A stretch of 64,000 nucleotides of DNA from Dicyema japonicum. Its lineage: Eukaryota > Animalia > Dicyemida. The translations under genes and the position numbers were made by a program. The stretch covers positions 2,133,875 to 2,197,874 of the forward strand of contig RDEW01000004.1 of the NCBI GenBank assembly GCA_011109175.1, given 5' to 3'. Positions within the stretch are counted from its first letter, which is position 1, and each line of letters opens with the position of its first letter. The notes beneath the pieces were generated by a model. It searched no databases. It was not told the origin of the DNA and saw nothing but the letters and a program-made list of their open reading frames with translations. Shown in pieces: positions 1 to 64,000 of the stretch.

Positions 1-249
1 TCAAAGATGGAAAGTTTGTTAGAAAGCAGTTTTAATTCACTTTAGTTTAATCTTGATATATTTTATGATAAAAATTTATCTAATTTTGTCTGCCAATTAC
101 TGTTACTACACAAGCCGTAGCATTCACTGGTATTATTTTTAAGCATGCTGTATCGTTAACATTGAAGGACTCATAAAATATCGAATACGTGAGGTTTTGA
201 AACAAAATGCGCATCAGATATACTTTGAATTCAGAGAATGAAAAAATTC

Positions 250-995
250 ATGTTCCGACACTGGGTTGTATCCACGATTGGTTGATAGCTAACCGTCTCT
301 CGGTATCGGCTCCAAAATCATCGTGCACTCTATTCACCTCCGACCGCCGGTCCAAAAAAGAACCAGAAATCTTCATCGGACATACTCGGATGCCTGTCAC
401 AAGAAACCCCTCAATCCTGGGAGTGACATACGACAGGCTGCTTAATTTTACCTACCATGCCAAACAAGTCTTCACCAAAGGACTACAGAAATTGAATGTC
501 ACACGGGCCCTCATCCAGAAAACCCCAGCGAATATGAATAAAGCAATCGGAACCATATACCGCCAGACAATCGCGCCGGCTGTAGAATATGCCTCTGCTG
601 CGTGGAGATCCGCGTTATCAGAGGCCACTATCCAAAACTAAACTTACTGCAAAGGAAAACAATACGTATGCTGGGACCACAATGTGCAACAAAAATACCT
701 CCCCTGCTGACGGAATCTACAACTCGTAGATGTGGTTCCTGATTTCTCCGCATTTGCAAGAAAGATGGACACCCACTAAGCCTCTCACTGTTCCACGCAA
801 AAGAAAATCGGTTGGCTAAAAAATTTTCTTCTCCAATCGGCTTCCTCTGCAAGGATCAAAGAAGGCATTTCCGTTCGACAGTGGGAACAATGGAGACGCA
901 CAGGCTTCGGATGGCACGTTTGGTTGCGGGAACTGGGATCACCTAACTAGTTGACTTTACTTTGTCTTTTTTCCCGGGGTTATTAAATAAATAAA
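250..995 (+). mobile_element. 5'-truncated non-LTR retrotransposon (family A), RT thumb region plus 3' end
   Basis: ORF 207-641 has RT C-terminal motifs (WLIANRLSVSAPKS, ILGVTYDRLLNF, IAPAVEYASAAW). It ends GGGATCACCTAAC...GGGGTTATTAAATAAATAAAT, and the same 3' end occurs on the minus strand near 19340-19420. Confidence 0.85.
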
Positions 996-1399
996 TGAAT
1001 ATACCAAGGCGCTCGGTTTCTTGAGAATGATTATGCAAAAAAGAGAAAAAGTTTACGAAATACAAAAAAATTTAAGAAATTATGATACTAATCATTCACA
1101 AAAAATATCCAATTACATAAAAAATCTAATTTATCTTTGTAATTACTTTATTGTTATTTTGATTCCTTGTTCTATTTTTTGTTCACTATTGAAGATTAGT
1201 GAACATCTTGTTTTTTCGTGGACATTTTGTTCACTATAGAGAGGGTTGACTGTATATTATGTCCTGTGGATCCCCGATAGTTTTAGTATTCAAATTAAAT
1301 AAATTATTGAAAAAAACATCAGAAAAATTTACATTCCCATCACCAACTCAGTTATATCCGGCTCAATGACAATGATACGCGTGGATCACTTTTAATGAC

Positions 1400-2545
1400 A
1401 ACATCAAGTCTATTCCTCGTTTTTGTAAGTAATACTACTTTACTGAAGTCACAGTTCACCTAATAAGTTGATGGACAAGCAATAAAAAAAGAATTCTCAT
1501 CCGCAGATTATGATATTTGTTGGCAAATCAGTGTATATTCAAAAATTTCTTTGATGTTTATCAAAAGCTTGAATTGTCAGATGGTCAGATTGCAAATTAT
1601 GTCTTCTTGTATCTCGATTTCAACTGTGGAAAATTTTACATTGAAAGGATCAATAGTCCATGGCGGATAACAAAGTTGAAGAGATAATATATCGTGTTTG
1701 AAAATCGTTGTACATATTTTTAAGATGATATTTGTAAACTTGTAAATCCTCTTCCTTAAGAGTATTTTTTATCTTCGATAAATTTTAAAATTGTGTTAAC
1801 TCGTTACGTTCAATATTAAACAATAAAAATTAAGTTTTGTTTGAAATCACTTAGCCTCCTTGAAATCGAGATTTTTCCATGTAATTTCCTGTTAAGTTTT
1901 TTTAATTTTTCGAAAATCTCAGCCAAATAAAATATATCGTTTTTAGCAGTAATAAGTTTTTCAATTTTTCATAAACAAAACTATTGAGTCCCAAAGGTGT
2001 TAGTTTGGTTAGCCTTGGTCTTTGAAATAATTTTAATTTAATTGAGTCCCAAAGAGAAACAAAATAATTCAGACAATTTACTTTTGAGAGCCACCTTACA
2101 GTCGTGTGCAGAACTAATCTTGTAAAATCTTCATTTTCTTACATAATAATCGAAAAAGACGATTCTGAAGTGAATGTGATTTTATTTTGTCGGTGAATGA
2201 CACAGTGAATGGTGAAACAGATGATACGCGAGATTTTAAGTATTGCAAACTTCCTCTGTATTTTCCAACCTAGAAGCAGCGTCGTCAGTAGCACGTGCAA
2301 TTATGTCATCACGAGAAGTATTATTCAAACAAAACTATGCTTCAATTCAATTAAATAGTGACACCCTCTATGTATCACTTGTAATCTTTCTTGTAAAAAG
2401 CATTTCTTCAATAATTTCACTACCATTCCAAAACCCTACATATGCCATAAGGAGAGAACCGTTATCTGGTAATGTAGTTTCGTCTATCTGTGATGAAAAG
2501 TTTGTATTTCTTCCCAGGATATTACCTGGGAATGATGCTCTCACC
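1400..2545 (-). mobile_element. Degenerate hAT transposase (Buster/ZBED8/FAM200-like)
   Basis: Minus-strand frames give FSSQIDETTLPDNGSLLMAYV, IIARATDDAA, IHCVIHRQ, LVLHTTVRWLSK, YLAEIFEKL and YPPWTIDPF in hAT order, broken by stops and frameshifts. Confidence 0.8.
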
Positions 2546-3128
2546 GTTCTGCGTGATCATTGAGATATTTTTCGCCCGACCTGCTCTTTGGAGCTCTGTT
2601 GTCTTTTATGGATATGTTCAAGGGGTTTTACTCTTTACAGGGATTTTGATGAGACTGGTGTCTGTTGACTTGAATTAACTTTTTAATTTAAGGTTCTTAA
2701 TTTAGTGGTGTTTATTGTTGGGTAGGGTTATAGTTAATCACGTGGGTTTGTTTGTTTTATTTTTAAATTGACTATTATTTGGAATATTGTGTTTGTAACC
2801 TAGTATGTTGGTTTAGTTAAGGTCTTTTTGCGTGTTTGATATTTCCGAGAAGAAAAATCGAAGTTGTGACGAATAACTTTGACCAGATTGCGCTAACATT
2901 TGCCTTTAACTAGCTCTTAGAGGGAGGTGTGAGCACAGTCCTTAGCGCAACTCCAATTGACGTTGTGGGTTGTCATACAAAATATACCAAAGGGAAATGA
3001 TTCTAGTAAATAAGACGTCAAAAAACGTTGAAGATTTATTGGATTAATAAACTATTAGCTCGGTTCGTTGCTCACATCGGTAACATAACATAACATTTTT
3101 TTATTAAAGACCAAGACATAGAGAAGTT

Positions 3129-4920
3129 ATGGGGGATTACGTTTTTAAAAATACTGCTGTGAGGCTTGGATTCTTCAGGAGGTATTCCACCTTCCACCTA
3201 GAATTCAGAAAAGAGGAGGACAAAAGGAACTTTTTTAAACATGTGAATGCTACTTCGCCTTTTGGTCTTGGAAACCATCACTTCAGTGAAATCCGAGTGA
3301 GACCGTCCGAAATTGTTTTGAAGAACCTGCCTTTTTGGGTTAATGATAACGACCTTCATGAATTTATCAAAGAATTAGCTCCCTCTACCATGAGCATATG
3401 TCGTTTCTACAAGGGAGATAAGAGACTCTCTCTTGCAAAGGTTCTAGTTGACTCCAGGACGGAGACTACATCGCTTGTTCATCTTGGTTTCAACATTTTC
3501 TACTTGCCAATCACAAAAAAAGGCCCACCGAGGTTTTTCAACTACCAACGCTATGGACACATATCATCATTCTGTAAGAAGACGAGATGTCTCCGTTGTT
3601 CAAAGAAACACGACCTAACTGCGTGTGAAGAGACTCATGGGAGCACAATAAAATGCATAAATTGTGGCTCGTCTTCACATTGGCAGGATATGGTGGATGT
3701 CCAGCCGCCAAAAAGTCTGCTCAAAAGAAAGCAACGAAAAACGATGGACTAGCGATTATGGGAAAACATGGACAGCAAAGACGATTACGTCAAACCCGGC
3801 TTCGGGATTTTTTAAAAATTCCAATTCTTCTATATTAAAACTTTCTGGATTTTCACGAACACGTGTACATGCTTACAAACATTGACCCACTTCATTCGAG
3901 TCGGATTTACAAGCAAGCCAAGACACTTAAAAACAGTGCTCTGCTCGATTGACATGCACAAAGCTTTTGACTCAGTCTCGAGGAAAATTCTATCGAAAAA
4001 AAATATTTCAATCGGAGATCCCAGGAAAGCTCAAACTTTGGATCACCAACTTCCAAAGTGGACGAAGGGGACGTGTTTGTCTCAAAGGTCTGAAATCAAT
4101 CTCATGTCTCCTCTCCAACAGAGTCCCTCAAGGATCTCCTTTATTCCCTGCTCTGTTTAATTTCTTTTTTGCCGATCTCCTAACTCTTGAATCTGATAGT
4201 GGTGTTCTATTCTCCTATGCGGATGATTTTGTGTTGGCTTCACGAGATCAGGACATCTAGAAGGCCACAAAAAGAATACAAATCAACCTGGACCGACTTA
4301 ATGCCTGGATAATAGAAAACCGGCATGGATGAGTGCAGAAAAGTCAATCACTTCCTTTTTCACCTCGTCAAAAAATTGGGAAGGAGGACAGTCTCCTTGA
4401 AGGTAGACAAGGACGATTTCCCCTTCAACAGGTGTCAGAGATATTTGGAGTGACAGTTGATATGCATTTTTGTTCATCACTCCATATTCAAAACATTCTC
4501 ACAAAATCCGAAAGGAAAATTAATATTCTAAAGACCTTATCTGGAATATGGAAGGTCGCCACTCACCCAATACTGAAGAACATTTACAAGCAGTACATCG
4601 AGCCATTTATCTCATATGCACGCGCTTCGTAAGGACCCTCCATCTCATATACAAATAAAAGAAAAGTGGAGGAAATCCAGAAGAGGGCTTCATAATTACG
4701 GAGTGATGGACTCGTGGGGAACATGGATCCGGAAGTCTTCATGCGGCTAGATTCTGGGATGACTCAAAGCTCCTCTGCAAACAGCCGCCCGATATGTACA
4801 TATGTGGGATCGAGAGAGGAACATAGTGCAAAGATGAGGACTTTATTCGAACATATTGGGATCACCTGATAGTTAGTTTCGATTTTTACCGTGGTCTTGG
4901 GGTGTTTAAATAAAATAAAT
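3129..4920 (+). mobile_element. Internally deleted non-LTR element related to B/C (gag-like ORF1 plus RT fragments)
   Basis: ORF 3129-3752 shares PFGLGNHHF...IVLKNLPFWV and degenerate CCHC knuckles with the ORF1s at 24007 and 29221. Downstream are IDMHKAFD, VPQGSPL and YADD; no APE domain; A-rich end near 4905-4920. Confidence 0.8.
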
Positions 4921-5349
4921 AATTCTTGCAAAATGAGAAAACAAGACCAATGTACTGAAGAGTCTCTTGGAGGCTATGTAAAATAGGAAATCACTACATC
5001 ATATAAACTATCTACAGGCAATACACAGAGTCATTGATTTACTACGCATGGGTCTTGTGGGATACACTTATCTATAGGACAAATGTCATGAAGACCGAAG
5101 CTAGTCAAAAAAATGAAATTCAAGGTTACGGATGGATTGACTCTTGGAAAGGATTCCATGGAATCCATAATTCTGCAATATTGATTTTCTGGTTATACGT
5201 CCTATACTTGCCTGTTTTGACTCGTTGTGAAAACATCGGGGTAAGGTGAGACCACTGATGCAACGTGTGAATAGTCAGTTTGAAGTCGAATATAGTGAAT
5301 TTCATTGTTTAAAGGAAATATTCGTTAAAACTAACAATTTTTCGTTTTT

Positions 5350-6770
5350 TCTTCCAAAACTTAACTGAAGAGATAATCGTAATTTTAACTTCCACTAATA
5401 TGAATGCAAGAATTGTTGTCACTCCGAAAGTCGTAAAGCGCGATCAGCTGGTAAATGAGAGGATATTAGGGGAGACAAGGGCAAGTCTGGTGAAGTTGTA
5501 TTGTCATTAGCTCTGTAGGAGAGAAAAACAAGGGTAATTATTCCTCCTCCATTGTCAGAGGGATGATCTTTTCTGATAACTGAATATCCCGGAAATATTT
5601 GTTTGAGGAAGGAGAGTGTAAGTTTCGTCTCCTGTAGGAGACACAGGGTCAGGGATTTGGTTTGATGTCTCCAGAGATGATCAATAGAGTTCCCACCAGG
5701 TCAAATGGGTAGTACCGAAGAGAGAGACGTCCAAGAAATAGTCTTCTTGGATTTGAGTAAGCAAATTGTTCTTTTCGCCGTGACATTACCTCCACATGTG
5801 ACACAACTAGAATTGGCGAATCAAGTCACAATTTTAAGTCCTTTGAAGTTTTTTGTAGATCCGTTGTGGTAGTTCAGAGTAGTTCTGGTGAATTGTTAGA
5901 ATATAAGCTTTAGTATCCAAATTTGACTCCATAAACACCAGGTTTAGTTTTTGTTTGGTTTTCAGGAAAACATAGTCCATGTGAGACGAGAAGGAAAAAA
6001 CTGAATAATCCAAGTATTTTTACAGTTTTAATCAGTGATAATTTTTCCAGAGAGCTTCACTTCACGTATAACGATAAACCGTCTAAGATTGGGAGTTTTA
6101 GGCTAAATATTTCGGGAGAGGGCCTGGTAAATATCGGTTATGAAATTTCATTGACAAGAATCTAACCCATTCTACCAAAAAACGTAAGTCATTTGTGTAA
6201 AATTAACGGAATATCTGATGAAACAGTATTATTGTAGAGCACATCAAGTTTAATCAGAAACTTTGCTTATGTCGATTCGATAGGTGGTTGTTGGTTATTG
6301 AATCTATCGACGATAAAGTCAGTTAGGTGGAATGCTGTGGATGAAAACCATGTTGATAGGCTCACAAATGGGTAGATGTGTCGATTTCCGTGTATTCCGT
6401 AAGTGATTTCCCGGTGTTTCCAGATTTATAAATCAAATGTTAGACACATTGACGATGATTTGATTCTATAGCCTGTTGAGGTTTGTGGAGTTTTAAGGTT
6501 CACTCTGAGAATCCATAAATTTATAACCAGTCCTAACTGATCAAATTCCTTTGCAAGCACTCGAGGAGGCTGATAGATAGAACAAAGAGAGGGGGAGATT
6601 ATTACAGGATCACTTGTATTTAACACCTCGCTTAGTGGTTTGGGGTTATATTTCTTCATAATTGTGTTAGAGAGACGCATAAAATCAGATTTTTGCCCCA
6701 TTTTTGAAAAATCAATATTGAAGCAAATATCCCCAATCACTGTGACTGATTAAAAAGGATGTAAGAATTC
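5350..6770 (-). mobile_element. Highly decayed non-LTR APE/RT remnants
   Basis: Minus strand: LLQETKL...PGYSVIRKDH..GGG (about 5530-5650), QHGF-like and IDISK RT traces (about 6250-6370), and APE-like IGD and SIYQPP (6426-6740). Confidence 0.55.
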
Positions 6771-7839
6771 CAGTATTTGTAATGTCACCTATACAATCAT
6801 GTTACCTTCATTTTCATCACTTACAGCATCCCCCAGAACTAATAAACCATAAGAGAACGATCTCTGAGTGAACGGTGACTAGTAAAGTGACCTAACAATA
6901 AGTGAATGGACTTAAAAATATCAAATACAAGTTTAAACAGAAATTTAAATTATTTATTTCTTTTCAGGTAATTCATATGCAAATCAAATAAAACTTTATT
7001 GATTTCTTTGTAGGGGTTAAACTTGTTCACATCCTCCTTATAGGACTCAGGGGTAGATGAATCAAAGGCGACTCGTTTAGGAGGATGCTCAACTGGTTCA
7101 TGGTGATGACGTTTAATCGCCCCGTTCATTTCTTTGAGTTAACTAAAAGTGAATTATTTTTGACAACATACTCACTAAAAGAATCAATAAATTAAAGCAT
7201 TTAATATTTAATTTATTTAATCATAATAATTTAATAAAATAATTAATATCCATTCAAAGATTAGAATTCTTTAAATCAAAATTAAATTTGGGTTAAGAAA
7301 ATTAAAATTAAATTAGAACATTTTTGTGTCAAGACTTTCATTACTATCAATCGCTTATCTACTGAACACTATTAGAACTTGTATTGAAAAATATTATTGA
7401 TTACTAATTCGTCATTTGCTTACTCAAAAAATTATTATAACTATGACGTTATACCTAACAATTAAAACAAAAAAATAGGTCTCATTTTAGTCACTGACTC
7501 TTCATCAGTTGTCTTTACGATTAGTTGAGTACATGAGTCGAAGGTTTGAGTTTTCTTTTGAAAGCCTTCAATCATCATCTCACCTGAACCAATGCATACT
7601 ATCTCATGATATTGGGAGTCCCCTTTGTAAAAAAAAACTGGAGACCCTTAATTAGTTGTCAACTTGTTTCTCGGTGTATCTGAGGTTAATAAAAAGTAAG
7701 ACAATAAGTAATAATGATGCACTTTACGAATAGCCATATTGGCTATAGCTCCTTCCAGGTAGGACACAAACTTTATTTTAATTAAAGAGCAGTTATCATA
7801 ACTAATCGATAAGAGAGAACCAAAAAGTTCTCTTAGCTT

Positions 7840-8020
7840 CTTTTGTATTTTTGTTCGATGTGAGTCCTTTTGTGGACTATCCGGTAACGCAGTGAGATGC
7901 TCACTGATGACGATGTCACTCATCGACTCGAACCTTCAACAGGAATTTACAGCAGCGAGATTCTAACTAGGGGGCATCAGGCCTTTTGCCTGGGACTGAG
8001 CTACCCAGCCAATACGTAAC
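7840..8020 (-). mobile_element. tRNA-derived SINE, diverged copy
   Basis: Shares TCTCGCTGCT, GAAGGTTC, GAGTGAC..CGTCATCAGTG...CTCACTGCG and a 3' hairpin with 53730-53925. Confidence 0.6.
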
Positions 8021-8064
8021 CCCTGAGAAACTACTATAGACTTCACTTTCTTAAAAACCTAGAT

Positions 8065-8400
8065 ATCTTATTTATTAAGGCAGTGAGTAACAAAAGCGTC
8101 ATAACCAAGAGAGAAAGTTCCCAGAGATCCAGCCAGGAGTATATTTGGTGATGTGCAGATCTCATAGGCAGACCCGAACAAGAGAAGAGCAATTCTATCC
8201 ATCAATAAGACATGATCTACAAAATGGAGAGGACGACTGTTCGATTATGCTCAGATAAAAACGTAAATCCCTGGTGAGACCACAACGGAGGCGTCCCAAG
8301 TGGACACGAATTTCCTGCGTAATGGTAGCTTGATTTCACCAATATTCGGTGTAAGACGTCCCAGAAATTTGTTCGTAGGCAGACTAATAAACCGGATATC
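8065..8400 (-). mobile_element. Non-LTR retrotransposon 3' end
   Basis: Minus strand shows RLRCGL..DLRFYL..SSPFCRSC (degenerate C-terminal zinc-knuckle region) followed by a TAATAAATAAA tail. Confidence 0.5.
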
Positions 8401-9104
8401 TTAACCTCTACGAATTCACATATTTTCTTAAAATTAAAAATAACTTAAAAACCAAAAAAGATAATTAAAGAAGATCAACATCGTGGAACTTAATCATTGC
8501 GGGTATTCCTAATAATTATAACTAAAAAGAATAAACCCCCTGAGAAATCTTCTAACTTAACCCCCAAATCTAGTAATTCCTTCCTAATCCTATCACAATG
8601 ATTAAACACAAGTTTTACAGTCCCTACAAATTAGATATAAAAAGACCATCAATTTCTTTCAATTTTTCCTTATTAATTGAATTATCACGCCGAGCCTTCT
8701 TCAAAAGGCCTACAAAGTCAATAAATGACACAAACCGATCAAAGAGATGCAACTATAACGGAAATGATCCCTCAGCCTCGACACAAAATCCACGTAATCA
8801 TAAGCGAGAGACTCAAAATTCTGCGAGCCTAAAAATCAAAAAAACTCATACCACCAACTTTTTTCATAAAGCCATCTTCCAATACAATGTTCAATTGATC
8901 CCCTATCTTTACCAAAGAAAGGGAAATTTCACCCAATCTTTTCAATTCCTGTTCAATTCGATTCACTAACGATTTAACAGTATCTAAGAAAATCAAAAAC
9001 AAAAATACCCCCAATATTTGAAATGCCCTCTTCTCCACCGTTTGAAGTACCAATATCATTTACAACATCATCTAGAAGTTGTGCATTATTAATAAATATA
9101 GTCA

Positions 9105-11005
9105 GAGTATCTTGAATAATCCTCACGAAAGGACCCAAGTCGTCTACAGCCTCCTAAATAATGAGGATAACTACATTCTCGGACAAATTTTTCTTGTAGA
9201 CAGAGAAGGTACAGATACTGTCCGACTCTATCAGACCAAACAGCTACAGTAAATATGTTAAATCACCTTCAAACTACTGATGACGAAATTTGCTGCTCTC
9301 TCAACCATTCCAATGCAAATTGGTGAAGAAATGTATGAATTTATAAATGAATTTGTGTACGAAATCAATGCTTTCATTTCATTCATGGCTTGTCTTGTGT
9401 TAAAACTGTCTATTGGATGATTACACATCATAAATACCACAGAGTGCATCATGGAAGAGTCTCTTGGTTTCTTCCAGAACGGAGAGATCAAAATTTGATT
9501 CACTAGATTCAGAATTCCGACAATAAGACTTTGCGGTTAATAGAAATTCCTATATTCCACATAAAAAACAACAATTAGCTGTTTTTCAAAAATAAAAGCT
9601 TCATTGAGAACATCTGGAGAGTAGTCGAAGGGCTGATTCCACACATGAAGAAGAAACAGCAGACGCATTCTTCGAGGAGATATCTCCTGAAGGGCAGAGT
9701 CAATAATTATTAAATTCTTTAAAAACTTTGACATTTTACATCCATTTATAGTCAGGTGCCCAGAGTGGAGAAAATACCGAACCCAACACCCCCCGTCAAA
9801 ATAAGCCTATCAGTTAAAAGATATAGAACCTCTGCTTGGGCTATTTCATTGTCATGGTGAGGGAACTTTAAGTCGTGTCCACCACTGTGAATGTCCATTT
9901 GAGAACCAAATGCACAGGTTGCCATTACTGAACACTCGATATGCCAACCAGGTCTTCCGTATATTAATTATGTTACTCAACCTTCCCCCATGGTGAGTCC
10001 TAAGATGGTTCCCCTTCCTTTGAGGCTTTCCATAAAGCAAACTCTCTCGGAGAGTGTTTTTCACCTTCGACATTGAGGGTTCCTAAAATTGTAGTAATAA
10101 TCTTACCTTCACCCTCAGTTAATGACTTGACATCCCCCACAGACTCGGGGAGGAGTTTGGCATAACTGTGATAATTTGAGAAACGTGGGACATCAAAGTA
10201 AACTGAACCAGATGAAGTGGAATAGCTTACTTTAATACAAAATTTACGCATATCCGTTGGAAATGATCTTTTCTATATAATCTACGATTTGGGGGACAAA
10301 TTCAGTGACCCTCGTGAGTATGTTAGGACGCATCACCTACAAAAATTATGGTAAACACAACTCCCAGAATGTCCATTTTGTCGAAGAATTCGTCCTCATA
10401 TTTCCTCGGAAGTGCAAAAAACAGATCATTGTCATTCACAGTTTTTCCGTACTTTATGTCCAAATACTCGGAAAGGATTCCCTCACAGTGATTGAGAAAT
10501 TCAAATTCTGAGTTGTTGTGCCTGGTGAATTGTTCTATGTGACTTTGATTTGTGGAGAATTGAGTCTTAAAAATCTCCCTTTTAAGGTCATCAGTCTCTT
10601 CCTCTATTTTATCCCCCAATATCCGAAAATATAGGAGATAATTACATTATTGGCATATATTACATCTCTGGTTAACTCCTCTGCTGAGCGACTCTCCTCT
10701 TTATATTTCTTCAACAAATACTGTTGTCTGGCTCTCCTGTATATTTTTTCGTCAATATCGATAATATTCATGCAGTAAACAACGTTGACTTTGAAATAGT
10801 CCACCAAAATGCGGCGAATTATGTCAAAGGAGACATATGTTCTAAAATTAAGAAAATAAATAAACCTGGCGTGTCCCAGGTGAGGGGAATCGTAAACTGT
10901 TGGACCACATCCGTACCATGTAAGTTTATCTCCTGTGAGAGTCAAGGGATCTTTTTTCCTTGAGAGGCTGTTTAACACGTTAATTTTAGAATCAGTAAAA
11001 TTCAT
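9105..11005 (-). pseudogene. CARS1: Cysteinyl-tRNA synthetase (cytosolic eukaryotic type), disrupted and 3'-truncated
   Basis: Hand-splicing about 10 introns of 21-28 nt gives [94 protein letters not shown] and [15 protein letters not shown]. Lesions: TAG at a conserved Trp (10000-10002), KMSKS changed to KMSKF, two non-AG acceptors, and no recognisable anticodon-binding C-terminus. Confidence 0.88.
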
Positions 11006-11149
11006 TCTGATAATCAACACACTAATAACCTTGTAACGTGCACGTTTATTATTTTACTAATAATTAAGCAACCTCTCATTAATTTAAATATTAATTTTAT
11101 TTCATATGATTATTTTATTTGTTGTTTGTTTACTTCTTTTTTTGATTAT

Positions 11150-11760
11150 GTGAGAAATGTATTGAAAATCATTAAAACGACCTATTCTAACGGACCGGAT
11201 AAAATCCCAATGATCCTCCTAAAGAATTTCGGGGATTTTGGGATCGCTGCATTAACAAGGATATTCAACCACTCTATTAGCAAAAAATCTATTCTAGCCT
11301 TATGGAAGGTGCCCACGCCCAATTTGGAAACCAGGAAAATTGAAGAAGGATCCGGCTTTGTACAGACCGGTCGCGTTATTGTGTTCGGTGTCGAAAATTT
11401 TTGAAAGTCTAGTTCTTGCAAAAATCAAAGATTTTTTTCCGGATTTGTCATTTGAAGAGGTCTACTTCGACCAATTTATCAGCATCAATATCTATTTCCC
11501 AGTTTCTTCCAAATGGTGTTCCCAAGGATCCCCTTTGTCGTTCAAATTGTTTATATTATGGCCTAAGTCTTTGAAACCTCTCTCAAGTCTCCAAATGTTC
11601 TCTACATTTCATTTTTCGTTTAACGTACTTAAGATCAGCATCAAGTATCCCAAGATGTGTGACCCGTAAGCGTCAACATAAATGTGACAGTCTCAACATG
11701 TACGTTTTGATATCAGCTGGGGTATCCATCTCCAATTTCTAAAGAGCATCCATCTCAAAT
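11150..11760 (+). mobile_element. Non-LTR RT fragment
   Basis: GPDKIPMILLK, YRPVALLCSVSKIFESLV, SQGSPLS, with frameshifts. Confidence 0.7.
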
Positions 11761-11789
11761 CAGTGATCTCGAGACTCAAAGGACCAGTT

Positions 11790-12440
11790 AAGCAAACCTT
11801 TGTTTAGCTCAAATGTAGGAAGGATTTTTCTTCGAACCAAGTCCTCACTGTCTCCAAATTAGGACCAAAGCTTATTGGCTTTTTTCCATGGTTCGTCTGA
11901 TCTTTTTCCATCCTTCTGATATTTACTACTTCCATTTTGTAAACATTCAAAGTTAGGTACTCAAGTTTATTAGGAACTACTTCCAATAGGCGAATAAGGA
12001 CTTATCGATCTCTCGATATGAAGTCGGCGTCGTCAGCATAAATGGATTCTTCTATGTCACCATAAAATTTTCAAGAGATCACGTGCGCCGTCGTCAAGTA
12101 TTTGGCAAACATCAAAGGAGAGAGTGAGTCTCCTTGAGGAATACCCTCATACGAATTCTCTTGAAATAATTTTGCCATTTCGAACTCTTATCTTCATGTT
12201 GGATAAAAGAACTCTTATCATTTTCAGAGTCAGAGTTCATAAATCCTTCCACTGACTTCAGAGTAGACCTCGAAAGCCGATAAGTCTATCGCAGTTGCGT
12301 TTGGATATCTTTGATTTACAAAGCCACTTGTGGTTCCAAACTATATCCTTCGTTGATCTCCCAGTCCTGAATCCACCATGACTTGGTGCAAGATATTCGT
12401 CCACTTGACGCGATTCAATGTAACCAACGCCAAGACTATA
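11790..12440 (-). mobile_element. RTE-clade RT fragment
   Basis: YLAPSHGGFRTGRSTKDIVWNHKW, PQGDSLSPL and YADD are colinear with the RTE ORF at 50606-52075. Confidence 0.7.
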
Positions 12441-13270
12441 ATGAAAAACCATGTTTCTTCTTCAACTTATTAACTCCTTGCATCAAACAAGATTTATCTA
12501 ATTTTCCAGGGGATTTTATGCACCCCTCATAATTAGGTGGTAATTTGGATTTTAAATCAAGTCTATAAGCCAACTTAAAGCATATTCCTCGATCTATCGA
12601 AAAGCTCCTGATAATACTTCTCTGATCAGTTTCAAACCATCTTTGGAAGCCATAAATCAAGAATGGTTCTATACAAGCAGCATAAACATAGAGAAAAGTT
12701 TCCGGACTCAAGTGAAACCGTAGAAGCAATTCAAAATCCCAGTAGCTTTTTTCTTCTGTTCTTGATGTTAAAGAACCCTTTGATTCACAGATACCCCAAG
12801 ATATTGTAAGCGATCCGTAGATTCGATCGCTCCAGTATTAAGTAAATATTAGACTTTTTCCTGTTGTTGATCCCCAGGAAACAGTACATTTTTCGGGAGA
12901 TAAAGATAAACCTTAATCTCAGCACCAACTTTCAATTTTTTTTGAATATAAAAAACTCTTTTCCAAGAAATAAGTTTATTCATACTCAAGTCTAACAGAA
13001 ACATATTATCTTTATAAATTATCATTTTTGCATTTGAGAGTTGAAATATCACCCATCACACAATTGAAGTTGACTAAAGAAAGACCCCTTCAGAACCCCA
13101 CTTTTAACAAAAATTTTTTCGATAGTTGACTTCTTAACTTTGCCAATTCTGAAATCTGCCATTTTTATCGTAGTTTTCTATTTTTCAATGATTTTTCCAA
13201 ATTCTGAAATTTGCCACAATTTTTGATAATTATTTCTTGTAGAAATGGTCAAGCTCTTCATGATTCTCGT
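12436..13270 (-). mobile_element. Diverged fragment of non-LTR family B (RT C-terminus)
   Basis: LLRFHLSPETFLYVYAACIEPFLIYG and MIIY..N..LLDLSMNKLISWKRV match ORF 26864-27475. Confidence 0.75.
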
Positions 13271-14186
13271 GCGAGTTTACTGTTATTTTTTGATAGGTCG
13301 GAAGGGTAGGTCTTCTTTAGAATGTTGATAATTCTTGTATAATAAAAAGCATAATTGACAGGTGTCGCAGGATCTAAGTTTGAAACATGTCTTGAGAGTT
13401 TCAAAAGATCTGAGTCCCTTCCAATAGATTTTCTTATACAATAAATACAATCTTAGGCCATCGATCACCCGTAATTGCTTTAGATGGAAAAGTTCATTGA
13501 TAGATAGTCCCAATGTGTTGTAAAATTGGGATTATAGACTTGTTCCTTTTAATTTTTTGTTAGTTGAAGGTGGCTGTAGATAATATTTTCAAGTCTCCTT
13601 CACCTCCAATTTTCTTGTATTCCTCCAGGTCCCGTCTCATTGGGTCATATTTATTTGTAGTTTCAGTTTTTATAAAATAGATATAAAAGATTGACTCAAC
13701 GCTTTTTAGGTTTGATTGAAAGTATGACTTTGTTCATAAACATGTTTCTAAAAAGTTAGTAGTTGGTCGAATTTTTTCAAAAATAATGCTAATCTGACAC
13801 ACAATATCTTATGATTTCCCTGCGACGCTGGAATTCTCGAGTGTCTAGGGAATTTGATTTATACACGATCTAGAGATCCCCGTGTGCGCTGCTGGTTATT
13901 TGAGCGAATCTCGCTATCCTGAGAGGGAATAGCCACGCAGGGCGGCCGTTGTCTGACAATTTGCTCACCTTTTCCGTAGTAAAGTGTTCATATCTTATAA
14001 ACGAAAAAATTTTCCTCAACCAAGGCATAATTAGGGAGACTTATCGAAAACCTTGTCAATTCAAACATAAGATATAACACCCTGTATAAACTTTCCGGAT
14101 TATAAATGAGAGAAAAAGTGATACAAACTGTTAATTACCATAAGCGAGAAAAGCCCACAATTAAAAGTAAATGAATATTAATATAA

Positions 14187-16316
14187 TTATAAAACATCAC
14201 CCATAAAATGATCAAGTGACAATGTAGTATAGTTACCAACACAATCTGTAAAAGTATTAATATCAATCTTTATTTGAAGTCTCATCTTATCCTCATCACT
14301 CAATGACCCATTCACTATATAATCACATAATAATCAACCTTGTAATACACTACCCCTCAGTCTTCTCAACGACATATCCGTACTAATTATAGATTCCATC
14401 ACATCCCTCACTTCCTTAACAAATATTTCCACTGTTCTCTTTAATCTATCCCTCAACACTTCCTCCGCTTCATCACTGTACTCTTCTCTTAATACTTCCT
14501 TAACCATGCAAACTGCCCTATCCATATATTCCAATGCATGTGAAGGAGTCTAATAGTAAGCCAACAGCCAACTGGCCTGTTTGTGTATCTATACAACCTC
14601 GGGACCTCCCTCAACCCCGTCAATTCCACGTCAACCTCCCCCAGTCTCAAATCAAACATTCTCTTGTAAAGCTCTACCTCAGTCTCCCCCAGTCTCCCAT
14701 ACAATGTAGACAAACAGACTATGAGTCAGTAATACTGAACCTTGACTCTCCATTCCACATTCAGCGACAAGAGGGTTTATTGTGTCACGTGTAAACTTCA
14801 TAATCCTCATTCTAAAGAGAGCCACATCCTTAGCCCAAAACAGTAGATCCTACAATTTAACAACTTTTTACATTATTTTCTCCAAACTTTAACAATCCTT
14901 GCAAGTGGGATATGAATTTTGCAGACACGTGCCATGAAAGTTTGTAGAATCTGTGAATCAGAGTCATCAGAAAGACAGAATCACTCCAACATGTGCAGAA
15001 GGCATTCCATACAACATAAGTGAGTTCAAAGTGGAATTCATCACCACGTGGAATTGGAGAATTAATGGATTCTTCAACAGTGGAGGCTATTTCGTGAAAT
15101 CAGTCAATAATATATAATGTTACCGAATTTGGAAGTAGACAGCCAGATTCCACAAATTATGGAAATCCACGAAGGCCTTAGTACCCCTAAAAACCTCCAA
15201 CTCGTTGTGGGGGACAAAATTGGCTTGAAATTGGCAAATAAAGTCCATAGCTCTCAGATAATTCTCACATATGACAATCTCTCATACTTTTTGAAATAAT
15301 CTGGGATTTCCCGCTGAAAAGGATTGTTTGAATGATGAGAAGAATTCAAGGAAGGCTGGAAAGAGAGAATTTGAGGCCAGATTTAACCCTAAAATAGGAT
15401 CTCCTCTACAAATAAGTAAATACTGTACATTTCCTGACTCTGTTTTATAGACTTGTTAAAGGGGAGTATAATTTCAGCCAATATTTGTAAAGTCAGAGGG
15501 AACAACTCAGATAAATCAACTCCAAATGATCCCAATTCCTGAGAATAACAAAACTAGTGACATTTGACAGTCTTTCGACAGTCCAAATGTGGAGTTGGTC
15601 TTCCACAAGGGATTGGTATTTAATGAGACAGGCCAGTCTAAGCATAGTAGTCAAATCAGAGTCCCTTCCAATAGCTGATGATAAAAGAGACTGGAAGTTC
15701 TCATGCAAATGTAATCTGTGTAAACAAACCTCCTAAATCTAGTAAATACTACAAACCTGCTTAAATTTACTACAGATTTCTGAATCAGACCAAAGATGCT
15801 CGAAGTTTCCAAGCCTCTCCACACTGATGGCGCATAATTGCACAAGAGACAGACGATCTCTTTAAAGTAAACCGAAAAAAATACTTAAATTGGTGAGTTT
15901 CTTGTAATTTGCAAAAATATCCATCCAATCGTTTGATATCCTGATAGAAAATTCTACATTGATTGACGAATCTCTGATATTAGTGATACTCATACAGAAA
16001 TGTTGTTAATTGTACGTTCTTGACGTTTAAAAAGGTAATATTTCTCCAGAATGCCCAGTAATGTAGAGTACTGCTGTTTGGTGGATAAATAAATTGAGTA
16101 GAACAGATCATTAAGGGCTTTTATCTGTTGCTGTAAGTTTGATAGATCATGTCTGAAGGAAAGGAGAGGTGAATGAGAGGCAGTTATGAGACGAAACATT
16201 TTAGATTTTGCAGAAGAAAGATCATATTCTAGTTTGCGAATTAAATTATAGTCAATAGATTGGGAGAATAAGAATTCAATAACATCACTACTATCATTAT
16301 TAGACGGTGTATACAT
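14187..16316 (-). CDS. COG2: Conserved oligomeric Golgi complex subunit 2
   Basis: 12 exons and 11 introns of 22-25 nt splice into one open frame from ATG 16316 to TAA 14187-14189. Recalled COG2 motifs: SAGNPRLFQKNY..AMDF, FHNLWNLAVYFQIRFHEIA, CWSDSVFL..LIHRFYKL, EVPRLYRYTNRP, VRDVMESI..TDMSLRRLR, LSDEDKMRLQI. Intron 15101-15123 ends in TG rather than AG. Confidence 0.9.
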
Positions 16317-16619
16317 ATTTAATTATAATTTATTTTATTTAAAAAATATTAACATATTATTTAGAAAACACACTTTATTATAGAAAAATAACTATCTATA
16401 ATAATTACTTTTTTTTCTCGCGAGTTTTCTTTAACAAATATTCTTTCACATGTAAACACCATAATCCAGTGTTCACTCTGGACGGAAGATACAAATGGAA
16501 TCGGTAACCCTTCTCCAAAACACACTTGTCATATCTGTTGCGTGGAGATTCACGTTATAGGAGACTGCGCTCCACAAACTCCAATAGATATACCGGAAAA
16601 GCATACATATGATGAGCCC

Positions 16620-18750
16620 TCATATTGGATCAGCAGTTAATCCCCTAATAACCGAAGAAACAACTGGAACACGAAAATCGGTCATTGTCCATTGAGAGAA
16701 CCCTGTCTTGGAATGCATGCAAGAGGGAGAAATATATTTGGAGAGTTACTTGTAAAATTTCTAATTTATTCGATGATTGTGAATCAGCATTTGCACATTC
16801 CGCAAGGCATAAACTGCATGGAAAGGACTAAGAAGTAACGAATTTATAATCAGATAGATTACGTACTCTACCAAAGATCTTCGAAAGCACTGTTAACCGA
16901 TTCTCGAAGTTATAGGGCCATAGTGATCATAAGCTCTTGGTTGCACACTTTAGGATGAAAAGGGATTAGATGGTGGTATAAGGAGTAATCAATTGCTGAT
17001 CGTTTTGCAGTGGAGAAACGATGCCTGTTTCACAAAACTCGTGAGAATTATGGTTTGAAGATTAAGAAGGAGGTTGCTCACATTGATGTGGAACACCCAC
17101 CTGAAATAATCTAGAATGCTAGTGTCGAGGCTGTTTGAAACAATTGGAAGGAAAAGGCAAGAAAGATCAAGAGTGTTTTAGATCCAAAAATTTATTATTA
17201 TCAAAGAAGCTGAAAAAATTGTGGTTGGAAATGGACTCGTTATATACTTTTAACAACTTATAAAGAGGAATCGGATTGTGAGATAAAAAATAAAAAAGGG
17301 AAATGTCAGGAAATTGAAGAATGTGTCCAAGAAATTGAAAATTTTGGATTCGGGACTCAAATCTTCCGTTCTATGCGCCTATTACAAAGGGGTATCTAAC
17401 ATACAAAGATTTATGTTCATGACAATCAAGGGATGTAGTCGGCAAATAAGAAAAAAACTGAGATTCTTGCTCTTCATTTCTGTAAACAGTTGAATTAGAA
17501 ATGGAAGCTCTCCTCTTGGTCCGTTCGAGAAATCACCAAGGAAATTAAATCTACCAATTATTATTGACGAGACTCACTTGGCCATCAATAAACTGAATAA
17601 CAACAGGGTTGCTTGATAATATACACGGAGAGTGATTGTTCCCCTGGAACTGGTTGTTCTTATGACAAAAATAACTCCATATTTGAAATATATTCTCTTT
17701 TGAAGCTTGGAGATTGAATTTTAGTCCCTTTGCGCAAACTAGAAGAGCAAATGACCACATCGAAATCTTAGTTAGTTGTTAAAGCACATTCACGTTACCA
17801 GTAAACACTGTTTATGGTTTCGCTTGTACCATGTTTTTCGATTATCCTTTTCGTTAGTCTTCTCCATCCTTTTCGCTGTTGTGCACGTTTCCTGATTTCG
17901 TCCCCGATCACTGGTAATCCTCCACAAGTGTCCTTGGAAGACAACTTATTGGAAGTCCCTGAATGCAGAAGATGCAATATGGCCGAAAAATTCTTCCATG
18001 GCGGTATTGCATGTGTCTGTTCACCCATCCGTAGAATATGTCCAAAAAGTGGCCAGGGGCTTCAAGTACGTTCAGGCTTGTTGGTCGACAATCAGTCGGT
18101 CTGTCAGTCTGTATATTTTTTACAATATTTTAGGCCGAAAAAAATAAGAAATATATGATTGTCTTCAACCGAATATCTCTTAAAGTCAAGAAATTTTTGT
18201 CCCCAGGACAGAGCGGATTAAGAAGGAGACATTCTACTACAGATGCTGTCTGGTTCTTTTTTGTTGAATAACTGGAGGCAGCTCTGAGATCTCTCAGGAA
18301 AGGATGGGAAGGACATATGTCCGACGACATTAATTTTGTGAAAATAGTTATGAACGGTTTTCGGCCACAATCCCCAATGCATTGAAAGACTAATTTTTGA
18401 ACGTCAGCCATAACAATTACAAGAAATCTATAGTATGGTGAAGAAGGTTGAATAAAAAAGGAAAATTAGGATCCTTATTTGGAGACAGTGAGGACATGCG
18501 GCATAAGAGATTACATCGTATAAACAAATCAGTCCCATTGAGCACTTAAATCATTGAATCGAGGTGGAGACTATTTGGCCACGACAGAGATGCCAATCCA
18601 AATATAGTAATGGAACAATACTTCATCATTGAGAACAGACCCCCCGAAAATAAGAAATCTTTCCTTTTGTGAAGATTAATCCAAGATTCCAAAACTAATC
18701 GAAGGAGAAAGCTTAGAATGGACACAGGAATCACTTAATTTAGACAATTA
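16620..18750 (+). mobile_element. Degenerate RTE-clade element (APE to C-terminus), interrupted
   Basis: AFAHSARHK, NQIDYVL, SDHKLLVA (APE) near 16780-16960; GKLGSLFGDSEDMRHK and RWRLFGH near 18460-18590. Confidence 0.65.
17790..18400 (-). mobile_element. RTE-clade 3' fragment nested in opposite orientation
   Basis: PLFGHILRMGEQT and IRKRAQQRKGWRRLTKRI are typical of RTE C-termini. Confidence 0.6.
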
Positions 18751-19339
18751 CTATTATCCACGTGTGGTTCTGGATTTTATAACTGTCACTGACTTTTCAT
18801 ATTTTGGTGGTTAATACTGTTTTTCGTGCTGAGAATATCTGCGCTTTCAATTTCCACAGCGTTACATACTTGGTTTAAGGATTCCTTTCTAATTTTTGCT
18901 TTCTAAAAGGGGTCCTGTGATCCACCTAACTCGGAAGACGTCCAACTCTTAGTCGGCATCCAAAAAAGGAACCACTTCTTCTTTACTCCAGTGGAGGGGT
19001 TCCCACAATGTCTGGAAAGGATGCATCTAACTACAACAATGGGAACTAACCTTTATTCACCTACGATAAACTCAGCAGAATTGGCGTACATTCTTACTAG
19101 CATTTTCTCCAAATCTTCTTGTCTAATAAATGAGATTATGACCATAGTCGAAATTGGTATAGTAACCTCTTCATTGTCACTCAATGCTATATTCGTTATT
19201 CTGATGTCACAACTTACTAAAATCTTCACATTTATAAGTATCACGTACTTTCTTAAATAGAAATTATTTGTCAGTCTGTGTGCTAAGGCATTGCTTCCCG
19301 ATTGGGGGTGTGAGAAATAATTTTAAAAATTATGATTTT

Positions 19340-20090
19340 TTTATTTATTTTAATAACCCCGGAAACACCGAGAAAGAAAGACAAAAGAGTCAAACAGTTA
19401 GGTGATCCCAGTCCTCGCAATCACTTGTGCCATTCGACGTCTGTGATCTTCCATCGTCCCCACTACTTTCCGGAAGAGCCTTCTCTCGGTCTTGCAGAGG
19501 AATCCGATCGGGGAGGGGAATTTCTTATCCAATCGGTTTTCTCTTGCCATGGAAAGGATCAGGCGAAGTGGATTTCCATCTTCCTCACAGACGCGAAGAA
19601 ATCCGGAGCCACGACTACGGATCTTAGCTTCCATGAGTAGTGGGTCGACTGTTGATCCATTACGTGGGCAAAGCATACTGATTGTTTTCCGGTATATCGA
19701 GTTGATTCTTTGGACCATAGACTCCGATAGCCCGAATCTCCATGCAACGGAGGCATACTCAATGGCAGGCGCGATTGTTTGTTGGTAGAGGGTAGAAACG
19801 GAAAAGTCCATGTTCCTCGTGGTCCTCCGAACAAGGGCGCGTATAACGTTAACTTTCTGGAGGCCCCTGGTAATCATGTCTGTTGCGTGGGAGTTGAAAT
19901 TGAGAAGGCTGTCGTACTTGACTCCAAGGACAGTGGGGGACCTTGTCACTGGAATCCGAGTGGGACCAATGAAAAGACTCGGTTCATCCTTGGAACGACG
20001 GTCCGACGTGAATGTGGAACAGATAGACTTGGATGCAGAAATCGTTAGTCGATTGCCAACAATCCAATCGTGGAGAGTGTTCAATTTTGT
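19340..20090 (-). mobile_element. 5'-truncated non-LTR family A copy
   Basis: ORF 19398-20084 (WIVGNRLTISASKS, VLGVKYDSLLNF, IAPAIEYASVAW) is colinear with 207-945 and has the same 3' end with an A-rich tail. Confidence 0.85.
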
Positions 20091-20239
20091 CTGAGTTTTA
20101 AGGGATGCGACTTGCGTCGAGTGGTTCCGATTACTTATACAAATGATCTTCGAATAAAATATATAACAAGAGAATTTGAATACATTTATATTTTTTAATA
20201 ATTTATTATTTAATGTTAGAAATAAACGTTCAGGAAATG

Positions 20240-21030
20240 ATATTGAATGTTTAAGGCTAAAAAGTCACGATAGGATATCCAAGGAACGTTTCCGAAGCTT
20301 AGATTTACCTGCATTTACAAACCGTTACTTTTGGTGTCATCCAAAATAACATATGAAGTTGAGAAATCAAAGAGGCCACATAATATTACAGAGAATCTTA
20401 TTAATCCGTGTCCATTGGAAATGGTGAAATAGTCCTGGGTCCAACGTCTGTCGAAAACTGCAGCAGATTTCTTTGTCAAATAATTGTATCCGGGACCGAA
20501 TTAACTGTATCAGTGATGATATTCTTAAACAAGTTGTTTCGGACATTAAGAATTCTCGCATCAAGATTTCAATCCTGTTGGATGAATCATCGATGTTGAT
20601 AATTGCAGTTAACTAATTGGCTATGTTCGTTATGTACAATAAAATTGAGACTTTTTTTGATGAACATGATATTCCATAGGAAATTATTGGGTCAATTTGC
20701 TTGGAGGGTGCTCCAGTTATGCTGGGAAACAGGTCTTGGGTTTGCAGCCCATTTGAGAAAACATGTTCCAAATGTAACAGTTACTCCTACATCAGTCATC
20801 GGCATGCGCTCATATCAAAGTCTTTGTCGATTAAGTTAAAAGATGTCTTTAATTCGTCTGTCAAAATCGTGGATTTCATTCAAAGAAGGGCTTTGAATCA
20901 TATATTGTTCATAGCATTATGTATTGATGCAGACGTCACTGTTTTCTTGTATCATACCGATGTTAGATGGCCGTCAAAGGTTGTGTTTTGACAAAATTTT
21001 TTATTCTCAGACTTGAAATCGAACAATGCT
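20240..21030 (+). mobile_element. Degenerate hAT (Buster/ZBED5-like) transposase; second copy at about 34576-35370
   Basis: HRHALISKSL..KLKDVFNSSVKIVDFIQRRALNHILF and YHTDVRWPSK. Confidence 0.8.
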
Positions 21031-21034
21031 GTAA

Positions 21035-21665
21035 GACTCAAATTCTTTGGAGGTTTTTTTGGTCGGTTCGCAAGTAAGGTTTCCTGTGGTTTTCCATTGT
21101 TCCCACTGTAGTATGAAAGAGCTTTGCAGAAGAATCCGATTGGAGAAGGGAACTTTTTAACCAATCAGTTTTTTTTCTTTGGAAGTGGACAGCCGAAGTG
21201 GGTTCCATCTTCCTTACAGACGCGAAGAAAACCGGATCCGCGACTACGGTCGTAGTTTCTGTGGGAGTACCAGTTGATCCAGTATGAAGGCACAATATAT
21301 GAATAGTTCTTGAGTCTTTGGAGTGTAATTCCCGATAACGCGAATCTCCACGCAGAGGCATACTTTAAGGCCGGTCTAAGAATAGTTCGTGGTTAGGTTA
21401 CTTCTTCGGTTTATGGGCCCGCATATTAATATCCAGGTGTGTCGAGAATATCTTGAACTGACGCCCAGTAATGTTTCATAAGTAGGTTAAGGTGTATATG
21501 ACAAATGTGTTTTGGAGAAGGCTTTCCAGTTTATCTTCCAACTACGATTAAATCCGTTTTAATTCTTTCCAGAATTTACAAGATTGACTTTTCCTGTTGT
21601 GGCGATTGATCAGATGTCGCCATCTCTGATCCTGGTGATCTCTTATACTCAGGCTGACATTTTTT
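21035..21665 (-). mobile_element. Family A-related non-LTR 3' fragment; second copy at about 35370-36000
   Basis: Shares VKKFPSPIGFFCK and VGTMENHRK with ORF 19398-20084. Confidence 0.7.
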
Positions 21666-22199
21666 TGAGTTATTATTTATTTATTGTGACCGGTTGAATA
21701 CGAGCCCAGGTTAAAGGCGTTATACGTGGCTGATGATATATGCGGATGACATCTTAATCCTAGATTCATCTCTGAAAGCCTACATCTCTGAGCGACGAAT
21801 CGGGGCTTTTGTCGACAGAGTTCAGGTTTGGTGCGATAGGAGAGGGATGAAACTATCCACAGAAAAATCCAGTTACTTGCGAATATGCAGGCGTTAAAGC
21901 CGTTAGAAATCAATAATTTTTTTAATGAAAAATAAATCAATGAATTAATTCCTATCTTTATAATGATTAGTAATTTTAATAATTTAAATTTCTCACAAAT
22001 TTTCATTTTTTAACGGCTAACATCTGATAGAATAGTAATAGATTTTTGCTCACGCTTTTTGTTTTTTGTTATGAAGGTTGTCTACTTTACTCTGCTGCAA
22101 AAGCAAGAAATAATAACCTATCTGAGATACCAAATTTAACCATCCAATTTGCTGAAGGAGAAACGAAATTTCATAAGAACTGCGTCATTATTCAGACTA

Positions 22200-23210
22200 A
22201 AAGACTCATTGCCGGCTCAACTATTTTTTTTCAAAACAAGTGGAATTTTATTGCACGTGTTCGCTGTGGAAGAAGATGAACAGAAGAGGATATTTATTGA
22301 AAATGTTCACCTCAAAAATGGACATCCTGGTCGTGATAGACTTCTTTCTCTTCTAAAGAATCTAGTCTATGTATCTTGCAGAGATGAAGTTATGGTTGTT
22401 CTCAGGTCTTGTTCACAATGTCTGGCAAGACGGCTCATGAACACTCGACCAACTATAACACCTATCAGAGCATATACAGTGAGAGAGAGGTACTAGTTAA
22501 ATATTCTAATTTCAGGTATATTTAGATTTGGTTGATATACGACACTATTCAAATTTTAATGAAAATTTTTGATGGCTTTTGGTTGGGGATGGATTCCTTT
22601 TCCAAATTTTGCTGGACAAGACCTCTAAAGAGTAAATCGGCTACGGTGGTGTCAAGTGCAATAAAGAGCATAATTTTAATCAAAGAATTTGGAATTTCAA
22701 ATGGATAAACATAATTGAAGAAATTACAAGTTCCTATAATTCTTTACAGCATTCAACAACGTTGCACGCTCCTTTTAAATTTATGTTCGGAGCTTCTGCC
22801 AATGAAACCATAAATAATCATTACTCAGAAGAGGAAGTGAATGAAATATTCAACCAAATTGATTTATGGAATGAAGAAACACAAACTGAAGCAACTGAAT
22901 ATCTTGCATGGTTTTGGTCATCAAATGAAACTTTGAGAACAAAAGCAATTTTAAATTCAAACATTGCTGAAAGAAAAATGTTAACAAGAAGAAGGTGGAA
23001 GAATGATATTTCTATCTTTAACATCGGTGATCGCGTTGTTAGAAGGGTCTATCTTGATAATATAAAAAACACGAAAAAGTGGCTTAAACGAACACATTGA
23101 TACATTCATATATCATGTTAAAGGAATATCTGATACAGGAATGATTGATTTAGAAGGAGAAGATGAAGTGTGATTCAAGAAAATAGCAGAGACTTAGCAA
23201 AGCTAGAATA
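22200..23210 (+). mobile_element. Ginger/rve integrase-like DNA transposon remnant with a 26-nt intron; second copy at about 36540-37553
   Basis: HHCC motif (HLKNGH...CSQC), intron 22490-22515, then LDLVD...DSFSKFCWTRPLKSKSA and KWINIIEEITSSYNSLQHST. The middle of the DDE core is deleted. Confidence 0.7.
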
Positions 23211-23471
23211 ATTTTACAATATAAATTTCTCAATTTTTTCTAATAAAAACAGTTATTATTATTTTTGATCATTTATAATATCATTAGAGTTAGGAGTTCT
23301 TAAGCTTTCAGCTTTGCATTAGAGTTAAGAAAACTTAGGATATATATTAGAGTTATACAACGAACAGGACGTAAGAAAACTAACAATTTGACGAGACACA
23401 GCTGAAACACACAATTTGAATTGAAGTTGCAAAATCATCAATGTAACTAAGAGAAAAAGTATCCATTAAGT

Positions 23472-23540
23472 CAGGGGTGTCGAACTCATTTCCCTTTGAA
23501 GGCCGCATTGACAAGCTGATAGTCGGCTCGATATACTGGT
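23472..23540 (+). mobile_element. hAT-type terminal sequence, only one end seen; also at about 37815 and 60215
   Basis: CAGGGGTGTCGAACTCATTT here and CATGGGTGTCAAACTCATTT at 60215-60234 resemble hAT TIRs. No matching right end was found. Confidence 0.45.
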
Positions 23541-24006
23541 TGTAGAGATGCTCCAATGCCGAGTTGTAAGATCTTCTGTAATGTCCAAGGAGGACCTTCA
23601 CGAAGTTTCTTTGAGAAGAAGATAGCATGTTACTTAATGCGTCCCGAAAATCATCAGGAAAAATCATTTAGTGACGTTTTTCTGTTTAGTAGAAATTTTA
23701 ATTTAATAAAATTTATATTATCAATAATTAAAATGATGTAAATTATATTTTTTAATGTTGTGGATAATTTGACTAGTTTAAAGCAAACTTTGTTCAGATA
23801 TAAAACTTCATTTTTTCAAAAATTTAAAGTTCAATCATTAATACGGGACGATTGCAATTAAAAATTTAAATGTTCTGTGTCAGGTTAATTATTAATTCTA
23901 AACATGGGAATTTAACTATTGTTAACATCTTTGATGGGATGGAATCAGCCAGAAGAGCTAGGATTCTCGTCGACATACTGGCGATTTTATCCTGCAGTTT
24001 AAGAAC

Positions 24007-24912
24007 TTGGAAGACCTTGAAGATTTCAAAAAGTCAATGAATGATAGTAATCCTTTTGGATTGGGTGGACATGAGATGGAGGAAGTAAAACTGCCTCCTT
24101 CGACTATAATTCTAAAAAATGTTCCGACATGGATAGAGATGGATGAATTAAAGGATTTTCTTCGGTCAAAGTTGACAGGAGAGTTCCGAGCTGAAAGATT
24201 TGTACGCCGTGGTGTTAGCTTGCCTATTGTTAAGCTTGTCTTAACAAGCAGGGGAGAAGCAGAATCCATTGTCAGATTGGGATTGATTATTGGATTTTTG
24301 AAGATGAAAGCGGAATGGTATATAAAACGAGAAATTCAGTGTTTTCGTTGTCAACAGTTTGGACATATTGCTCGGTTTTGCAAGAACTTAGAAAAGTGTC
24401 TACATTGTTCGGGATCACATAGAAGATCTGAATGTAAAGCATCGCATGATACAAAAAATTGTGTTAATTGTGGGTCGACTACTCATCTGGCAAATTATGG
24501 AGGTTGTCCGAAAGCTATGGAAGCCAATCGTGAGAAAATGAAGAAAGTTGCTGAAAAGTCAAAAGTCTCCAAAAAAGAAGATAAGAAACTTGCCAAATCC
24601 GGAAATAGTCATACTATAGCAAAAAATGCTAAGTCAGCTTTTCTTGATGGTCGAACTTGTTGGAATATTCCAACGGTCAAAAGGGCAACAGTAGAAGCTT
24701 CTACTCAGACAGAAGAACCTGTGAAGGGAAAGAAAGAAGAAATCTCAACACAGGTCAATGATGGTGAATGTCAACTTGATTATTCACAAACTTTGAAAAA
24801 ATTAGAGAAAAGCATTATAGAAGTAACGAAAACAAAAAAGGATACGAAGCATTTATTGGATTTGGTGGCGATCCTAAGAGGAGGGATCAGCCACCAAAAA
24901 AATCAGAAGTAA
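24007..24912 (+). CDS. Family B ORF1, gag-like with three CCHC zinc knuckles (true start upstream, frameshifted or truncated)
   Basis: CFRCQQFGHIARFC, CLHCSGSHRRSEC, CVNCGSTTHLANYGGC. Confidence 0.9.
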   Translation: MEDLEDFKKSMNDSNPFGLGGHEMEEVKLPPSTIILKNVPTWIEMDELKDFLRSKLTGEFRAERFVRRGVSLPIVKLVLTSRGEAESIVRLGLIIGFLKMKAEWYIKREIQCFRCQQFGHIARFCKNLEKCLHCSGSHRRSECKASHDTKNCVNCGSTTHLANYGGCPKAMEANREKMKKVAEKSKVSKKEDKKLAKSGNSHTIAKNAKSAFLDGRTCWNIPTVKRATVEASTQTEEPVKGKKEEISTQVNDGECQLDYSQTLKKLEKSIIEVTKTKKDTKHLLDLVAILRGGISHQKNQK

Positions 24913-27475
24913 TCAGGATAACCCTGATTAATGCCCGCTCTCTTCGGAAGCGGGCTTCAGAGCTGACTGCATTGGTCAGCACAGTGCATATGGATGTTTT
25001 GATAGTAAATGAGACGAAGATCAAGAAGGGAAGTTCTTTTAAACTTAATGGATTTTCATCAATTGATATTCCGTGGAAGAAGGGTTCTATTTCTGGAACT
25101 GGAACTTCGATTTATTATAAATCTAATTTGAATACGAAGAGACCAAGAATTATTGAAGAAGATGTATGTGAACTAGTCAGTGTGCAAATACAAACAAATA
25201 TTGGATGGATAACAGTTGGAGGAATTTATTCTAAGAGCTTACGTGAGTACCCTTGGATCATTGAGAAATTTTTTAACGAAAACGTGAATTCGATTTTGGT
25301 TGGGGACATGAACGCAAAGCATGTTGATTATGGATGTGTTACAACAAATCAGGATGGAAAATGTCTTATAAAGTGGATGGAATCAGGAGAATTGAAAATT
25401 TTGACGTCAGCAGAAATAAATCACTATGCAACTTATAGTGGTGATAAACTTGGATTGTTCATAATGCCTCTGACGATGAGTGAAATGTGTGATCCTCCAT
25501 ATATCGAAAATGACATAGGAAGTGACCACATCCCACAAACGATTGAATTAAAAACTGGTCCGGTTTACACACGACAGTTATTCATTGGATATGATGTCAG
25601 CAAAATTGATTGGAATCACTTCAATTTCTACATCAGGCTGAAAATTGGTAATGTTTGTGATTTGGGGATTTCGAAACCGGAAGATATCGACATTCTGGAT
25701 AACAAAATAAGATCTTTGTTGTTAAGTTATCTGGAAAATTATGGAAAAAGAAAAAATCTGTTGCCGCAGGAAAATATGATAATAGGAGTAGAAGAACGCT
25801 CTTTGCGTCAGGAGAAGAATAAGTTAGAAAATAAATTAAAGAGGTGTTGGGATATCTTCGACTCTCAAGAACTTAAAATGCAGATCAAGTTAGTGAAGAA
25901 GAAAATAATGGATGTTGTAAAGAAGAATGAAGAAAAAGTATGGAAAAGAGAATGTTCAAAGTTACGTCGACAGAACCCAAAATTTTGGAAACTATATGCA
26001 AGAATGAATTCTCCCAGTAATAAGAATGAAGAAATATCTCTCAAGTCAGATGATGGTCTCACTATTCCAAAAGAAGAAATTCCAAATGTTTTACGTCGAC
26101 AATTGTCCAAAATTCAAGAGATAGATCCGGCATCTTTTATTCCGATAGAAGTACAAGATACAAGAAGTAGTTATAAAGAAAAGTCGAAATTGAGTGGTCC
26201 CTTGTGTCATCCTATAACGCTGGAAGAAATAAATGCTGCAATTAAGGGTTGCAAAAATAAAGCACCAGGGTGGGATTTTATCCCAATGAGTATTTTCAAG
26301 AACGCAGGCCCAATTTTGATTGAGTGCCTAAAAATATTATATAATTCTTCTTGGAGTTTTGGTCATGTTCCAGCTTATTGGAAACGAACAATTGTACGCA
26401 TGGTTGTGAAAAAAGGAAAGCCAAGGTCAAAAGCAGATAGTTATAGGCCAATTAGCCTAGTCTGCTCAATATCGAAAGTTATGGAAAAAATTGTTTTCAA
26501 TCGTCTATCAAGGCATGTTGAGGATAATAATTTTCTCTCTGATAATCAACTGGGATTTCGGCATAAAAAAGGGACTGGAGATTGCTTTAAAGAGCTAAGA
26601 TCTGCAATCGAAATTTCACGAAATAAAAAGGAATTTCTTACAATAGCATGTTTGGATATAACAAAAGCGTTTGACAGTGTTTGGCACTTTGGACTTGTTG
26701 ATACGTTGTCAAAAGCAGAAATTGGGAAAACTGCGTTATTATGGATAGAAAACTTTCTTTCAAAAAGAAAGTCATATATACGTGTTGGAAATTTAATTTC
26801 AAAGAAAATTGAATTGCGAAGAGGAGTTCCACAGGGTTCAATTCTCAGCCCGCTACTCTTCAATTGCGTAATGAGAGATTTGCCAAAACAGAGAGCGTAA
26901 ATAGTCAAATGATTATTTATGCTGATGACATTCTTGTGCTTGATTCAAGCATGAATAAACAAATTTCATGGAAAAGGGTGGAATCCCATATTACTAAGAT
27001 TGGAAAGTGGTGCCAAAACAATGGGTTGACTCTATCGAGGGAAAAAACAACAGTCACTTGGATTGCAAGTAAAAGAAAAAATATTAATCAATGTGTGAAT
27101 ACTGGGGATATAAAAATCTCTGAAACATTGAAGTATCTCGGATTGTTGATAGACCGAAGAGGATCTTTCAAGGAACATATTAAAACACGAAGAAAGAAAG
27201 CTACAGGAATGTTGAAATCTTTAATTCGATTTCATTTGGAGCCTGAAACTTTTCTTTTTGTGTATTCGGCGTGTGTTGAACCATTCTTGATATATGGTTA
27301 TCAAGGATGGTTTAGAACAAAAGAAAGTGATGTCTTTGTCAAAAAATTGGAAAAGTCCAGAAGATTTGCGATTAAATTGGCATATGGACTGGACTTAAAA
27401 TCTAATATCGAAGAGGATTACGACCTGAAAGTCAGAAAGATAGAAAAATTATTACATCACTTATGGAAAATGTGA
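24900..27475 (+). CDS. Family B ORF2, APE endonuclease plus reverse transcriptase
   Basis: LINARSL, NETK, GDMNAKH, SDHIP; YRPISL, QLGFR, LDITKAFD, GVPQGSILSPLLF, YADD. One frameshift near 26885, where this copy has 4 A and the copies at 28427 and 38310 have 5 A. Confidence 0.92.
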
Positions 27476-27636
27476 TGTAATTTTTGGGGTCCAAACGAAG
27501 TAGAGACATGTGGTGTCTCATAAAATGACCCTACACGATGAATACAAACCCACTTAATTAGTTTTGGTTCAGGTTTTGGTTTCTTTACAGTAATTAGTTT
27601 TGGGGTTTGTTAGAAAATAAAATTTGTCTTGTCTAT

Positions 27637-27648
27637 GGACGAAAAAGT
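27637..27648 (+). repeat. Recurrent 12-mer GGACGAAAAAGT, putative target-site duplication
   Basis: Exact copies at 27637, 28306, 29179, 33104, 38190 and 39063, and a partial GGACGA at 23846. Each lies at an element boundary. Confidence 0.9.
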
Positions 27649-27649
27649 A

Positions 27650-28305
27650 TTGAAGCTAACATTGCGAAGAAAAACAAAATTGACCAAAAAAAGGAAAGAA
27701 TCGAATGGAAAATTATTTCTAAAACGAGAAAATGCCCATAATGGAGAAAGTGAAGTTTCCAAAACTGGAACGAATAAGAAATTAAAGTCAGAGTTTAGAA
27801 TGTATGGGCAGACTGGCTGGAATACGACATATAATAAGAAACCTTCTAAAAAAGAAACAGTAGAAGCTTCAACACAGAGAATAGAGTGGTGCTCTTAAGA
27901 AGAGAGGGCAGCCACCGAAAAAACCAGAAGTAGTCAGGATAACCCTGATTAATGCCCGTTCTCTTCGGAAACGGGCCTCAGTGCTGGTTGCTATAGCCAG
28001 CACGATCCAGATGGAAGTTCTAATTATAAACGCAACTAAATTGAAGCACATGGATTGGATTTAGCATCTGAAATTGATGACGAATACGAAAGAAAAACAA
28101 GAAGAATCGGTGATTTATTACATTGCTTGTGGAAACTCGCATTGTAATTGGGGCTTTTTACGGAGAAGAGACATACGGTGTCTCATGAGAGTGCCCCGAT
28201 ATAGAAGACCCCAAATCTTGGCTTTCCTCTTTAGTTAATGGCTCTTACCTTGTTTAGTTAGTTGGGGTTTTGCGAATAAATCATGTTATCTGTTATCTGT
28301 TATCT
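27650..28305 (+). mobile_element. Internally deleted family B' derivative (ORF1 tail, ORF1/ORF2 junction, ORF2 end, 3' UTR)
   Basis: The APE start is fused near 28040 to AHGLDL...LLHCLWKL, which is homologous to the B ORF2 end. (TGTTATC)n tail; flanked by the 12-mer on both sides. Confidence 0.85.
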
Positions 28306-28317
28306 GGACGAAAAAGT

Positions 28318-29178
28318 ATATACGTGTTGGAAATTTAATTTCAAAGAAAATTGAATTGCGAAGAGGAGTTCCACAGGGTTCAATTCTCAGTCCGCTACTC
28401 TTCAATTGCGTAATGAGAGATTTGCCAAAAACAGAGAGCGTAAATAGTCAAATGATTATTTATGCTGATGACATTCTTGTGCTTGATTCAAGCATCAATA
28501 AACAAATTTCATGGAAAAGGGTGGAATCCCATATTACTAAGATTGGAAAGTGGTGCCAAAACAATGGGTTTACTCTATCGAGGGAAAAAACAACAGTCAC
28601 TTGGATTGCAAGTAAAAGAAAAAATATTAATCAATGTGTGAATACTGGGGATATAAAAATCTCTGAAACATTGAAGTATCTCGGATTGTTGATAGACCGA
28701 AGAGGATCTTTCAAGGAACATATTAAAACACGAAGAAAGAAAGCTACAGGAATGTTGAAATCTTTAATTCGATTTCATTTGGAGCCAGAAACTTTTCTTT
28801 TTGTGTATTCGGCGTGTGTTGAACCATTTTTGATATATGGTTATCAAGGATGGTTTAGAACAAAAGAAAGTGATGTCTTTGTCAAAAAATTGGAAAAGTC
28901 CAGAAGATTTGCGATTAAATTGGCATATGGACTGGACTTAAAATCTAATATCGAAGAGGATTACGACCTGAAAGTCAGAAAGATAGAAAAATTATTACAT
29001 CACTTATGGAAAATGTGATGTAATTTTTGGGGTCCAAACGAAGTAGAGACATGTGGTGTCTCATAAAATGACCCTACACGATGAATACAAACCCACTTTA
29101 TTAGTTTTGGTTCAGGTTTTGGTTTCTTTACAGTAATTAGTTTTGGGGTTTGTTAGAAAATAAAATTTGTCTTGTCTT
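28318..29178 (+). mobile_element. 5'-truncated family B copy
   Basis: Nearly identical to 26776-27636 (PQG, YADD, C-terminus, tail); bounded by 12-mers. Confidence 0.92.
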
Positions 29179-29190
29179 GGACGAAAAAGT

Positions 29191-32100
29191 AATAAGGAAT
29201 TTTTCCGAATTTTGGTTGCCATGGTTGTTTCAAGAAAGGCGAAAGTTTCAACGAAAAATGGAAACTCCTCTCGTCCCCCGGGGGCTACTACTGCTCAGTC
29301 ATTTGCTCTGGAAAACAAGACGCCGCAAAAGGCAGAACCTCCTAAACCTGCCAATGAACCAACGAAGTACGACTCTTCAGTTATGAATAAAGCATCAAAC
29401 GAACCAAATCCCACAGAAAACTTGTCCGTGCTGATAACAGTGAATTCCGCCACCAGTGCAATAAGGATTGCGAACACACTATACCTCTATGACCAACACG
29501 GATGCATGAGGATGAGCCACAGAGGACCGGGCTCCTTCCGTCTGGACTTCCGAGACAACTCACACATGGCCACCTACATGGAGGCCATAAATGAGACCTG
29601 TCCCTTTGGTCTGGACAACCACCACTTTAGGGCAATCTCAGCTAAACCATCTGAGATTGTCCTGAGGAACCTTCCGTTCTGGGTGAGGGAGGACGACCTC
29701 TTGGACTACCTACAGGAAATGGCTCCCTCAACTACGAAAGTGACCCGAATGTCCAAAGGATCGCGGCCCATGCCAATGGCGATGGCCACGATTAAGAGTA
29801 GACCAGAAGCCACATCGTTAATACGTTGTGGTTTCTATATTGGAGTGAACAAAATATCCTGCGAGTGGAAGAGAAGAGGACCGCCGATCTGTTATAAATG
29901 TCAGCATATAGGCCACTTCTCATACCAGTGCACAGGAAAACAAAGATGTCTACGTTGCGCGGGAGAACACGATATCTCCAAATGTATTATAATATTGGAT
30001 TCTGAACGGAAATGTATCAATTGTGGGTCTGCCAAACACGGTGCGAGGTATGAAGGATGCCCTGTGCTTGTGGAGGCCAGGCGAAAGCTCATTCCTCAAA
30101 TCCAAAAAGCAGATGTGAAACCTACGAACGACATAGACAACGACAAGGTTGAGACGCTACCACGAAAAAGAACTGTTGGTCCAAGTGTTAACAAGCCGTC
30201 TGCAGATAATCTACCAAAGAAACGGCATGGCAAACCAGAGGAAAATACCAGGAAGAATCAAAGAAGAACTACATGAAATTATTACAAGATTGAGAGAACT
30301 TAGTGTTACTTTGGGAGTGGATTTACGGGAAATGGTGGACCTGGCCATGGAGAGCCCGGGCCACCAAAAAGAAATCTGAAAAGAATCCTAAAGTTAGTGC
30401 TGGTGAATGCTCGCTCCTTGGTGAAAAGGCATGATGAACTAGCACTACTTATGAGGACTGCCAAGGCAGATGTCTTGGTAGTCAACGAGACGAAGATTCG
30501 AGAAGGAAGGCATTATATTCTGGAAGGATATGACTCAGTGGACATTCCATGGAAAGATGGAGCAGTTGCTGGAACAGGAACCTCAATCTTCTTTCATAAA
30601 CTATTGCAAACTCGAAACGACTGCATTATATCGGCCGACGATTCGGAATTCGTGTCTGTCGACGTGCAATGTGGTGGAACGTGGATAACCGTGGGAGGGC
30701 TATATTCTAAGGACTTGGCCCGGTCCTCTGTGAAAATTGTCGAGTTCTTCGAAAGAAACCCAATGTCGATCCTTGTGGGAGATTTGAACGCCAAGAACAG
30801 GACCTATGGATGCTATGGAAACAACAGGGACGGTCAACTACTAGCAGATTTGGTCGGGGAAATTGGAGTCGAAGTCTTAACGACCGAAGAACCTAACCAC
30901 TTCTCATACTACGGGGGTGATATGCTGGGATTGGCCTTAGTATCTCCACAACTACTAGACCATGTAAACAGGCCAAGGTTACTCTGGGATATAGGGAGTG
31001 ACCATATCCCTATGGAGATGACATAAATCTTGAACCGGATATTATTGAAGACATTTTTCTGTATTATGATACCTCGTCGGTAGACTGGGAACATTATCGT
31101 CATTATTTATCGAAGAGTATATTGATGAAGATTAATTATTCCTTTTCTACAGATAATGAGTTGGATTCTTTCAACCAAGATCTATCCAATACTATTACGA
31201 TGTATCTGCGATTATATGCAAAGAAGATTTACTCAAAAATCCTTCCGAAAACGAATCAGTCCTGCCCTCCCTCTATTCGGGGTCTAATTCGCGAGAGGAA
31301 TACTCTGAAGACGAAACACAGACGATGTGTGGACATGTGGGACAGGATAACTTTGAAAAACAATATCGATGCTATCCAAAAAGTTATACAAAGAGCCTGG
31401 AAGTTGTATTCCGAAAACCAAGTTAGGAAAGCAGCCTCGAAAGTGCACCGGAAGAATCCTTGCTTCTGGAAATTGTACTCCAGACTGACCAACAAAAATT
31501 TGAGAGCAAAGAACATTGTACTGGCGGATCAAGATGGAAGAACAATTCCCCTGGACAGAGTACCGTCAGTATTCAGGAAACAATTAGAAAACATACAGGG
31601 AGTAGACCCAGTCAGTATTATATCTGAAAAATTCTCAGAAGATATATCTAGCTCTATGGATTACTCCATAGACGATCTGAATAGTATGGAAGAGGAAATC
31701 ACATTGGCAGAAGTCAAGACTGCTATACGGGAGTGCAAAAACAAGGCTCCTGGTTTTGATAGCATTCCGATGACTATGTTTAAAGAAGGATCCGATGAAT
31801 TTCTGTCTGTTCTACAAAAGATGTATAACGCAAGTTTCAAGCTCGGACATTCCCCTTCACTATGGAAGCACTCAATTGTAAAGATGATCCCTAAACCTGG
31901 AAAGTCGAGGAAAGATCCTCTTAGTTATAGGCCTATAAGCCTTATCTGTTCTACATCGAAGATTATGGAACGGATTATTTTCAAGAAATTGAATCAGTAC
32001 ATAGAAAAGATTAATTTTCTACAGTGTTACCAATGGGGTTTTCGGCCAGGGAGATCGTGTGGTAATTGCATTTACTCTCTAAACTATGAGATTGCAAATG

Positions 32101-33103
32101 CTTTTGAGAAGAGGAGCCAGTTGAGCCTTGTCTGCCTTGACATATCTAAGGCTTTCGACAGCGTATGGCACGAGGCCCTATTCTGTCAACTGGTTCGATC
32201 AAAAATATCAAGACAAATGTTCCTATGGCTGAAGAACCTGTTGACTGGGAGAATATCAAACGTGGTGGTTGGTGGAAGATACTCCGAAGATATATTGTTT
32301 AAAAGGGGAGTGCCGCAGGGGTCTATTCTAAGCCCTCTATTATTCAACGTATTTATGGAAGATTTTCCTTCTCCACAAAACGTTAGGACCAAGCTGATGA
32401 TTTATGCGGATGACATCTTAATCCTAGACTCATCTCTGAAGGCCTACATCTCTGAGCGACGAATCGGGGCTTTTGTCGACAGAGTTCGGACATGGTGCGA
32501 TAGGAGAGGGATGAAACTATCCACAGAAAAATCCAGTTACTTGCGAATATGCAGGCTGGGTCGACACCAGAGAGAGATGTATACGCTACGGATACCGAGA
32601 GTCTCTAGCCTGAAATACCTGGGATTGCAGTGGATGGAAGAGGATCGTACCGGAAGGACATCGAGGAGCGGAGAAAGAAGCCGTTCAAGCGATGTTCTGC
32701 TCCAGAAAACTTATGCTGGACGCCGATACAATGCTCTATATCTTCCAAACTGTGATTCTCCCAAGACTGATATATGGATGCGAGGGATGGTATTTATACT
32801 CTCTCGAGAGAAAGGATTCTCGCTCGCCTGGAGAAAACAAGGCGCGAGCGGCGATAAAAAATATCTCTGGGGAGGAAATTACATGAAAGCCTCTCCGAGG
32901 AAGAGAATAGCCTTGTCAGGCCGGTAAAAATAGATATCGAAGTAAGGTTGGGCAACCAGCTTCTCAATACGTACTAAATGGACGACTACAATGGAGATGG
33001 GATACGTGTGAAGTGTCCAGGCCGCAAAGGCGGACACGATTAAATCCCTTTAATTGACTCCTTACTTACTTTGGAATAAATTTGATTTGATTTGATTTGA
33101 TTT
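29191..33103 (+). mobile_element. Non-LTR retrotransposon family C, apparently full length, copy 1
   Basis: Short 5' UTR, ORF1 from ATG 29221 to about 30379 (CYKCQHIGHFSYQC, CLRCAGEHDISKC, CINCGSAKH), ORF2 about 30358-32977 (LVNARSL, GDLNAK, SDHIP, LDISKAFD, PQGSIL, YADD) with frameshifts. 3' hairpin and (ATTTG)n tail; 12-mer on both sides. Confidence 0.93.
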
Positions 33104-33115
33104 GGACGAAAAAGT

Positions 33116-34100
33116 GGTGCCACTGGTGAAAAAAGTGGTGCCACTTGTGCTACAAGACTAAGAAATATACTACGAGTGGAGAAGCATACTTCAGGCCTAA
33201 TGGAGATGTGTTGAAAGATGTTTTGTTTGTTCAGATTCACATAGAAGATCGCAGTGTCCAGTTAAAAACAATAATAAGTTTTTGAATTTGTTGGTTCATC
33301 CATCGACTTTGCCAATTATGGAAGATGTCCCAAGGCTGTTGAAGCTAACATAGCGAAAAAAAAAACAAAATTGACCAAAAAGGAAAGAATCGAATGGAAA
33401 ATTATCTCTAAAACGAGAAAATGCCCATAATGGAGAAAGTGAAGTTTCCAAATTTGGAACGAATAAGAAATTAAAACTGGCTGGAATAGGACATATAATA
33501 AGAAACATTCTAAAAAAGAAACAGTAGAAGCTTCAATACAGAGAAGAGAGGGCAGCCACCGAAAAAAAAAAAAAACCAGAAGTAGTCAGGATAACCCTGA
33601 TTAATGCCCGTTCTCTTTGGAAACGGGCCTCAGTGCTGGTTGCTATAGCCAGCACGATCCAGATGGAAGTTTCTAATTATAAACGAAACTAAATTATGGA
33701 AGATGCCCCAAGGCTGTTGAAGCTAACATGCGAAGAAAAACAAAATTGACCAAAAAGGAAAGAATCGAATGGAAAATTATTTCTAAAACGAGAAAATGCC
33801 CATAATGGAGAAAGGTGAAGTTTCCAAAACTGGAACGAATAAGAAATTAAAGTCAGAGTTTAGAAAAAGGAAAGAATCGAATGGAAAATTATTTCTAAAA
33901 CGAGAAAATGCATATAATGGAGAAAGTGAAGTTTCCAAAACTGGAACGAATAAGAAATTAAAGTCAGAGTTTAGAATGTATGGGCAGACTGGCTGGAATA
34001 CGACATATAATAAGAAACCTTCTAAAAAAGAAACAGTAGAAGCTTCAACACCAGAGAATAGAGTGGTGCTCTTAAGAAGAGAGGGCAGCCACCGAAAAAA
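33116..34100 (+). repeat. Tandem B'-derived units (short array)
   Basis: Same ORF1-tail/junction units as 42976-48404. Confidence 0.8.
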
Positions 34101-34451
34101 TTTTCCTCAACCAAGGCATAATTAGGGAGACTTACCGAAAACCTTGTCAATTCAAACATAAGATATAACACCCTGTATAAACTTTCCGGATTATAAATGA
34201 GAGAAAAGGTGATTCAAACTGTTAATACCATAAGCGAGAAAAGCCCACAATTAAAAGTAAATGAATATTAATATAATTATAAAACATCACCCATAAATGA
34301 TCAAGTGACAATGTAGTATAGTTACCAACACAATCCGTAAAAGTATTAATATCAATCTTTATTTGAAAGTCTCATCTTATCCTCATCACTCAATGACCCA
34401 TTCACTATATAATCACATAATAATCAACCTTGTAATACACTACCCCTCAGT
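34096..34451 (-). pseudogene. Duplicated COG2 3' end (last intron, last exon, 3' flank)
   Basis: Nearly identical to about 14006-14362, with single-base indels in A runs. Confidence 0.85.
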
Positions 34452-37400
34452 CGAGTGGTTCCGATTACTTATACAAATGATCTTCGAATAAAATATATAA
34501 CAAGAGAATTTGAATACATTTATATTTTTTAATAATTTATTATTTAATGTTAGAAATAAACGTTCAGGAAATGATATTGAATGTTTAAGGCTAAAAAGTC
34601 ACGATAGGATATCCAAGGAACGTTTCCGAAGCTTAGATTTACCTGCATTGACAAACCCGTCACTTTTGGTGTCATCCAAAATAACAATATGAAGTTGCGA
34701 AATCAAAGAAGCCACATAATATTGCAGAGAATCTTATTAATCCGTGTCCATTGGAAATAGTGAAATAGTCCTGGGTCCAACGTCTGTCGAAAACTGCACC
34801 AGATTTCTTTGTCAAATAATTGTATCCGGGACCGAATTAACTGTATCAGTGATGATATTCTTAAACAAGTTGTTTCGGACATTAAGAATTCTCGCATCAA
34901 GATTTCAATCCTGTTGGATGAATCATCGATGTTGATAATTGCAGTTAACTAATTGGCTATGTTCGTTATGTACAATAAAATTGAGACTTTTTTTAATGAA
35001 CATGATATTCCATAGGAAATTATTGGGTCAATTTGCTTGGAGGGTGCTCCAGTTATGCTGGGAAACAGGTCTTGGGTTTGCAGCCCATTTGAGAAAACAT
35101 GTTCAAGATGTAACAGTTACTCCTACATCATTTATTGGCATTCGCTCATATCGAAGTCTTTGTCGATTAATTTAAAAGATGTCTTTAATTTGTCTGTCAA
35201 AATCGTGAATTTCATTTGAAGAAGGGCTTTGAATCATTGATTGTTCAAAGCATTATGTATTGATGCAGACGCCACTGTTCTTTTGCATCATACCGATGTC
35301 AGATGATTGTCAAAGGTCGTGTTTTGACAAGATTTTTTATTCTCAGACTTGAAATCAATCAATGTTGTACGACTCAAATTCTTTGGATATTTTTTTGGTG
35401 GGTTCGCAAGTAAGGTTTCCTGTGGTTTTCCATTGTTCCCACTGTAGCATGAAAGAGCTTTGCAGAAGAATCCGATTGGAGAAGGGAACTTTTTAACCAA
35501 TCAGTTTTTTTTCTTTGGAAGTGGACAGCCGAAGTGGGTTCCATCTTCCTTACAGACGCGAAGAAAACCGGATCCGCGACTACGGTCGTAGTTTCTGTGG
35601 GAGTACCAGTTGATCCAGTATGAAGGCACAATATATGAATAGTTCTTGAGTCTTTAGAGTGTAATTCCCGATAACGCGAATCTCCACGCAGAGGCATACT
35701 TTAAGGCCGGTCTAAGAATAGTTCGTGGTTAGGTTACTTCTTCGGTTTATGGGCCCGCATATTAATATCCAGGTGTGTCGAGAATATCTTGAACTGACGC
35801 CCAGTAATGTTTCATAAGTAGGTTAAGGTGTATATGACAAATGTGTTTTGGAGAAGGCTTTCCAGTTTATCTTCCAACTACGATTAAATCCGTTTTAGTG
35901 TTTTCCAGAATTGACGTGATAAACTTTTCCCGTTGAGGCAATTGATCAAGTGTCGCCATCACTGATCCTGGTGTTCTCCTATACTCAGACTGACATTTTT
36001 GTTGAGTTATTATTTATTTATTGTGACCGGTTGAATACGAGCCCAGGTTAAAGGCGTTATACGTGGCTGATGATATATGCGGATGACATCTTAATCCTAG
36101 ATTCATCTCTGAAAGCCTACATCTCTGAGCGACGAATCGGGGCTTTTGTCGACAGAGTTCAGGTTTGGTGCGATAGGAGAGGGATGAAACTATCCACAGA
36201 AAAATCCAGTTACTTGCGAATATGCAGGCGTTAAAGCCGTTAGAAATCAATAATTTTTTTAATGAAAAATAAATCAATGAATTAATTCCTATCTTTATAA
36301 TGATTAGTAATTTTAATAATTTAAATTTCTCACAAATTTTCATTTTTTAACGGCTAACATCTGATAGAATAGTAATAGATTTTTGCTCACGCTTGTTTTT
36401 GTTTTTTGTTATGAAGGTTGTCTACTTTACTCTGCTGCAAAAGCAAGAAATAATAACCTATCTGAGATACCAAATTTAACCATCCAATTTGCTGAAGGAG
36501 AAACGAAATTTCATAAGAACTGCGTCATTATTCAGACTAAAAGACTCATTGCCGGCTCAACTATTTTTTTTCAAAACAAGTGGAATTTTATTGCACGTGT
36601 TCGCTGTGGAAGAAGATGAACAGAAGAGGATATTTATTGAAAATGTTCACCTCAAAAATGGACATCCTGGTCGTGATAGACTTCTTTCTCTTCTAAAGAA
36701 TCTAGTCTATGTATCTTGCAGAGATGAAGTTATGGTTGTTCTCAGGTCTTGTTCACAATGTCTGGCAAGACGGCTCATGAACACTCGACCAACTATAACA
36801 CCTATCAGAGCATATACAGTGAGAGAGAGGTACTAGTTAAATATTCTAATTTCAGGTATATTTTAGATTTGGTTGATATACGACACTATTCAAATTTTAA
36901 TGAAAATTTTTGATGGCTTTTGGTTGGGATGGATTCCTTTTCCAAATTTTGCTGGACAAGACCTCTAAAGAGTAAATCGGCTACGGTGGTGTCAAGTGCA
37001 ATAAAGAGCATAATTTTAATCAAAGAATTTGAATTTCAAATGGATAAACATAATTGAAGAAATTACAAGTTCCTATAATTCTTTACAGCATTCAACAACG
37101 TTGCACGCTCCTTTTAAATTTATGTTCGGAGCTTCTGCCAATGAAACCATAAATAATCATTACTCAGCAGAGGAAATGAATGAAATATTCAACCAAATTG
37201 ATTTATGGAATGAAGAAACACAAACTGAAGCAACTGAATATCTTGCATGGTTTTGGTCATCAAATGAAACTTTGAGAACAAAAGCAATTTTAAATTCAAA
37301 CATTGCTGAAAGAAAAATGATAACTAAAAGAAGGTGGAAGAATGATATTTCTATCTTTAACATCGGTGATCGCGTTGTTAGAAGGGTCTATCTTGATAAT

Positions 37401-38195
37401 AATAAAAAAACACGAAAAAGTGGCTTAAACGAACACATTGATACATTCATATATCATGTTAAAGGAATATCTGATACAGGAATAATTGATTTAGAAGGAG
37501 AAGATGGAAGTGTGATTCTAGAAAATAGCAGAGACTTAGCAAAGCTAGAATAATTTTACAATATAAATTTCTCAATTTTTTCTAATAAAAACAGTTATTA
37601 TTATTTTTGATCATTTATAATAGCATTAGAGTTAGGAGTTCTAAGGCTTTCAGCTTTGCATTAGAGTTAGGAAAATTTAGGGATATATATTAGAGTTATA
37701 CAACGAACAGAACGTAAGAAAACTAACAATTTGACGAGACACAGCTGAAACACACAATTTGAATTGAAATAGCAAAATCACCAATGTAACTAAGAGAAAA
37801 AGTATCCATTAAGTCAGGGATGTCGAACTCATTTCCCTTTGAGGACCCCATTGACAAGCTGATAGTCGGCTCGATATACTGGTTGTAGAAATGCTCAAAT
37901 ACCGAGTTGTAAGATCTTCTGTAATGTCCAAGGAGGACCTTCACGAAGTTTCTTTGAGAAGAATATAGCATGTTATTTGATGCGTCCCGAAAATCATCAG
38001 GAAAAATCATTTAGTGACGCTTTTCTGTTTAGCAGAAATTTTAATTTAATGAAATTTATATTATCAATAATTAAAATGATGGATATTATAATTTTTTAAT
38101 GTTGTGGATAATTTGACTAGTTTAAAGCAAACTTTGTTCAGATATATAACTTCATTTTTTTCAAAAATTTAAAGTTCAATCATTAATTCGGACGA
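34449..38195. repeat. Segmental duplicate of 20117-23851
   Basis: Colinear hAT, LINE, RT fragment, Ginger-like and hAT-end content; duplicated ORF pairs are visible in the ORF track. Confidence 0.95.
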
Positions 38196-38201
38196 AAAAG
38201 T

Positions 38202-39062
38202 ATATACGTGTTGGAAATTTAATTTCAAAGAAAATTGAATTGCGAAGAGGGGTTCCACAGGGTTCAATTCTCAGTCCGCTACTCTTCAATTGCGTAATGA
38301 GAGATTTGCCAAAAACAGAGAGCGTAAATAGTCAAATGATTATTTATGCTGATGACATTCTTGTGCTTGATTCAAGCATGAATAAACAAATTTCATAGAA
38401 AAGGGTGGAATCCTATATTACTAAGATTGGAAAGTGGTGCCAAAACAATGGGTTTACTCTATCGAGGGAAAAAAACAACAGTCACTTGGATTGCAAGTAA
38501 AAGAATAAATATTAATCAATGTGTGAATACTGGGGATATAAAAATCTCTGAAACATTGAAGTATCTCGGATTGTTGATAGACCGAAGAGGATCTTTCAAG
38601 GAACATATTAAAACACGAAGAAAGAAAGCTACAGGAATGTTGAAATCTTTAATTCGATTTCATTTGGAGCCAGAAACTTTTCTTTTTGTGTATTCGGCGT
38701 GTGTTGAACCATTCTTGATATATGGTTATCAAGGATGGTTTAGAACAAAAGAAAGTGATGTCTTTGTCAAAAAATTGGAAAAGTCCAGAAGATTTGCGAT
38801 TAAATTGGCATATGGACTGGACTTAAAATCTAATATCGAAGAGGATTACGACCTGAAAGTCAGAAAGATAGAAAAATTATTACATCACTTATGGAAAATG
38901 TGATGTAATTTTTGGGGTCCAAACGAAGTAGAGACATGTGGTGTCTCATAAAATGACCCTACACGATGAATACAAACCCACTTTATTAGTTTTGGTTCAG
39001 GTTTTGGTTTCTTTACAGTAATTAGTTTTGGGTTTGTTAGAAAATAAAATTTGTCTTGTCTT
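38202..39062 (+). mobile_element. 5'-truncated family B copy (duplicate of 28318-29178)
   Basis: Same truncation point and tail; TGG changed to TAG near 38396 plus a frameshift; bounded by 12-mers. Confidence 0.92.
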
Positions 39063-39074
39063 GGACGAAAAAGT

Positions 39075-42000
39075 AATAAGGAATTTTTCCGAATTTTGGT
39101 TGCCATGGTTGTTTCAAGAAAGGCGAAAGTTTCAACGAAAAATGGAAACTCCTCTCGTCCCCCGGGGGCTGCTACTGCTCAGTCATTTGCTCTGGAAAAC
39201 AAGACGCCGCAAAAGGCAGAACCTCCTAAACCTGCCAATGAACCAACGAAGTACGACTCTTCAGTTATGAATAAACCATCAAACGAACCAAATCCCACAG
39301 AAAACTTGTCCGTGCTGATAACAGTGAATTCCGCCACCAGTGCAATAAGGATTGCGAACACACTATACCTCTATGACCAACACGGATGCATGAGGATGAG
39401 CCACAGAGGACCGGGCTCCTTCCGTCTGGACTTCCGAGACAACTCACACATGGCCACCTACATGGAGGCCATAAATGAGACCTGTCCCTTTGGTCTGGAC
39501 AACCACCACTTTAGGGCAATCTCATCCAAACCATCTGAGATTGTCCTGAGGAACCTTCCGTTCTGGGTGAGGGAGGACGACCTCTTGGACTACCTACAGG
39601 AAATGGCTCCCTCAACTACGAAAGTGACCCGAATGTCCAAAGGATCGCGGCCCATGCCAATGGCGATGGCCACGATTAAGAATAGACCTGAAGCCACATC
39701 GTTAATACGTTGTGGTTTCTACATTGGAGTGAACAAAATATCCTGCGAGTGGAAGAGAAGAGGACCGCCGATCTGTTATAAATGTCAGCAGATAGGTCAC
39801 TTCTCATACCAGTGCACAGGAAAGCAAAGATGTCTACGTTGCGCGGGAGAACACGATATCTCCAAATGTACTATAAATATGGATTCTGAACGGAAATGTA
39901 TCAATTGTGGGTCTGCCAAACACGGTGCGAGGTATGAAGGATGCCCTGTGCTTGTGGAGGCCAGGCGAAAGCTCATTCCCAAATCCAAAAAGCAGATGTG
40001 AAACCTATGAACGACATAGACGACAAGGTTGAGACGCTACCACGAAAAAGAACTGTTGGTCCAAGTGTTAACAAGCCGTCTCAGCTAATCTACCAAAGAA
40101 ATCGGCATGGCAAACCAGAGGAAAATACCAGGAAGAATCAAAGAAGAACTATATGAAATTATTACAAGACTGAGAGAACTTAGTGTTACTTTGGGAGTGG
40201 ATTTACGGGAAATGGTGGACCTGGCCATGGAGAGCCCGGGCCACCAAAAAGAAATCTGAAAAGAATCCTAAAGTTAGTGCTGGTGAATGCCCGCTCCTTG
40301 GTGAAAAGGCATGATGAACTAGCACTACTTATGAGGACTGCCAAGGCAGATGTCTTGGTAGTCAACGAGACGAAGATTCGAGAAGGAAGGCATTATATTC
40401 TGGAAGGATATGACTCAGTGGACATTCCATGGAAAGATGGAGCAGTTGCTGGAACAGGAACCTCAATCTTCTTTCATAAACTATTGCAAACTCGAAACGA
40501 CTGCATTATATCGGCCGACGATTCGGAATTCGTGTCTGTCGACGTGCAATGTGGTGGAACGTGGATAACCGTGGGAGGGCTATATTCTAAGGACTTGGCC
40601 CGGTCCTCTGTGAAAATTGTCGAGTTCTTCGAAAGAAACCCAATGTCGATCCTGGTGGGAGATTTGAACGCCAAGAACAGGACCTATGGATGCTATGGAA
40701 ACAACAGGGACGGTCAACTACTAGCAGATTTGGTCGGGGAAATTGGAGTCGAAGTCTTAACGACCGAAGAACCTAACCACTTCTCATACTACGGGGGTGA
40801 TATGCTGGGATTGGCCTTAGTATCTCCACAATTACTAGACCATGTAAACAGGCCAAGGTTACTCTGGGATATAGGGAGTGACCATATCCCTATGGAGATG
40901 ACTATAAATCTTGAACCGGATATTATTGAAGACATTTTTCTGTATTATGATACCTCGTCGGTAGACTGGGAACATTATCGTCATTATTTATCGAAGAGTA
41001 TGTTAATGAAGATTAATTATTCCTTTTCTACACATAATGAGTTGGATTCTTTCAACCAAGATTTATCCAATACTATTACGATGTATCTGCGATTATATGC
41101 AAAGAAGATTTACTCAAAAATCCTTCCGAAAACGAATCAGTCCTGCCCTCCCTCTATTCGGGTCTTATTCGCGAGAGGAATACTCTGAAGACGAAACACA
41201 GACGATGTGTGGACATGTGGGACAGGATAACTTTGAAAAACAATATCGATGCTATCCAAAAAGTTATACAAAGAGCCTGGAAGTTGTATTCCGAAAACCA
41301 AGTTAGGAAAGCAGCCTCGAAAGTGCACCGGAAGAATCCTTGCTTCTGGAAATTGTACTCCAGACTGACCAACAAAAATTTGAGAGCAAAGAACATTGTA
41401 CTGGCGGATCAAGATGGAAGAACAATTCCCCTGGACAGAGTACCGTCAGTATTCAGGAAACAATTAGAAAACATACAGGGAGTAGACCCAGTCAGTATTA
41501 TATCTGAAAAATTCTCAGAAGATATATCTAGCTCTATGGATTACTCCATAGACGATCTGAATAGTATGGTAGAGGAAATCACATTGGCAGAAGTCAAGAC
41601 TGCTATACGGGAGTGCAAAAACAAGGCTCCTGGTTTTGATAGCATTCCGATGACTATGTTTAAAGAAGGATCCGATGAATTTCTATCTGTTCTACAAAAG
41701 ATGTATAACGCAAGTTTCAAGCTCGGACATTCCCCTTCACTATGGAAGCACTCAATTGTAAAGATGATCCCTAAACCTGGAAAGTCGAGGAAAGATCCTC
41801 TTAGTTATAGGCCTATAAGCCTTATCTGTTCTACATCGAAGATTATGGAACGGATTATTTTCAAGAAATTGAATCAATATATAGAAAAGATTAATTTTCT
41901 ACAGTGTTACCAATGGGGTTTTCGGCCAGGGAGATCGTGCGGAAATTGCATTCACTCTCTAAACTATGAGATTGCAAATGCTTTTGAGAAGAGGAGCCAG

Positions 42001-42975
42001 TTGAGCCTTGTCTGCCTTGACATCTCTAAGGCTTTCGACAGGGTATGGCACGAGGCCTTATTCTGTCAATTGGTTCGATCAAAAATTTCAAGAAAAATGT
42101 TCCTGTGGCTGAAGAACCTGTTGACTGGGAGGATATCAAACGTGGTGGTTGGTGGAAGATATTCCGAAGATATATTGTTTAAAAGGGAGTGCCGCAGGGG
42201 TCTATTCTAAGCCCTCTATTATTCAACATATTTATGGAAGATTTTCCTTCTCCACAAAACGTTAGGACCAAGCTGATGATTTATGCGGATGACATCTTAA
42301 TCCTAGACTCATCTCTGAAGGCCTACATCTCTGAGCGACGAATCGGGGCTTTTGTCGACAGAGTTCGGACATGGTGCGATAGGAGAGGGATGAAACTATC
42401 CACAGAAAAATCCAGTTACTTGCGAATATGCAGGCTGGGTCGACACCAGAGAGAGATGTATACGCTACGGATACCGAGAGTCTCTAGCCTGAAATACCTG
42501 GGGATTGCAGTGGATGGAAGAGGATCGTACCGGAAGGACATCGAGGAGCGGAGAAGAAGGCCGTTCAAGCGATGTTCTGCTCCAGAAAACTTATGCTGGA
42601 CGCCGATACAATGCTCTATATCTTCCAAACTGTGATTCTCCCAAGACTGATATATGGATGCGAGGGATGGTATTATACTCCCTCGAGAGAAAGGATTCTC
42701 GCTCGCCTGGAGAAAACAAGGCGAGCGGCGATAAAAATATCTCTGGGGAGGAAATTACATGAAAGCCTCTCCGAGGAAGAGAATAGCCTTGTCAGGCCGG
42801 TTAAAATAGATATCGAAGCAAGGTTGGGAAACCAGCTTCTCAATACGTACTAAATGGACGACTAAAATGGAGATGGGATACGTGTGAAGTGTCCAGGCCG
42901 CAAAGGCGGACACGTTAAAATCCCTTTAATTAACTCCTTACTTACTTTGGAATAAATTTGATTGATTTGATTTTT
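39075..42975 (+). mobile_element. Family C copy 2
   Basis: Colinear with 29191-33103. ORF1 starts at 39105 and ORF2 ends at 42853, with frameshifts at different positions from copy 1. Confidence 0.93.
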
Positions 42976-45900
42976 GAACAGTGGTGCCACTGGTGAAAAG
43001 TGGTGCCACTTGGTGCTAAAAGACGAAGAAATATACTTCGAGTGAGAAACATACTTCAGACCTAATGGAGATGTGTTGAAAGATGTTGTTTTGTTCTGAT
43101 TCACATAGAAGATCGCAGTGTCCAGTTAAACAATAATAAGTTTTTGAATTGTGGTTAATTCATCGAGTTTGCCAATTATGGAAGATGTCCCAAGGCTGTT
43201 GAAGCTAACATAGCGAAAAAAAAACAAAATTGACCAAAAAGGAAAGAATAGAATGGAAAATTATCTCTAAAACGAGAAAATGCCCATAATGGAGAAAGTG
43301 AAGTTTCCAAAATTGGAACGAATAAGAAATTAAAACTGGCTGGAATAGGACATATAATAAGAAACATTCTAAAAAAGAAACAGTAGAAGCTTCAATACAG
43401 AGAAGAGAGGGCAGCCACCGAAAAAAAAAACCAGAAGTAGTCAGGATAACCCTGATTAATGCCCGTTCTCTTTGGAAACGGGCCTCAGTGCTGGTTGCTA
43501 TAGCCAGCACGATCCAGATGGAAGTTCTAATTATAAACGAAACTAAATTATGGAAGATGCCCCAAGGCTGTTGAAGCTAACATTGCGAAGAAAAACAAAA
43601 TTGACCAAAAAAGTAAAGAATCGAATGGAAAATTATCTCTAAAACGAGAAAATGCCCATAATGGAAAAAGTGAAGTTTCCAAAATTGGAACGAATAAGAA
43701 ATTAAAGTCAGAGTTTAGAATGTATCGGCAGACTGGCTGGAATACGACATATAATAAGAAACCTTCTAAAAAAGAAACTGTAGAAGCTTCAACACAGACA
43801 AGCAGTCTTGATGAGAGTGACCAGGCGGAAGCACCTGTTAGAAAAGTGACTTTTGGAGTTGCTACACAGACTGTCGAGACTCACTCAAACATCTTGTCTG
43901 AAAATGAAGAAGTAGTAGCTTCCAACTCGATTCTTGACAAGTTGGAGAGAAGCATTAAAGATATGACTAGAACAAAAAAGGATTCTAAATTTTTACTAGA
44001 TTTGGTGGCGCTCTTAAGAAGAGAGGGCAGTCACCAAAAAAACCAGAAGTAGTCAGGATAACCCTGATTAATGCCCGTTCTCTTCGGAAACGGGCCTCAG
44101 TGCTGGTTGCTCTAGCCAGCACGATCCAGATGGATGTTCTAATTATAAAAGCAACTAAATTGAAGCACATGGATTGGATTTAGCACTGAAATTGATGACG
44201 AATACGAAAGAAAAACAAGAAGAATCGGTGATTTATTACATTGCTTGTGGAAACTCGCATTGTAATTGGGGCTTTTTACGGAGAAGAGAAATACGGTGTC
44301 TCATGAGAGTGCCCCGATATAGACGACCCCAAATCTTGGCTTTCCTCTTTAGTTAAAGGCTCTTACCTTGTTTAGTTAGTTGGGGTTTTGCGAATAAATC
44401 ATGTTATCTGTTATCTATCCGAGCGGCAACCGTGGTCCCACTAGTGAATAGGTGGAGCCACTGCTGCTACAAGACGAAGAAATATACTACGAGTTTGAGA
44501 AACATACTTTAGGCTTAATGGAGATGTGTCGAAAGATGCTTTTTGTTCTGATTCACATAGAAGAGCGCAGTGTCCGGTTACAAACAATAATAAGTCCTTT
44601 GAATTGTGGTTCATCCATCAAATTTGCCAATTATGGAAGATGTCCCAAGGCTGTTGAAGCTAACATAGCGAAAAAAAAACAAAATTGACCAAAAAGGAAA
44701 AATCGAATGAAAAATTATCTCTAAAACGAGAAAATGCCCATAATGGAGAAAGTGAAGTTTCCAAAATTGGAACGAATAAGAAATTAAAGTCAGAGTTTAG
44801 AATGTATGGGCAGACTGGCTGGAATACGACATATAATAAGAAACCTTCTAAAAAAGAAACAATAGAAGCTTCAACACAGAGAATAGAGTGGTGCTCTTAA
44901 GAAGAGAGGGCAGCCACCGAAAAAACCAGAAGTAGTCAGGATAACCCTGATTAATGCCCGTTCTCTTCGAAAACGGGCCTCAGTGCTGGTTGCTATATAG
45001 CCAGCACGATCCAGATGGAAGTTCTAATTATAAAGCAACTAAATTGAAGCACATGGATTGGATTTAGCACTGAAATTGATGACGAATACGAAAGAAAAAC
45101 AAGAAGAATCGGTGATTTATTACATTGCTTGTGGAAACTCGCATTGTAATTGGGGCTTTTTACGGAGAAGAGAAATACGGTGTCTCATGAGAGTGCCCCG
45201 ATATAGACGACCCCAAATCTTGGCTTTCCTCTTTAGTTAATGGCTCTTACCTTGTTTAGTTAGTTGGGGTTTTGCGAATAAATCATGTTATCTGTTATCT
45301 ATCGAGCGGCAACCGTGGTCCCACTAGTGAATAGGTGGAGCCACTGCTGCTACAAGACGAAGAAATATACTACGAGTTTGAGAAACATACTTTAGGCTTA
45401 ATGGAGATGTGTCGAAAGATGCTTTTTGTTCTGATTCACATAGAAGATCGCAGTGTCCGGTTACAAACAATAATAAGTCCTTTGAATTGTGGTTCATCCA
45501 TCAACTTTGCCAATTATGGAAGATGTCCCAAGGCTGTTGAAGCTAACATAGCGAAAAAAATACAAAATTGACCAAAAAGGAAAAATCGAATGAAAATTAT
45601 CTCTAAAACGAGAAAATGCCCATAATGGAGAAAGTGAAGTTTCCAAAATTGGAACGAATATGAAATTAAAACTGACTGGAATAGGACATATAGTAAGAAA
45701 CATTCTAAAAAAGAAACAGTAGAAGCTTCAATACAGAGAAGAGAGGGCAGCCACCGAAAAAAACCAGAAGTAGTCAGGATAACCCTGATTAATACCCGTT
45801 CTCTTTGGAAACGGGCCTCAGTGCTGGTTGATATAGCCAGCACGATCCAGATGGAAGTTCTAATTATAAACGAAACTAAATTATGGAAGATGTCCCAAGG

Positions 45901-48404
45901 CTGTTGAAGCTAACATTGCGAAGAAAAACAAAATTGACCAAAAAAGGAAAGAATCGAATGGAAAATTATTTCTAAAACGAGAAAATGCCCATAATGGAGA
46001 AAGTGAAGTTTCCAAAATTGGAACGAATAAGAAATTAAAACTGGCTGGAATAGGACATATATAAGAAACATTCTAAAAAAGAAACAGTAGAAGCTTCAAT
46101 ACAGATAAGAGAGGGCAGCCACCGAAAAAACCAGAAGTAGTCAGGATAAACCTGATTAATGCCCGTTCTCTTTGGAAACGGGCCTCAGTGCTGGTTGATA
46201 TAGCCAGCACGATCCAGATGGAAGTTCTAATTATAAACGAAACTAAATTATGGAAGATGCCCAAGGCTGTTGAAGCTAACATTGCGAAGAAAAACAAAAT
46301 TGACCAAAAAAGGAAAGAATCGAATGGAAAATTATTTCTAAAACGAGAAAATGCCCATAATGGAGAAAGTGAAGTTTCCAAAACTGGAACGAATAAGAAA
46401 TTAAAGTCAGAGTTTAGAATGTATGGGCAGACTGGCTGGAATACGACATATAATAAGAAACCTTCTAAAAAAGAAACAGTAGAAGCTTCAACACAGAGAA
46501 GAGAGTGGTGCTCTTAAGAAGAGAGGGCAGCCACCGAAAAAACCAGAAGTAGTCAGGATAACCCTGATTAATGCCCGTTCTCTTCGGAAACGGGCCTCAG
46601 TGCTGGTTGCTATAGCCAGCACGATCCAGATGGAAGTTCTAATTATAAATGAAACTAAATTGAAGCACATGGATTGGATTTAGCATCTGAAATTGATGAC
46701 GAATACGAAAGAAAAACGAGAAGAATGGTGATTTATTACATTGCTTGTGGAAACTCGCATTGTAATTGGGGCTTTTTACGGAGAAGAGACATACGGTGTC
46801 TCATGAGAGTGCCCCGATAGAGACGACCCCAAATCTTGGCTTTCCTCTTTAGTTAATGGCTCTTACCTTGTTTAGTTAGTTGGGGTTTTGCGAATAAATC
46901 ATGTTATCTGTTATCTTATCGAGCGGAACCGTGGTCCACTAATGAAAAATTGGTGCCACTGGTGCTACAAGACGAAGAAATATACTACGAGTTTGAGAAA
47001 CATACTTCAGGGCTAATGGAAATGTGTCCGAAAGATGCTTTTTGTTCTGATTCACATAGAAGATCGCAGTGTTCCGGTTAAAAACAATAATAAGTCCTTT
47101 GAATTGTGGTTCATCATCAACTTTGCCAATTATGGAAGATGTCCCAAGGCTGTTGAAGCTAACATAGCGAAAAAAAATACAAAATTGACCAAAAAGGAAA
47201 AAATCGAATGAAAAATTATCTCTAAAACGAGAAAATGCCCATAATGGAGAAAGTGAAGTTTCCAAAATTGGAACGAATAATGAAATTAAAACTGACTGGA
47301 ATAGGACATATAGTAAGAAACATTCTAAAAGAAACAGTAGAAGCTTCAATACAGAGAAGAGAGGGCAGCCACAGAAAAAAATCCAGAACTAGTCAGGATA
47401 ACACTGATAAATGCCCGTTCTCTTTGGAAACGGGCCTCAGTGCTGGTTGCTATAGCCAGCACGATCCAGATGGAAGTTCTAATTATAAACGAAACTAAAT
47501 TATGGAAGATGCCCAAGGCTGTTGAAGCTAACATTGCGAAGAAAAACAAAATTGACCAAAAAGGAACGAATCGAATGGAAAATTATTTCTAAAACGAGAA
47601 AATGCCCATAATGGAGAAAGTGAAGTTTCCAAAATTGGAACGAATAAGAAATTAAAACTGGCTGGAATAGGACATATAGTAAGAAACATTCTAAAAAAGA
47701 AACAGTAGAAGCTTCAATACAGAGAAGAGAGGGCAGCCACCGAAAAAAAAACCAGAAGTAGTCAGGATAACCCTGATTAATGCCCGTTCTTTTTGGAAAC
47801 GGGCCTCAGTGCTGGTTGCTATAGCCATCACGATCCAGATGGAATTTCTAATTATAAACGAAACTAAATTATGGAAGATGCCCAAGGCTGTTGAAGCTAA
47901 CATTGCGAAAAAACAAAATTGACCAAAAAAGGAAAGAATCGAATGGAAAATTATTTCTAAAACGAGAAAATGCCCATAATGGAGAAAGTGAAGTTTCCAA
48001 AATTGGAACGAATAAGAAATTAAAGTCAGAGTTTAGAATGTATGGGCAGACTGGCTGGAATACGACATATAATAAGAAACCTTCTAAAAAAGAAACAGTA
48101 GAAGCTTCAACACAGAGAAGAGAGTGGTGCTCTTAAGAAGAGAGGGCAGCCACCGAAAAAACCAGAAGTAGTCAGGATAACCCTGATTAATGCCCGTTCT
48201 CTTCGGAAAACGGGCCTCAGTGCTGGTTGCTATAGCCAGCACGATCCAGATGGAAGTTCTAATTATAAACGCAACTAAATTGAAGCACATGGATTGGATT
48301 TAGCACTGAAATTGATGACGAATACGAAAGAAAAACAAGAAGAATCGGTGATTTATTACATTGCTTGTGGAAACTCGCATTGTAATTGGGGCTTTTTACG
48401 GAGA
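42976..48404 (+). repeat. Satellite-like tandem array of deleted B' units
   Basis: About nine copies of the ORF1/ORF2 junction (near 43435, 44046, 44929, 45768, 46135, 46547, 47388, 47755, 48167). Short units are about 370-410 bp; long units are about 880 bp and end in TGTTATC tails. Confidence 0.92.
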
Positions 48405-48600
48405 AGTGATAGTAAATCCCCAACGAATCGTCCATCTGGAGATGTGATAGTAAATAGCTTTTCATCTTTTTGAGATAGTAATTGTAAGAGGAGTCTGAAG
48501 TTGCAAGGTGGTGGTGATAATATTTTCATAGATTAATAGTATTGGTTGTAAAGTGGCAAAAAAGTGGAATTTGACTTGTGCTATAGAACTTCAAATTCAT
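48405..48600 (-). mobile_element. Possible hAT dimerisation-domain remnant; related sequence at about 63060-63260
   Basis: LATSDSS...KKMKSYLLSHLQMDDSL loosely resembles the hAT C-terminal pattern. 48420-48530 is similar at the nucleotide level to 63121-63230. Confidence 0.35.
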
Positions 48601-48835
48601 CATAAATGAATTAAACAAGTGCATAGATATCCACAACCCTAAACAGTAACTGATTAAAATTCAACGCCAAAAATAACCCAAAATTGTCAATCATCGATAT
48701 TACTAAATTTTTCCTCTTCACGAAAGTACCCAATTTCACTCGAGCAATCTAATCCTTTTATTAAAAAGGTTATTATATTTTCCCCCCTTCAACCTATTCT
48801 TTGAATTCCCGCAGGCCACTCCAGACTTATCGTAT

Positions 48836-49653
48836 CTAAAGTCTGTTCACTAATAGTGTTTCCTCTCCATCCACCACTAACGTGGCATCCTTCTGCTTTC
48901 TGAGAAGTGTATGATATTGTAGAGTAACCCGGATGTTTGAAAATTTTTGAATAAAGTTGCCAACGTAAATGTACATCATTAAGAAAGCCGACCATTCGAA
49001 AAAAAGCTGTTGTGCTGAGGAGAATCTAAAACTATGAATATCCGTACATTTGACCTCGCTGTGCAATATATAATAAACCGTAGACAAAAAACTAATTTAA
49101 ACAACGAAAATACACAAATGATGGCCAAAACGAAAAATGACGTCAATATGATCTGCAATCTGCAATGGAACTCTGAAAAATGATATGGATGTAGTTTGTA
49201 GATAATCACAGTCATTTAACGACATAGAAAACTGCAAGGAACCCAAATCCTATCAATCCGCCAATCCGATGGACTGATATGATAGATTTCTAAGAAATAA
49301 ACTTTTGGTACTTCAAAATTGACTATAACAACTAGTCCCACACGCAGATCAGAAAAAAGACAAGGCTAAATAAATTAAGTGTGTTTTTCTGTCCTCTTTT
49401 CTGTAGAAAAATCCTTATAAGGTCATATTGGATATAGAAAATCAGAATGTCTAAAAGTTATAACAAGGTTACTCAATGAGATTGATATATTCATGAAAAG
49501 TGAGAAAAACGAACTTTCAGGGCGATTTATGTAAAAATCACTAGAATTTTGATGTTTAGTATTACCTAATGTATGGAACCAATGGTTAAACTGTCTGCAG
49601 AGTCATCAAGTTCCTTCCAAAATACAGTGCCGACAATTCCTATGAAACCACAT
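48836..49653 (-). pseudogene. DRAM/TMEM150 (Frag1/DRAM/Sfk1) family membrane protein, frameshifted
   Basis: With 22-25-nt introns: MWFHR...PLVPYISD..NRPESSFFSLFMN, NLFSLVFFLI...VVIVNFE, VHRIGGLIGF, YKLHPY..SEFHCRLQII, FFEWSAFL...NFIQKF. Several 1-nt indels, an in-frame TAA and a short N-terminus. Confidence 0.72.
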
Positions 49654-49789
49654 AAAATTGATTTATAATTAAAATATTAGGATTCATTATATTTGGGTCA
49701 ATGTTTATTATTACGATATTTAATTTCCATTTTAATAATTAATTTTGTTTTAGAAATATAATTTTTTAAATGATCAATTTATCACGGGA

Positions 49790-52075
49790 AACCCGGTGAA
49801 CTCGAGGAATTCTACTCAGGAACTATCAAGCACATACTCTAACAATGCTTCCTCGTCTCTTGTCTTTGTTGTGGGAGATATGAATGCAAAGGCCGGAATG
49901 CGAATGGGGCCCGAAGAATCCTCTATTGGAAGACACGGGGCGCGGAAGGAGAAAATACATCTGGAGCCTCTCTGGTAAACTTCTGCGAGGCAAATAGCCT
50001 TTTCCTGTGCAACACGGCCTTTACGCACTCAGCTTGCCACAAGACGACGTGGCACGGACAAAGAAAAAAACTATGTCGGAGAGACCGTGAATATATATAA
50101 TCAAATCGACTACATTATCTGCCGAAAGTCTGATAAACACCTGATAAATGATGCACGTTCCTACCAGAGAACACAACAGACTGCGACCACAAGATCGTTA
50201 TTGCAAAACTTGTGTAAAAAAGCACTCGACTGGGAAAAAATACATTGAAAACGCGAAGAAGGCGAGACAAAGACCCAATATATACTTTCAGACAGAAAAA
50301 TTGTGGTTAGAGCCAACTTGTAGAGCTAAATATCACGAACAAATCGAGACTCTTATGGTGAAAACCGCACCGGAATCATCAGTACGAACTCTGTGGGATC
50401 AAACAAAACAGGCAATCTCCAAGTCGGCCAAAATATGCCTTGGAGTCCGAAATCATCACGCCCTAAAATTGGATCACCACCCGAACGTGCCAAATATGGC
50501 AAAGCATTGCAGAGAGCTACGACTAAAAGCGGCAAACACGTCAGACGAGAGTAAAAAAAAGAGCTTAATATCCAACAAAGGGAACTAAAGTGGAAAATCA
50601 AAAAGATGAACAGAAAACACTCACGGGAAATTATTACATCCCTATTAAAAGATGTGGAATGCCTAAAAGACAATTCAAGGATGTATGCGGCTTTGCGGCT
50701 GCTGCGGACAAAGAAAGGACAAAACATCCTTCACATCAAAGACAAAGATGGAAAATTCGTGGGTAACCCGAAAGAAAAAGCAGAATTGATTGCACGACAC
50801 TTCGAAACACTGTTGAATAAAGAAAATAATGACTTTCCCCCTTTCCAAGGAGAAGCAAAGGCGCTAAAAATCCCAATCACAGTGGAAGAGGTGGAATTAG
50901 CGATAAATAAACTGAAGAACAACAAGAGTGCTGGGCCGGACAACATAAGCCCTGAGCTCCTAAAATATGGGCCAAAAAAACTTAGCGACACAATTGCAAA
51001 AACCCTAAATGACGTCTTTGAAACTAATACCGATCTAGGACTTGGAAATGGATTATTAATACCCATACAAAAACCGAACAAATCAAAAGGACCAGTAGAA
51101 AATCTCCGCCCGATAATACTTCTGAATTCGATACGCAAGGTGCTGGCAAACATTGCACTAAGCCGGATAAAGGGTGTGGCGGATCTATACCTACCAGCAA
51201 GTCAAAGTGGGTTCCGAGAAGGGAGGTCTACGGCAGACATTGTATGGAGCCACAGATGGCGCTGCGCAACGCACCAAAGATTCAAGAGCGCAACAACCGT
51301 GTTGGGAATAGATCTCTCCAGAGCTTTCGACTCAATAAACAGACAGAAACTGATGAATGTGCTTGAGCAAATATTGGATGAATCGTCGGTTAGGATAATC
51401 AGACTACTACTTGCGAACACAAGACTATCTGTGAGGACAGAAGGAGCAACTTCCCGCAGTTTCAAAACAACGATTGGGACACCCCAGGGTGATTCCCTCT
51501 CCCCTTTACTATTCACCATATACCTTGAATCTGCACTCCGCGACCTCCGTAAATGCTATATAGGAGACATAGAAGAGACATCTTATGCGGATGATGTGGA
51601 TTTTGTATCACGGGATGTGACCGCACTCCAACACCTGCTAGAAAATGCACCTGCGGAGCTTGAGAAATGGTTTCTCAGCGTAAATGTTAACAAAACTGAA
51701 ATTACAGAAATCAAAAGAGAAGACGATATTACTCATGAAAGATGGAGACGTACTAATAAGCTCGGCTCTCTAGGAGACGCTGAAGATGTACAAAGGAGGA
51801 AAACACTGGCAAATACGGCAATGGCTAAACTGAAGAAAGGATGGCTAAGGGCCAAAGGACTTGGAATTGACATCAGATGCAGGCTTTACAACGCGTTTGT
51901 GAAACCGATCTTACTGTATAACGCTGGGACATGGGGAAGTTCCTTAAACGAACTATTGAAACTGGATTCGTTCCATAGAAGGCAACTAAGAAGCTTACTC
52001 GGAATGGATTTGCCACGTAGAAAATCAACCACTGGTATCTACAACAAGTGTATGTGTTCATACATCAGCTCTTAA
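49790..52075 (+). mobile_element. RTE-clade retrotransposon (APE frameshifted, RT ORF 50606-52075 open, 3' end lost)
   Basis: GDMNAK, NQIDYI; GPDNISPELLKYG, LRPIILLN, QSGFREGRSTAD, DLSRAFD, PQGDSLSPLLF, YADD, YNAFVKPILLYNAGTW. Confidence 0.9.
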
Positions 52076-52079
52076 AGGG

Positions 52080-53220
52080 GTCTCCTGATCATGTAGAATT
52101 CCGATTCCATAAACGCAGGTGCAAGGGAACCATAAATCTCAACGGAGAGTGGATCACACAAAAAATCATATGGTAGGACCCCGAACTTTGCCCGCTTCAA
52201 TTTCTTGGCCTTTTCAGCCGCCGAAAATGATCTAGTAACATTCTGCAGTAGGTCGCAAAGGGCAAACTTTTCGGTGCAGGTGACGTCCCAGACAAGACGT
52301 TTCCCGGCTTCGAAAAGTAAGATGGTTATCCTTCCTGGTCGTTTCCTGTCACACTTTCAAAGAACAACTGGCTTGAGCATGGAGCGGTGTCCAGCGGCGT
52401 CCAAACCTCGCCTAACGACTTTGTTCAAGGCAATATGTCTGGGAGATTTGTTTGCACTCTTCCTGCAGGAGAAAGGGTGTAGGTAAAATCAGTCGACCTG
52501 GTCTCCGCATTGGCACGGACTTTTAACACAAATTTTTAATTTCAGTCGTAATGAAATCCCAATATAGATGCATTCATCATCACTAAAGGTACCCATAACT
52601 GCGTCGAGCCAGGGACCGATCTCGGAAATCGCCCCGGACAACAAACAGGCACTACTTATGTTGGTTAGCTGACACTAGTAGATCTTTTAAAGACTTCGGC
52701 ATGTAGCATCGTCCAGACCCTGTTGAGAGAACATAGATGGTTGGGAAAACTGATAGGTACGGCTTCAGGCCTCATGGGAATGACCGATGTATAGTCAGTA
52801 GAGAATTTAGAGGAGTAGTAGAATTTTTTTAAGTGTTTAGGCTATTAGCGACAGGAGATATGCAGGGAGAAAAATGTCTACAGGGTTGCAAATTCCAAGC
52901 ACTCCGTGTCTGACATGCAATGTGACCTGCTTCCATGAGTATTCCTCAAATCCTACGTTGAAGATATGCTCCGCTGTCATACGCAAAATCTCGTCAATCT
53001 GTGCTAATTGGTCACAATTTATAAAATATAGTGCTCTCCTGACAGGACTTAAATTATCAACTCCAAATCGTAGAAAACAGCAGTGACGGTCCTTCGAATA
53101 CCCATCATCCATATACCATAGGTTGAGGGGTAAGCGAAGAAGTTTGGTGATTCGATTTATTCAGAAGAACGGGGCTCCAAGAAGGAACCAAAGCGTTTTG
53201 CTGCCCGGAGTAAATGTATG
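52080..53220 (-). mobile_element. CRE-like (restriction-like endonuclease) non-LTR element remnant
   Basis: WKQVTLHVRHGVLGI..PAYL, CQCGDQVD..HPFSC..RHIALNKVVRRGL, RPGRITI..GKRLVWDVT and PLSVEIYG, which together match an RT thumb, a CCHC and a PD-D/E endonuclease pattern. Confidence 0.75.
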
Positions 53221-53729
53221 ATAATGTTACTTTTCTAATTAACTTACAAAATCGGGACTAAATAAATCAATGATGATCAAAGAACTTTACAGGCGCTGAT
53301 TTGACATCGAAGACCTCGAATCTGTCTGTAAGCCATTGTAACATTACTATAGTTATTATGGGGCGATAAATTATTGACAGGGGTGAAATGTTAAATTTTT
53401 TGTTGAAAGGGATGGGAGAATTTTGTCCATCCAAGAATAAATTTTGTCGATTTGTTCTTGCAGGACGAAAGAAGTGGCGAGAGTTAATGATGATATATTA
53501 AGCAAAAGAAAGAAATTTGTCTATGTTTGTCGGTAACTTTGTTAGATGAAAATTAAACAACGCTGGAGATAGTACCGAACATTGAGGAACGTTGTTTGGA
53601 TGGTATCGATAATGATATTATTAATATTAACAGCCTTTTATTGCTTCGCATAGTCAGGAAAATTTATTTAAGTAAATAACAGTTAATTTTAATTAATCGT
53701 AGAACCAAGGAATGATCTTCAATTCTAGA

Positions 53730-53925
53730 TTTCTTTTTCTTGTGTGTGGGTCTTTTCTAGACTATCCAGAGTCGCAGTGAGTATCCACTGATGACGGCGT
53801 CACTCGTAAACCCTTTTGCATCGTAGATGCTTGGAACCTTCCATTAGGAGAAAAGCAGCGAGAATCGAACCCGTAACCTAATTCATTTTGGTTCGACATC
53901 TAGCCAATATGCCACACAGATATAA
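53730..53925 (-). mobile_element. tRNA-derived SINE
   Basis: A-box-like TGGCATATTGG (53904-53914) and B-box GGTTCGATTC (53862-53871) lie 32 nt apart, followed by a non-tRNA body, a 3' hairpin and an A-rich tail. A second copy is at 7840-8020. Confidence 0.68.
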
Positions 53926-53949
53926 TGATAGTATGTTGACATAATAAAA

Positions 53950-55140
53950 AAACGACCCATTATAAATGAAAGGATTCAACCATAATTTCAAACAGGATGT
54001 GATATTCGTAGAAAGAATTTTACTGCTCAGAACGTGTCTGGATGTCCAGTCGAAAGCTTTGTTGATATCATTAGTAATAATTGTTATTTCCGGAAGTTTA
54101 TATTGAATCCACCGGAAATAAATTGCAGTTTAGAATATGGGTTGAAGTCGAGTGCCAAAACTAAAGCCACGTGGAGGTTAGATAGATTTGGATGATAAAT
54201 TCCATTCATTGCTCTTGTATTTTAAGAATAGGTCGTCAAATCGTTTATTGATTTCAGAAAGAAGTTTTATCTACTAGATTGTTAAATGATTTTTATCTGA
54301 AAATTGATTTTTGTCTATTTCAGCTCGTAATTTGGTAGCAACACCAGGATGTCGTCCAACCATATATGGAGTATCATCGTTACACAAAAAACAAGCTTTT
54401 TCAAATCAAAACCATAGTCAAAGAGAATTTGTAGTAGTTTTACAAAGATATATTATTTAGAACCACAGGATCACAGAGAAAGAAATACAGAAAAACGTAA
54501 GAATTTTGGAAAAAGACAATCTAAGCGGGTTTCTGTTTTTCTTACAGATCCGAATGAATCAAGTTCCGCGGCTACGGGTGCATTATCGACAATATCGAGT
54601 GTTTCATTGTTCATAATTGAAAAATTGTCAAATTTAAACAATTCAGACTTTAATTGGTGTTTCAAAATCAAAGACATTTTATAACAGTGTTTCTAATTAA
54701 TGAAATATCGTTAAAGTAGTGAGCGTTTTCTGGAAAAAATTATTGTTGTTTTTACAAGGCATTGCTTGATGAAATCACCATCGCAATATGATTTTTCATT
54801 AATTGCAAGCATTCTGCTTTTTTCATAGCTAGCAGTAACTGATGAGCGCTTCGATTGTGATTTTTAATGATTATTATCGTAGAGCTACCTCCAGATAAAT
54901 AATAAACAACATCGGGGATAATGGATTCCCTTAAGAGGTACCAATTGTCGATTCAAATGTCCTCGATAAAGTTTTTTTATTTTAAAAATTGCAATTTTCT
55001 TGTTGCCCTAGTAATAACACTGCCATTAAACTAAGCAAACAGACATTACCGGACTATTCGAGACATATGCTATCAGTACATCGTCCACGTAAATAAACAT
55101 TATTTATTTTTAAAATTGCAATTTTCTTAGTGATAACACT
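53950..55140 (-). mobile_element. Degenerate hAT (GTF2IRD2-like) transposase
   Basis: KSYCDGDFIKQCL-type motif near 54760-54810, with further hAT-like traces; heavily decayed. Confidence 0.5.
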
Positions 55141-55163
55141 GACATTAAGCTAAGCAGTTAAAC

Positions 55164-55870
55164 CAGTGTTTCCCAAACTTTTTGAGAGCACGAACCTAAT
55201 CGACATTTTTCATTTTAAACAAAACCCTTATATAGTTTTTAACAATTATCAGTATTTTAATGATATAAAAAAATAAAATGCTAGTTATTGAGATAGCTGA
55301 AGCTGATTTCTCTTGCATAGATCTAATATTTGGCCTTGTCTTGACAGGGATAAACGTAGGTCTTCCACATACAGTAGGTCGCGCGTTTTTTATACTTTAT
55401 ATTTGTTAATTCAGAAAATCCACTTTCAAAGAGATAAGTCGTTGAAAACTGGACCGAAACTCCCCAAGCTTTGTTTGCAAGAATAAGATATTCTTTTTTT
55501 ACAATCAGTTAAAACGAATCAATATCAAGCTGTAAATATTCCATTCTTAACGTTCAGTCACTTAAAACAAACGCATGTTAAACTTTTTTTTACTGAAGCT
55601 CGTTCTAGTTATTTCGTACTGACCAAAAGATCCTCACCCACTCATAGAGTTCAACTGACTTGGGTAAAAATAATTATTCGTACATGTAAATATTACTCAA
55701 AATGGTCTACAATATGTGGAATTTATTTCTTTAAAAATTCTTTGTTGCACATGAGGGAACATTTCCAAGATTCCATTCGTAATATGTCGATTCTATATTT
55801 GTAGTTTTTTTTCAGAAAAGCAGCTTTTTTACGCGCAACTCAATAGATTTTTTAAGTCTAGACTTAACTT
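55164..55870. mobile_element. hAT end plus decayed internal sequence
   Basis: CAGTGTTTCCCAAAC (Charlie-like TIR) at 55164-55178; weak minus-strand transposase traces. Confidence 0.4.
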
Positions 55871-56199
55871 TTTTAAGTCTACTTATTAATACAGTCGAAA
55901 TTTCTCCTTTCGAATTTTTTATCTATCAAATTAAACTATTTAAAACTACCTCCACGCGATTATTCGATAAAATATTAATTATTTCTGCAACTGGATAATA
56001 CTGAGACTCAAACTTATCCAGTCGCAATGAGGGATTTGTTCCAAAGTCCTTTTTAGCCCGAACCTATTTATTAATGTTTTTAATTCATGCTTTATCTCCC
56101 ATGTTAAAAATATATTTACTATTATGAACATTCATTTTCATAGCTTTGTAATAATTCGAATTTTCTTCAATCGATTTAATTTCGAAATTGAATCTCTTC

Positions 56200-57350
56200 G
56201 CATTCACAAATTATCTGACTGGGAATTATCTAGATATAAATTTTTTAAATCAAACTACGTGACTTTTCAATAGATACTGGAGTCGAACAATTAACCAAAT
56301 CGTCAGTTTGTTTTGGAATCGCCTCTCATCACTTAAATTATCTAAGTCATAATGTGATATAAGTATGAATTATTGAATTTATTCCCATAATTCCTCGATA
56401 TCTTTCGAAAGGACTTTCGTTAGAAAATGAATGGACCGATATGTTATAACTGTAGACAGTACTATCTAATTTATCAAGCCACTTTTTTTCACTGTTATCC
56501 AGCATTTTTGACAACTTCCTCGTGATCGTCTGATTAATTCTTTCGACAATTCCTTGTGCTCGTGGATTGTCAGGCCTTCCTTGAATTTGCTTAATGTTAA
56601 AATTTTCGCAAAGTTTTCTTATTTCTTGATTTTTAAATTCAGAACCATTGTCCGACTGAGGAAATTTACATGGCCCATTCAGGCGGAACAAAGATCTTAA
56701 GTTTTCACATACTTCTTTACCAGACTTATTATAGAGTGTCGTAAAAAGCGAATCTATAAATTAAAAAAACAAACCTACTATATATGTCAATGACCGTTAA
56801 ATCCATTTGAAATTTTCATTTAATGTTGAAAATTTTTTCAGGTCTATTAGATCTACCTGAAAAAGTTCATTTGATGAAGAAGCAAACACATGGTGATTTA
56901 TATCTCCAATCTACAATTATAAAAAATCACGAACTTTTAAAGGACGCGAAAATTTTCAGACTTCACAATTTCGAATGACTTTTCTGACATTCTTTACAGT
57001 GAAGTATCTTTGTCGGCATTCATACTCAATTTTGTTGACTCCTCCGTGTGAAAACTCGTGCAACGATTTCGCAACATGCTCCATTTCGGTTTCATTATCC
57101 AGGGATATGACTAACTTGGAATCAGTTGATTTAAGATACAGTCTAAAATTATTGCAAATTTACAATACATGTCATTGATAATGGAAAAATTCTCTATCTT
57201 TTTTACAAGCCTATATTTTCTGTGCCTCGGAAGATTTTCGGGAAATTTATCATGCAAAGCATCTTTTAAAGTTTGATATTCAACGCAATCTTTCACAAAA
57301 CCCTTGTAAGAAGCCATTGCAACAAAATAATCTTCCATGCTATAAATCAC
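56200..57350 (-). mobile_element. Ginger/rve integrase-like transposon with short introns, degenerate
   Basis: HEFSH...CEV zinc motif, VDLIDL..WILTVIDIY, QSDNGSEF, PRAQGIVERINQT, YNISVH..SPF; 26-nt intron at 57143-57168. Confidence 0.8.
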
Positions 57351-57539
57351 GCTAGAAATCTAGGTTTACCGCTATAAAAAATAAAATCTTTATAATCATA
57401 ACATTTATGAATAAAAAACTAATTTAACAGGATTAAATTACAAAAAATGTAGCAGTATGCCCATGCCGATGTGACATATTATACTACATTTTTTTGAGAT
57501 TAAAATAGACCTATCTGCATTAAGCCGCATTTGCATTTA

Positions 57540-58150
57540 TTACAAAGGTTTGCATCAGAGATATTCTCTTCATCTCTAGGCCAGTTAATCTTGATTACCG
57601 ATTTGAGCTGAGCTCTTTGGAAAGAGTCAAGACTGTCCATTTCTTGTTTAGAGATTCCCCAAATCCCAGAGTTGTAGGTTAGTACCGGGATGAAAAAGCT
57701 TTGTATATTCTACCCTGGTGTTTAGTCCTATCTTATTTTTGTGGCTAGGTCGTATACCAGTTGGAGCTTCTTGTGCGGTTGTTTAAGTCCTCTGCAATTG
57801 AAAGTTCCCAGAGTGAACGGAGAAGTCGGTAAAGAATACAAATAAGACATTGTGCATTAGAGATGTCGTCAACACCTCAACCAAAAATATGATTTTTTCA
57901 AATCAAACAGGAGCCGGATTTCGCGGAAGGTCAGAACGACACTTTCGACGATCTTGAACGAAGACCTATCCTCGGTTGGTATGAGAATAACTTCGGCGGA
58001 CGATCTGGACTACCTAAGAGAACTAGCGCGCAACAGAAGATCATGGTCGAGGCTGACGGAGAGGATGATTAGGAATAGGGCACAAGGGAAACTTAACTAA
58101 CTTATGTTTTCTCGGGATTACTTTTAATAATAAAAATAATAATAATAATT
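57540..58150. mobile_element. RTE 3' end with an inverted upstream segment
   Basis: 57540-57760 on the minus strand reads YKAFFIPVLTYNSGIWG..LDSFQR. 57760-58150 on the plus strand reads TTLSTILNEDL..LRELARNRRSW and ends in a (TAA)n tail. Confidence 0.65.
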
Positions 58151-58553
58151 TCAGCATTACTGGTGATTAAAATTGACCCGTCATGCTTACATAAATATTG
58201 GAAACCACTAAATTATGCATAGTAAAAAAGACTAAATAACAGAAATTAAAACTAAAAAGTAAAAAAGTGCAGATTGTAGAATTCATTTTACCATCCACAA
58301 GAACTCCAGGAAATAAGTGCTAGTACAAACTTGTTAGTTAACCGCGACATTTCCGATGTCCTCATGAAAGTCTGATTTTTTCCGAAAATTCAAATTTCTG
58401 TGATTTCAAGACTCAACATGAATTAAACTCAATTTTAATAAATTTAATGATTATTTGTCAATTATATGGGCGGTTAACCAAAATGAATTAAATACGGTAA
58501 ATTTAGAATATAAATAGAGTTTGTTTGCTTTTGACAATAATCGAGCGTTATCA

Positions 58554-59136
58554 ATGAGTAATCCGATTGTTGATGGGAAATATGAGTTCACTGGGACATT
58601 GAGAGTTCCATAAACAAGCAAATCAACAATGAACTGACTGCTTTCTACATTTACATGAATTTGGTTGAATAATGAACTTATAGATAGAGCAATTACTTCA
58701 GCCAAGTGACTGTGAGCTACCCTGGGGCTGCAAAGTACTTTGAGAAGAAATCCGCGGAGGAGTTGGAGCATGCTAAACGATTCATGGACTACCAAATCAG
58801 AAGAGGTGGAGCTGTCTCACTAAAAAAGATTGATGTCAGTTTTATTAATGATAAATAGGGGATTCAATCCAAGTCTCTTAATATTTACGATGCCTTGATG
58901 ATCGCTTATGATGCTGAACGTCAAATCACTTCAGAGATTTATAACATGTCGACTTTGGCACAGAATAGTAATGATGTTGACGTTTACTTTGGGTTAATCT
59001 GTAGTTTGAAAATTTCATTGCTGAATTCATTAAGGAACAAATTGACGATATCTCCCAGCTGGCCAAATTGATCGCTCAATGCGGAAGATGTGAGACTGAA
59101 TCGGATCGGATGTACTTCGATAGGCATCTCAGTTAA
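58554..59136 (+). CDS. FTH1: Ferritin, H-type (ferroxidase residues present)
   Basis: Introns at 58664-58687, 58835-58858 and 58982-59004. INKQINNELTAFYIY, SAEELEHAKRFMDYQIRRGG, AYDAERQI and FIKEQI keep the equivalents of E27, Y34, E61, E62, H65, E107 and Q141. One extra G is needed in the GGG near 58593. The symbol indicates type, not proven orthology. Confidence 0.9.
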
Positions 59137-60483
59137 TTATGGACTAATTCTCTAACCTTAACGTTACTAACATTTCTTGATTTCTCTAACTTTACTGTTG
59201 TCTTTGTTTTCAACTCACTAAACTCATATTTGAGTATCACAAAGAAATTCAGATAAGACAAGTCATATTCTCACCAGATTTGGAAGTTTATAGTATACAA
59301 ATAGACACGTTGGTAGTCCTAGTTGTCTGCAATCATTTATATTCCTAACGCTAACAAAGATTGTTTTCACAATATCTTATAATTGTCATAGTTAGTGCTA
59401 ATAAAACTGTCTCTTAACAGTTTGATTTTTTAATGTCTATGTTTAAATAGAAGATTAATCGATGATTGTCGTTATGAGTAGTGCAATTGATATTTCATCA
59501 CTTAGAGTGACATTATCGCTGTGATTATTTTTAAATATCTTTTGTAATTGGGTTAATCAAATGTCTAATGATAGAAAATTGTTTTTGTCGTTTTATCCAC
59601 TGTGTGGTAGATTGGTTGAATAATAAAATTGTTGAAACACAAAGGGACTAAAGGAGTATTTATTACCTTATCTCTTCTAAAAAATTCTTAATCATTTTTG
59701 TGATCTAAATAGAGGAAAAATTCTTAATAACAACCAGAAATATGTGGATTTTCACACCAGAATCAATCAATGTAGGATTTAATAAACATTAGGTGTAAAA
59801 TAGTTCTTCTAAAGTAGAAAGTTATAAGATCAAGTCACCAGTCAGAATCAATAAACTATATCATCATGACACAGATCTCTGATAGTTGTTACAATTTCTC
59901 GTCATTTATTGTCAAATAAAACACAAAATACAATGACGTTTGAAGGGTTGGAGAGAGTTTTCAATCTTCTGATTTTTTCCAAATCTTCTGCATAAATTCT
60001 TAATATAAATCCTACAATGTCATTGTGTCTCTAATAATAATCTGAATTGTGGACTCTATTGTATTTAGTTACAAAGTGATCCACTGTTTTACTCGACCTT
60101 TTTACTGTGGGGACATTTTGAATTAGGACATCTGAAAAAAACATGTTTGTCAAGAAGAATGGAAACATAGCTTCAGACTCTCTTATGCAACGTTAGAATG
60201 TTGAATATCTAAAGCATGGGTGTCAAACTCATTTCGCTATGAGGGTCGCAATTATATTTTATTTCTCATATTAATACAAGTTGCTGGTTAATGGTTGTTG
60301 TTGATAAGAACCAAATCTATCGGATTATGCGGACTTTTGTGCCGAATTGAGTAAAGAATACCCAAATCGGATGGCAACCCGGGTGAAGAGGAAACGGATG
60401 GGTTTCATTAAAATAGGAATCTCTAAGGGAAATGAATATTTGAATCATAATTATGTTAGTATGTGAATTATTAATTGTTAATT

Positions 60484-62226
60484 TTAACTGGTCGATTCGC
60501 AGTCTATCATCTGAAAAGAACTAATTTCACCAAATGCTACCTCCATTTCAGTTATAGGAGATATCGTGGTAGTTCTAGTTGTGGTCTTGGGAGTTGTAGT
60601 AGTTGTTTTGGGTGTTCTAGTAGTCGTTTTGGGAGTTGTCGTATTGTAGTAGTTGTTGTGGGTGTTCTAGTAGTCGTCTTGGGAGTTGTCGTAGTTGTAG
60701 TAGTTGTTGTGGTAGCTCTAGTAGTCGTCGTGGGAGTTGTTGTAGGAGTCGTAGATCTAGTGGAAAGCTCTAGTAGTCGTCTTGGGAGTTGTAGGAATCG
60801 TAGTACTCGTAGGAATTAGCTTGAATGTAAAAATAAAATACTGTTTTGCAGATTACAGCGATTCGTACTTTGGCTAACATATAACACCATTTGGAGGAAT
60901 ATATAAAGTTAATAAGCCCCGGACTACGTAAAATATTATTAGTACGTTGTAGCCAAACATCTCACCAACGTATAACCAGTAGGACAAGTACCGGTAACCA
61001 AGTTTGAGTATTTTGACAAAGGTTCAAAGTATTTGGTCACTAATTGATATTTTGGGACAGGAAGACAAGTAACGTAATTCTAAAAATAAACATAAACAAA
61101 CACATAAATTTCTATCGCTCCTACAGTATCCCTCATAGTAAAGAGGATTCGAGTTGATGGCGAAACAGTTTTCCATAGCATACCCTTCGGGACATTTCTG
61201 CGGAATCGTCGATATCGTCGGAACAGTTTTTGGGACTGAATTACAACTAAAAATACGTATTGCAATTCCGAGGACGGTTACGCCTCTAATTGTTGTTTTA
61301 GACTGACAATTTTTATCCAATAATTTGAGTACCCGATCAAAACTTATCCTATAATTCTAAAGATAATTTCCAGGTGAACCTCACATGTATTGAACATCCT
61401 GAAATGAAGGAGTCGTATTTCTTGGTAGCCAATTCCGCCTGATTGAGCAGTCTCCCCACAACCTGAGTATTTACTGTACATTCAGCATAGAACAGATTCA
61501 ATTTATAATTTTACTGAAAATATTTTACGACGACGTTTATATATTCCGATGCACGAGTTTCCAGAAACGTATGATGATATTCGATTTCCAAGTTGCTGAA
61601 GCATGCAAACCTTCATAACATAGTTTGGTGGACAGGTAATCCGCGCTACTGATTTTCTCGTTTTCAATAATTTCCTATATATGGCATTTTCTGAAAGTTG
61701 AGATAACAGACATACTGCGACAAGTGACCTCAAATGTGACAGCATGTGATCTTCCTTTTGATACCAATTCACATTTATTGTCTTTTATTGTAACCGTATA
61801 TTTATCGTATGGACTCATCCTTCGTTTACATCAGGAAAATCAACCAGTTGTGAATCCTACAATCTGTGAGCACTGTCCCACTAGGACACGTGAGTATACC
61901 ACTCTTGGCAAATCTTCTGCATACCGTTACCACGTAATCAGATATAGGTAAACACGTGGCGATGGCCTATTAATTATTAAATACTCCACATTGGTTATTC
62001 CCCTTCCATTGCTTCTTACTTAGCATAGGTTACCCTGAACGTATGATCCGTCGGAATAATATTTATTTTTAGAACGGCAGTTGGAAATATGGGTATTCAA
62101 TGGAAAAAATGCTGTAGATATTTTTTCTTAGTTTTTACTGGTCTTCCAAATTTGGAATGATTATCACGAACTTTGTTTATTATTAAAATTACTAGCAAAC
62201 AACAATAGAATCCCTAGCATTAACAT
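60484..62226 (-). CDS. Putative secreted protein with Cys-rich repeats and a C-terminal Thr/Pro-rich mucin-like region; reading frame carries lesions
   Basis: Signal-like MLMLGILLLFA, about nine introns of 22-28 nt, and repeats TCPSGTVLTDC, TCPPNYVMKVC, KCPEGYAMENC and TCPTGYTLVRC, then (TTPKTTTR)n at about 60560-60820. One in-frame TAA and about three 1-nt frameshifts; the 3' end is uncertain. Confidence 0.65.
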
Positions 62227-62369
62227 TTCAGCCACCCCCGCTTATAAATTGACTAAAATCCCAGAATGTAGTGATTGGCTACTTCATAATTTGGCAAATT
62301 CTTTGATCTTTTCTTAAATTTGTTGTTGTTGTTAAATTCAAAAACAAGTATTAGTATAAGTATATACCA

Positions 62370-62850
62370 GATGTTCTCACAAGGGCTACTTTACTCTGTT
62401 GTCTGATGGCCACGTGTATCAGAGACCATGGGAATATTCTTATTTACAAGGAAACCTCTTTGTCACATGTAGTATCACTGTCACGTGTTAATGAAATCTT
62501 TTTTCGTTAAGGCATATTAGCCTTTCTTATCAGAAAATTGAATGTGGCCAAAATCCTGATTTATTTAATAACCCCCGGATAGGTAAAAGTTAATTAACGT
62601 CCAATAAAGGTACATCCGTTCAATTGTCAAATGGAATAAAGAAGAGAGATTCTTTTTGGATGTCGGCCATATATTGGGCGTCACCTGAGACTAATAGTTC
62701 AACCAACTCCTCTTAGGATTTGATAGAATAACAGAACAGTTTTTCGTAACTCTGTATGCTTTTTCTTGATGGTCGGGATCTTAACAGAATTGATCCATGA
62801 CATGAGGTGCTCCACGAAGCATAGGAGATTCATTTCTCGTTGTAATGTTT
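62370..62850 (-). mobile_element. Possible decayed hAT remnant
   Basis: Weak DIQKESLFFIPFDN*TDV similarity to the hAT FS..DESTD motif. Confidence 0.3.
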
Positions 62851-64000
62851 ATTAAAATTTAAAAAAATTGATTTATGATTGTTTGACTGCAATTAATAAA
62901 AACATTTATAAGTCTTGGCCATTGACCCCACCATCATAATTGAAACCGGCGCTTACTGGAAAGTAACTAAAAGCGAACGTTCCCTGAGATCCTCAAGTAT
63001 ATCGAGTTAAGAACTCTTCAATGAATTGTTTGTAAGTATAAAGAGCGAATCTGTAGAGGATTAGTTCTTTTCGAGAGTAGCTTCTGACAGAGAAAAACAG
63101 ACAAATACAGAATTATGATCCAAACGAATCGTCCATGTGGAGATGTGATAGTAAATGCTTTTTATCTTTTGAACTAGGGATATGTGATAGGAATCTGAAG
63201 TTGCAGATGGAGTAATGATATCTTCTTCGATTCGTGAATTGGTCGTAATGTGGCAAGAATGGGTAAAAAAATTAAACAATGAGACATCGTATCTGAAGAT
63301 GATCCGTATGACTCCAATATTTGGTCAATTGGAATGATCGCAACCAGTAATGGTCCTCGGAGTTTGTTAACATTAGAAAGGGAAAGTGATAAAGAGGATA
63401 GTTGAGCTTCGTCTGGTATACTGTTTGTGAACAACAGTAATTGCTCCTTTGGGTTAGTGGAGAGAATTCAGTTTGTGTCTGGTTTTAGCAAATGTAATTT
63501 ACATGGCTTGAGAAGGAATGGCAGTGATCAAAACAACTGTCCGAAGTTACAACTGTTGACTTTGACGGTTATAATTCGGCACAAAACACGTGATTCTTGA
63601 ATTTCATACAGAATTTCGTTATAAAAAACATTCTAGAATGTTTGAAGAAGATAGGAAATTGGAATGACAGCTGCTATTTTATATGGATAAGCCCATTATT
63701 AAAAATATATTTAAAATACTAGCGAGTACCTATTCTACAAAAGCGGTAGTTTGGTGTTGTGCTTTTAATAAGGTGTGGAGTATCGATCCCTGTTAATGAG
63801 GGAAATGTCATTGAATGCCAACCTAGGATAGTCTCTGAATGTGGGGTATGGAGTTATAAAAGAATTACATTTACATATTGTTTGCCTCAGGCATTTAATT
63901 TATTTTAAAATTTTTTCAATCAGCAAAAAACAAGTCACTTGCTTAATGTCCAAACGTTCCTTTTATGTCAGCAAAGTATGTACCACAGCTTCTTTCACCT

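Follow-up and report, generated by a model that had tools for sequence, protein, structure and literature searches.

A head-to-tail array of related LINEs with a recurring 12-bp target-site duplication at its junctions

Sequence-specific APE-type LINEs are few, and most of those described belong to the R1 and Tx1 clades; their natural ability to insert at a defined site gives them practical interest. R1 elements of D. melanogaster form head-to-tail tandems that are separated by an identical rDNA target-site duplication (TSD) and include 5'-truncated members, and the R1Bm endonuclease (EN) places its cuts in the two strands at a distance of 14 bp. For jockey dimers, the described origin is double insertion. 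Tandem copies of Tx1-Mar and SINEU-3 sandwich a 16-bp TSD inside Mariner-N4_AMi and arise by sequential insertion (Kojima 2015, PMC4494074). Downstream of Utopia in Phytophthora, U2 resumes from nt 39, and the 3' U2 flank of Keno is identical to that of Utopia (PMC4640811).

Here we analyzed a 64-kb window, i.e., the whole stretch of DNA under study, in which a 12-mer, GGACGAAAAAGT (T1), recurs between LINE copies. The window search yielded six exact copies of T1 (27637, 28306, 29179, 33104, 38190 and 39063), all on the + strand, with a chance expectation, by our own arithmetic, of ~ 0.008 exact matches in 2 x 64 kb; nine further matches have 2 mismatches each, a number at chance level. These six copies in one orientation, together with a partial copy (GGACGA) at 23846 and an altered form near 42976, had been reported in a preliminary description, and all of them were found again. 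The features of the array are as follows.

20116-23845, no strand: upstream flank, copy 1, ending ...CATTAATACG, ~ 97% identical to 34450-38189
23846-23851, + strand: partial T1, GGACGA, at the 5' junction of full-length B
23852-27636, + strand: element B, full-length autonomous LINE, tail TTGTCTTGTCTAT
about 24037-24912, + strand: B ORF1 (RRM-like region and three CCHC knuckles)
24888-27475, + strand: B ORF2 (APE and RT), one frame break near 26890
27637-27648, + strand: T1 (TSD), boundary of B tail and B'tr
27649-28305, + strand: B'tr, 5'-truncated copy of non-autonomous B', tail (TGTTATC)3T
28306-28317, + strand: T1, boundary of B' tail and Btr
28318-29178, + strand: Btr, 5'-truncated B consisting of the final 861 bp, tail TTGTCTTGTCTT
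29179-29190, + strand: T1, boundary of Btr tail and C
29191-33103, + strand: element C, autonomous sister LINE with broken reading frames, tail (ATTTG)5
29167-30276, 30397-31026 and 31122-32927, + strand: C ORF1 (CCHC), APE and RT, respectively
33104-33115, + strand: T1, original copy, the 5'-terminal 12 nt (head) of B''
33116-34092, + strand: B'' copy 1, B'-type non-autonomous, 5'-complete, cut by the duplication joint
34093-34100, no strand: tandem-duplication joint, 8-bp microhomology CGAAAAAA
34093-38189, no strand: flank, copy 2, ending ...ATCATTAATTC, matching 14002-14362 plus 20116-23845 without a 5.75-kb insertion
38190-38201, + strand: T1 directly after the flank ending ...ATCATTAATTC, the 'empty site' state for B and B'tr
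38202-39062, + strand: Btr copy 2, truncated at the same point as the 28318 copy
39063-39074, + strand: T1, duplicate of the 29179 copy
39075-42974, + strand: C copy 2
42975-42982, + strand: altered T1, TGAACAGT, in a stretch where the duplicates differ unusually much
42983-44416, + strand: B'' copy 2, complete, tail (TGTTATC)2T
44417-48406, + strand: three tandem B' units (44417-45300, 45301-46916, 46917-48406)

When the junctions were re-checked, T1 was found to follow three kinds of tail, TTGTCTTGTCT(A)T in B, (TGTTATC)3T in B' and (ATTTG)5 in C, and to precede variously truncated 5' ends, in agreement with the preliminary description. The truncation points differ, B starting at the equivalent of 26775 and B' at the equivalent of 44654, both downstream of T1. 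Btr is 99.3% identical to 26776-27636; B'tr is 98.8-99% identical to 46270-46916 and has one additional A at its 5' join. The flank before 38190, taken earlier for non-LINE sequence, shows no LINE similarity over its last ~ 1.9 kb; a 164-bp internal fragment of C, however, lies ~ 2 kb upstream (21729-21892 in the copy 1 flank). The hexamer at 23846-23851 may be a partial T1 or, equally, B's own 5' hexamer joined by microhomology.

Self-BLAST revealed a tandem segmental duplication (about 14002-34092 against 34093-43720+), in which 28306-33865 pairs with 38190-43720 and 20116-23851 with 34450-38195. The copies at 38190, 39063 and 42975 are duplicates of those at 28306, 29179 and 33104. Because 38190 and 39063 are such duplicates, the independent events are four insertions rather than six junctions; these four insertions left copy 1 with five copies of T1. 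The order in copy 1 is flank-GGACGA·B-T1-B'tr-T1-Btr, whereas that in copy 2 is flank-T1-Btr. Copy 2 therefore serves as an empty site within the same window, with B and B'tr absent there and T1 present at each new junction of copy 1, so that at least two separate rounds of insertion have taken place at the T1 site.

T1 is a regenerated 12-bp target-site duplication and is not element-encoded. It does not come from the donor, because B'tr has T1 on both sides while its ~ 99% matching array units carry a different oligomer (the tail repeats number 3 in B'tr and 2 in the matching units). Nor is it B's own 5' end, since Btr has the full T1 whereas full-length B opens with GGACGA followed by TTGCAA. 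The empty-site comparison, together with the T1 copies on both sides of B'tr, upholds the earlier proposal that the array was built by successive same-orientation insertions that regenerate the target. T1 is the head of the resident B'-type element B'', and not a host gene or an independent genomic sequence; its AAAAAGT part is a piece of an internal 21-bp repeat of B'' (33109-33150), a diverged form of which also occurs in the B' units. No relevant known RNA gene was found as the T1 target by Rfam at the gathering threshold over the whole window, by Rfam in E-value mode over both head regions, or by tRNA scans. A spliced-leader or 5'-leader origin of T1 was rejected, as T1 also stands before internally truncated bodies.

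B and C share 40-46% identity in ORF2 and 33% in ORF1, and they formed an isolated clade with 100% SH-aLRT in a tree of 129 RTs that held no clade-labelled LINE references. B' is a non-autonomous deletion derivative of a B-like LINE. The three LINE families of the preliminary description are thus replaced by one lineage, in which B and C are sister autonomous LINEs and B' is the B-like derivative. Each of the tandem B' units opens with (T)ATC + GAGCGG(C)AACCGT + GGTCCCAC, straight after the preceding tail; the units contain 367-bp internal repeats, and the final one is cut in its 3' UTR at 48406. Folding of the 3' UTR gave z-scores that were not significant.

Pfam detected Exo_endo_phos_2 and RVT_1 in both B and C, with the APE scoring above the PF14529 cut-off and below that of PF03372, and the APE catalytic motifs NETK, GD(M/L)NAK and SDH align between them. 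B and C encode an APE-like endonuclease with intact catalytic residues together with an RT, as do target-specific APE-type LINEs. The predicted model of the B APE (pLDDT 91) has TRAS1 and L1 endonucleases as its best fold matches, and the top TM-score superposition is on the R1-clade TRAS1 EN (TMt 0.83). Assignment to a clade by fold search was rejected, as TRAS1 EN was not separated from L1 EN, and so was assignment from solved structures, as sequence searches match only L1/R2 RT cores and no APE. ORF2 is ~ 860 aa long in both elements; the ~ 100-110 residues that follow the RT contain no Cys-His knuckle, and Pfam detected no RNase H. Three CCHC knuckles are seen in the alignment of B and C ORF1, and the full-length database relatives are APE-RT proteins of 870-930 aa. 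The frame break of B ORF2 near 26890 coincides with an A4 run where other copies have A5.

Protein searches returned a single close relative of B, in Octopus sinensis (P0286; LINE protein 79% identical, 85% nucleotide identity), and the contigs of the next-best relatives (L002, L003) hold distant elements that are uninformative. A CysRS exon had no match above 58% identity, its matches coming from vertebrates and flatworms. The O. sinensis element adjoins nt 1-3 of a U2 snRNA gene, the U2 match covering model positions 1-192 straight after the tail, and neither T1 nor a visible TSD is present at this U2 junction. U2 snRNA is absent from the 64-kb window according to Rfam, and the conserved B 3' UTR motif had no match in two metagenome scans. 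Derivation of the B' head (ATCG...CGGC...) from U2 was rejected, the similarity being too weak over about 16 nt. The position of the O. sinensis copy on the first U2 nucleotides hints at insertion at the start sites of transcription units.

We consider it probable, with some reserve, that the array arose by repeated target-primed insertion of an APE-type LINE lineage, i.e., B, C and B', at the 5' head of a sibling element. All three, the autonomous sisters B and C as well as the non-autonomous B', would enter one site by target-primed reverse transcription, with a bottom-strand nick presumably just left of GGACG and a top-strand nick 12 nt further, after AAAAAGT. Because the nicks would lie 12 nt apart, T1 would flank every insertion, and an intact T1 upstream would await the next arrival; because the site is the 5' terminus of B'', newcomers would stack head-to-tail upstream, with the oldest at the right. 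The order may have been C, then Btr, then the duplication, then B'tr and B, with the older steps reconstructed, and it agrees with each insertion having used the T1 nearest to the flank. Newcomers of full length with a similar head could join by microhomology, which would cover the junction of B, with GGACGA alone, and the B'-B' junctions, which are seamless. We infer that T1 is re-used owing to the sequence specificity of the endonuclease. It speaks against this reading that the neighbours of T1 changed on one or both sides after the first insertion, so that recognition would need to fit within ~ 12 nt, possibly with the upstream flank.

The preliminary description also held that B, B' and C share a fixed cleavage site. 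In keeping with this, all four insertions have the same 12-bp TSD, although at a single locus and its duplicate only, but a fixed 12-mer target of the families is not supported elsewhere: the B'-B' junctions carry a different 13-mer, GAGCGG(C)AACCGT, weakly similar to T1, and the O. sinensis relative is without T1. It is possible, although unlikely, that the site is a hot spot without strict specificity, in which a short preferred motif is combined with a TSD that re-creates a good site and with RNPs from array copies that re-insert nearby, as a local accident of double insertion. Non-specific jockey likewise makes TSD-separated dimers with differing 5' truncations, B' units that share ~ 99% identity with B'tr and are its likely donors stand in the same array at a distance of 18 kb, and the flanks of the relatives are different, both in O. 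sinensis and at other places in the window, where distant relatives at 3129-4925 and 12499-13034 occupy unrelated sites. However, four insertions with both nicks identically placed would hardly come about unless targeting were strong, two autonomous families and one non-autonomous family all used these two nick positions, and two sites in the same flank that differ from T1 at 2 positions (23069 and 37410) hold no inserted element.

Repeated insertion at T1 may be part of something broader, in that the lineage would carry a landing pad in its own 5' head and follow a wider rule, with the exact 5' ends of transcription units as insertion sites instead of a single sequence; we regard this extension as doubtful. 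If true, each 5'-complete copy, wherever it inserts, would install a further target that B, C and B' can use, and arrays would self-seed and grow upstream without a multicopy host gene.

There is little probability that T1 is encoded by the elements, as a shared 5' head or 3' read-through, and that the concatemer formed in one or a few events by template jumping, in which the RT reaches one RNA's 5' end and continues on the 3' end of another. T1 is indeed the head of B'', B opens with the same GGACGA, and the O. sinensis copy lies against the exact 5' end of U2 RNA, as a join between a tail and an RNA 5' end would give. Against this, T1 stands before B and B' bodies truncated at internal positions, Btr has T1 instead of the B head, B'tr has T1 where its closest relatives have the GAGCGG... 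head or flank, and the absence of B and B'tr from copy 2 separates the events at the site. Dating of events by the divergence between duplicates was dropped, since the substitutions are too patchy. A partial assembly artefact, i.e., two haplotypes side by side or a mis-joined repeat, so that the second T1 set is not separate, is very improbable: the patchy divergence (0 to 24 substitutions per 250 bp), the two large presence/absence stretches (5.75 kb and 4.45 kb) and the numerous homopolymer-length differences are haplotype-like or would suit such an error, but the sequence runs without a gap through the joint at 34093, a clean microhomology of 8 bp, and even if the artefact were real the duplicate would become an allele, the filled/empty comparison would be stronger and the five T1 copies of copy 1 would be unaffected.

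With repeated target-primed insertion as the preferred reading, the locus resembles R1 in its APE endonuclease, with a presumed fixed spacing of the cuts in the two strands, in a TSD that regenerates the target and in head-to-tail tandems with identical TSDs, 5'-truncated members included. It differs from R1 in that the target is a sibling LINE 5' head and not rDNA, and the tails are 5-7-nt microsatellites. ORF2 of the R1 clade carries a Cys-His motif C-terminal to the RT, whereas B and C ORF2 are without such a C-terminal knuckle. The closest described behaviour is that of the Tx1 clade (Tx1L in Tx1D; Tx1-Mar/SINEU-3), where a LINE and a non-autonomous partner share a fixed TSD at one site in another transposon; the target of Tx1-Mar, however, is an unrelated DNA transposon, while the array studied here has its target in the 5' terminus of the lineage itself. 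The L1/Tx1-type ORF2 also differs from the layout of B and C: Tx1 members have a long L1-like ORF2 with a C-terminal zinc knuckle, whereas that of B and C, with its PF14529-type APE, ends ~ 110 aa past the RT and has no such knuckle. Like the Drosophila telomeric elements HeT-A, TART and TAHRE of the Jockey clade, the array stacks related LINE families in one orientation with variable 5' truncation, a three-CCHC ORF1 and an APE-RT ORF2; unlike them, it is internal, with other sequence on either side, and has a 12-bp TSD at its junctions, whereas those elements are added to chromosome ends and have neither a target site nor a TSD. B and C have the layout of the Jockey clade (three-CCHC ORF1; ORF2 of about 900 aa with APE and RT, without RNase H or a C-terminal knuckle), but end in (TTGTC)n, (TGTTATC)n and (ATTTG)n tails instead of the poly(A) of that clade. 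The O. sinensis relative of B recalls the U2-specific LINEs Keno (Tx1 clade) and Utopia in lying directly against a U2 snRNA gene, although it adjoins nt 1-3 and not nt 39. The locus is therefore not a new system as such, since R1 and Tx1-Mar/SINEU-3 are earlier examples of tandem copies with a TSD sandwiched between them; serial insertion with re-creation of the site is a behaviour of other site-specific LINEs, seen here at a single locus.

If repeated insertion into the sibling head is true, a lineage with a Jockey-like protein layout that re-uses a 12-bp site and is aimed at the head of its kin would represent a new type of target. It would account for polar LINE arrays that grow away from telomeres and rDNA, and it would offer a compact site for the study of endonuclease specificity. 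Even if the site is only a local hot spot, the array would still be a clean natural case of serial insertion in which the TSD restores the target, and it would contain its own empty-site control.

A motif search of the window for T1, the 12-mer GGACGAAAAAGT found at the LINE junctions, returned exact copies at 27637, 28306, 29179, 33104, 38190 and 39063, each time on the + strand, compared with about 0.008 matches expected by chance according to our own arithmetic. The remaining matches in the window carried two mismatches each, which is chance level. When the junctions were read, T1 was preceded by the tail of B (TTGTCTTGTCT(A)T), of B' ((TGTTATC)3T) or of C ((ATTTG)5), B and C being autonomous LINEs and B' a non-autonomous B-like element. 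It was followed by a 5'-truncated B' (B'tr), a 5'-truncated B (Btr), an apparently 5'-complete C, or GGTGCCAC... At position 23846 only GGACGA is present, and at 42975 TGAACAGT takes the place of T1 (T1*). The junction reading confirmed the preliminary description as to the T1 positions, the three kinds of tail, the truncated bodies, and the partial and altered copies.

Self-BLAST revealed a tandem segmental duplication inside the window, 14002-34092 (copy 1) versus 34093-43720+ (copy 2), joined at 34093 with an 8-bp microhomology, CGAAAAAA. The identities of its three segment pairs range between 97 and 98%:

14002-14362 and 34093-34452, duplicated segment
20116-23851 and 34450-38195, duplicated segment
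28306-33865 and 38190-43720, duplicated segment

The duplication accounts for T1 at 38190, 39063 and 42975, which correspond to 28306, 29179 and 33104 in copy 1. Two additional blocks occur in copy 1 only, namely an unrelated 5.75-kb insertion (14363-20115) and 23852-28305, which comprises the full-length B and the truncated B'. With B'' as a resident element of B' type, the array reads as follows:

Copy 1: flank - GGACGA·B - T1 - B'tr - T1 - Btr - T1 - C - T1·B''(cut)
Copy 2: flank - T1 - Btr - T1 - C - T1* - B'' - B' - B' - B'(cut at 48406)

The duplicates diverge very unevenly, by 0-24 substitutions per 250 bp; they could be old copies subject to gene conversion, or else two haplotypes placed next to each other. 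On either reading, copy 2 shows the state preceding the arrival of B and B'tr; an empty site for these two elements is therefore present within the window, as flank-T1-Btr. The stretch 33056-33305, compared with 42930-43180, differs by 11 substitutions and 18 indel nt per 250 bp, far above neighbouring stretches; it spans the C tail and T1 together with ~200 nt at the start of B'', and the altered T1 lies within it. The 5.75-kb insertion is bordered by GTC at both ends and carries a 228-aa ORF on the minus strand (19398-20084) that gave no Pfam match, as well as an inverted stretch 72.6% similar to 567-981. The otherwise non-LINE flank holds a 164-bp internal C fragment (21729-21892 and 36066-36229; RT region, 95.7% identical), with no 3' end attached.

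Four points in the sequence say that T1 is target rather than element. First, the empty state flank-T1-Btr and the filled state, with T1 at every new junction, differ exactly as target-site duplication (TSD) predicts. Second, a full T1 stands before Btr, whereas full-length B begins with GGACGA+TTGCAA, and thus T1 is not B's own 5' end. Third, B'tr is ~99% identical to array units bordered by another oligomer, yet has T1 on both sides; it has three tail repeats versus two in the matching array units. Fourth, T1 stands before bodies truncated at internal positions. All of these agree with the earlier proposal of a target regenerated at each insertion.

ORF1 of both B and C encodes an RRM-like region followed by three CCHC knuckles, and ORF2 encodes an APE endonuclease and a reverse transcriptase (RT), stopping about 110 residues past the RT; no RNase H or Cys-His knuckle was found in ORF2 of either element. 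The APE catalytic motifs aligned in both. When the B APE was modelled with AlphaFold (pLDDT 91), a fold search matched it to the LINE endonucleases TRAS1 EN (TMt 0.83) and L1 EN (0.74). The sole frame break in B ORF2, at 26880-26900, is an A4 run that reads A5 in both truncated copies. It may reflect a homopolymer error of the assembly, and B would then be intact and possibly active. In B, ORF2 has no separate ATG and its frame overlaps with the last part of ORF1; the overlap, within 24880-24930, includes a seven-A run, an arrangement that could indicate frameshifting or coupled translation. B and C share 40-46% identity in ORF2 and 33% in ORF1, and a tree with 127 database relatives groups the two on a long stem with 100% support. 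B' has no intact ORFs; it contains B-like ORF1/ORF2-junction sequence and a B-like 3' UTR. Part of the former is arranged as 367-bp internal repeats that stem from the ORF1-end/ORF2-start region, with three in tandem at 45512-46661, three at 47128-48281 and one in the unit at 44417. The three LINE families initially proposed are therefore two autonomous sisters and one non-autonomous relative. The protein layout of B and C resembles that of Jockey, but the tails of B, C and B' differ in being microsatellites.

Searches of protein collections that do not include the host genome returned a single close relative, from Octopus sinensis (79% aa identity). At VCDQ01001570.1:8390-12367 lies a B-like LINE, full-length but decayed and with 85% nt identity, whose (TTGTC)-type tail adjoins a complete, slightly mutated U2 snRNA from nt 1-3 (Rfam 118.9 bits, model 1-192), unlike the nt 39 site of Keno and Utopia (PMC4640811). 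Neither T1 nor a visible TSD was seen at this locus. This U2 adjacency, at a single locus, is unlikely to be chance. A 33-bp B fragment and a TGTTG repeat lie just upstream of this LINE's 5' end. Within the window, the B/C lineage has three older and more distant relatives, with 30-43% aa identity, which occupy unrelated sites rather than T1:

3129-4925, + strand, distant relative
11192-11465, + strand, distant relative
12499-13034, - strand, distant relative

A (TAACA)-type repeat resembling the tail of another element precedes 3129-4925. Immediately right of the array, an unrelated 5'-truncated LINE of higher GC (49790-52100, + strand) has a 489-aa ORF with RVT_1 and an upstream APE remnant. 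The ORF at 56347-56691 (- strand), weakly similar to an integrase core (rve), is probably an LTR-retrotransposon remnant. The only host-gene signal found in the window is an exon-like ORF (10604-11020, - strand) with a match to the cytoplasmic cysteinyl-tRNA synthetase catalytic domain.

We consider repeated sequence-directed insertion at T1 by the B/C lineage the probable explanation. Most likely, a sequence-directed B/C endonuclease would cut at both edges of T1 with a 12-bp stagger, similar to the 14 bp of R1Bm, and after target-primed reverse transcription the TSD would restore the site. The predicted nicks lie to the left of GGACG on the bottom strand and behind AAAAAGT on the top strand. 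B and B'tr separate the flank from Btr, so later arrivals would have entered at the flank-proximal T1; the downstream context was already altered by then, so T1, perhaps with the upstream flank, would suffice. The T1 at 33104 forms the 5' terminus of B'': AAAAAGT within it opens a 21-bp repeat (33109-33129, 33130-33150) also found, diverged, in B' units, the homology of B'' and B' extends to the junction, and the 12-mer of B'' corresponds to GAGCGG(C)AACCGT in B'. Similar G-rich hexamers stand at the start of B (GGACGA) and of the O. sinensis copy (GCGGAG). The target is therefore the head of a sibling element and not host sequence. The seamless B'-B' joins and the GGACGA-only junction of B would fit microhomology joining of full-length cDNA, its end matching the TSD overhang. 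The fixed target initially proposed holds in that T1 is reused at this array; the single U2-adjoining locus argues against one fixed 12-mer across the lineage. A hot spot for insertion without strict specificity is an unlikely account of this reuse. That the 12-mer is encoded by the element and spread by template jumping is highly improbable, for T1 does head B'' but also borders Btr and B'tr. An assembly artefact affecting the duplicate is the least probable reading.

The preliminary suggestion of a new system was too broad, as R1 and even jockey form tandems through serial insertion into a regenerated TSD, and so do Tx1-Mar LINEs and SINEU-3, which insert in a mariner transposon and have a TSD of 16 bp (PMC4494074). 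New here are the host group, a LINE lineage that stands isolated and has Jockey-like proteins, and the use of the lineage's own 5' head as the target.
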